Source: Bacteroidota bacterium
GTDB lineage: Bacteria; Bacteroidota; Bacteroidia; J057
Length of the DNA stretch: 32,049 bases
Assembly (NCBI GenBank): GCA_038520955.1
Contig: JBCBKZ010000001.1
Coordinates: forward strand, 1 to 32,049
Direction: 5' to 3'
Position numbers and translations under genes: made by a program. The notes under the pieces are model-generated. The model was not told the origin of the DNA. It ran no database searches and saw only the letters and a program-made list of their open reading frames with translations. Positions within the stretch are counted from its first letter, which is position 1. Every line of letters begins with the position of its first letter. Positions 1 through 32,049 of this stretch are shown here, one piece after another.

Positions 1-81
1 CAGAGAAAAAGGTCCTTTTTCTCTGAAACTTTCGCTTTGATAATATCGTAAGGATTTTTTAGGTAAAAATGTGGCGGGCGC

Positions 82-114
82 TTTGTATTTATCGAATAAA
101 AATAGGTACATTTG
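82..114 (+). promoter_or_regulatory. Candidate Bacteroidota sigma-A promoter for tRNA-Gln/prs (-33 TTTG at 82-85, -7 TACATTTG at 107-114)
   Basis: TACATTTG matches the Bacteroidetes -7 consensus TAnnTTTG. A TTTG lies 21 nt upstream. The site sits about 25 nt before the tRNA 5' end. Confidence 0.4.
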
Positions 115-139
115 CAGCCCGTTCATTGGATTACGGTAT

Positions 140-211
140 TGACCTGTAGTATAATTGGCAGTACAGCGGATTTTGGTTCCGTTAGTCGGGGTTCGAGTCC
201 CTGCAGGTCAA
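140..211 (+). tRNA. tRNA-Gln (anticodon UUG)
   Basis: Hand-folded cloverleaf. Acceptor stem tgacctg/caggtca, D stem gtat/gtac, anticodon stem gcgga/tccgt with loop ttTTGgt. T arm is cgggg-ttcgagt-ccctg. Discriminator is A and no CCA is encoded. Total length 72 nt. Confidence 0.9.
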
Positions 212-218
212 CTTAAGT

Positions 219-1151
219 ATGGCATCGCAGATTAAAATATTTTCAGGGACCGCTTCAAGGTATTTAGCTGAAAAGATTTGTGATTTCTTTGGTTCTCCCC
301 TTGGGAAGGTAAATGTAGAGAGGTTTAAGGATGGGGAGATGCAGATAACTTATGAGGAGTCCATTAGGGGCTCCGATATTTTTATAGTACAGTCTACTTT
401 CACCCCGGCAGAAAACATGATGGAGCTTTTGCTCCTGATAGATACTGCAAGACGTGCTTCTGCAAACCAAATCATTGTGGTCATGCCCTATTTTGGGTAT
501 GCAAGGCAAGACAGGAAATTCAAATCCAGAGTATCCTTAGGGTCAAAGTTGATGGCAAACCTGCTGGTAGCAGCAGGAGCAGACAGAATACTGACAATGG
601 ATCTGCATGCCGGACAGATACAGGGTTTCTTTGATATACCATTTGATCATCTATTTGCGTCCGTAGTGTTCCTCCCTTACCTGAGGAGCCTGGGTCTCGA
701 AAATCTTTGTATTGCTTCTCCTGATGTAGGAGGATCAGAAAGAGCCAGAGCCTACGCGAAAAGACTGGAGAATGCTTCCCTGGCCATCATTGACAAGCAT
801 AGAGATAAACCTAATGAGGTGGCTTCTATGACAGTGATAGGAAATGTGGAAGGAAAGAATGTAGTACTGGTAGATGATCTGATAGATACAGCAGGGACAT
901 TGTGCAAAGCAGGAGAGGTGATTATGGAGCAGGGCGCATTGTCAGTGAGAGCGGTAGCAACACACCCTATTTTGTCTGGGCCTGCTTATGATAGAATAGC
1001 TTCCTCTAAATTGAGTGAAGTAGTGGTGAGTGACACCATACCTTTACAAAAAGAACTGGATAACCTGAAGGTCATTAGCATAGCACCTATTTTTGCAAAA
1101 GCCTTCAGAAAAATTCATAATTACGAGTCCATAAGCTCATTGTTTGTTTGA
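219..1151 (+). CDS. prs: Ribose-phosphate pyrophosphokinase (PRPP synthetase)
   Basis: 310 aa. Start MASQIKIFSG, then the DLHAGQIQGFFDIP and VLVDDLIDTAGT PRPP-binding loop, typical of class I Prs. Confidence 0.95.
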   Translation: MASQIKIFSGTASRYLAEKICDFFGSPLGKVNVERFKDGEMQITYEESIRGSDIFIVQSTFTPAENMMELLLLIDTARRASANQIIVVMPYFGYARQDRKFKSRVSLGSKLMANLLVAAGADRILTMDLHAGQIQGFFDIPFDHLFASVVFLPYLRSLGLENLCIASPDVGGSERARAYAKRLENASLAIIDKHRDKPNEVASMTVIGNVEGKNVVLVDDLIDTAGTLCKAGEVIMEQGALSVRAVATHPILSGPAYDRIASSKLSEVVVSDTIPLQKELDNLKVISIAPIFAKAFRKIHNYESISSLFV

Positions 1152-1163
1152 TAAATAAACACG

Positions 1164-1775
1164 ATGAAAACTACTGATTTAAACGTTTTTCCTCGTACTG
1201 ATATAGGAAAAAGACATACGAAAACTCTGAGGAGAGAAGGAAAAGTTCCCGCTGTCATTTATCGCAACAGTGAGGTAGACCACATCACAGTAGATGCCAA
1301 GGAGGTTCGCCCTGCGGTATACACTGCTGAAACGTACATAGTGAAGTTAAACATGGATGGAAAAGTGACGGATGCAGTTATCCGTGGCATTGACTTCCAT
1401 CCAGTTACTGAAAAGATAGAGCACATAGAGTTCTTACAGGTGTCTGATGACAAGCCTGTGGTACTTACACTGCCATTAGAACTTACAGGAACTCCTAAAG
1501 GGGTAATTACAGGGGGTAAGCTTCTGATCAAGCAAAGAAAGATCAAGGTAAAAGGATTTGCTTCCAAGCTTCCTGAAAGAATTACCCTTGACGTATCTGA
1601 GCTTGAACTAGGAGATACCATTAAAGTAAATGCGATTGAGGCTGGAGATTTCCAGATCATGACCTCTCCTTCTGCAGCTGTAGCCAGCGTTGAGATTCCA
1701 CGTTCACTTCGTTCTGCTACTTCTAAAGCAGGAGGTGGCGATGATGAAGATGGTGCTGAAGAAGAAGTTGAATAA
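1164..1775 (+). CDS. rplY: 50S ribosomal protein L25 / general stress protein Ctc
   Basis: 203 aa. The N-terminal RxxxGKxxxRxLRRxGxVPAViY motif and an acidic C-terminal tail are typical of long-form L25/Ctc. The prs-rplY-pth order is conserved synteny. Confidence 0.92.
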   Translation: MKTTDLNVFPRTDIGKRHTKTLRREGKVPAVIYRNSEVDHITVDAKEVRPAVYTAETYIVKLNMDGKVTDAVIRGIDFHPVTEKIEHIEFLQVSDDKPVVLTLPLELTGTPKGVITGGKLLIKQRKIKVKGFASKLPERITLDVSELELGDTIKVNAIEAGDFQIMTSPSAAVASVEIPRSLRSATSKAGGGDDEDGAEEEVE

Positions 1776-1801
1776 ATAGAAATATCAAATTGTTTGTATA
1801 T

Positions 1802-1828
1802 GGCCAACTCTTGTAGTTGGCCTTTTTT
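1802..1828 (+). terminator. Rho-independent-type hairpin plus T-run after rplY
   Basis: Stem ggccaact (1802-1809) pairs with agttggcc (1815-1822), followed by tttttt at 1823-1828. It lies only 5 nt before the pth ATG. Confidence 0.55.
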
Positions 1829-1833
1829 GTCTT

Positions 1834-2397
1834 ATGAAATACCTCATCGTCGGATTAGGAAATATAGGAGAGCAGTATAGAGATACTCGCCATAATATCG
1901 GCTTTATGGTGATAGAGAAGATATTGGCGGAGAAAGAGACCAAGGTAGAGCTGGTGAGACATGCTTATAAGGCTACCGTCAAGCATAAAGGCCGTCAGTT
2001 GGTCCTCATCATGCCTACTACCTTCATGAACCTTAGCGGAAAAGCCGTTCGCCACCACATGAAGGAAGAAAAGCTCACCTCTGACAAGGTCCTCATCATC
2101 ACAGATGACCTGGCACTCCCTTTCGGGAGACTGAAGCTCAGACCTAAAGGATCTGCAGGTGGACATAACGGACTCAAGGACATAGAAGAAAAGCTCAACA
2201 CCAGAGAGTACCCTCGCCTCCGCATAGGCATAGACGACAATTACTCCAAAGGCCGACAAGTAGATTATGTCCTTTCTCCCTTCACAGAGGACGAAATGGC
2301 CGGCATAGATGAAGTAATAGACCGTTCCGTAAAAGGAGTCTATGCCTTTGCCACCATCGGCATAGACAAAGCCATGAATGAGGTGAACAAAAAGTGA
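1834..2397 (+). CDS. pth: Peptidyl-tRNA hydrolase
   Basis: 187 aa. Contains LIVGLGNIGxxYxxTRHNIGF, the MNLSG motif and GGHNGLKDI, which are canonical Pth signatures. Confidence 0.95.
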   Translation: MKYLIVGLGNIGEQYRDTRHNIGFMVIEKILAEKETKVELVRHAYKATVKHKGRQLVLIMPTTFMNLSGKAVRHHMKEEKLTSDKVLIITDDLALPFGRLKLRPKGSAGGHNGLKDIEEKLNTREYPRLRIGIDDNYSKGRQVDYVLSPFTEDEMAGIDEVIDRSVKGVYAFATIGIDKAMNEVNKK

Positions 2398-2440
2398 TCA
2401 ATAGCCCTGGAGTTAATCCCCAGAACTATTGGTTTGATCA

Positions 2441-2725
2441 TGTAGCGAAAAATCTTTCGCCTATGCTATCATCCTAAGGGTAGGCATGCCTTGTCGCAAC
2501 CCACTCCTAAAATAAGCCCATAGGGCTGGAACCTCCGTAGAAAAAATATGATGCCATAATAGAGCCCGGTACGGGCGACACCTATAGCTTTCGCCTCTAT
2601 GAGGCTTGATTACCGCATTTGTGTACCTACAAATTTCTCGCTCCTCTGGAGCTGAGGGGTATTATATTCTGGAATGGGGGATTTCTGGAGGAACTGTTTA
2701 GAGACGTGATGCATCTCGTCTCTAC
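2441..2725. repeat. Multi-hairpin intergenic repeat module, copy A (REP/BIME- or MITE-like)
   Basis: A chain of short palindromes: gcgaaaaatctttcgc, agcccatagggct, gcccggtacgggc, gctcctctggagc. It ends in a 26-bp imperfect palindrome, tagagacgtgatgcatctcgtctcta (2699-2724). It is collinear with 3761-4091. Confidence 0.75.
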
Positions 2726-2743
2726 ATTCAAATCCTACGACAG

Positions 2744-3223
2744 TTAAAACAGTCCATTGTTGTTAGCCTTTTTCCCGCCAGCCAGCAACGCAAATAACTT
2801 CATAGAACCATCTATAGGCTGAAGGGCATCCCAGTGCTCCACAATCTGACCATCCACAACTCTCCATATATCCACGATATTGAGCCCTTTATCAGGGTTT
2901 CCGAGATGCGCTTTTTTGATGGTAGCGTGAGAATGAAAAGTTACAAAATCTCCATCAGCGTAAATATGTTTCACATCATATGAGAATTCCGGGAATTTTT
3001 TGGCAAAGCCTTCCATGTAGGTGAGTATTCCTTCCATTCGGTCAGGAATACTTCGGTTATGTTGGACATAATCACTATGCCCATAGGTATTCCGGACATA
3101 GGTAAAATCGTGATCATTCATCAGGTTTTGGACAAAGTCCGTAATCAAGGCAACATTCTTAACCTCCTGCTCTGACCAATTACTTTTGGTTAATGTATTG
3201 GATGGAATGGTGAGTGTACTCAT
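2744..3223 (-). CDS. SnoaL-like / NTF2-fold protein (predicted ester cyclase family)
   Basis: 159 aa. Size and pattern (YxxxxYxQHN ... DGDxVxxH ... DIxRVxDGxIVEHWD) are typical of SnoaL-like cyclase-fold proteins. It is divergently paired with an HxlR regulator. Confidence 0.75.
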   Translation of the reverse strand: MSTLTIPSNTLTKSNWSEQEVKNVALITDFVQNLMNDHDFTYVRNTYGHSDYVQHNRSIPDRMEGILTYMEGFAKKFPEFSYDVKHIYADGDFVTFHSHATIKKAHLGNPDKGLNIVDIWRVVDGQIVEHWDALQPIDGSMKLFALLAGGKKANNNGLF

Positions 3224-3284
3224 AACTTATTTTGTTTATGTAATTGAGAATGTAGTTGGATCGATTTTCATAAATAATACTAAC

Positions 3285-3333
3285 TTGCAAAATGCAATTG
3301 AGCACAATTTATGAACTCAATTGCAAAATGCAA
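3285..3333. promoter_or_regulatory. Two identical 13-bp palindromes TTGCAAAATGCAA (3285-3297, 3321-3333), a candidate HxlR operator pair
   Basis: Two exact copies with starts 36 bp apart lie in the 118-bp divergent intergenic region. The second ends 8 nt before the HxlR ATG. TTGCA/TGCAA are inverted half-sites. Confidence 0.45.
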
Positions 3334-3341
3334 GTGAGTAA

Positions 3342-3746
3342 ATGAAAAAAATTAATATGCGTTCGGATTGTCCGGTGAGTTACGCCCTGGATTTCTTTGG
3401 GGACAAGTGGACATTCCTGGTGATTAGGGACCTCATCTTTGAAGACAAAAGGTTTTTCAAGGACTTCCTGAAGTCCAAGGAGAAAATCGCCAGCAACATT
3501 CTCTCAGACCGACTAAAACGCTTGGAAAGTATAGGCGTCATAGAATCCAAAGTGTTTGAACAGCTCAAAACCCAGAAGGAATATTCTCTCACCCAAAAGG
3601 GAAAGGACCTGGTCCCCGTTTTGATAGAAATGATGCTTTGGTCAGCTAAGCACCATGACGGCCTGGCCCTCACCCCAGAATTCATCCATAAAGCCACCAC
3701 AGATCGGGAGACAGTCATAGCTAACATCATGGCACGCTTAGGCTGA
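3342..3746 (+). CDS. HxlR-family winged-helix transcriptional regulator
   Basis: 134 aa. The CPVxxALDxxGDKWTxLVIRDL start and LSDRLKxLExxGVI recognition region are typical of the HxlR/DUF24 family. Confidence 0.88.
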   Translation: MKKINMRSDCPVSYALDFFGDKWTFLVIRDLIFEDKRFFKDFLKSKEKIASNILSDRLKRLESIGVIESKVFEQLKTQKEYSLTQKGKDLVPVLIEMMLWSAKHHDGLALTPEFIHKATTDRETVIANIMARLG

Positions 3747-3760
3747 TCCCATCTATTCAA

Positions 3761-4351
3761 AGTAGTGGCGAAAAATATTTCGCCTTAGCTTCTATATGGC
3801 CAGAAAGGAATCCCATTTACAGGGGATGTTGCCAGTGTGAAGAGGCTAACCAAGGCATACCTTGTCCCAACCCACTCCAAAAAATAAGCCCATAGGGTTG
3901 TCATCTTCGTAGATAAAAAGCTGCTATCAGATAGCCCGGTACGGGCGGCATATTTAGGTTCCGCCTCTATGAGGCTTGATTATTACATCTGTATATCTAC
4001 AAATGTCTCGCTCCTATGGAGCTGTGTATTCTATTCTGTAAATGTGGATTTAGAAGGAACGGTGTAGAGACGCGATGCATCGCGCCTCTACCTAGCATGC
4101 ATAAATCCGTTTTCGGCTATGCAGTAGCCAAACCTAGCTCATGCCCTGATTTATCATGTATAGCATCTTGTGAATGGCAGGCGGAAGATTTTCCGCCTCT
4201 ACATAACATACATAGAACGTATAAAATCGTTTCCGGCTCTGTAGGAGCCCAAACACACTAGCCCGTCAGGGCATCATATAGCATGGCTCCATAGGAGCCA
4301 AACCTATAGCTGGCTTAGGATGCCTTTTGCAGAAGGTCGATTGTATCGACC
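3761..4351. repeat. Multi-hairpin intergenic repeat module, copy B, plus additional hairpin array
   Basis: 3761-4091 is collinear with 2441-2725. Shared blocks include ccttgtc-caacccactcc, aataagcccataggg, agcccggtacgggcg, cgcctctatgaggcttgatta, ctacaaat-tctcgctcct and gatgcatc. It ends in a 28-bp near-perfect palindrome, gtagagacgcgatgcatcgcgcctctac (4064-4091). 4092-4351 adds more hairpins: ggctatgcagtagcc, ggcggaagattttccgcc (4180-4197), ggctctgtaggagcc, ggctccataggagcc, ggtcgattgtatcgacc (4335-4351). Confidence 0.75.
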
Positions 4352-4470
4352 GTCGAGAGACATACCGCAACCATCCCCAAAATTATATCCAAAAACGGAT
4401 GTTACCTTCTGCCAAAAATATTCATTAACTTGGTAGAAAGCTCCCTAACGTACTTTCTGGAATTACCAAT

Positions 4471-5451
4471 ATGTCTGAAAACGCTTCCGCCCAATCCTCA
4501 AATGGGCTTAACTACATTATAGACCCTGATCTTAAATCTGCTGTAGAAGTAGCGCTGGATTTAGGAATGCCTTTGCTGGTTACTGGAGAACCAGGTACAG
4601 GTAAAACCAAGCTAGCTCGCTATGTAGCAGAAGAAATGCTGGGCACCGACCTGCTTGAGTTTAATACCAAAACTACTTCCAAGGCCAAAGATCTGTTATA
4701 TCGCTATGATGCCTTATCTCACTTTAGAGATACCCAAATAGAAAAGGTAAAGCGCAATCCCATGGAGTACGTAGAGTTTGCTGCTATGGGAAAAGGGATC
4801 ATTGAATCTCCGAGCAAACGCTATGTGGTTTTGGTAGATGAGATTGACAAAGCGCCCAGAGACTTTCCTAATGATGTGCTGTTTGAATTTGATGAGATGG
4901 CCTTTAAGGTGGATGAAGCCAGTATGGAGAATCTAAAAGACTGGCACAGTAAGCATGCAGAATATAAGGAACTGGAAATAGACAAGCAGGGATTCTTCAG
5001 GACTAGTACGGAGATAGCTAAACGGCCTGTACTAATCCTCACCTCTAATTCTGAGAAAAACCTACCGGACGCATTCCTGAGGAGATGTGTCTATTACCAC
5101 ATTAGTTTCCCTCAACCAGAGAAGCTTAAAGAAATCGTACAAGCGAATGTAGACACCAGCGAATCCTTCACAGCGCATATGCTGGGAGCAGCAGTAAAAC
5201 ACTTTTACCAGATTCGTTCTCACAAACTGAAGAAACTACCTGCTACAGCAGAACTCCTTTCATGGATTAAGGTGCTTAAGAAGGCCAATATAGATATCAC
5301 CAAAGCCATGGATGGGGAGGATGATATATTTACCCACTTAAAGAGAGCTAATGTCATCCTCTTCAAAAATAAGGAAGACCTGGAGTGGGCAGATAAAAAC
5401 CTTCAGAAACTTATCACAGATACCATTTCATCTTTAGAGGCAGAATCCTAA
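4471..5451 (+). CDS. MoxR-like AAA+ ATPase (AAA_5-type)
   Basis: 326 aa. Walker A GEPGTGKT (nt 4585-4608), Walker B VVLVDEID (D123/E124 at 4837-4842), sensor-1-like LILTSN and an arginine-rich DAFLRRC segment. It is a single AAA+ module with an insert between Walker B and sensor 1, as in the MoxR/helix-2-insert clade. A 9-nt gap separates it from the next gene. Confidence 0.85.
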   Translation: MSENASAQSSNGLNYIIDPDLKSAVEVALDLGMPLLVTGEPGTGKTKLARYVAEEMLGTDLLEFNTKTTSKAKDLLYRYDALSHFRDTQIEKVKRNPMEYVEFAAMGKGIIESPSKRYVVLVDEIDKAPRDFPNDVLFEFDEMAFKVDEASMENLKDWHSKHAEYKELEIDKQGFFRTSTEIAKRPVLILTSNSEKNLPDAFLRRCVYYHISFPQPEKLKEIVQANVDTSESFTAHMLGAAVKHFYQIRSHKLKKLPATAELLSWIKVLKKANIDITKAMDGEDDIFTHLKRANVILFKNKEDLEWADKNLQKLITDTISSLEAES

Positions 5452-5460
5452 GCTTCTCAT

Positions 5461-7035
5461 ATGCCGAGCCAATACACAGAATTTTTACCCGCTGCTGTGC
5501 TTGCTTTTTCTAATGGAGAAAAGGAAGATGGAACCTATTTGGAGGTGTTGGATGACGAACGAGATGCTATTGGTCGCATCTTTAGGAATTCCAAGCTGAT
5601 CATACGCGAACAGATAGACCGACCTTTAGTGGCAGATATTGCCAGGGCTTTTGATAAGTACCATAGGTATGCGTGTATCTTCCATTATTCGGGTCATGCA
5701 TTTGGGGAAGGCCTCAGCCTGAAAGATGTGGAAGGGAAGGAACGTACAGCCTTTGTGAGTGGAACAGCCAGTCTGGTTAATTTCTACAAGAAGGTGAAAC
5801 TCGTCTTTCTAAATGGCTGCTCTACCCGTAAACAAATCAATTTCTTTCAGGATACGGCTAATCCTCCTGTAGTAATAGCTACCACTCGGCCAGTAAGAGA
5901 TGAAGTAGCTGCCTACTTCTCAGAAGCATTTTATGAAGCCTTTGTCAGTCAGGGACTAAGTGTGCAAGTTTCCTATGAGAAAGCCAAGGGACTACTGGAA
6001 GCCAACTTTGGTGATCCTAAACAGATATATAGGACCCTGATATTTGATAAAAAATCGCTCGAAGAAGACGCTTTTGATCCCTACATCATAGAAAGTAAGG
6101 ATAAAACGCTCTTGCATAAAACCCTCAAGGATTGGAAAGAGGAAATAGGGAGAATGGGAGGGAGCCAATCTCAGGAGATAGCCGAGGACGCCTACCTAAG
6201 CTGTAATCGTTACACCCAATGTCAGGACTTTAAAGAAGCCCTGGAAGAATTGCTGGATACTGAGAAAGCCTATCCTTTGGGCGTCTTCATTCAGGGGCCA
6301 TCAGAGGAAAGAGGCCACAAGCTGATAGAACGCTTTGTATCTCACGAAATTCCAGGCCTGTTAAGTACCCACCCTTCTACTTCGGGAGTGGAGGCAGTAT
6401 GGTTTGAGATAGACTTTCCTAAGGCGGTGGACTTTGAGCGGGAAAGAGAGAAGGGTAAAAGAGCCAGCAGAAAGCCCTTTCAGGGTCCTATGAAGGTGCT
6501 GATGGATAATCTCCGAAAAGAGACGGGCTGTTTTGACGCCACGGACTTATTAGAAGCCCAGGGAAGCCAGAGCCTGATCTGCCTGGAGCATAGGATACAG
6601 TTGCAGAATTGGGAGGCAGACATGAAGGGGTTTATCCAACATTATCTGCAGGAAGTTTGGGCCAATGTGCTTGAGGGTAATTCTCCTGGACTGATCGTAT
6701 TCTTCAATCTCACTTATCTAAAATCTGAAAAAGGCCTTGGGAAATTCCTGCCTATCTTTTCCTCAGAGCATAAAAAAGTGGAAAAGGCTTTCCAGCAAAT
6801 TCAGGAGCAACTATCAGATTCCACCGTAATCCTGGAAAAACTACAAGCGGTCCCTGCAGGAGAAATAGATGACTGGATCTCAGATAAGCTAAGAGATGAA
6901 CCTACCCTTTTTCAGGACAGGTTTAGCAAGCAGAAAAGCTGGAGCATGGCCAAGATCGAGAAAATTCTCACGGAAGTAATCAAAGGGATAAGGCAGCGAG
7001 CCCTCCAGCAGGAGAAAGCTACGGTTCCTGTCTAG
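5461..7035 (+). CDS. Caspase-like (CHAT-type) protease domain fused to a degenerate P-loop/STAND-like module
   Basis: 524 aa. The N-terminal ~200 aa show the CHAT/caspase pattern IFHYSGHA (His79, nt 5695-5697) ... VKLVFLNGCST (Cys120, nt 5818-5820) ... VVIATTRPVRDEVAAYFSEAFY. The C-terminal half has a strand-loop-helix, GVFIQGPSEERGHKLIERFV, where a Walker A would sit but without GK[ST]. A 3-nt gap separates it from the next gene. Confidence 0.65.
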   Translation: MPSQYTEFLPAAVLAFSNGEKEDGTYLEVLDDERDAIGRIFRNSKLIIREQIDRPLVADIARAFDKYHRYACIFHYSGHAFGEGLSLKDVEGKERTAFVSGTASLVNFYKKVKLVFLNGCSTRKQINFFQDTANPPVVIATTRPVRDEVAAYFSEAFYEAFVSQGLSVQVSYEKAKGLLEANFGDPKQIYRTLIFDKKSLEEDAFDPYIIESKDKTLLHKTLKDWKEEIGRMGGSQSQEIAEDAYLSCNRYTQCQDFKEALEELLDTEKAYPLGVFIQGPSEERGHKLIERFVSHEIPGLLSTHPSTSGVEAVWFEIDFPKAVDFEREREKGKRASRKPFQGPMKVLMDNLRKETGCFDATDLLEAQGSQSLICLEHRIQLQNWEADMKGFIQHYLQEVWANVLEGNSPGLIVFFNLTYLKSEKGLGKFLPIFSSEHKKVEKAFQQIQEQLSDSTVILEKLQAVPAGEIDDWISDKLRDEPTLFQDRFSKQKSWSMAKIEKILTEVIKGIRQRALQQEKATVPV

Positions 7036-7038
7036 GCT

Positions 7039-10000
7039 ATGGCAGCAAAGCGTAACATAGACATCCTCTTCTTTGAAGAATTGTTGGAAGAACTCTCCTT
7101 CACAAAAGGAGTGGACACCTATGTACGCATACATAAGCTCCTGGAAAATTGGCAGCCTACAGATGATGCTGAAGAAGACCTAAAAAGACTAAGGGTAAAG
7201 TTGGGGAGTTTACTAGCCAATTCTCCTGAAGAACAACAAGCCTTTTACCAGCGTTTTGACGGCTATGCTTCCCGCTATGCCTATGTCCAGGCTCAGGAAG
7301 CTCCCCCACCACTCCCTACAACTTCTCCTATGTGGAGATGGCTATTTAGCCTGGTGGTGATCAGCCTCATACTGGCAGGTGTATGGCTACTGATTACAGA
7401 TTCTAAGGATACTTTTGTGGAGAGAGGGCTAGCTTTTGATAGCGCAGAACTTTCAAAAACTGTTTGGTTCCAGAATCTGGCAGTTCCTTTTTCCAAAGAA
7501 CCTATCCTCTCCAATAGGATGACAAAGTATACGTGGGACTTTGGAGATGGCTCCCCGGCAGTAGAAACTACGGAAGCTATTATCTCTCATACCTATGAGA
7601 AGCGAGATGCTTATTTTGTGACCGTCATAGCGGAGAGTGTCTATGGAAAGGATACCACCACCAGAAGAGTTCGTGCAGGCTTAGGGGGAGTAATGCTTTC
7701 TAGTCAACAAGATCAGCAAAATCCTTTGGATTGGCAGATGGAGCTCAGTAAAGAGCGTTTCCGTGAAATCAATTCAATGGGTGAGGGGGTAAGTGCTCAA
7801 AAGATTCTCGAAGGAATAGCAGCCGAAGAGCAGAAGCTAAATGAGCAGAGCCGTTACCTAATTGATGGGTTGATTTTGTTTGGAGATGGGGTGCAAGAGC
7901 GCTTTTATCTAGAAGATACAGCTGAAAGAGTCCTGTTCTCCCATAACTATGAGCTTCCTGGTAGGTATGAAGTAGATGTCTATTATTCTTACTATAAGAT
8001 AGATAAAACAACTGGAGTTAGTGAGGAGATATTGCAGGATACTGCCCTTACTACCATACTCATAGAAGGGGATTACTCTTATGAGCCGGTAGGGTTACCT
8101 GAGATTTCTTTTGAAGAAATTAATATTGAAGGCCTACTGAAAGAACAGCAAACAGACTGGCGTCCTGAGCTACTGTTTGCCATAGCATTTTTATTATATG
8201 CTTTTTATGAATGGTGGAAATGGAAAAGTAGGAAGCCGGTATTGGATACCAGCAATGACCTGCATGATCCTGACTGGCAACCCTTACAACTAGACAGGCC
8301 CCAAGTCAACCTCTTTCGTTCAGAGCCCTTCGAGAAGTGGGCGTTAAGCCTTAGGAGGCAAAAGCATACAGAACGGGAAGAATTAGACCTGAATGCTACC
8401 CTAAAAGATACTTTGGAAAAAGGCGGTTTTCCTTCTCTGCTTTTTAAGCCCGGTCAGCAAACCTCTCAATACCTCTTTCTGATAGAATGTTATGGCATTC
8501 ATGACCAGCAAGCTGCTTACTATAGAGAATTGGTAGCAGAACTGGAGCAGCGAGACATTAGTACAGAGGTCTGGTTTTATCATCCTGCCAGGAAGAAACT
8601 GGCTTTTTATAGAGATCCTCAGAAACCAGGAGAAAATACAAGTGCAGATGGACTCAGTAGACTATATGGAAACTACCGACTGGTCATCATAGGAGATGGA
8701 AAAAACTGGGAGAGAGAGGTAGCCAGACTGGAAAGTGTGAAAGACTGGCTGGAAAAGACCTGGATATCTACGCGTCCTCCTGCTCACTGGGACAGAAGAG
8801 AAATAGAACTGGCTAAACACTTTCTCCTCTTTCCGGCTCAGGAAGAAGCCTTTCTTTCTATGGTAGATGTATGGTCAGATGTCCAGGAAGCAAAAGACCT
8901 GGCCATATGGAGAGAGCAGGACAGAACTTATGATCTTCCTGATCTGGAAGACATAGATTCCCTTCCCTTGCTAAAGAGATATTTGGGAAAAGACGCCTTT
9001 CACTGCCTCTGTGCTGCTGCCATTTATCCGGAAATGTATTGGGAACTCTGCCTTGCCTATGCCAATATGTGCGGATTGGTGGAAGGCGGGAGAGTGAAAC
9101 AAGATTTTCTGAAGTTGTTAAATCTTCCCTGGTTTAGAGAAGGCCGGATTCCGGAAGAGTGGAAGGTCCTCCTGATGGAGGAGATCCCTTCGCCTTTACA
9201 GGAAGAGGTGTACAGCTACCTGATTTCAGTCCTGGAACAGCCACAGAATACGGCTGCTAGTCAGCCCGGTGCTCAAAAGCAAAACCGAGCCCTTCTGGCT
9301 GTCTATAAGTACCATGTAGAGAAAGATAAAGATAAAGCGGCCCAAGAACTTAGCGAGACCATCATAGGAGAGGTTTCTCCGGAATACCTTCGAGACATAG
9401 TCTCTGTAAGGACGGTTTCTAAGGTAGGTCGTAAAGATCAACTCATCCCTCTCCCGGGAAGCTTTTATCATTACGGCATTCCTCTTTATGGAGAAAGAGA
9501 TTGGCTAAGATTATTGAAGGTGTTACTGGTCTTACTCCTTCTGCTGGCAGGACGTTTTGGGTTCAGGATACTGAATCCCCTTCAGGTAGAATACGCAGAG
9601 CCTTATCAGGAAGAATATGTACAGCTAACTTCTGCTAATGACTCCGCTAAGTGGATGATGTATCAAGGGAATCAGATGTGGCAGGAAATGATGGATCCAG
9701 ATCCTTATGATGGGGTATATACTGATCCTATAGACTATGAGGCCATAGCCCCTTACTATAAGAAGGCTGTAGAACTGGATCCCGAACTTGGGAGCGCCAT
9801 GAGAAATCTGGTGTTAACTCGCTACCATCAGGCACGGGCAGGATATCTGAATCAGGACCTACAGGCGGCGCTTTCAGCCTTTGGGAATCATGCTGATAGT
9901 ATGGAAATCTCTATTCCTGAATCCTTGGTGAACGAAGTAAGGTTCCTCATGGGCTTGATATGGCTGGAGAATCCTGATCCTGAGGTGATGGGGTTTACAA

Positions 10001-11802
10001 TTCCTGAGGTAGAAACTGGGGAAGGATATTTAAGTTGGCGACTGATAGACAATAGAGAGTATAATTTTGAGGTGAGTGATTCATTGCCTTTCCCTACTGT
10101 TATCCGGCCAAGCTCAACTATCAGGGGCGAGCCAAGCTACAGCATCAATCAGTCCCTTTTATCAACCCTCTCTCTCTACAGCTTGGGTAGAAACTTTTAT
10201 CAGACTGACAGCAGCTTGTTTGGGAGCTTAGCGCTAGAAGATAAGGTCTTGTTTAATAACAAGCGTGAGGCCAATCTCAGAGGACAGTTAGGGGAGAATG
10301 AGTTCCTACTAGACTCATTGGACAACTGGATATATGGCCTGGAAAATAGAGAATCGACCTTACTGGCAGAAGCAGAACGTTTAAGGGCCGAAGGTAGTTG
10401 TGATGAGGCCGTAGGCTTGTACCAGCAGGTACTGATATTAGATCCTGCCAATGTTCAGGCACAAAAGGGACTTGATGCTTGCCAGCCAACAAACAAGCCA
10501 CCTGTTTCCATTGACCTACTGCTTAAGCAAGCTACGCTACTAGCCCGAAAAGGAAATTGTGATTCTGCCTTAGTACTTTATAACCTGGTACTGGCAAAAG
10601 ACGCTAGAAATGCGCTGGCCAAAAAAGGCATACGGAACTGCGAGAGGTCTACCTCGTCAAAAGAAACAAAAACCATTTACCTCAAGGGCTATCTGGGCTG
10701 GGAGATAGAGTCTCGCATACCCGCCATGGGAGCCAATGTATCCGTAGCTGTGGCTGCTAACCCGAATCCTGATATTTCCATAGGTAGGGAAGAAAGAGAA
10801 AGTGGACCCGTAGACCTGCTTGTAGGTAAAACAAATAATCAGGGACGCTTTAGCATTCCCCTTAGGCTCAGCCATGAGAAAGGAAAAAACTATGCTTCAC
10901 ATGAACTGATAGACAATCTGAGCATTACCATTTCTGGCAGAAACCTCCAGCAGCAGCGCTTGGAAATACCTTATGCGGATATAGCCTATAGCGTAAACCT
11001 CAGCCTGAAAGGAGATACCATTTTACTGGATACCGTCCGCATGCGTATTCAAGCAGACGTAGGGGAGTTTGTAGAAGTAGAAGGAGGAACCTTTATGATG
11101 GGAAGTGAGGAAGGTAATGAGAATGAAAAACCTGTTCATGAAGTTACGCTCTCATCATATAGCATACAGAAATATGAAGTTACAGTAGCTCAGTATATGT
11201 ACTATGTGCAGGAAGGGAGGGGATTACTACCCGAATGGTTAATGAAAGATGAACAGGATTATTTATTCAATCCTAAAAATAATGAAGTCTACAAGAGAAT
11301 AGGTAAAAGTCTTTACTCACTGAACTATCCTATCGTGGGTGTGAATCGTACGGATGCTAGGGCTTATGCAACTTGGTGGTCCAATATCAATAAACGAAAA
11401 TATATGCTTCCTACAGAAGCTCAGTGGGAATTTGCCGCGAGAGGAGGAAAAGGTTCTCAAGGTTACATCTATGCAGGTAGTAATCAACAAGATAAAGTAG
11501 GGTGGCATCGTAATAATTCTGGTTTTCAGACTCACCCTGTTGGTCAGAAAAAACCTAATGAACTTGGGCTATATGATATGTCTGGGAATGTATATGAATG
11601 GTGCGAAGATGATTGGCATGACAGTTATTCTGATGCTCCTATTGATGGTTCTGTATGGATAAATCCTTTGAGGAATACGGTTGGAGTGGCTCGTGGGGGA
11701 TCATGGTATAGCTCTGTTAGTTTCAACCGAGTGGCTTATCGAAATGATCTTCCTGTTTCAGCGGATCACGATTATGTCGGTTTTCGCCTATTAACAGATT
11801 AG
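7039..11802 (+). CDS. Giant (1587 aa) three-pass membrane protein: N-terminal helical domain, 2 PKD-like domains, vWA-like domain, TPR-like repeats, beta-sandwich, C-terminal FGE-sulfatase (SUMF1/EgtB/PvdO-type) domain
   Basis: Hydrophobic segments at aa 99-120, 376-396 and 822-843. PKD signature WDFGDG...HTY (W166 at nt 7534), with a second degenerate copy (LFGDG...SHNYELPGRYEVDVY). vWA-like strand-helix pattern YLFLIECYG...VWFYH...RLVIIGDG. TPR-like helices (AVGLYQQVLILDPANVQAQKGL, ALVLYNLVLAKDARNALAKKG). CarboxypepD_reg-like GKTNNQGRFSI. FGE-sulfatase motifs GGTFMMGS, KPVHEVTLSSYSIQKYEVT, LPTEAQWEFAARGG, GLYDMSGNVYEWCEDDW, RGGSW, GFRL. Confidence 0.75.
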   Translation: MAAKRNIDILFFEELLEELSFTKGVDTYVRIHKLLENWQPTDDAEEDLKRLRVKLGSLLANSPEEQQAFYQRFDGYASRYAYVQAQEAPPPLPTTSPMWRWLFSLVVISLILAGVWLLITDSKDTFVERGLAFDSAELSKTVWFQNLAVPFSKEPILSNRMTKYTWDFGDGSPAVETTEAIISHTYEKRDAYFVTVIAESVYGKDTTTRRVRAGLGGVMLSSQQDQQNPLDWQMELSKERFREINSMGEGVSAQKILEGIAAEEQKLNEQSRYLIDGLILFGDGVQERFYLEDTAERVLFSHNYELPGRYEVDVYYSYYKIDKTTGVSEEILQDTALTTILIEGDYSYEPVGLPEISFEEINIEGLLKEQQTDWRPELLFAIAFLLYAFYEWWKWKSRKPVLDTSNDLHDPDWQPLQLDRPQVNLFRSEPFEKWALSLRRQKHTEREELDLNATLKDTLEKGGFPSLLFKPGQQTSQYLFLIECYGIHDQQAAYYRELVAELEQRDISTEVWFYHPARKKLAFYRDPQKPGENTSADGLSRLYGNYRLVIIGDGKNWEREVARLESVKDWLEKTWISTRPPAHWDRREIELAKHFLLFPAQEEAFLSMVDVWSDVQEAKDLAIWREQDRTYDLPDLEDIDSLPLLKRYLGKDAFHCLCAAAIYPEMYWELCLAYANMCGLVEGGRVKQDFLKLLNLPWFREGRIPEEWKVLLMEEIPSPLQEEVYSYLISVLEQPQNTAASQPGAQKQNRALLAVYKYHVEKDKDKAAQELSETIIGEVSPEYLRDIVSVRTVSKVGRKDQLIPLPGSFYHYGIPLYGERDWLRLLKVLLVLLLLLAGRFGFRILNPLQVEYAEPYQEEYVQLTSANDSAKWMMYQGNQMWQEMMDPDPYDGVYTDPIDYEAIAPYYKKAVELDPELGSAMRNLVLTRYHQARAGYLNQDLQAALSAFGNHADSMEISIPESLVNEVRFLMGLIWLENPDPEVMGFTIPEVETGEGYLSWRLIDNREYNFEVSDSLPFPTVIRPSSTIRGEPSYSINQSLLSTLSLYSLGRNFYQTDSSLFGSLALEDKVLFNNKREANLRGQLGENEFLLDSLDNWIYGLENRESTLLAEAERLRAEGSCDEAVGLYQQVLILDPANVQAQKGLDACQPTNKPPVSIDLLLKQATLLARKGNCDSALVLYNLVLAKDARNALAKKGIRNCERSTSSKETKTIYLKGYLGWEIESRIPAMGANVSVAVAANPNPDISIGREERESGPVDLLVGKTNNQGRFSIPLRLSHEKGKNYASHELIDNLSITISGRNLQQQRLEIPYADIAYSVNLSLKGDTILLDTVRMRIQADVGEFVEVEGGTFMMGSEEGNENEKPVHEVTLSSYSIQKYEVTVAQYMYYVQEGRGLLPEWLMKDEQDYLFNPKNNEVYKRIGKSLYSLNYPIVGVNRTDARAYATWWSNINKRKYMLPTEAQWEFAARGGKGSQGYIYAGSNQQDKVGWHRNNSGFQTHPVGQKKPNELGLYDMSGNVYEWCEDDWHDSYSDAPIDGSVWINPLRNTVGVARGGSWYSSVSFNRVAYRNDLPVSADHDYVGFRLLTD

Positions 11803-11909
11803 TCTTAAAAGTCATAAGTATGTAAAAAATTGAAGATTATATAGAATATTCATCTTAAGATGATCTGGCAAAGCAGCAATTGAATTAATGTTACGCGTTT
11901 CAAGCATGT

Positions 11910-12125
11910 GAAGTCGATGTAATCGACTTCAGGCAAATATATAGTTGTAGAGGCGCGATGATTGATTTTGAAAAAATAAGCGGCCCACTGTAGGGGCGGA
12001 TTTATCCGCCCTTTGAAGCATACGGCAGCTTAAGCAGCCGGTCCATTTTCGACTTTGAGCCCACCATTTGAATGGTGGGAAACAAGGGACGCTTAAATAG
12101 TCAAACCTAATCATCGCGCCTCTAC
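11910..12125. repeat. Hairpin repeat cluster including a 179-bp element bounded by perfect 17-bp terminal inverted repeats (MITE-like)
   Basis: gtagaggcgcgatgatt (11947-11963) is the exact reverse complement of aatcatcgcgcctctac (12109-12125). The interior holds hairpins gggcggat-tt-atccgccc and cccaccatt-tg-aatggtggg. An upstream hairpin is gaagtcgat-gta-atcgacttc (11910-11930). The arms are the same sequence as the palindromes at 4064-4091 and 2699-2724. Confidence 0.75.
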
Positions 12126-12135
12126 GGTTGGTGAT

Positions 12136-12525
12136 TTATTCCTTTCCTTCCTGCTCCGCCTCTATCTCATCTATGTCATAGGGCACAAACACAAATCGCC
12201 CTTCCTGATCTGTGATCACGAAGATGCAGGCCTTTTTCTTGGGGTCGCCGAAAACTTGCTTGAAGCGGTTGAGGTTGTTTTGGGAGACCAGCTTTTTACG
12301 GATGAAGTCTTCCAGGATGGAAGCATTAAAAAACCAGTTTAGGGTTACCGTATCCCTGTCGAAGATGGGCTTGCCTATATCCACCATTTCCTGGGCCGCC
12401 ACAAAAACGGGATAGTCAGAAATCTTATCGTCTACCACGCGTGTAGCTATTTCCTTGAGGTGTTCTCCTACAAGGGCTACGTCATTCTGGAGAGATTCTA
12501 ATATGGGATCTTCTACTTCAGCCAT
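12136..12525 (-). CDS. Hypothetical protein (129 aa), translationally coupled to the upstream rfaE2-like gene
   Basis: Intact ORF. Its ATG overlaps the stop of the upstream gene in ATGGCTGA (8-nt overlap). I recognise no motif. Confidence 0.65.
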   Translation of the reverse strand: MAEVEDPILESLQNDVALVGEHLKEIATRVVDDKISDYPVFVAAQEMVDIGKPIFDRDTVTLNWFFNASILEDFIRKKLVSQNNLNRFKQVFGDPKKKACIFVITDQEGRFVFVPYDIDEIEAEQEGKE

Positions 12526-13000
12526 GTTTAATCTTTTCTATAATGTTAGTAGTGGCTTGCCCTGCCACAAAGGGGATAGTGGTTACTTTGCCCCCATTTT
12601 CTGTAACTTCTTTGTATCCTACTATGTCCGCTATCACATAGTCGCCACCCTTCACCAGTACGTCTGGCAGAATGGACGCTATCAACTTCTGGGGGGTATC
12701 TTCCTCAAACAGCACCACTGCATCCACAAATTCCATCACTGCCAGAATACGTGCTCTTGCCTCTTCAGGTTGTATAGGTCGCGTTTCACCTTTTAGTCGC
12801 TTTACGGAAGCGTCCGCATTTAGTCCTATGACGAACCTATCACCTAACTGGCTGGCAGATTCAAGATAGGTGACATGCCCTAGGTGGAGGATATCAAAAC
12901 AGCCATTGGTAAAAACGATGCTATCCCCTTTTACTTTCCACGAATGTATTTTCTTGAGGAGAGTAGGGAGATCGCTGATTTTTGATTGAGAATGATACAT
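12518..13000 (-). CDS. Cytidylyltransferase-fold adenylyltransferase (RfaE domain II-like, D-glycero-beta-D-manno-heptose-1-phosphate adenylyltransferase family)
   Basis: FTNGCFDILHLGHVxYL (the HxGH nucleotidyltransferase motif) plus VKGGDY. I place the start at Met31 of the tracked ORF (cat at 12998-13000), giving about 160 aa, typical of the family. The upstream 30 codons look like a hydrophobic read-through extension. Confidence 0.78.
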   Translation of the reverse strand: MYHSQSKISDLPTLLKKIHSWKVKGDSIVFTNGCFDILHLGHVTYLESASQLGDRFVIGLNADASVKRLKGETRPIQPEEARARILAVMEFVDAVVLFEEDTPQKLIASILPDVLVKGGDYVIADIVGYKEVTENGGKVTTIPFVAGQATTNIIEKIKHG

Positions 13001-13155
13001 AAAAGTTGCTTGCTCAAGAGTTTGGCCATGCAATTTAGGCTCTTTCTTACTAAGTTGAGAAAGAAATACTATCAGAGAGAAAAGTATCACTTTGATTCTT
13101 CTCGATTATCTGAGGGTAAAACTCGAAAACAGCCACTTTTAGCGATCGGTAAGCC

Positions 13156-13884
13156 ATGCCGCATAGACAGAAGCATAGAGGGCAGCAGTCAGAGGACCCC
13201 AAGCTATTTAGCTTGGATTGGCTACCTGTACTCAATGAAGCGGTAACGGACATGTCTTACCTCATGTCCCGAGGCTATTCTCATAGATCTTCTTTAAAAA
13301 TAGTAGGTGATAGATACAAGCTCCATAGAAGACAGCGTCATGCCCTCTACAGGGCCAGTTGTTCTGATCAGTCTCGTACACAGCGGGCTGGGAAATTGAT
13401 GGACGTCTCAGAGCTGAAAAACAAGCAGGTCATCATAGATGGCTATAATTTGCTGATCTCAGTAGAGAGCGCCCTCTCAGGCGGCATCATCATAGACTGT
13501 AGGGATGACACTTTTCGGGATTTGGCGAGTGTTCATTCTACCTACCGTACGGTAGCAGAAACGAGACCTGCCATCAACCTCATAGGAGAGCAATTGGAGT
13601 CCCTATGCATAGCGGGCGCTTACTGGCTCTTGGATGCACCCATCTCTAATAGCGGAAGGCTGAAGCACCTCATGGAAGGCATAGCAGAAGAAAAAGGCTT
13701 TCATTGGCAGATAGAATTAGATAATAGTCCAGATAAACGTATCAAAGAGGAGAAAGAATCCGTAGCTATTACTTCAGACGGGCAGATTTTGGATCATGTA
13801 GATACCTGGACTAATTTGCACCGTCATATCATTGAAGGATTGTCTGAGTCTCAGATCATTCAGTTGAAAGGGATAGGGCAGTAG
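13156..13884 (+). CDS. DUF434-like N-terminal domain fused to a NYN/PIN-like (YacP-type) predicted ribonuclease domain
   Basis: 242 aa. N-terminus is HRGxxxxDxxLF...RGYSxxSSLKIVGDRYxLxxRQRxAL (recalled DUF434 pattern). The C-terminal half starts VIIDGYNLL, like the IDGYN motif of YacP/NYN nucleases. Confidence 0.55.
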   Translation: MPHRQKHRGQQSEDPKLFSLDWLPVLNEAVTDMSYLMSRGYSHRSSLKIVGDRYKLHRRQRHALYRASCSDQSRTQRAGKLMDVSELKNKQVIIDGYNLLISVESALSGGIIIDCRDDTFRDLASVHSTYRTVAETRPAINLIGEQLESLCIAGAYWLLDAPISNSGRLKHLMEGIAEEKGFHWQIELDNSPDKRIKEEKESVAITSDGQILDHVDTWTNLHRHIIEGLSESQIIQLKGIGQ

Positions 13885-13913
13885 GTTACAGAAAGGCTTT
13901 CCACATAAGGTCG

Positions 13914-13970
13914 CTGAGGTTCTCGAAGCGACATGGTTTGAGGAACAACTAGTGTCTTCGAGAGCCTCAG
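13914..13970. terminator. 15-bp inverted repeat (ctgaggttctcgaag / cttcgagagcctcag) downstream of the DUF434 gene
   Basis: Arms at 13914-13928 and 13956-13970, with one G-U position and a 27-nt loop. There is no T-run, so terminator function is uncertain. Confidence 0.3.
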
Positions 13971-13988
13971 ACACCTTGAAATGGGAAG

Positions 13989-14084
13989 CATTCAATATTC
14001 AATTATTCAAAACTCAAAATTCATTCATTCAAAACTGGTCCTTCAATATTCAATCATTCAGTATTCAAAACTCGATTATTCGTC
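13989..14084. repeat. ATTCA-rich dispersed repeat, copy 1
   Basis: attcaatattcaattattcaaaactcaaaattcattcattcaaaact...ttcaatattcaatcattcagtattcaaaactcg. It shares long strings with 23389-23510 (aaaattcattcattcaa, ttcaatattcag, attcaaaactc). Confidence 0.65.
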
Positions 14085-14558
14085 ATGCAAAAATATACCT
14101 GGTTTTTCTCTCTTAAAGAGGCTCTCACAACAGAAGCCGAAGCCAAACTGGCACAAACCTTTGAGGCATTTCTGGCTCAGTGGAAATCTCATGGCACACC
14201 CGTAAACGGAAACATAGAGATTAAGTACAGCCGTTTTGTGATTGTGCAGGCTGATCCTAATGATGACAGACCTTCTGGTTGTTCTATAGATAATCTGAAA
14301 CGTACTGTTGAAGAGATCCTCCAGCATTTCTCACTGGAAACAGTGGACCATGCCTATGTGTGGTACAGAGACCAGGAGCAGACTATTCAGTCTACCCACT
14401 TCAGTAAGCTAGCTAAGCTGGTAGAATCAGGAGACTTACAGGCAGATACGCCTATATTTGATCATACCCTTTCTAACTCGGATGATTTGTCTAAGTGGGA
14501 AGTAAGCTTGCAGGATAGCTGGCTTAAGCGCTTTTTGAAAACTTCTCCGGCTTCCTAG
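14085..14558 (+). CDS. Conserved hypothetical protein (157 aa)
   Basis: Intact ORF with plausible composition. It ends 4 nt inside the convergent HD gene. I cannot assign a motif with confidence. Confidence 0.6.
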   Translation: MQKYTWFFSLKEALTTEAEAKLAQTFEAFLAQWKSHGTPVNGNIEIKYSRFVIVQADPNDDRPSGCSIDNLKRTVEEILQHFSLETVDHAYVWYRDQEQTIQSTHFSKLAKLVESGDLQADTPIFDHTLSNSDDLSKWEVSLQDSWLKRFLKTSPAS

Positions 14559-15130
14559 CTCTGTAGGTATAGCTCATTTTGAATGGTGGGCACCATAAAG
14601 TGGAGGAAATGCTCTATCATCTGGAGGGTACTTTCCTTATTCACACATTTTCTGCCTCTCACATCGCATAAGGAAAAAATGCCTAGCAGCCTCAGGTCTA
14701 CTCGTGTGGCCAAAGCTTTATATCCATCCACAGACTGCTTCTTCAGTCCCCAACGTAGGGGAATGTGATGCCAGCGGATCAGGTCTAGTATGACTTTTTT
14801 CTGGCTGGGTAGGATATCTTTCTTTTCTCTGAGGATTTCTCTGGCAATGTTAACACCCGCCATTTCATGCCCGGGAGAACGCCATCTGCCATTTTCCCAT
14901 TTGGTAACTACAGGTTTCCCTATGTCATGTAGGACGGCTGTCCAGTAAAGGATGGTTCTTTCTTCTTCTGTGAGAAAATTCTGTTCAGCATAGGCAAGTA
15001 CTTCAGAAACTACCAAGCAGGTATGTTCATACACATTTCCCTCAGCGTGAAAACGAGGGTTTTGTTCTGTTTCCTTCAAGCGTTGGATATATACAGCAGG
15101 TAGGGGTAGGTTCTGAACTACTGAAACCAT
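14555..15130 (-). CDS. HD-domain phosphohydrolase
   Basis: 191 aa. H...HDIGKP metal-binding signature (LHDIGKPV) plus a downstream histidine (RWHHIPL). Confidence 0.8.
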   Translation of the reverse strand: MVSVVQNLPLPAVYIQRLKETEQNPRFHAEGNVYEHTCLVVSEVLAYAEQNFLTEEERTILYWTAVLHDIGKPVVTKWENGRWRSPGHEMAGVNIAREILREKKDILPSQKKVILDLIRWHHIPLRWGLKKQSVDGYKALATRVDLRLLGIFSLCDVRGRKCVNKESTLQMIEHFLHFMVPTIQNELYLQS

Positions 15131-15563
15131 AAATCTTTCTCACCTTATCATCTCTGATTCTATAGCTGACAATCAAAATCTGTTCCGTTTGAAGGGAGAT
15201 GTTTCCTAAGGAAACTTTTTGTCCTTTTTATCTTAATCGTTTTCGGGAAGCTTAAGATATTATCTGGTACGATTTCCTGAATTGCCCACTAACCTAATAT
15301 CACGAAAAAGTGGATAAAATGGAGGATTGTTGGGATTCTCCGCAAGAATCGCCGTTTCTACCGTTACCAATGTCGGATAATCTGTAGGACTGAAAGGGGT
15401 AGGATATCCCTTACATCAACTGGAAAAGATTCGTCATTGCGGTGGGCTAAAGGGAACGGACTTGGGGGTCAGCCGCAATCTCAATCCGTGCCGAGATCCC
15501 GGACGACCCTTCTAGCAATTCCCTGTATGCTCTCCGTCATGACGCTACTGGAGGCATATTGTC

Positions 15564-17789
15564 TTACTTCTTGGGAGGTTCCTTCTTTTTGAGGGGAGGC
15601 TCTTTTAGTTCTTCCAGTAGATCCATATCCGCATTGGGGTCCTCCATATCCGCTTCTTCCAGTTCATCATCAAAGAAGAGTTCTTCCTGTGTAGGATTAA
15701 GAATTTCTCCCTCTATCTGCTTATTGAGGATAAGCTTAAATTCTACTCGTCTATTTTTCTCCTTATTGGGCTTGGTATCATTAGGAACTACAGGCTTAGT
15801 ATCCCCAAAACCTTGGGCTGATACCCTGCTCTCATCAAAGCTCCCTGCACCGGTTATGTAGTTGGCTATGATTTCCGCCCGCTGTTGGGAAAGCGTCATA
15901 TTATATCTGGGGTCTCCGTCAGAATCCGTATGCCCTTCCACCACCAGATCAAACTGGGGATACAGTTCCAGGAAGCGGACTAGATAGTCTAGCTTGGGTT
16001 TAATACTCCGTTTCAGCTTGTAGCTGTTAGAACTGAACTTTAGCGACTCAAATACAATGGGCTTATTGCTTCTATTGAAATTCTCCGTGAGAATATTAAA
16101 AGTGGTATCTGATACCAGCTCTATGTCTTTCTTGATGGTGAGAAAACTGTTCCCAAAAATGTAGACCTGGTACTTTCTGTCTTTAATGAGGTCAAATTCA
16201 AAGTAGCCTTCCTCATTGATCATCTTGGGCGCTATCTCCACATTTTCTTCCAGGTCTATAATCATCACGGTACCTGTCAGTGCATTCCCACTTACTGAGT
16301 CTACCAGGAAGCCTTTGAGGACAGTATTGGCGTCCGGCCTTGCGCCCATGGGCATAGGGAAGGCATATAGGTCAAAGTCTTGCTCCAGGTGATTGTCTTC
16401 CTGCCCTTCTGATCTGGCGTAGTAGATGAAGTCAGCCTTTCCATCAATGGAGAAATAGTAGTCGTTTCCTCTGGTATTCACCAAGGGGCCCACATTTCTG
16501 GGAGATTCCCAGCCGTCTCCTATCCATCTGGCTCTGAAAATATCAAAACCTCCCAGGGACTGAATCTGTCCACTGGAACTGAAGTAGAGGGTATTCTCTA
16601 TTCTATGGAAGAAGGGTGTTACTTCATCCTGAGAAGTATTGACCATAGGACCCAGGTTTCTGGCCGCCGACCAGTTCCCCTCCCCATCCATTTCAGACAC
16701 ATAAATATCAGTGCTGCCATATCCTCCCGCTCTGTTAGAAGCAAAGTAGAGGTACTTGCCATCTTCTGAGATATTAGGGTGAGAATCCCAGTAGGAAGTA
16801 TTTATGCCTGCCCCTAGATTATGGACATCATCCCAGCTGTCATCAGTAGGATCATAGGTGGCCTGATAAATATCACAGTCCCCAAATCCGGTTTCCTCAT
16901 CATTACATCTGGTAAAGTAGAGAGTCAAACCATTAGGAGATAAGCAGGCTGAACCTTCATTGAAGGAGCTATTAATGTTATCTGGCAGTTTTTCCGCTAA
17001 CACCCATTCTCCATCCATAAAATCTCTGTAAGAATAGTACAGGTTTTCGTCTGTCTTTGAGAAAGGATCCATGATGTCTTCTTTCTCCCTTCTGGAGGTA
17101 AAGAAGAGCACACTATCATGTGGATGCATGAAGGGCGCATAATCAGGAAAAGGATTAGCGTTTACCGTAGGGCCTAAGGAAACGAGTACGTTCTGCGGCT
17201 TGAGGACCGTATCTATATTCCTCCTGACTTTCAGTAATTCATAATACTTATCTATGGGCAGCCATTCAGTGTGGGTGGGTGCCATGAGGGAGTCATATGC
17301 TAGTTTGGGAGCAGCCATTCCTCTCCCATGTTTATGTGCTAATTCATAGAAGAATAAAGCACTGGCGGTATCTCCTTGTATTTGTCTAAGGCGACCCATT
17401 TTCCATAGGGTGCGATAATTTCTTTTGAAGTTCTCTGTCCCAAAATTATTAATGAAGGAGGAAAGGAGGTTATCCATCTCAGCCATGCTGGTGGCTATTT
17501 TGGCGGAATCCTGATCAGCTTGTGCCTGAAGAAGTCTCTTCTCAGTCTGGATGATGGTTTTCAGCAGCTTCTTATCCTGAAAGAAGGGCTTGCTTTCAAT
17601 CCCACTAATACGAGTAGCCTCAGTACCCATACTGATATTTTCAGTAGAGTCTGGGGATAATATGGCTACAGATTTCTGTGTAAGAATTTTGGGTGTTTGA
17701 TCAGAAGTATTGTCCTGACCAAAAGAGAGAATGTAGCTCAATAAAAAAGTACAAAGTAAAACACCCGGCAAATGGATATATTCTTTCAT
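15564..17789 (-). CDS. OmpA-family envelope protein with TolB-like (PD40) beta-propeller repeats
   Basis: 741 aa. Signal peptide, then repeated motifs (PxxSxDGxxLYFxS, YFASNR, LYFSSS) typical of WD40-like/PD40 blades. C-terminal OmpA domain VEGHTDSDGDPxYNMTLSQQRAEII...NRRVEF, followed by an acidic/lysine-rich tail. Confidence 0.88.
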   Translation of the reverse strand: MKEYIHLPGVLLCTFLLSYILSFGQDNTSDQTPKILTQKSVAILSPDSTENISMGTEATRISGIESKPFFQDKKLLKTIIQTEKRLLQAQADQDSAKIATSMAEMDNLLSSFINNFGTENFKRNYRTLWKMGRLRQIQGDTASALFFYELAHKHGRGMAAPKLAYDSLMAPTHTEWLPIDKYYELLKVRRNIDTVLKPQNVLVSLGPTVNANPFPDYAPFMHPHDSVLFFTSRREKEDIMDPFSKTDENLYYSYRDFMDGEWVLAEKLPDNINSSFNEGSACLSPNGLTLYFTRCNDEETGFGDCDIYQATYDPTDDSWDDVHNLGAGINTSYWDSHPNISEDGKYLYFASNRAGGYGSTDIYVSEMDGEGNWSAARNLGPMVNTSQDEVTPFFHRIENTLYFSSSGQIQSLGGFDIFRARWIGDGWESPRNVGPLVNTRGNDYYFSIDGKADFIYYARSEGQEDNHLEQDFDLYAFPMPMGARPDANTVLKGFLVDSVSGNALTGTVMIIDLEENVEIAPKMINEEGYFEFDLIKDRKYQVYIFGNSFLTIKKDIELVSDTTFNILTENFNRSNKPIVFESLKFSSNSYKLKRSIKPKLDYLVRFLELYPQFDLVVEGHTDSDGDPRYNMTLSQQRAEIIANYITGAGSFDESRVSAQGFGDTKPVVPNDTKPNKEKNRRVEFKLILNKQIEGEILNPTQEELFFDDELEEADMEDPNADMDLLEELKEPPLKKKEPPKK

Positions 17790-17993
17790 ACCAGTAGTGC
17801 TTTAGGCTATCCGGACTTACATAAATCCAGAAAAGCTTTCCCACAAAATTACCTTCTCATTCAAGAATGAACTTTAGATAATTCACATCACTAATAATCC
17901 AACTGTAAATATAATTACCCGAACGATTAAGCTTAGTATACGAAAAAATTAAGACAGGTGTACGTGGATAACGAGGAAAGACCCCATTTTTGT

Positions 17994-18431
17994 TTACTTG
18001 GAAAGATGAATGATCATCTTCTTATGTGGACCTATGTTAGGAACGTCAAATTCTTCGCTAATAAATGCCATTCCCAGGCGCTCATAGAAGTTGTAAGCTA
18101 TCTTTCTGGCATTGCACCATAGGTAGTCAGTTTCCAGTTCTGATTGTAGGTGAACGAGTCCTTTCTCCAGCACCTTTCTTCCAAGTCCTTCTCCCTGATG
18201 ATGAGGAAGAACGCCCATCTGTCTGAGCCTGTACCCCTTCCCTTCATAGCCTTCAAGACCTACCGGGAAGAAGGAAGCTACAGCTACTATTTGCTGCTGC
18301 TTCCAGAAACCTAAATGGAAGCTGCCCTCCATATCATCCTCCCTAAGCTTGACCTCATTTAAGGGTTTCCCATTAAATAGGGCCATTGATCTTACATAGA
18401 GAGAGTCGTAAGGGGTGATGAATTTTACCAT
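17994..18431 (-). CDS. GNAT-family N-acetyltransferase
   Basis: 145 aa. Acetyl-CoA-binding motif A is LRQMGVLPHHQGEGLGRKVLE (Q/RxxGxG/A). Confidence 0.85.
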   Translation of the reverse strand: MVKFITPYDSLYVRSMALFNGKPLNEVKLREDDMEGSFHLGFWKQQQIVAVASFFPVGLEGYEGKGYRLRQMGVLPHHQGEGLGRKVLEKGLVHLQSELETDYLWCNARKIAYNFYERLGMAFISEEFDVPNIGPHKKMIIHLSK

Positions 18432-18440
18432 ATGTATTGA

Positions 18441-20231
18441 TCAATTATCAGAGGGTCTAATCATTCTCAAGTTGTTGAGATAAATGTGCTGGGGCGTTTC
18501 AAACATCTCATAATTATTGAAGCGCTGATGTACAGCCCCTTTACGGGTAGGATTAAAGAGAGGGATGATAGGAAGCTCATCTACCAGTATATCCTGAATC
18601 CTGTAGGCCAGCCTCTGTCTTAGCTGAGGATCTATGGCTACTTCAGCACTATCTATGAGCGCATCCACTTCAGTGTTGCTGTATCCGGCATAATTACCCC
18701 CGTTAGATTTTCGGCTTTTTGAGTGCCAATTCTGCTCAAAAGGATAGGGTGTAGGAAAGGGCGTCAACGCCAAAAGGATGGCATCAAAGTCCTGAGACTG
18801 AAGTTTCTGGATTAACTGAGGCATTTGGAGTCCATCTGCTTCACAGCCTATTCCTACTTTTCTCATTTCCTCCGCAAATGCTTCTATGATTTTGTCATTA
18901 TTAGCACTGGCAGGGTAGGATATGGCAAAGCTGAGAGAAACGCGCTCTCCTTCTATTTCTTTGTCCAGAAGCTGATCATTATCTGTGTCAGCCCAGCCAT
19001 CTTCCTGCAGAATCTTGCTGGTTAGATTCGGGTCGAAAGGAATCGGTTCCAGATTGACGTTAAAGTCTGGATGAGACTTGGGGACAGGCGAAAGACTTCG
19101 TGAACTGGAATTGTTGAAGAGGGTTTCCAACACCATGTCTATGGGGAGTACATGACTCACCGCCTTCCTTACGGCCTTAGAAGTGAATATGGGCAAATGC
19201 TCCTCTCCGTCAGGTCTTAGGTTGAGGATCAGCATCCCCTGGCTAGGTCTGTTGACCATCATCAGGTGAAAGTTATTTTGTATACTTTCGCTCTCCTTCA
19301 AATTATTATAGGACGTACTGGAAAGGCTGGTAGTTACATCTATCTTCTCCTGCTTAAGTTCCAGTTCCACAGAAGCCAGATCTCTGTTGATGCGGAAAAT
19401 AATCTTATCCGGATACTGACTGTGGAAAGGGTGATTGAGGTTCTTTCCCCAGTAATTGTCTTTTCTCTTGAGAATGATCTGCTGGTCAGGATACCATTTC
19501 TCTAATTCATAGGGTCCTGAGCCACCAGTAATGAGTTTTTCCTCCCTGCCATATTTCTCATCATAGAATTCAGAAGCCCATGCTTGTAAGTCTTCCTGCT
19601 CAGCTACATCACTTTTACTATCAAGAAAGTCAGTGAGTTCATACTTATCCAGCACTTTCTCCGGATCAAAGACACGTTGGTCAAGAATAAAAGCCAAATC
19701 CCCATAATGAGCATTGATCACATAAGGCTTATTCATGATGAAAGAAACCTTTCTGTCATTCTCAGGATCCAGTTCTATTCCTTTTAGGTAAGCCAGGTAA
19801 GGGTCTTGAGGGGAGGGGGGAGCTATAGGACAGATAAGGACTTTATAAGAGAATAGTACATCTGCAGCGGTAATAGGAGTTCCATCTTCCCATGCAGCAT
19901 CCGGATGTACTTCAAATGTGTAGACTAGTCCGTCTTCTGAAACTTCTGGCAAGCTTTTAGCCAGAGAAGGAGCCAGTTTACCGCTTTCCAGGTCTACGCG
20001 GGTGAGCGTATTATGGATAAGCCGCATGATGGTAGAATAAAAAGCAGTTCTCCCGTATACAGGATGAAGACCTTCGGGTTCAGCCATAAAATGCACCACT
20101 ACTTCGTTAGATTTTTCTCCCGTATAATAAACCAGTGGTTTTTCTTCTTTGCCGGAGGTAGCTGATTCATTCTTGCAGGAGATGAGTAGAGATGTACAGA
20201 TGAGAATGAAACAGAGAAGGGATTTATGCAT
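18441..20231 (-). CDS. ABC transporter substrate-binding lipoprotein, family 5 (peptide/nickel, OppA/DppA-like)
   Basis: 596 aa. Lipobox-like LLISC signal. Length and motifs (W.DG.P.TA.DV.FS, GPY.L..W) are typical of SBP_bac_5. No cognate permease genes lie adjacent. Confidence 0.85.
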   Translation of the reverse strand: MHKSLLCFILICTSLLISCKNESATSGKEEKPLVYYTGEKSNEVVVHFMAEPEGLHPVYGRTAFYSTIMRLIHNTLTRVDLESGKLAPSLAKSLPEVSEDGLVYTFEVHPDAAWEDGTPITAADVLFSYKVLICPIAPPSPQDPYLAYLKGIELDPENDRKVSFIMNKPYVINAHYGDLAFILDQRVFDPEKVLDKYELTDFLDSKSDVAEQEDLQAWASEFYDEKYGREEKLITGGSGPYELEKWYPDQQIILKRKDNYWGKNLNHPFHSQYPDKIIFRINRDLASVELELKQEKIDVTTSLSSTSYNNLKESESIQNNFHLMMVNRPSQGMLILNLRPDGEEHLPIFTSKAVRKAVSHVLPIDMVLETLFNNSSSRSLSPVPKSHPDFNVNLEPIPFDPNLTSKILQEDGWADTDNDQLLDKEIEGERVSLSFAISYPASANNDKIIEAFAEEMRKVGIGCEADGLQMPQLIQKLQSQDFDAILLALTPFPTPYPFEQNWHSKSRKSNGGNYAGYSNTEVDALIDSAEVAIDPQLRQRLAYRIQDILVDELPIIPLFNPTRKGAVHQRFNNYEMFETPQHIYLNNLRMIRPSDN

Positions 20232-20315
20232 ATAAATGATTTGATTTAATCTGTAAAATTATCAAATTTTTGTTCAAATGAAATGGGAAGGTGTCTTCCC
20301 TGAAATAGATAGAAT

Positions 20316-21254
20316 ATGACAGTTAGGGTAGAAGGCCTCACCAAAATCTATGGGAGTCAGAAGGCGTTGGATGAGCTCTCTTTTTCAGTGGAACCAGGCC
20401 AGATTCTGGGATTTCTCGGACCTAATGGTGCTGGGAAAACCACCACCATGAAGATCATAACGGGTTTTCTTTCTCCATCGGAGGGAAATGTAAGCATAGG
20501 AGAATTAGATCCCGAAACCCAAATGATGGAAATCAGGAAGATCATAGGATACCTTCCTGAGCATAACCCACTCTACCTGGATATGTACGTGAAGGAGTTT
20601 TTAACCTTCATAGGGAGAATTTACAAACTTGGGAGAAAGACCCTGGCCGGAAGAATAGAAGAAGTAATAGAAATGACGGGCCTGGGACTAGAGCAGCACA
20701 AAAAAATCAGTATGCTCTCTAAAGGCTACAGACAGCGAGTGGGGCTGGCGCAGGCACTTATACATGATCCGCAGATATTGATATTGGATGAACCTACTAC
20801 CGGACTAGACCCTAACCAGATAGTAGAAATCAGAAAGCTCATTAAGGAAGTGGGGAAGGACAAGACCGTCATTTTCTCTTCTCATATCCTCTCTGAAGTA
20901 GAAGCCATTTCAGATAGAGTCATCATCATTAACAGAGGGAAGCTGGTAGCAGATGAACCTATAGATCAGCTCAGAACCCGGCTGGATGCAGAGAATAGCC
21001 TTCAGTTTAGGGTAAATAAAGGGGGCTTCTCCCTGAATAACATTCAGCAATCTACCGGTGTCCAAAGGGTAGAGAAATTGGATGATCAGACCTTTGTAGT
21101 CATCTCTTCTTCAGAGGTAGACCTAAGAGAGCAAATCTTTCATGAGTGTGTGTCCCAGTCTTATTATCTGGAGTCTCTTTCTCAGGAGTCATTCAGTCTG
21201 GAAGAGGTATTCCGTCTACTAACCAATTCTGAGGAGGTTCTCAGCACGACTTGA
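20316..21254 (+). CDS. gldA: Gliding-motility-associated ABC transporter ATP-binding subunit
   Basis: 312 aa. Walker A GPNGAGKTT, signature LSKGYRQR and Walker B ILILDEP. The GYLPEHNPLYLDMYVKEFL block closely matches my recollection of Flavobacterium GldA. gldF/gldG lie downstream on the same strand. Confidence 0.8.
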   Translation: MTVRVEGLTKIYGSQKALDELSFSVEPGQILGFLGPNGAGKTTTMKIITGFLSPSEGNVSIGELDPETQMMEIRKIIGYLPEHNPLYLDMYVKEFLTFIGRIYKLGRKTLAGRIEEVIEMTGLGLEQHKKISMLSKGYRQRVGLAQALIHDPQILILDEPTTGLDPNQIVEIRKLIKEVGKDKTVIFSSHILSEVEAISDRVIIINRGKLVADEPIDQLRTRLDAENSLQFRVNKGGFSLNNIQQSTGVQRVEKLDDQTFVVISSSEVDLREQIFHECVSQSYYLESLSQESFSLEEVFRLLTNSEEVLSTT

Positions 21255-21355
21255 TTTGCCAAATACCTAAAATAATTGGTTTATTTGTGTCCTTTAGCTA
21301 ATAAGTACTTCGGATTACCATTAGATTTCCACCAATCCGAAAATTTGGAACGCAT

Positions 21356-22768
21356 ATGGGAAGAACGCTTTTTGAGAAAATCTGGGATGCTCACGTAGTC
21401 AGCCAAATCCCGGATGGGCCCGCCATTCTTTATATAGACAAACACCTGATTCATGAGGTTACCAGTCCTCAGGCCTTTGATGGACTGAGAAAAAGAGGCA
21501 TACCTGTTAGAAGACCAGACAGAATTCTGGCTACAGCAGATCATAATGTGCCTACGCTGAACCAGCATCTTCCCATTAAGGAAGAACTGTCCCGCATACA
21601 GGTAGAAAAACTGACCAAGAATTGTGCAGAGTTTGGGATAGACCTGTACGGTCTCAATCATCCTTATCAGGGGATAGTGCATGTGATTGGACCTGAACTA
21701 GGCGTTACCCAGCCGGGAATGACTATGGTGTGTGGAGACAGCCACACTTCTACCCATGGCGCATTTGGTTCTATCGCTTTTGGGATAGGGACCAGTGAGG
21801 TGGAGCAGGTAATGGCTACTCAGTGTATGCTTCAGCAGAAACCTAAAACCATGAAGATTGACATTCATGGGAAACTGAAGCCAGGAGTAGTGTCTAAAGA
21901 CATCATTCTATATATCATTTCGCAGATTTCTGCTTCAGGAGGTACAGGTTACTTTGTAGAGTATGCAGGGGAAGCCATTCGTAGCCTCAGCATGGAAGCC
22001 AGAATGACCATCTGTAACATGAGCATAGAGATGGGCGCCAGAGGAGGACTGATTGCACCTGATGACATTACCTTTGACTATATGCGTGGAAGAGAGTTTG
22101 CTCCTCAGGGAGCAGATTTTGATAAGGCTGTAGAAGAATGGAAGAAATTGGTATCTGATGAAGATGCTACTTTTGACGAGGTGATCAGTTTTAATGCCGA
22201 GGATATTGAACCTATGATCACCTTCGGAACTAATCCTGGTATGGGCATAGGCATAAGCGCTAGCGTACCCACTACAGCTTCCATAGAATCTGCTTCAGGT
22301 AAGGTAAACTTTGAAAAGGCCCTGACCTATATGGGCGTGGAAGAAGGTAAGCCCCTAAAAGGGAAAAAAATAGATTATGTCTTCATAGGTAGCTGTACCA
22401 ACTCCCGCATAGAAGACCTGAGAATGGTAGCTGATATGGTGAAGGGAAAGAAGAAAGCAGATGGTGTGGAAGTATGGGTAGTACCCGGCTCCAAGCAGGT
22501 AGAAAAGCAAGCTATGGAGGAAGGCATACATGAAGTGCTGACAGCAGCAGGTTTCCAGTTCAGAGGACCTGGATGCTCCGCTTGTCTGGGGATGAATGAA
22601 GATAAGATCCCCGCAGGGAAGTACTGTGTTTCTACTTCTAACAGAAACTTTGAAGGAAGACAAGGTCCCGGTGCACGCACCTTCCTGGCAAGCCCCCTAA
22701 CCGCTGCAGCTTCAGCACTGAGCGGCTACGTAGCAGACGTGAGAGGACTTGATCTTATACCAGCCTAA
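21356..22768 (+). CDS. leuC: 3-isopropylmalate dehydratase large subunit
   Basis: 470 aa. Aconitase-family motifs [26 protein letters not shown] and CSACLGMN (Fe-S cysteines). Confidence 0.96.
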
Positions 22769-22778
22769 TAATTAGCAG

Positions 22779-23366
22779 ATGGAAAAATTCACAAACATAC
22801 ATTCCTCAGCAGTACCTCTGCCACAGGAAAACATAGATACAGACCAGATCATTCCAGCCAGATTTCTCAAAGCCATCACCAGAGAGGGGTTCGGAGAAAA
22901 CCTCTTTAGAGACTGGCGCTTTGATCGTGAAGGGAAGGAAAAAGACTTTGTACTGAATGATGCTACCTACTCAGGAAAGGTCCTGGTAGCAGGTAAAAAT
23001 TTTGGCTGTGGTTCCAGTAGGGAGCATGCTGCCTGGGCCATTTATGACTATGGCTTCAGAGTAGTTATTTCCAGCTTTTTTGCTGACATTTTTAAGAATA
23101 ACGCTCTGAATAACGGATTACTCGTCATACAGACTTCTGAAGAACAGCTTCAGCAACTAATGGACATCATCCAGGAAGATCCAGATACTACCTTTGATGT
23201 GAATCTGGAAGAACAAACAGTCGTGAATGAGGCTAAAGGGATTTCTTTCACCTTTGATATCAACAGCTTTAAAAAACTCTGCCTGCTAAATGGCTATGAC
23301 AATGTAGACTTTCTCAGAAGTAAGACTGATGAGATCAAAGCCTATGAAGCCAGCTACCAGAAATAA
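22779..23366 (+). CDS. leuD: 3-isopropylmalate dehydratase small subunit
   Basis: 195 aa. NIDTDQIIPARFLK and NFGCGSSREHAAWA are canonical LeuD motifs. Confidence 0.95.
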   Translation: MEKFTNIHSSAVPLPQENIDTDQIIPARFLKAITREGFGENLFRDWRFDREGKEKDFVLNDATYSGKVLVAGKNFGCGSSREHAAWAIYDYGFRVVISSFFADIFKNNALNNGLLVIQTSEEQLQQLMDIIQEDPDTTFDVNLEEQTVVNEAKGISFTFDINSFKKLCLLNGYDNVDFLRSKTDEIKAYEASYQK

Positions 23367-23388
23367 GCTTAAGTCTAAGATTAAAGTA

Positions 23389-23510
23389 ATCAATATTCAC
23401 TTATTCAACATTCAAAATTCATTCATTCAATCATTCAGAATTCAATATTCAGTACTCGTCATTCAAAACTCAATCATTCAATCATTCAAAACTCAGTCAT
23501 TCACTCATTA
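23389..23510. repeat. ATTCA-rich dispersed repeat, copy 2 (between leuD and leuB)
   Basis: aatcaatattcacttattcaacattcaaaattcattcattcaatcattcagaattcaatattcagtactcgtcattcaaaactcaatcattcaatcattcaaaactcagtcattcactcatt. Related to 13989-14084. Confidence 0.65.
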
Positions 23511-23529
23511 AATCATCCTAACAAAGCAC

Positions 23530-24618
23530 ATGAGCACCCATCATATAGCCGTATTACCGGGAGACGGAATAGGTCCTGAAGTAGTAAGAGAAGCCCAGAA
23601 AGCCTTAGATGCCATTGCCTCAGCTTCCTCTTTTTCTTTTGAGTATGAAGAAGGACTCATAGGAGCTGCTGCCATAGATGCTACAGGTTCTCCCTTTCCT
23701 GCTGCCACACTTGAACTGCTGGAAAGAAGTGATGCCATTCTCTTCGGTGCCATAGGCGATCCTAAGTATGACAATGATCCTTCCGCTAAGGTGAGACCTG
23801 AGCAGGGACTACTAGCCATGCGTAAGGCCCTGGGCTTATTTGTGAATGTGCGCCCGGTAGCCAGCTATGATTTGCTGAATGATGCTTCTCCCTTGAGGAA
23901 AGAAATTATAGAAGGAGTTGACATAGTGGTTTACCGAGAGTTGACAGGCGGAATCTACTTCGGTAGTCCCAGAGGAAGATCTGAAGATGGACAAATGGCC
24001 TTTGATACCTGTACCTACAGTAGAGAAGAAATTGAAAGAGTGGCAGTAAGAGCTTTTGAAGCGGCGAGGAGAAGAAGAAATAAATTGACCCTGGTAGACA
24101 AGGCCAATGTACTGGCCACTTCCAGGCTGTGGAGAGAAGTCGTAACTGAAATGGCAAGTAGCCAGTTTGCAGACGTGGACTATGATACCATGTTTGTAGA
24201 TAATGCTGCTATGAAGCTCATCCAGAATCCGGGCTTCTTTGATGTCATTCTCACCGGAAACCTATTTGGAGATATATTGTCTGACGCTGCCTCAGTGTTG
24301 GCGGGTTCCTTGGGGATGCTGCCATCAGCTTCTTTGGGGAAGAAGACCAGCTTGTTTGAGCCGGTACACGGTTCCTATCCTCAGGCTACCGGTAAAGGGA
24401 TAGCGAACCCTATGGCGACGATCTTATCTGCGGCTATGCTGCTGGAGGACGGGCTGGGACTAGCTAAGGAAGCTGCCGTTATCCGAAAGGCTGTTTTATC
24501 AGCTATGGAAAACGGATATGTAACAGAAGATATCCAGGGTGGAACCAAGAGTACTACAGAAGTAGGAGATTACGTTGCTTCTTTCATAGAGAAGAACTAT
24601 GCGGTACCTGCTTCGTAA
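23530..24618 (+). CDS. leuB: 3-isopropylmalate dehydrogenase
   Basis: 362 aa. IAVLPGDGIGPEV, RELTGGIYFG and NLFGDILSD are canonical LeuB/IDH-family motifs. Confidence 0.96.
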   Translation: MSTHHIAVLPGDGIGPEVVREAQKALDAIASASSFSFEYEEGLIGAAAIDATGSPFPAATLELLERSDAILFGAIGDPKYDNDPSAKVRPEQGLLAMRKALGLFVNVRPVASYDLLNDASPLRKEIIEGVDIVVYRELTGGIYFGSPRGRSEDGQMAFDTCTYSREEIERVAVRAFEAARRRRNKLTLVDKANVLATSRLWREVVTEMASSQFADVDYDTMFVDNAAMKLIQNPGFFDVILTGNLFGDILSDAASVLAGSLGMLPSASLGKKTSLFEPVHGSYPQATGKGIANPMATILSAAMLLEDGLGLAKEAAVIRKAVLSAMENGYVTEDIQGGTKSTTEVGDYVASFIEKNYAVPAS

Positions 24619-24669
24619 GCATATACATCCCACATCTTCCTGAAAGAAAGCGTTCATAGTACTGACTAC

Positions 24670-25404
24670 ATGCAAAATATCAGCACAATTTTCTCTAAGG
24701 AGATAGCCTCTTTTCTGAATTCTCTGATAGCCTACATAGTAATGGCTGTCTTTCTAATTGGGGTAGGGGTATTCTGCTGGTTATTTGAGTTTAATATACT
24801 GGAGAATGGGTATGCCAGCCTGGATACCCTCTTTGAGTATGCGCCCTTCATGTTTTTGTTCCTGATTCCCGCCATTACCATGCGGGCTTTTTCAGAAGAG
24901 ATTAAGACTGGAACCATAGAACTACTTTCCACCAAGCCCTTAACTGACTGGCAAATCATCCTCGGTAAATACTTAGCCGCTGTTTTTCTGGTATTTCTAT
25001 CCCTACTTCCTACCATTATATATGCGATCACAGTCTACCGCTTGGGAGAGCCTGTGGGGAATATGGATATGGGAGCTACCATAGGCGCATATATAGGGCT
25101 GTTTTTCCTGGGAGCTATTTTTGCCTCCATCGGGCTGTTTACCTCAGCCCTGACAGAAAATCAGATCGTGGCATTCATACTGGGCGTGTTCTGCTGTTTT
25201 GTGTTCTTCCTGGCCTTTGACTTTCTATCAGGCGTAAAGTCTCTGAGTTCAGTGAACGCCTTCTTAATAAGAATAGGCATACTGGAGCATTACCAAAGTA
25301 TCAGCAGAGGAGTGATAGACACGCGGGATGCCCTTTATTTTATCAGCTTTGTCAGCATTACCCTCATCTTAACCTGGCTTGTATTCTTATCCAGAAAAAA
25401 GTAA
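24670..25404 (+). CDS. gldF: Gliding-motility-associated ABC-2 permease
   Basis: 244 aa with about 6 hydrophobic helices. The FLIPAITMRAFSEE..GT.ELL..KP and ENQIVAF blocks match my recollection of GldF. It is followed by gldG, with overlapping TAATG stop/start. Confidence 0.8.
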   Translation: MQNISTIFSKEIASFLNSLIAYIVMAVFLIGVGVFCWLFEFNILENGYASLDTLFEYAPFMFLFLIPAITMRAFSEEIKTGTIELLSTKPLTDWQIILGKYLAAVFLVFLSLLPTIIYAITVYRLGEPVGNMDMGATIGAYIGLFFLGAIFASIGLFTSALTENQIVAFILGVFCCFVFFLAFDFLSGVKSLSSVNAFLIRIGILEHYQSISRGVIDTRDALYFISFVSITLILTWLVFLSRKK

Positions 25405-27101
25405 TGGCAGAATCCAAACATAAACAGTTAAGGGTACAGGCGCTCCTGATTATAGGACTGATCATATTTTTGAATCTGCTGGCCTCACGTTATTTCTATA
25501 GATGGGACTTAACCAAGGAGAAACGGTATTCTCTCTCAGAGGTAAGTAAGCAGACTGCCAAAGAGCTGGAAGCGCCCATGCTGATTTCGATTTACCTGGA
25601 TGGCGACTTCCCCCCACTCATCAGGAAGTTTCAGGAAACCATTCGAACTACTATTTTAGAATTGAAGCAGTATGGGGGCTACAGATTGGAGTTTGAGTTT
25701 GTGGATCCTAGCCAAAGCCCGGAGTTGTTAAAGCAGTTTCAGGAAAGAGGGTTTATTCCTATTCCGGTAAGAATCAGAACATCAGCTACAGATGTAGCCA
25801 GAAAGAATATGTTCCCCTATGCGAAATTCAGGTATAAGGGGAGAGAACAGTATGTGGATCTTCTGAAGGGATGCGTATATCCTACTGGAGAAGTCAATTT
25901 TGAGAAGGCAGAGGCAGATCTGGAATATAAACTGGTCTCCGTCATGCGTAACCTAACCAAGGAGCAGGGAGGCTTATTGGTTATGCTACAGGGGCATGGT
26001 GAAAAGGATCTGAAAGAGATCCCACAAGATCTGGGAGGCGAACTACTTAATACCTACAACTTCGCCACTTTTAATATGAAGGAAAATCCAGGTATGGCTA
26101 TCAGCCCGGATGTGGATGTGATTTTGATCTTTGACCCTACGGAGCCTTTCTCAGAAAGAGATAAATATGAGTTGGACCAGTACCTTATAAGAGGAGGGAA
26201 CATTCTATGGCTGGTTGGGCAAGAAACAGTAGACCTGGATTTGTATCAGAAGCGAGCTACCCTTACCGACCTCCGGGAGCTGAACCTGGATGATATGTTT
26301 AACCGCTACGGCTTCAAAATCAACTATGACCTAATCCAGGACATTAATTGTGAGAAGACAGAGGTTTTTCGGGAAGGCCCTTCAGGGGGGATCTTTGATG
26401 CCTATCCATGGATTTTTTATCCCCTCATCTATTCTTTCTCAGAAAGTCCTATCAATAGAAACGTGGAGACGCTCTTACTGAGGAATGCCTCCAGCATAGA
26501 CACCTTTGCACAGGAGAGCGTAAAGAAAACGGTCATCATGACTACTTCTCCTAATAGCCGCACGGTAGAGGGCAAGCAGTTTATAGACTTGAATCAGTAT
26601 TTGCTGGACCCTCCCCCCGAGCAATTATTCATAGGAAAAGGACCTCATATTACCGGTCTTCTACTGGAAGGACAGTTTAACTCTGTATTTACTGGTAGAG
26701 TCAGCGAGGAGATCCTGCTGGACTCTTTGGCTAAAGAGATGCCTACAGCTACTTTTGGAGCTCAAAATAACCCCATAGCACCTGGAAAGATGGTGGTGAT
26801 ATCTGATGGAGACTTTGCCAGTAGCAAAAGTAATCGGGGTCAGGTTTCTCCCTACCTGCCTTACGATAACAAGACATTTCTCATGAATGCCATAGATTAT
26901 TTGGCAGGAGACATAGCGCTTACTCAGATCCGCTCCAAGGAAGTGGTAGCTAGAAACCTGAATAAGAGGAAGATAGCTGAGAATGAAACCCTCATTAAAA
27001 GCCTCAACTTATTACTCCCCATAAGCCTCATTTTACTCTTTGGACTAGCCAGATATGTATGGCGAAAAAGGAAATTCTCATCTTCCGAAAAAAGAGGGTA
27101 A
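25404..27101 (+). CDS. gldG: Gliding-motility-associated ABC transporter accessory protein GldG
   Basis: 565 aa with N- and C-terminal TM anchors flanking a large soluble domain, the GldG/ABC_transp_aux architecture. Its position directly after gldF with a 1-nt overlap supports the call. Confidence 0.78.
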   Translation: MAESKHKQLRVQALLIIGLIIFLNLLASRYFYRWDLTKEKRYSLSEVSKQTAKELEAPMLISIYLDGDFPPLIRKFQETIRTTILELKQYGGYRLEFEFVDPSQSPELLKQFQERGFIPIPVRIRTSATDVARKNMFPYAKFRYKGREQYVDLLKGCVYPTGEVNFEKAEADLEYKLVSVMRNLTKEQGGLLVMLQGHGEKDLKEIPQDLGGELLNTYNFATFNMKENPGMAISPDVDVILIFDPTEPFSERDKYELDQYLIRGGNILWLVGQETVDLDLYQKRATLTDLRELNLDDMFNRYGFKINYDLIQDINCEKTEVFREGPSGGIFDAYPWIFYPLIYSFSESPINRNVETLLLRNASSIDTFAQESVKKTVIMTTSPNSRTVEGKQFIDLNQYLLDPPPEQLFIGKGPHITGLLLEGQFNSVFTGRVSEEILLDSLAKEMPTATFGAQNNPIAPGKMVVISDGDFASSKSNRGQVSPYLPYDNKTFLMNAIDYLAGDIALTQIRSKEVVARNLNKRKIAENETLIKSLNLLLPISLILLFGLARYVWRKRKFSSSEKRG

Positions 27102-27474
27102 TATTTTACCAATTGGTTTGGTGCTTCGAAATCTTTTCTCTACCTTGCGACTCCATTTACGGGAGGTAACACATATTCACTACATGTGAATGATGAAAAC
27201 CTTAAGATAGAGAGTCAAATTTCTATCGATTACATACCACTTCAAGGCAATGCCTCAGGAATAATCTGGAGTATCCAGGAAGTGAGAAAGTGAATGTTGA
27301 CTGGAGGTTGGTGCCTTTAAGAATGTTCATAGGAAGCACAACCGTGCATAGTCCCCTTCACTTTACTCACCCCATACGGAGATTGTCTTTTAAGTGGTTC
27401 AGATAGCAAAGTAAAAATGCTGTTCTGAATTTTTTTGTACGTAAGAAGTTGCAACGATTTATATATAAAGCTAA

Positions 27475-27849
27475 ATGCCAACTATATCGCAATTAGTAAG
27501 GAAAGGAAGAAAAGTAAAGCCGGAGAACAGCAAGTCTCCTGCCCTTGAATCCTGTCCACAAAAAAGAGGAGTTTGTTTGAGAGTATATACGACTACTCCC
27601 AAGAAACCGAATTCTGCCCTTAGGAAAGTTGCCAGGGTAAGATTGTCTAACTCTAAGGAAGTGAATGCTTACATAGGAGGAGAAGGACATAACCTGCAGG
27701 AACACTCCATAGTGCTGGTAAGAGGAGGAAGAGTAAAAGACCTTCCTGGTGTAAGATACCACGTAGTAAGAGGAGCACTGGATACAGCGGGAGTAGAAGA
27801 CAGAAGACAAGCACGTTCTAAGTATGGCGCTAAAAGGCCTAAGAAATAA
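27475..27849 (+). CDS. rpsL: 30S ribosomal protein S12
   Basis: 124 aa. [12 protein letters not shown]...[16 protein letters not shown] is unmistakable. Confidence 0.98.
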
Positions 27850-27854
27850 ATAGT

Positions 27855-28322
27855 ATGAGGAAATCAAGACCCAAAGAACGGAAACACTTGCCTGATCCTA
27901 AGTACAATGATCAGTTGGTGAGCAAATTTGTGAGAAGCCTCATGGTTGACGGGAAGAAAAGCACGGCTTTCAGAATCTTTTATGGAGCCATGGAAATAGT
28001 AGAGGCCCGTACTGAAGCGAGTGGAGTAGAGGTATTTAAAGCAGCGCTGAATAACATCATGCCTGCAGTAGAAGTGAAAAGTAGAAGAGTAGGTGGTTCT
28101 ACCTTCCAGGTACCCACAGAAGTAAAGCCCAAGCGTAAGATAGGATTGGGAATTAAGTGGTTGATAAAGTATGCCAAGGCCAGAAATGGGAAGTCTATGA
28201 AGGACAAATTGGCAGCAGAAATTTTAGCAGCAGCTAACGGTGAAGGAGCAGCAGTAAAGAAGAGAGAAGATACACACCGTATGGCAGAAGCTAACAGAGC
28301 TTTTTCACATTTTAGATTTTAA
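27855..28322 (+). CDS. rpsG: 30S ribosomal protein S7
   Basis: 155 aa. Canonical S7 sequence (DPKYND..V.KF...M.DGKKS.A..I.Y) in the str operon position. Confidence 0.98.
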
Positions 28323-28363
28323 GTTATTCCATATACTACAAGTAACTAACGGAGATTTAACCA

Positions 28364-30466
28364 ATGAAAAAGGTACCCCTTAAACATATCCGAAACATAG
28401 GAATCAGTGCTCATATCGATGCTGGTAAAACTACCACCACCGAGAGGATTCTTTACTACACCGGTATCTCCCACAAGATTGGTGAGGTGCATGATGGTGC
28501 AGCTACTATGGACTGGATGGAGCAGGAACAAGAGAGAGGGATTACCATTACTTCTGCCGCTACCACTACATATTGGCCATATGAAGATGTTCAGCACCGT
28601 ATCAACATCATTGATACTCCTGGGCACGTGGACTTTACTGTAGAGGTGGAGCGTTCTCTGCGAGTGTTAGACGGAGCCGTTGCACTATTTTGTTCTGTAG
28701 GTGCAGTTGAGCCACAGAGTGAAACTGTATGGCGCCAAATGGAGAAGTACAAAGTACCTCGTATTGGATTTGTAAATAAAATGGACCGTTCAGGTGCAGA
28801 TTTCTTTGAAGCTGTAAAGCAGGTAAAGGATATGCTGAACGGCAACCCCGTGCCTATTCAAGTACCTATTGGTGCTGAGGTAGACTTTAAAGGGGTTGTA
28901 GACCTGATTGAAAATAAAGCCATCGTTTGGAATGAGCATGACATGGGGATGACCTATGAAGAGATTGAGATTCCAGAAGATTTGGTAGATACAGTGGAAG
29001 AGTGGAGAGGATACATGATAGAAGCTATTGCAGAATTTGACGACGCATTGTTGGAAAAATTCTTTGATGATCCAGATTCTATCACAGTAGAAGAAACTAA
29101 GAAAGCACTTCGTGATGCTACGCTATCACGTAAGATCACCCCTATGATGTGTGGATCTGCTTTCAAAAATAAAGGAGTTCAGGCATTACTAGATGCAGTT
29201 TGTTATCTGCTTCCTGCACCTACTGAGGTAGATGCCGTAGAGGGAATCAATCCTGATACAGAGGAGACAGAAACACGCTCGGCAGATATAGATGCGCCAT
29301 TTACTGCTTTAGCTTTCAAAATCATGACTGACCCATATGTAGGTCGTCTGACTTTCTTCCGCGTGTATTCAGGTGCACTTAACGCAGGCTCTTATGTGTT
29401 GAATAATAGAAGTGGAGATAAAGGAAGAGTAGGTCGTATTCTGCAGATGCACTCTAACAAGCAGAATGAGATCAAGCGTGTAGAAGCTGGAGACATTGCA
29501 GCAGCGGTAGGATTGAAAAATATCCGTACAGGGGATACCTTAACTGACATGGACAACCCACTGAACTTGGAGTCCATTACTTTCCCTGATCCGGTAATTA
29601 AGCTGGCTATTGAGCCTAAGTCTCAGAAAGATGAGGATAAGTTGGGTACTGGATTAGCTAAGCTATCTGAAGAAGATCCAACATTCAGAGCTTCTACTGA
29701 TGAGGAAACTGGACAGACCATCATCGCGGGTATGGGTGAGCTTCACCTGGAGATCATCGTTGATCGTCTAAGAAGAGAATTTAAAGTAGAGGTGAACCAG
29801 GGGCAGCCTCAGGTATCTTACCGTGAAGCCATCCTGGGAAGTGTGGACCATAGAGAGACTTATAAGAAGCAGACTGGTGGTCGTGGTAAGTTCGCCGATA
29901 TCTCTGTTGAGATTATGCCTACTGAAAATGGTCAGGGCTTTGAGTTTGTGAATGAAATTAAAGGTGGATCTATTCCTAGAGAATTTATCCCATCTGTAGA
30001 AAAAGGCTTGAAAGAAGCCATGGGTAACGGTGTACTGGCAGGATATCCATTAGAAGGATTGAAAGTGAGACTGTATGATGGTAGCTTCCACGCAGTGGAC
30101 TCCGATCAGCTTTCTTTCGAACTGGCAGGACGTCTGGCATTCAGAAACGCTGCTAGCAAAGCTAAGCCGATTCTGAAAGAGCCTATCATGGCGGTGGAAG
30201 TAGTTACTCCAGAAGAATACATGGGTAACGTTGTAGGAGACTTGAACAGAAGAAGAGGTAAAATTGAGGAGATGGGAGACCGTGGTAACTCCAAGGTAGT
30301 AAAGGCTAAAGTGCCTTTGTCAGAGCTCTTTGGATATGTTACTTCTCTAAGAACCATTTCTTCAGGACGTGCATCTTCAACAATGCAGTTTTCTCACTAC
30401 GAGCAAACACCAAATAATATTCAGGAAGAAGTTGTGGCAAAAGTAAAAGGATTGGCTAAGGCTTAG
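28364..30466 (+). CDS. fusA: Elongation factor G
   Basis: 700 aa. G1 [16 protein letters not shown]3 DTPGHVDF and G4 NKMD, with full-length EF-G domain order. Confidence 0.98.
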
Positions 30467-30478
30467 CCAATCCTTTTT
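30449..30478 (+). terminator. Hairpin plus T-run overlapping the fusA stop codon (terminator/attenuator between fusA and rpsJ)
   Basis: ggattggctaag (30449-30460) pairs with cttagccaatcc (30462-30473), followed by ttttt at 30474-30478. The TAG stop at 30464-30466 lies inside the 3' arm. Confidence 0.5.
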
Positions 30479-30496
30479 CTATGAAAATAGATTGAA

Positions 30497-30802
30497 ATGA
30501 CCCAGAAGATTAGAATCAAACTGAAGTCGTACGACCACAATCTGGTAGACAAGTCTGCAGAGAAAATTGTTCGTACTGTAAAATCTACCGGAGCTATCGT
30601 TAGTGGACCGATTCCTCTACCAACAGAACGGTCGGTAGTGACGGTAAACCGTTCTCCTCACGTGAACAAGAAATCGAGAGAGCAGTTTGAAATCAGCTCT
30701 TACAAAAGACTGATAGACATCTTTAGCTCCAGTTCTAAAACGGTAGATGTGCTAATGAAGCTCGAGCTACCAAGTGGAGTAGATGTAGAGATTAAAGTGT
30801 GA
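30497..30802 (+). CDS. rpsJ: 30S ribosomal protein S10
   Basis: 101 aa. [21 protein letters not shown]...GPIPLPT is canonical S10. Confidence 0.98.
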
Positions 30803-30863
30803 TAGGCTAAGACCTGATTGACTGTTGTACTAAAGGTTTGATTGACGTTTAATTCAGACAAAG

Positions 30864-31481
30864 ATGGCTGGAATAATAGGAAAAAAAGTAGGGATGACAA
30901 GTGTCTTCGATGAGGATCGAAAAAATATACCTTGTACCCTTATCTACGCAGAGCCCAACGTGGTAACTCAGGTAAAAACTGAGGAGACAGACGGGTACAC
31001 TGCTGTGCAGCTAGGATTTGATGAGGCGAAGGAAAAAAATACTACTCAGGCACTTCAAGGCCACTTTTCTAAGGCGGGAACTACGCCTAAGCGCAAGTTG
31101 GCTGAGTTTGACTTCGAAGGTGAAGACCTGGGCTTGGGTGATACCGTGGGAATAGACATTTTCGAAGAAGGCGAATTTGTGGACGTTACCGGAATTTCTA
31201 AAGGTAAGGGCTTCCAGGGTGTAGTAAAAAGACACGGTTTCCACGGGGTGGGAGGAAGAACACACGGTCAGCATAACCGTGAGAGAGCACCAGGTTCTCT
31301 GGGACCAGGTTCTACCCCCTCAAGAGTATTCAAAGGAATGAAGATGGCGGGGAAAACTGGAAACGGAAGAGTACAGGTTCAAAACCTGAGGGTTCTGAAG
31401 ATTATTCCTGAAAAAAATCTTCTGGTTATTTCTGGTTCTGTACCAGGACACAAAGGTTCATATGTAATAGTTGAGAAATAA
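30864..31481 (+). CDS. rplC: 50S ribosomal protein L3
   Basis: 205 aa. [10 protein letters not shown]...[13 protein letters not shown] is canonical L3. Confidence 0.98.
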
Positions 31482-31482
31482 G

Positions 31483-32049
31483 ATGGAACTATCAGTATAT
31501 ACCATAGAAGGAAAAGAGACCGGTAGAGCAGCTTTCCTCTCAGACAGAGTCTTTGACCTGGAGAATCCTAATGACCACGCTATATATCAGGATGTAAGAC
31601 TGATCATGGCTAATCAGCGTCAGGGAACTCACAAGGCAAAAGAGAGAGCAGAGATTGCCGGTAGTACAAAAAAATTGTACAGACAGAAAGGGACTGGTAA
31701 TGCCAGAGTAGGTTCTGCAAAATCTCCCACACGTAGACACGGTGGAAGAATCTTTGGCCCAAGACCCAGAACCTATGGGTTCAAGCTGAACAAAAAAGTA
31801 AAGTCGCTGGCTCGTAAGAGTGCCCTCACATACAAGGCGAAAGACGGGAAGATCAAAGTAGTTGAAAACTTTGAGTTCGAGGCACCGAAGACCAAGCAGT
31901 ATATAGAGATCCTGGGTAACCTGGAGATGAACGGAAAGAAGACACTTCTAGTTACTACGGAATCTAATCAGAATGTGTACTTATCTGGCCGTAACCTTCC
32001 TAAAACAGAGGTGATTCCAGTAGCAGATCTGAATACTTATGACATTCTG
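31483..32049 (+). CDS. rplD: 50S ribosomal protein L4 (3'-truncated by window end)
   Basis: ATG at 31483 is in frame and open to the window edge (189 codons). It is absent from the ORF track because no stop is reached. My translation, [24 protein letters not shown]...[12 protein letters not shown]...PRPRTY, is typical L4 and follows rplC as expected. Confidence 0.92.

Follow-up and report, generated by a model that had tools for sequence, protein, structure and literature searches.

Organization of the locus

The DNA analysed here (the window) is a 32,049-nucleotide stretch from a member of the Bacteroidota. It carries three tightly packed genes on one strand, preceded by a short conserved leader:

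4375-4470, + strand: upstream leader and candidate promoter region, near-identical in relative L096
4471-5451, + strand: ORF1, 326 aa, MoxR-class (NorQ/CbbQ-like) AAA+ ATPase
5461-7035, + strand: ORF2, 524 aa, CHAT/caspase-like domain fused to iSTAND
7039-11802, + strand: ORF3, 1587 aa, three-pass membrane protein

ORF1 and ORF2 are separated by 9 nt (5452-5460) and ORF2 and ORF3 by 3 nt (7036-7038), reproducing the coordinates and packing reported in a preliminary description of this DNA. This spacing, together with conserved synteny, suggests that the three genes form an operon and are co-transcribed; terminator-like matches inside the operon occur at chance level (10 against 7.5 expected). 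In comparison with L096 (97-98% identical), dN/dS is 0.06-0.07 for each gene, and all three are therefore genuine genes under purifying selection. The leader is almost the same in L096, the remaining intergenic DNA having diverged or been rearranged, and it may act as the promoter; a sigma-70 scan gave uninformative output.

The upstream flank consists of the housekeeping genes prs, rplY (L25) and pth, as previously described, followed by a SnoaL (minus strand) and HxlR (plus strand) pair that went unmentioned there. Downstream lies a cytidylyltransferase-like gene on the minus strand, where the earlier account names an rfaE2-like gene, and the repeat clusters said to flank the operon on either side were also found. 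The suggestion that the operon lies in an accessory island is undemonstrated: GC content is flat across the window, in which no feature points to a defence island, and the synteny from HxlR to the trio is the same in the sole close relative. MITEs are the only mobile-element hallmarks around the operon.

The ATPase and the CHAT-iSTAND protein

The principal features of ORF1 and ORF2 are as follows:

4582-4608, + strand: ORF1 Walker A motif GEPGTGKT, with K45
4825-4842, + strand: ORF1 Walker B motif VVLVDE, with D123/E124
5461-6060, + strand: ORF2 N-terminal CHAT/caspase-like peptidase domain (Pfam CHAT in homologues)
5695-5697, + strand: ORF2 His79, within YSGHA
5818-5820, + strand: ORF2 Cys120, within LNGCST
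6196-6708, + strand: ORF2 iSTAND (inactive STAND) module, residues 246-416, Pfam PF19995; ORF2 runs on to nt 7035

ORF1 matches Pfam AAA and AAA_5 and has at least 7994 homologues, for which the name used by NCBI and JGI is MoxR family ATPase. A Foldseek search with its AF2 model (pLDDT 93) placed NorQ (E 3e-11, TM 0.76-0.79) and CbbQ on top, backing the original MoxR-type call, and the family profile matches the AAA domain of Midasin (7e-14). The catalytic motifs of ORF1 are intact, and the residues singled out beforehand in both proteins (K45 and D123/E124 in ORF1, H79 and C120 in ORF2) are all present.

The direct CHAT match of ORF2 falls below the cut-off of 24 bits (E 0.0015, 18.4 bits); its homologues carry Pfam CHAT (PF12770), and across an alignment of 30 sequences N118-G119-C120 is invariant and G78/H79 nearly so. 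The peptidase motifs are intact, and the CHAT fold with a His-Cys dyad that had been proposed for ORF2 is upheld. What had been described as an inactive P-loop module corresponds to Pfam iSTAND (E 1.1e-8, 36 bits, cut-off 24), in which the sequence at the P-loop position is GPSEERGHKL; orthologues likewise have a degenerate P-loop. Neither ORF1 nor ORF2 contains a hydrophobic segment, and both are predicted to be cytoplasmic.

Architecture of the membrane protein

ORF3 is built from the following segments, in order:

7039-7323, + strand: conserved N-terminal helical domain, predicted cytoplasmic (family conservation)
7342-7398, + strand: TM segment 1, residues 102-120 (Kyte-Doolittle 2.63)
7456-8160, + strand: predicted extracytoplasmic loop with a PKD domain at residues 140-211, followed by another PKD-like beta domain at about 270-345
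8167-8217, + strand: TM segment 2, about residues 377-393, then WKWKSRK (hydrophobicity)
8362-8874, + strand: alpha/beta (Rossmann-like) domain, probable divergent CoxE/NorD-type vWA, residues about 442-612, predicted cytoplasmic
8899-9426, + strand: linker domain composed entirely of helices, residues about 621-796, named "vWA-L" in published work
9505-9576, + strand: TM segment 3, residues 823-846 (Kyte-Doolittle 1.97)
10360-10473, + strand: TPR-like repeat(s), predicted periplasmic (sub-threshold Pfam)
11062-11793, + strand: C-terminal FGE-sulfatase domain (FGS, C-type-lectin fold), Pfam PF03781

The three-pass topology proposed earlier is retained, with the middle segment scoring under the Kyte-Doolittle threshold of 1.6 that was used for calling; in 52 of 65 homologues a pair of N-terminal segments sits at equivalent relative positions. 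The positive cluster WKWKSRK after TM segment 2 suggests, by the positive-inside rule, that the following domain is cytoplasmic. ORF3 would be an inner-membrane protein, with its helical N-terminus, vWA-like core and linker in the cytoplasm and its PKD loop and TPR/beta/FGS tail in the periplasm. The N-terminal domain has no Pfam match; L35, L51, Q66, F69 and F73 are invariant among seven sequences, and its putative equivalent is the CoxE-type 4-helix domain (PMC7159879).

The central domain is probably a divergent vWA of CoxE/NorD type, on weak indications of several kinds. Its AF2 model (pLDDT 88.4) gave no Foldseek match at E<=1e-3; the NorD chains 9qhf_G and 9qhe_G are among the highest-probability matches (prob 0.96, TM 0.36, E 1e-2), alongside one HGPRT chain also at 0.96, and the scores of HGPRT-like folds are close to these. 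Among family members, the most frequent Pfam match is VWA_CoxE (5/23, all sub-threshold, best E 0.0047), ORF3 itself has no Pfam vWA match, and hhalign against E. coli ViaA found nothing. The vWA-like domain claimed at the outset thus stands in qualified form. Position 483, at the end of putative strand 1 (D553 ends strand 4), is acidic (D or E) in 43 of 45 sequences; in most family members D and S occupy the positions of E483 and G486 of ORF3, and metal-dependent peptide binding may therefore be altered. The linker, called vWA-L in PMC8195603, is modelled with high confidence as helices (H227-H402) and bears the conserved motifs WLCACAVYPE and LPWFR; the model ends in a long helix in the region of TM segment 3.

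The PKD and FGE-sulfatase assignments of the earlier account are upheld (Pfam E 1.9e-11 and 5e-53), and the loop scanned alone yields PKD_4 in two stretches. The TPR is represented by sub-threshold matches to TPR_11 (E 5.8e-5, 23.1 bits against 26.8) and TPR_14, and we retain it as a tentative feature. The NCBIfam equivalogs PvdO, GldK and EgtB all score far under their own cut-offs on the FGS domain. The catalytic cysteines of FGE sit after the RGGSW motif, and the ORF3 domain has no Cys downstream of it; it is predicted to be periplasmic and non-catalytic.

Distribution and modularity

The trio, for which co-occurrence elsewhere had been left to gene-neighbourhood comparison, is widespread outside this genome. 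The sample comprised 65 loci, each representing a different species, in which an ORF1-like ATPase is followed by sufficient sequence downstream. A vWA-core gene of the ORF3 type adjoins the ATPase in 60 of them, and iSTAND is also present in 39 of the 52 loci that have sufficient sequence to either side. Carriers are mostly filamentous or multicellular (Saprospiraceae, Lewinellaceae, Haliscomenobacter, Flexithrix, Nostoc, Polyangia and Desulfobacterales), and the genomic context differed at every locus inspected. Between loci the ATPase is 50-60% identical, whereas ORF2 and ORF3 are 24-32% identical and exchange modules: the ORF3-type tail, most commonly FGE-sulfatase (22/50), swaps among FGS, OmpA, WD40/WG repeats, CarboxypepD_reg and TIR, and the iSTAND N-terminus between CHAT and EAD11. 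Such a pattern is typical of conflict systems.

In six relatives (L005, L006, L010, L065, L074 and L077), TR/VR pairs with adenine-specific mismatches lie at the 3' end of the FGS region, where a diversity-generating retroelement (DGR) introduces mutations into the lectin tail. On this ground we treat the tail as a ligand-binding surface that varies. The 32-kb window contains neither an RT nor a TR, and the present copy is therefore not locally diversified.

Relationship to known systems

The locus belongs to the iSTAND MoxR-vWA ternary class of predicted conflict or threat-response systems, already defined computationally in 2020. [quoted passage not shown] Shared features are the MoxR-class ATPase, an inactive STAND protein with an N-terminal caspase-like peptidase, occurrence in Bacteroidota, and a large partner with an N-terminal helical domain, TM segments, a helical linker and a C-terminal FGS. 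Nothing essential differs; this locus has a very divergent vWA (E483 for the usual Asp, no Pfam match) and a PKD-bearing periplasmic loop between the helical domain and the vWA core. The TM-loop-TM layout is the rule in our sample (52/65 with at least two segments), against about 28% with an N-terminal TM in PMC7159879. The literature searched contained no experiment on any iSTAND system, as the preliminary description had supposed of this fused transmembrane architecture; the TM segments and FGS tail themselves were already listed for the class.

VMAP-type systems, with DGR-diversified vWA-CLec sensors (Dore et al., PNAS 2024; PMC10907252), likewise have a MoxR-like ATPase adjoining a vWA protein with a C-terminal CLec/FGS domain, and a peptidase partner; RT/Avd and TR-VR pairs occur in relatives of the present operon. 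TM segments of some targets place the CLec domain in the periplasm, as predicted for ORF3, and a sensor-first model has been proposed for vWA-CLec proteins (PMC10907252). They differ in having VMAP where the present operon has iSTAND as its third component, and around the copy studied here no RT/TR lies within 32 kb. A MoxR-vWA-beta-propeller pathway, Esr of Schaalia odontolytica, has been shown by experiment to be needed when the cell responds to an extracellular epibiont (2026 preprint, bioRxiv 10.64898/2026.09.08.750141). Esr shares the MoxR-vWA pair and variable surface-exposed sensing domains, and its answer to an extracellular threat is a precedent for outside-in signalling; it differs in belonging to Actinobacteria and in its beta-propeller sensors, kinase/phosphatase/FHA relay and Esx secretion output, without iSTAND, caspase or FGS. 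The MoxR/vWA chaperone pairs NorQ-NorD, CbbQ-CbbO and RavA-ViaA include the best structural matches of ORF1, and NorQ-NorD provides a mechanistic template: NorQ draws a finger of the vWA domain of NorD through the pore of its hexamer and remodels a linker (PMC13036017). These pairs serve single-enzyme maturation, have a canonical MIDAS, are soluble, and lack a protease partner or variable ectodomains. Neither ORF2 nor ORF3 is covered by a PADLOC model.

CHAT-protease immune effectors offer a further parallel. In one of them, the TPR-CHAT protein (Csx29) of the type III-E CRISPR Craspase, a caspase-like His-Cys peptidase is restrained until a conformational change occurs in the sensor complex upstream of it. 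Craspase activation is RNA-guided via gRAMP/Cas7-11, whereas the partners here are MoxR, vWA and iSTAND.

Interpretation of the system

We regard as reasonably likely an iSTAND-class system in which sensing outside the cytoplasm is passed through an ATPase-vWA gate to a cytoplasmic protease. Signalling direction is not readable from sequence, and the opposite course is the model stated for these systems (Kaur et al., PMC7159879; PMC8195603): iSTAND, the constant, non-enzymatic third component, would sense a cytoplasmic invader (e.g., nucleic acid), MoxR-vWA would set the threshold, and the caspase would process ORF3, whose periplasmic FGS/PKD region would be a "neutralising" effector binding invaders, FGS being described as an effector in that work. 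We consider this unlikely. On the predicted topology the FGS tail lies beyond the cytoplasm from the start, anchored by a TM helix, so it is hard to see what a cytoplasmic cut would set free; the DGR variation found in the tails of relatives suits a receptor no less than an effector; and no enzyme other than the caspase has any obvious capacity for destruction.

The predominance of filamentous or multicellular carriers, in keeping with the enrichment in multicellular bacteria reported by Kaur et al. (PMC7159879), could instead point to a non-defensive role in signalling or development of filamentous Bacteroidota. Periplasmic lectin-like domains would then read envelope glycans of self or kin, and the caspase would serve regulated proteolysis or programmed death in filament development. 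Strong purifying selection and the scarcity of mobile-element hallmarks near the operon would suit it, but receptor hypermutation in relatives and rapid domain swapping are hallmarks of an arms race, not self-recognition, and every locus has a different context, which makes this account improbable. A housekeeping MoxR-vWA chaperone, either the Bat-like aerotolerance/envelope system offered earlier as an alternative (rejected, as AAA_3, DUF58 and BatA/B-type vWA are absent) or a NorQD/CbbQO/CoxDE-like cofactor-insertion or enzyme-activase pair with extra domains, is very improbable despite the structural proximity of ORF1 to NorQ and CbbQ, the NorD matches of the ORF3 core and the weak similarity of FGS to PvdO and GldK, since no client enzyme gene was found near the operon, the equivalog scores are far too low, the tail domain differs among species, and a caspase-iSTAND partner and DGR targeting are out of place in a cofactor chaperone.

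Under the outside-in reading that we prefer, the periplasmic FGS and PKD domains would bind a ligand of non-self or envelope origin, for instance part of a phage, the surface of an epibiont or debris from the cell wall, and the ligand-induced change would be relayed across the membrane to the vWA/vWA-L module. By analogy with the action of NorQ on NorD, a hexamer of ORF1 may grip and remodel this module with ATP, imposing an energy-dependent threshold, and this step would allow the iSTAND-CHAT protease encoded by ORF2 to assemble and become active. The protease would then cut cytoplasmic targets, possibly ORF3's own cytoplasmic linker or host proteins, and in its presumed defensive role such cleavage would lead to growth arrest or death of the cell.

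Organization of the locus and its surroundings

The three-gene operon proposed in the preliminary description is present on the forward strand, with gaps of 9 nt between ORF1 and ORF2 and 3 nt between ORF2 and ORF3. Its genes are as follows:

4471-5451, forward strand, ORF1, MoxR-class AAA+ ATPase, 326 aa
5461-7035, forward strand, ORF2, CHAT-iSTAND protein, 524 aa
7039-11802, forward strand, ORF3, giant membrane protein, 1587 aa

A second copy of the trio, 97-98% identical, lies on a 5.4-kb contig of another Bacteroidota MAG (GCA_039030495.1; hereafter L096). Comparison of the two copies gives dN/dS ratios of 0.07 for ORF1, 0.06 for ORF2 and 0.07 for the first 620 codons of ORF3, and the genes are therefore functional and held under purifying selection. 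On the upstream side the order is tRNA-Gln, prs, rplY (L25), pth, then a divergent SnoaL/HxlR pair that is separated from the trio by a repeat-rich intergenic stretch of 724 nt. Downstream come a 129-aa ORF of unknown identity and, on the opposite strand, a cytidylyltransferase-like gene. GC content is flat along the window (0.43-0.47), and the junction between the HxlR gene and the trio is common to the window and L096, the sole close relative (5.4 kb). The accessory island suggested in the preliminary description is at present a conjecture. A scan of the window for sigma-70 promoters and terminators gave results at or below chance with a model ill-suited to Bacteroidota promoters, and Rfam and tRNA searches of the window matched only the tRNA-Gln (140-212), with none in the flanking intergenic regions.

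The flanks carry several repeats. A MITE-like element of 179 nt, ending in 14-nt inverted repeats (GTAGAGGCGCGATG), lies downstream of the trio in the window (11947-12125), and a 95% identical copy lies inverted and upstream of the trio in L096 (378-556). Two 'solo' palindromes (window 4064-4091 and 2698-2725) are built from the MITE termini alone, and the terminal motif occurs six times against 0.53 expected by chance. Differing as it does in placement between two near-identical genomes, the element looks to have been recently mobile. A direct repeat of 173 nt (82% identity; 2482-2654 and 3853-4024) brackets the SnoaL/HxlR pair, an arrangement that may reflect insertion or duplication of the pair as one cassette; in L096 the MITE-like element occupies the place of the second repeat copy. 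The bracketed genes are:

2744-3223, reverse strand, SnoaL-like gene
3342-3746, forward strand, HxlR-like gene

An 81-aa ORF (4016-4261, forward strand) falls wholly inside the repeat-rich region upstream of ORF1 and is probably spurious. Neighbours further downstream, at 14555-15130 (reverse strand), 13156-13884 (forward strand) and 15564-17789 (reverse strand), encode among others an HD-domain protein, a protein of DUF434/DUF5616 and a PD40/OmpA protein of 741 aa that is TolB-like or peptidoglycan-associated; no connection of these to the trio was found.

The ATPase and the protease-iSTAND protein

ORF1 matches the generic AAA and AAA_5 families of Pfam, with AAA_3 absent at E<=0.01. Its homologues, labelled MoxR family ATPases by NCBI and JGI, number at least 7,994, and identities in the 120 matches listed are 46-65%. 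When a profile of 28 family members was compared with the PDB, Midasin AAA modules ranked first (7e-14). An AlphaFold2 model built from 45 homologues (pLDDT 93, pTM 0.88) found NorQ chains as its best Foldseek matches (E 3e-11 to 1e-9, TM 0.73-0.79), together with CbbQ, followed by dynein AAA modules. The Walker A (K45) and Walker B (D123/E124) motifs are intact and conserved arginines are found at 204/205. The earlier call of a MoxR-type AAA+ protein is thus borne out by the AAA_5 match, the naming of its homologues, these structural and profile matches and its intact motifs, and ORF1 is a MoxR-class ATPase of the NorQ/CbbQ type. The family profile aligned to E. coli RavA by hhalign with a probability of 17, the template being a single sequence and too weak for the result to weigh either way, and phmmer searches of PDB sequences with ORF1, ORF2 and the ORF3 core returned P-loop-level matches at most, or none.

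ORF2 had been described as carrying a CHAT/caspase dyad and an inactive P-loop module, and both features are seen. Residues 246-416 match the inactive STAND module of Pfam (iSTAND, PF19995) with 36 bits, above the gathering threshold of 24 (E 1.1e-8), and the Walker A position reads GPSEERGHKL, a degeneracy equally evident in orthologues. The first 200 residues align with proteins that bear Pfam CHAT (E up to 1.5e-16), the direct CHAT match on ORF2 being sub-threshold (E 0.0015, 18.4 bits). Across an alignment of 30 sequences N118-G119-C120 is invariant and G78-H79-A80 nearly so, which covers both residues of the putative dyad H79/C120. Judged by its sequence, ORF2 joins a caspase-like peptidase to an inactive STAND module; in relatives, iSTAND proteins occur with EAD11 in place of CHAT.

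Domains and topology of the membrane protein

ORF3 is built around a core (residues 395-850) that defines a large family: representative clusters, taken at 50% identity, number 2,423 at an E threshold of 1e-3 and 1,448 at 1e-10, and the proteins range from 400 to 2,039 aa. In an AlphaFold2 model of the core (45 sequences; pLDDT 88.4, pTM 0.83), an alpha/beta domain leads into an all-helical domain and then a long terminal helix, the order of strands and helices fitting a vWA fold if YLFLIE is taken as strand 1. Foldseek returned no match for this model at E<=1e-3. Its top-probability matches include NorD chains of the NorQD complex (E 1e-2, probability 0.96, TM 0.36-0.37), near which stand HGPRT-like Rossmann folds (TM about 0.30), one of them equal in probability. 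In 23 core-only sequences, the Pfam family matched most often was VWA_CoxE (5 sequences; best E 0.0047), with matches that are sub-threshold and taken at a permissive setting. An acidic residue ends strand 1 in 43 of 45 sequences (D or E; E483 in ORF3) and D553 stands at the end of strand 4, a pair that matches the 'two aspartates' at the ends of strands 1 and 4 used to recognize vWA domains by Kaur et al. (PMC7159879). The alpha/beta-domain profile had no match in the PDB, and hhalign of the family profile against E. coli ViaA gave a probability of 0.3 with a single-sequence template that is likewise too weak for the result to weigh either way. Taken together, the alpha/beta domain is probably a vWA domain, and the helical domain, as modelled, corresponds to the helical linker after vWA (vWA-L) of the literature.

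Outside the core, Pfam identifies a PKD domain (residues 140-211, E 1.9e-11), a second PKD-like stretch and a C-terminal FGE-sulfatase (FGS) domain of C-type-lectin fold (residues 1342-1585, E 5e-53), both domain types as first described. The remaining part of that description, a TPR and a vWA-like domain, stands in part: the TPR is a weak, sub-threshold Pfam match (residues 1108-1145), and the vWA is rated probable from weak structural and profile matches. No Pfam family was matched by the first 92-100 residues, and the N-terminal 90 residues are conserved throughout the family; they are a candidate for the CoxE-like 4-helical domain of the iSTAND class described below.

The FGE enzyme carries a pair of catalytic cysteines after its RGGS motif, and no cysteine follows RGGSW in ORF3. 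Scores of the FGS domain against the NCBIfam equivalogs are far below their cut-offs (PvdO 124.8 against 500, GldK 91 against 350, EgtB 65 against 360, SenA likewise), and identities as FGE itself, PvdO, EgtB or the type IX secretion proteins GldJ/K were rejected on these grounds. [quoted passage not shown]

Hydrophobic segments were located at residues 102-120, about 377-393 and 823-846, and a positive cluster (WKWKSRK) directly follows the second. PKD and FGS domains are typically extracytoplasmic. Given the positive cluster, this habit of the two domains and the need of the core to meet two cytoplasmic partners, ORF3 is predicted to have its N-terminus inside, the PKD loop outside, the core inside and the tail from TPR to FGS outside.

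Distribution and gene order in relatives

The trio recurs outside this genome, in arrangements that vary in gene order and in domain content:

Gene architectures at loci of relatives (L-numbers, handles for loci)
L001: EAD11-iSTAND / AAA / PKD...OmpA
L002: CHAT-iSTAND / ...WD40
L004: EAD11-iSTAND / AAA / PKD-TPR-FGS
L005: AAA / CHAT-iSTAND / core / FGS as separate gene
L006: AAA / iSTAND / PKD-CarboxypepD_reg-FGS
L007: AAA / CHAT-iSTAND / PPR-EAD11-TIR

When one genome per species was scanned, 80 loci with an ORF1-like gene (L009-L088) were obtained, and their neighbourhoods were searched with HMMs built here. Where at least 3 kb of downstream sequence was present (65 loci), a core gene adjoins the ORF1-like gene in 60; where there was room on both sides (52 loci), 39 have both a core gene and an iSTAND gene. 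Two gene orders track two ATPase subfamilies: AAA, CHAT-iSTAND, vWA, as in the window, at 12 loci (ATPase HMM E 1e-105 to 1e-144, save one outlier at 5e-91), and X-iSTAND, AAA, vWA at 46 loci, mostly without CHAT. Among window-type loci the ATPases share 50-60% identity, and ORF2 and ORF3 24-32%. At least two hydrophobic segments precede the core in 52 of 65 core proteins, and the C-terminal tails (n=50) carry FGS (22), WG repeats (8), CarboxypepD_reg (7) or WD40 (6), with OmpA and TIR also occurring in relatives. The 80 loci belong mostly to Saprospiraceae, Lewinellaceae and other Bacteroidota, and also to Pyrinomonadaceae, Desulfobacterales, Nostoc, Polyangia and Flexithrix, the last including the cultured Flexithrix dorotheae DSM 6795 at L086. 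A scan of IMG/VR with the ATPase profile returned P-loop-level matches only and no relative, and hence no sign of a phage-borne trio.

In one Bacteroidia MAG (GCA_033764335.1; L002 and L003), a CHAT-iSTAND gene adjoins a 1455-aa vWA-core/WD40 gene and a MoxR-like ATPase is absent within 8 kb; this variant may do without the ATPase or encode it at another site.

Assignment to the iSTAND MoxR-vWA class

The iSTAND ternary systems defined by Kaur et al. (2020; PMC7159879) combine a MoxR ATPase of the helix-2-insert clade without special extensions, an iSTAND protein with a caspase-like, trypsin-like, TIR or EAD domain at its N-terminus, and a vWA protein. The N-terminus of the vWA protein is CoxE-like and 4-helical, about 28% of these proteins have transmembrane segments, and the C-terminus varies, FGS being its commonest domain (about 22%). 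[quoted passage not shown] A follow-up in 2021 added the vWA-L linker and split-gene variants (PMC8195603), the latter being seen here in L005. The window trio shares with these systems the MoxR ATPase, the iSTAND module, the N-terminal peptidase domain, the helical linker, the FGS tail and the conserved three-gene neighbourhood. Comparative genomics had already delineated this class, and the trio, whose tail domain is the most frequent one, is typical of it. The preliminary interpretation as a MoxR-vWA ternary system was essentially right; the system is not unprecedented, the class having been defined in 2020 with FGS as its commonest tail. No experimental study of any iSTAND MoxR-vWA system was found in the searchable literature. 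Related work includes the proposal that vWA-CLec proteins are sensors (Dore et al., 2024; PMC10907252), a 2026 preprint in which the response to an epibiont is shown to require a MoxR-vWA pathway with beta-propellers (bioRxiv 10.64898/2026.09.08.750141), and the cryo-EM structure of NorQD, a mechanical model for the way in which a MoxR hexamer works on its vWA partner (PMC13036017).

Two other assignments were rejected. Against PADLOC-DB v2, ORF2 and ORF3 were unmatched and ORF1 matched IetA, mad8 and TRIP13 at P-loop level only, which speaks against a known PADLOC anti-phage system. The Bat aerotolerance operon, raised earlier as an alternative, has a MoxR-proper ATPase (AAA_3), a DUF58 protein and the membrane proteins BatA/BatB with canonical vWA, whereas AAA_3 is lacking from ORF1 at E<=0.01 and neither DUF58 nor Pfam VWA occurs in the trio or its neighbours.

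Diversification of the lectin-fold domain in relatives

In six relatives an imperfect copy of the 3'-terminal 60-135 nt of the FGS coding sequence is found 0.6-2 kb further downstream, and 86% to 100% of the mismatches in each pair fall at template adenines:

Repeat pairs at the FGS 3' end in relatives (variable repeat vs template repeat; mismatches at template adenines)
L005: 7087-7147 vs 7691-7751; 12/12 (adenines of the downstream copy)
L006: 15076-15193 vs 16693-16810; 19/22
L010: 16314-16445 vs 18515-18643; 19/21
L065: 9838-9972 vs 11701-11835; 19/20
L074: 7689-7815 vs 9387-9513; 20/20
L077: 15346-15468 vs 16017-16139; 19/20

A reverse transcriptase gene lies near the pair in L006 and a bAvd accessory gene near that in L005. 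From these sequence patterns the six pairs are read as classic template and variable repeats of diversity-generating retroelements (DGRs), and one of the six loci, L010, is a member of the window's own gene-order subclade. Among the ORFs of the 32-kb window there is no reverse transcriptase, and nt 11601-11830, a stretch spanning the 3' end of the FGS coding sequence of ORF3, has no repeat anywhere within the window; a template at a distant site is possible.

Proposed mechanism and implications

The best-supported reading of the trio is a threshold-gated threat-response module, in which ORF3 would serve as membrane receptor and co-chaperone, ORF1 as an ATP-driven gate, and ORF2 as scaffold and executioner protease. 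As to direction, outside-in signalling is favoured over the inside-out signalling of the original model, because the variable, lectin-like module is predicted to lie outside the cytoplasm and is the target of DGRs in relatives, and because the sole destructive enzyme is cytoplasmic; we hold it tentatively, as quite possible and short of probable, and regard inside-out signalling as unlikely. Signalling in some role other than defence is improbable, and a housekeeping chaperone role even more so.

Drawn out in full, outside-in signalling suggests a 'death-receptor-like' pathway, in which an inner-membrane receptor with periplasmic lectin-fold and PKD domains would sense an extracellular or periplasmic threat and act through an ATP-driven MoxR-vWA checkpoint and an iSTAND scaffold on a cytoplasmic caspase-like protease. 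This proposal is possible, if rather doubtful, and would, if true, amount to transmembrane, outside-in, caspase-executing immunity in a bacterium, with the DGR-hypermutated lectin-fold domain of relatives likened to an antigen receptor.

The family concerned is large, with 2,423 clusters for the ORF3 core in addition to the numerous ATPase homologues, and labels such as 'PKD domain-containing protein' and 'hypothetical protein' in Bacteroidota MAGs conceal a recognizable system. The window locus packs the system into three genes and keeps all of its catalytic motifs intact, and its value lies in a clear and testable predicted topology, variable lectin-like domain outside and caspase inside, together with a mutant set. 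If signalling does run outside-in, such operons would couple an ATP-gated checkpoint and an executioner of caspase type to ligand-binding domains that DGRs diversify in relatives. They would then be a bacterial analogue of cell death triggered through receptors, and programmable binding domains could be drawn from them.

Follow-up and report, generated by a model that had tools for sequence, protein, structure and literature searches.

Analysis of a 32,049-nt stretch of DNA from an uncultured Bacteroidota MAG (the window) indicates that ORF2 (5461..7035, + strand) probably encodes the third component of a MoxR-vWA-iSTAND ternary conflict system, with a predicted role in anti-invader defense or regulated cell death. 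The 524-aa protein combines a CHAT/caspase-like domain, which retains its His/Cys dyad, with a STAND-type module that has lost its NTPase motifs, and its gene is linked to those of an AAA+ ATPase with intact Walker motifs (ORF1) and of a membrane-anchored CoxE-type vWA protein (ORF3). Kaur et al. 2020 (eLife 9:e52696, PMC7159879) described MoxR-vWA-iSTAND ternary systems in which caspase-like peptidases lie N-terminal to iSTAND and the vWA partner carries FGE-sulfatase-like (FGS) domains. These systems are enriched in Bacteroidetes, their most frequent effector domain is FGS, and TM segments are frequent; a predicted role in defense against invaders and an enrichment in multicellular or aggregating bacteria count among their traits (PMC7159879). 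The system was restated in PMC8195603 and PMC12839542. The literature searched holds no experimental data for any iSTAND system; Esr, a related MoxR-vWA sensing pathway, has experimental support as a threat response in Actinobacteria (PMC13622651). The preliminary description of ORF2 called the gating of a protease by an inactive NTPase module and a separate ATPase mechanistically novel. That claim does not hold, as the same architecture and gene context have been published (PMC7159879) and a Pfam model exists. The ORF2 operon is a further example of a kind predicted computationally in 2020 and adds no new principle.

A conserved three-gene operon

ORF1 (4471..5451, + strand, 326 aa), ORF2 and ORF3 (7039..11802, + strand, 1587 aa) are separated by gaps of only 9 nt (ORF1/ORF2) and 3 nt (ORF2/ORF3), and we therefore take them to form one operon in the order ORF1-ORF2-ORF3. 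A scan for promoters and terminators around the operon, whose coverage does not extend to Bacteroidota promoters, gave counts no higher than the shuffle expectation, and a search for structured RNAs in the same region found none. The operon is flanked by housekeeping genes (prs, pth, leuCDB-like genes, EF-G and an ABC transporter), with no defense island. The ABC transporter set includes an ABC_transp_aux protein, and the homologous operon of locus L002 has a comparable set of ABC genes nearby.

In a set of 25 Bacteroidota loci, each carrying a CHAT-iSTAND gene of full length, an ORF1-like ATPase adjoins that gene in 20/25 and an ORF3-like (vWA-type) protein in 21/25, so that the three-gene operon is seen again in about 20 loci. 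Nearly all of the loci without an ATPase or ORF3-like neighbor lie on truncated contigs. Related loci show two gene orders; therefore, the three-gene linkage outlasts rearrangement. The preliminary description had pictured only two proteins, a protease and an ATPase, and so omitted an obligatory third partner, the CoxE-type vWA protein encoded by ORF3.

The CHAT/caspase-like domain and the iSTAND module of ORF2

The N-terminal part of ORF2 (aa 1-234, 5461..6162, + strand) consists of the CHAT/caspase-like cysteine peptidase domain and a helical linker. His79 (codon 5695-5697, + strand) lies in the sequence FHYSGHA (aa 74-80) and Cys120 (codon 5818-5820, + strand) in LVFLNGCST (aa 114-122); a further motif, VVIATT..., spans aa 137-161. 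The reading frame and the positions of both residues are as initially described. Among the N-terminal homologs that cover the site, none departs from Cys120 and 26/26 have His79, and no member of the full-length family that bears CHAT lacks either residue. The AF2 model of ORF2 (pLDDT 89.7) places His79 directly after strand 71-78 and Cys120 directly after strand 114-118, which agrees with the earlier proposal that each residue follows a strand.

By itself, the ORF2 sequence scores only 15.4 bits (E=0.013) against Pfam CHAT (PF12770), below the cut-off of 24; it has no NCBIfam match, and a single-sequence phmmer search of PDB sequences returned nothing. A family profile was required. Pfam CHAT is matched by 41/59 ORF2 family members (best E=4.6e-16), and the family profile matches the CHAT domain of SAVED-CHAT (8tl0) among PDB sequences with E=3.9e-22, aligning GHA over GHG and NGC over NAC. 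We accept CHAT homology because the relatives match CHAT and the profile matches 8tl0, and the low score of ORF2 reflects divergence of its sequence, not missing homology. The aligned His and Cys of 8tl0 lie 47 residues apart, as do the published catalytic residues H375 and C422, a dyad validated by mutation in that the H375A/C422A mutant is dead. Structural comparison leads to the same fold. In Foldseek searches, the ORF2 model matched 8tl0 with E=3e-10, prob 1.0 and an rmsd of 2.7-4.2 over ~200 columns, and caspase-7 chains with E ~2e-4 and TM(target) 0.58-0.65. From sequence and model, the N terminus of ORF2 is a CHAT/caspase-like clan CD domain, a predicted peptidase with a conserved His/Cys dyad.

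The C-terminal half (6163..7035, + strand) contains the iSTAND module, assigned by Pfam and the AF2 model. Pfam iSTAND (PF19995) matches aa 246-416 with 36.0 bits (cut-off 24, E=1.1e-8), covering profile positions 2-162 of 163, and the region includes SCNRYTQCQDF, the family's CDRxxQ motif. The Walker-A-like element PLGVFIQGPSEERGHKLIERFV occupies aa 272-293 (+ strand). It had been placed from about aa 245, which is instead close to the start of the iSTAND domain at aa 246. Within strand-loop-helix 273-303, QGPSEERGH stands where GxxxxGK[ST] would be expected, and in strand 371-380, which contains SLICLEH (aa 371-377, + strand), E376-H377 stands where hhhhD[DE] would be expected. A later strand, 410-419 (IVFFN), contains GLIVFFNL (aa 410-417, + strand). 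These substitutions are features of the family: its consensus is IHGxxxExxxSLxxRF at the Walker A position and hhhhQH at the Walker B position, with the near-invariant His377 in the place of the acid, and both the Walker A GK[ST] and the Walker B acid are missing in all 59 aligned members. G279, H377 and W384, as well as R250 of the upstream CDR motif, are near-invariant positions at the former nucleotide site. ORF2 has no match to Pfam NACHT or NB-ARC.

The iSTAND-type module is common to 73 cluster representatives, and Pfam iSTAND is matched by 54/59 aligned full-length family members. Members without CHAT carry a TIR, trypsin, kinase or cyclase domain in the same N-terminal slot, variants that agree with the published architecture list (PMC7159879), and the JGI annotation of relative P0031 reads "inactive STAND/CHAT domain." Full-length Foldseek matches to double-ring AAA+ proteins had an rmsd of ~24 Å, uninterpretable for the C-terminal half, and the iSTAND domain was for this reason modeled alone. 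The domain-only AF2 model (pLDDT 92.4, pTM 0.91) shows five core strands alternating with helices. Its top Foldseek matches were all AAA+ proteins (NSF, Cdc6/ORC 1fnn and 1w5s, ClpA/B/C, ATAD2 and Sir3), with prob 0.95-1.0 and TM(query) 0.3-0.44. The best 50 matches included no solved STAND protein, so the assignment to STAND specifically comes from the Pfam model and from published work. Taken together, profile and model identify the ORF2 C terminus as a predicted inactive STAND-type P-loop module with an AAA+/ORC-Cdc6-like fold, as the preliminary description had suspected of this half. It had also considered that ORF2 might lack similarity to clan CD peptidases, have an unconserved dyad or end in a non-P-loop fold; the opposite was found in all three respects.

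The ORF1 and ORF3 partner proteins

ORF1 carries an intact Walker A motif (GEPGTGKT) and an intact Walker B motif (VVLVDEIDK) and matches Pfam AAA and AAA_5 above cut-off. AAA_5 is matched by 21/21 orthologs from related loci, and the family profile finds its best solved match in midasin AAA+ domains (E ~1e-18); ORF1 is a probable MoxR-like ATPase of the AAA_5, or midasin-dynein-MoxR, type. ORF1 is orthologous to the ATPases of other iSTAND loci and shares 34% identity (E=6e-44) with the AAA+ gene adjoining P0031. The strict MoxR model of Pfam, AAA_3, is not among its matches, and bpMoxR is matched weakly by 1/21 orthologs. The initial view of ORF1 as an active MoxR ATPase is correct as to its motifs, but its closest affinity is to AAA_5/midasin and not to AAA_3. 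ORF1 is predicted to serve the system as a switch or chaperone driven by ATP. vWA proteins are canonical MoxR co-chaperones, and ORF3 probably mediates contact with the ATPase; a direct tether between iSTAND and MoxR, as first suggested, finds no support in the present evidence.

[quoted passage not shown] Pfam matches only the PKD, TPR and FGE-sulfatase (PF03781, E=5e-53) regions, and no Pfam vWA match is obtained with the ORF3 sequence alone. A profile of the central region against PDB sequences was likewise empty, and a homology search with that region alone returned only a near-identical MAG protein. The vWA domain was identified solely through the neighbors of ORF2 homologs and profile-profile comparison. 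With hhalign, the ORF3 clade matches PF05762 proteins in both its vWA (98.8%, E=6.8e-17) and its N-terminal domain (97.9%, E=3.5e-13), the vWA comparison having been rerun without the canonical vWA row L001 to avoid a circular PF05762 match. The MIDAS is degenerate across the whole ORF3 clade (LIE..S..DH), and classic metal-dependent ligand binding by the vWA domain may therefore not hold for ORF3.

The three hydrophobic segments of ORF3 are kept in its homologs, although its own TM2 is weakly hydrophobic, and hydropathy suggests a topology in which the FGS domain is extracytoplasmic. Both catalytic cysteines of FGE are missing from this domain (LCHESYC of FGE 5nxl aligns to YSSVSF-N), and among solved proteins it comes nearest to PvdO and to TvpA, a DGR target. 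We conclude from these comparisons that the FGS domain is a binding domain, not an enzyme. Among relatives, the core of the vWA protein is constant and its C-terminal module varies, with FGS found only in the closest relatives.

Predicted mechanism and alternative readings

For the defense function, the substrate, the sensor and the order of events, comparative genomics suggests the following scheme. ORF1, ORF2 and ORF3 would be co-transcribed, and ORF3 would be anchored in the membrane with its lectin-fold FGS domain on the extracytoplasmic side. The dead iSTAND module would provide an assembly or recognition platform that keeps the CHAT protease inactive. The stimulus may be sensed by the cytoplasmic iSTAND module, as proposed by Kaur et al., or by the PKD/FGS ectodomains of ORF3, as in the model of Doré et al. 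The ATP-hydrolyzing MoxR protein, acting via its vWA co-chaperone, would remodel the complex past a threshold, the MoxR-vWA pair being the threshold switch. The CHAT domains would be gathered and so activated, as oligomerization does for SAVED-CHAT and caspases. The protease might then cut the linker of the vWA protein, which would free or alter the C-terminal modules of that protein, or it might cut other cellular substrates, and the infected cell would stop growing or die. The predicted extracytoplasmic position of the FGS domain fits poorly with its release as an intracellular effector by a cytoplasmic protease. Several further observations run against a conflict system: PADLOC has no model that matches ORF2 or ORF3, the neighbors are housekeeping genes rather than a defense island, the CHAT score of ORF2 is subthreshold, the MIDAS is degenerate, and ORF1 is of the AAA_5/midasin rather than the AAA_3 type.

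The same components could also carry information in the reverse direction, an arrangement that we consider possible though doubtful. The extracytoplasmic PKD and lectin-fold FGS domains of ORF3 would serve as the antigen sensor and signal through the cytoplasmic vWA domain and MoxR to iSTAND, with CHAT as a terminal effector that degrades cellular proteins. Consistent with this order, the conserved hydrophobic segments put PKD and FGS on the opposite side from the N-terminal and vWA domains, the FGS domain lacks the FGE catalytic cysteines and is nearest to the binding proteins PvdO and TvpA, the variable C-terminal module is joined to a constant core, and a sensor-outside model has been proposed for VMAP systems (Doré et al. 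2024, PMC10907252). However, the topology is a prediction that includes the weak TM2, the window shows neither a DGR nor a reverse transcriptase or TR/VR repeat that could diversify FGS, and Kaur et al. place the sensing function in the third component (PMC7159879, PMC8195603). It is rather unlikely, in our estimate, that the Bacteroidota subclade is a transmembrane ternary system, in which FGS/PKD would sense an outside cue and signal via a MIDAS-less vWA domain and MoxR to a caspase-like protease on a dead STAND module. Candidate cues would be phage adsorption, an epibiont or a glycan, either extracellular or periplasmic. If true, it would amount to an outside-in, receptor-coupled bacterial caspase pathway, analogous to death-receptor signaling.

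A role outside immunity is improbable. Under such a role, the MoxR-vWA chaperones would mature or quality-control an envelope protein, and CHAT would be a processing enzyme. CoxD/CoxE and RavA/ViaA offer parallels for maturation, as do the FGE-like GldJ/GldK/PorK lipoproteins of Bacteroidota gliding motility and the T9SS. The FGS domain of ORF3 does match GldK/PorK models (NCBIfam E=7.8e-26) and PorK structures, and the housekeeping neighborhood, with its ABC transporter set, ABC_transp_aux protein and similar ABC genes near the L002 operon, would suit such a role, as would the lack of PADLOC matches. The GldK, GldJ and PvdO scores, however, fall far below the NCBIfam family cut-offs. Still less probable is that iSTAND is a cryptically active NTPase, acting via G279, E283 and H377, so that ORF2 would gate its own protease with MoxR as an accessory: the near-invariance of G279, H377, W384 and R250 does imply selection on that surface, but ligand or partner binding explains it equally well, 59/59 members lack the Walker A Lys/Ser/Thr and the Walker B acid, and the family is inactive by definition in Pfam and the literature (PMC7159879, PMC12839542).

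The MoxR-vWA-iSTAND reading of ORF2 also agrees with the published systems. Like them, the locus has three linked genes: one for a predicted MoxR-like AAA+ protein, one for a vWA protein of the CoxE type that has a helical domain at its N terminus, TM segments and FGS, and one for a caspase-like iSTAND protein. Bacteroidota is the phylum where such systems are reported to be concentrated. Compared with the main account of Kaur et al., this Bacteroidota subclade differs in that a TM-PKD-TM insert splits the CoxE N-terminal domain from vWA, a third TM precedes FGS and the MIDAS is degenerate, and the ORF2 CHAT domain is too divergent for the Pfam cut-off. Ternary systems built on MoxR and vWA are widespread; they are predicted to act in immunity or cell death and parallel the logic of the animal apoptosome, a STAND platform plus a caspase. 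The Apaf-1/caspase-9 apoptosome and Avs/STAND defense likewise pair a STAND-fold platform with a caspase-family protease, with proximity-induced activation likely. The STAND modules of Apaf-1 and Avs, however, are active NTPases (GK[ST], D[DE]), whereas the ORF2 module is dead and energy would come from a separate AAA+ ATPase. With its intact dyad, dead NTPase module and intact partner ATPase, the compact ORF2 operon would be a sensible choice for a first reconstitution.

Among solved proteins, the N-terminal domain is nearest in both structure and sequence to SAVED-CHAT (8tl0), which is associated with type III-B CRISPR and activated by cA3. SAVED-CHAT likewise fuses a CHAT protease with an aligned dyad to a regulatory or oligomerizing module, and is activated by assembly. 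Its cyclic-nucleotide sensor, SAVED, is N-terminal to CHAT, whereas the dead STAND module of ORF2 is C-terminal, and the ORF2 operon has MoxR and vWA partners in place of a cyclase or CRISPR genes. The MoxR-vWA-VMAP ternary systems have in common with the ORF2 operon the MoxR-vWA core, FGS on the vWA protein and the same N-terminal range on the third component (peptidase, TIR, EAD). In contrast, their third component is VMAP, not iSTAND, and they occur mostly in actinobacteria and cyanobacteria, often linked to DGRs (PMC7159879).

A caspase-like peptidase domain joined to an inactive P-loop module

The gene under study, ORF2 (window 5461–7035, + strand, 524 aa), lies 9 nt downstream of ORF1 (4471–5451, + strand, 326 aa) and 3 nt upstream of ORF3 (7039–11802, + strand, 1587 aa). 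These short gaps and the shared strand indicate that ORF1, ORF2, and ORF3 form one operon. The ∼720-nt intergenic gap upstream of ORF1 (window 3747–4470), which is without a noteworthy ORF and gave no Rfam match, presumably holds the operon promoter, of the Bacteroidota type that falls outside the coverage of the promoter scan.

The preliminary description had proposed a caspase/CHAT-like N terminus with a His79/Cys120 dyad, and all of its quoted motifs are present in the ORF2 translation, with His79 in FHYSGHA (aa 74–80) and Cys120 in LVFLNGCST (aa 114–122). For ORF2 itself the Pfam CHAT match is subthreshold (15.4 bits vs. a cut-off of 24). The N-terminal domain is common to 31 database homologues, most carrying a precomputed CHAT annotation, and in their alignment Cys120 is invariant and His79 is found in every homologue with coverage of the site. 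The GHA and LNGC motifs are likewise kept by all CHAT-bearing full-length members of the family collected with the C-terminal half. The family profile matched SAVED-CHAT, a protease of known structure (8tl0), over its CHAT domain (E = 3.9e-22), pairing GHA with GHG and NGC with NAC. The aligned His-Cys distance in 8tl0, 47 residues, equals the spacing of the published SAVED-CHAT catalytic residues H375/C422, the double mutant of which is inactive; we infer a numbering offset of 20 between the two. In the AlphaFold2 model of ORF2 (59-sequence alignment, mean pLDDT 89.7), strand 71–78 leads into His79 and strand 114–118 into Cys120, and Foldseek returned 8tl0 as the top match (E = 3e-10, probability 1.0) and also caspase-7 chains [TM(target) 0.58–0.65]. 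The N-terminal domain is a CHAT/caspase-fold peptidase and is probably active. A 97%-identical homologue in a Bacteroidota MAG is annotated "hypothetical protein."

The C-terminal half matched the Pfam inactive STAND module, iSTAND (PF19995), over aa 246–416 (36 bits vs. a cut-off of 24). A Walker-A-like element had been placed at about aa 245; the element exists, but as PLGVFIQGPSEERGHKLIERFV at aa 272–293, with the domain itself starting near residue 245. Exhaustive searching with aa 235–524 yielded 73 cluster representatives, most of them proteins of ∼500 aa that carry the module in the corresponding place. Among 59 aligned members, iSTAND was matched in 54, and the N termini were CHAT (41), TIR (8), trypsin (5), kinase (1), and cyclase (1). 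The family consensus reads LLCDRxxQxxxF, then PxxxxIHGxxxExxxSLxxRF, with GK[ST] absent from the Walker-A-like site. Of the two ORF2 strands SLICLEH (371–377) and GLIVFFNL (410–417), the first ends in a near-invariant histidine, His377, at the position of the Walker B D/E, followed in the consensus by W384, Y395, W400, and hhhFFN. In a domain-only model (pLDDT 92.4, pTM 0.91), beta-strands and alpha-helices alternate as in an ASCE P-loop core, to which a helical tail is added. Every one of the top 50 Foldseek matches to this model is an AAA+ protein (among them Cdc6/ORC, NSF, Clp, ATAD2, and the Sir3 AAA+-like domain, itself inactive), at modest TM-scores of 0.3–0.44, and the 50 contain no solved STAND protein. 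Thus, the fold is of the P-loop/AAA+ type, and the earlier view of a P-loop-like half that lacks Walker motifs stands. Support for the proposed STAND-specific ancestry of this half comes from Pfam and from the profile-profile analysis of Kaur et al. (PMC7159879).

The ATPase and vWA-type partners

The preliminary description named an active ATPase next to ORF2 but overlooked the vWA protein, ORF3. The ATPase, ORF1, is an AAA+ protein with intact Walker A and Walker B motifs. ORF1 and 21 of 21 orthologues matched AAA_5, and the best solved match of the family profile is midasin; ORF1 thus fits the dynein/midasin/MoxR branch, short of a strict MoxR assignment.

Pfam did not recognize a vWA domain in ORF3. 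A profile of the central, conserved part, built from neighbors of ORF2 homologues in Bacteroidota genomes with canonical vWA sequences left out, was compared by hhalign with 25 proteins annotated PF05762 (VWA_CoxE) and matched at 98.8% (E = 6.8e-17, 193 columns), while the N-terminal 80 aa matched the CoxE-type N-terminal helical domain at 97.9% (E = 3.5e-13). The MIDAS is degenerate throughout the Bacteroidota clade (consensus LIE..S..DH vs. LLiD..GSM in PF05762 proteins; LFLIECYGIHDQ at ORF3 aa ∼478–490, window 8236–9018); farther along, the clade keeps the GDG that aligns with SDAG. The iSTAND locus L001, which is more distant, retains IDHGGSM.

Hydropathy places transmembrane (TM) segments at ORF3 aa 95–123 and 820–848 and a weaker one near 377–397 that is clearly hydrophobic in homologues; all three segments recur in the homologues from loci L002–L005, L009, and L010. 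TM1, a PKD/Ig region, and the weak TM2 are inserted between the CoxE-type helical domain and the vWA domain (aa 95–400), and the third TM precedes a TPR-FGS C terminus. These segments therefore predict a split, with the N-terminal domain and vWA on the cytoplasmic side and the PKD and TPR-FGS regions on the opposite, periplasmic side. The two FGE catalytic cysteines are missing from the FGE-sulfatase-like (FGS) domain (window 11041–11799, aa 1335–1587; PF03781, E = 5e-53), which among solved structures comes closest to PvdO (5hha) and to the DGR variable protein TvpA (2y3c). Neither a reverse transcriptase nor a template/variable repeat pair was found within the window. Three subclade details may be of interest: the TM-PKD-TM segment inserted between CoxE N-domain and vWA, a vWA that is MIDAS-less, and an FGS that is probably an ectodomain.

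Conservation and relation to described MoxR-vWA systems

A full-length CHAT-iSTAND gene was surveyed at 25 Bacteroidota loci: an ORF1-like ATPase directly adjoins it in 20 and an ORF3-like protein in 21, and almost all exceptions sit on contigs that are truncated. The genes follow one of two orders: ATPase-iSTAND-vWA (the window, L002–L008, L018, L020, L033, L035, and L046) and iSTAND-ATPase-vWA (L001, L009–L011, L013, L022, L025, and L078). Which C-terminal module the vWA protein carries varies from locus to locus, and FGS is confined to the window and its closest relatives, L002–L004.

Kaur, Burroughs, Iyer, and Aravind (eLife 2020, PMC7159879) described iSTAND ternary systems, in which MoxR and a vWA protein of the CoxE type are accompanied by an inactive STAND as third component. 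The vWA protein there combines a four-helix N-domain with variable C-terminal effectors, most commonly FGS (∼22%), and has TM segments in ∼28% of cases; at its N terminus, the third component bears a TIR, DRHyd, caspase-like, or trypsin-like domain or an EAD. Later papers restate these systems, adding iSTAND2 and BREX BrxB (PMC8195603, PMC12839542). With ORF1 as its putative MoxR, the operon agrees with every testable structural feature listed by Kaur et al. and, judged by sequence, appears to be a divergent example of this computationally defined kind. Gating by a dead NTPase scaffold and a separate chaperone ATPase, initially regarded as mechanistically novel, is therefore a prediction already published by Kaur et al.

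Recent experiments in Actinobacteria support a related MoxR-vWA pathway as a cascade for sensing threats (PMC13622651). In the scheme proposed by Kaur et al. (PMC7159879), detection of the invader falls to the third component, MoxR-vWA determines the threshold, and the vWA protein or its effectors are what the peptidase processes. Doré et al. (PMC10907252) proposed that sensing is done by a lectin-fold domain of the vWA protein, with the peptidase as effector. For the clade of ORF3, the latter direction is favored because the noncatalytic FGS is predicted to lie outside. The most likely activating step would be assembly of CHAT on the iSTAND platform, by analogy with apoptosomes and with SAVED-CHAT, which forms filaments.

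Flanking DNA

Downstream of ORF3 lies an intergenic inverted repeat (window 11947–11986 and 12086–12125) with 40-nt arms, 80% complementary and 99 nt apart. An ORF for a DUF434 + DUF5616 protein (window 13156–13884, E = 8e-48) follows the operon at a distance of ∼1.3 kb and shows no evident connection with it. Within ∼5–9 kb of the operon, both the window (20316–27101) and the homologous locus L002 (2357–5570) carry an ABC transporter set (ABC_tran, ABC-2 membrane, and ABC_transp_aux/DUF7088), which suggests that the genomes are partly syntenic, not that the set and the operon are functionally linked.
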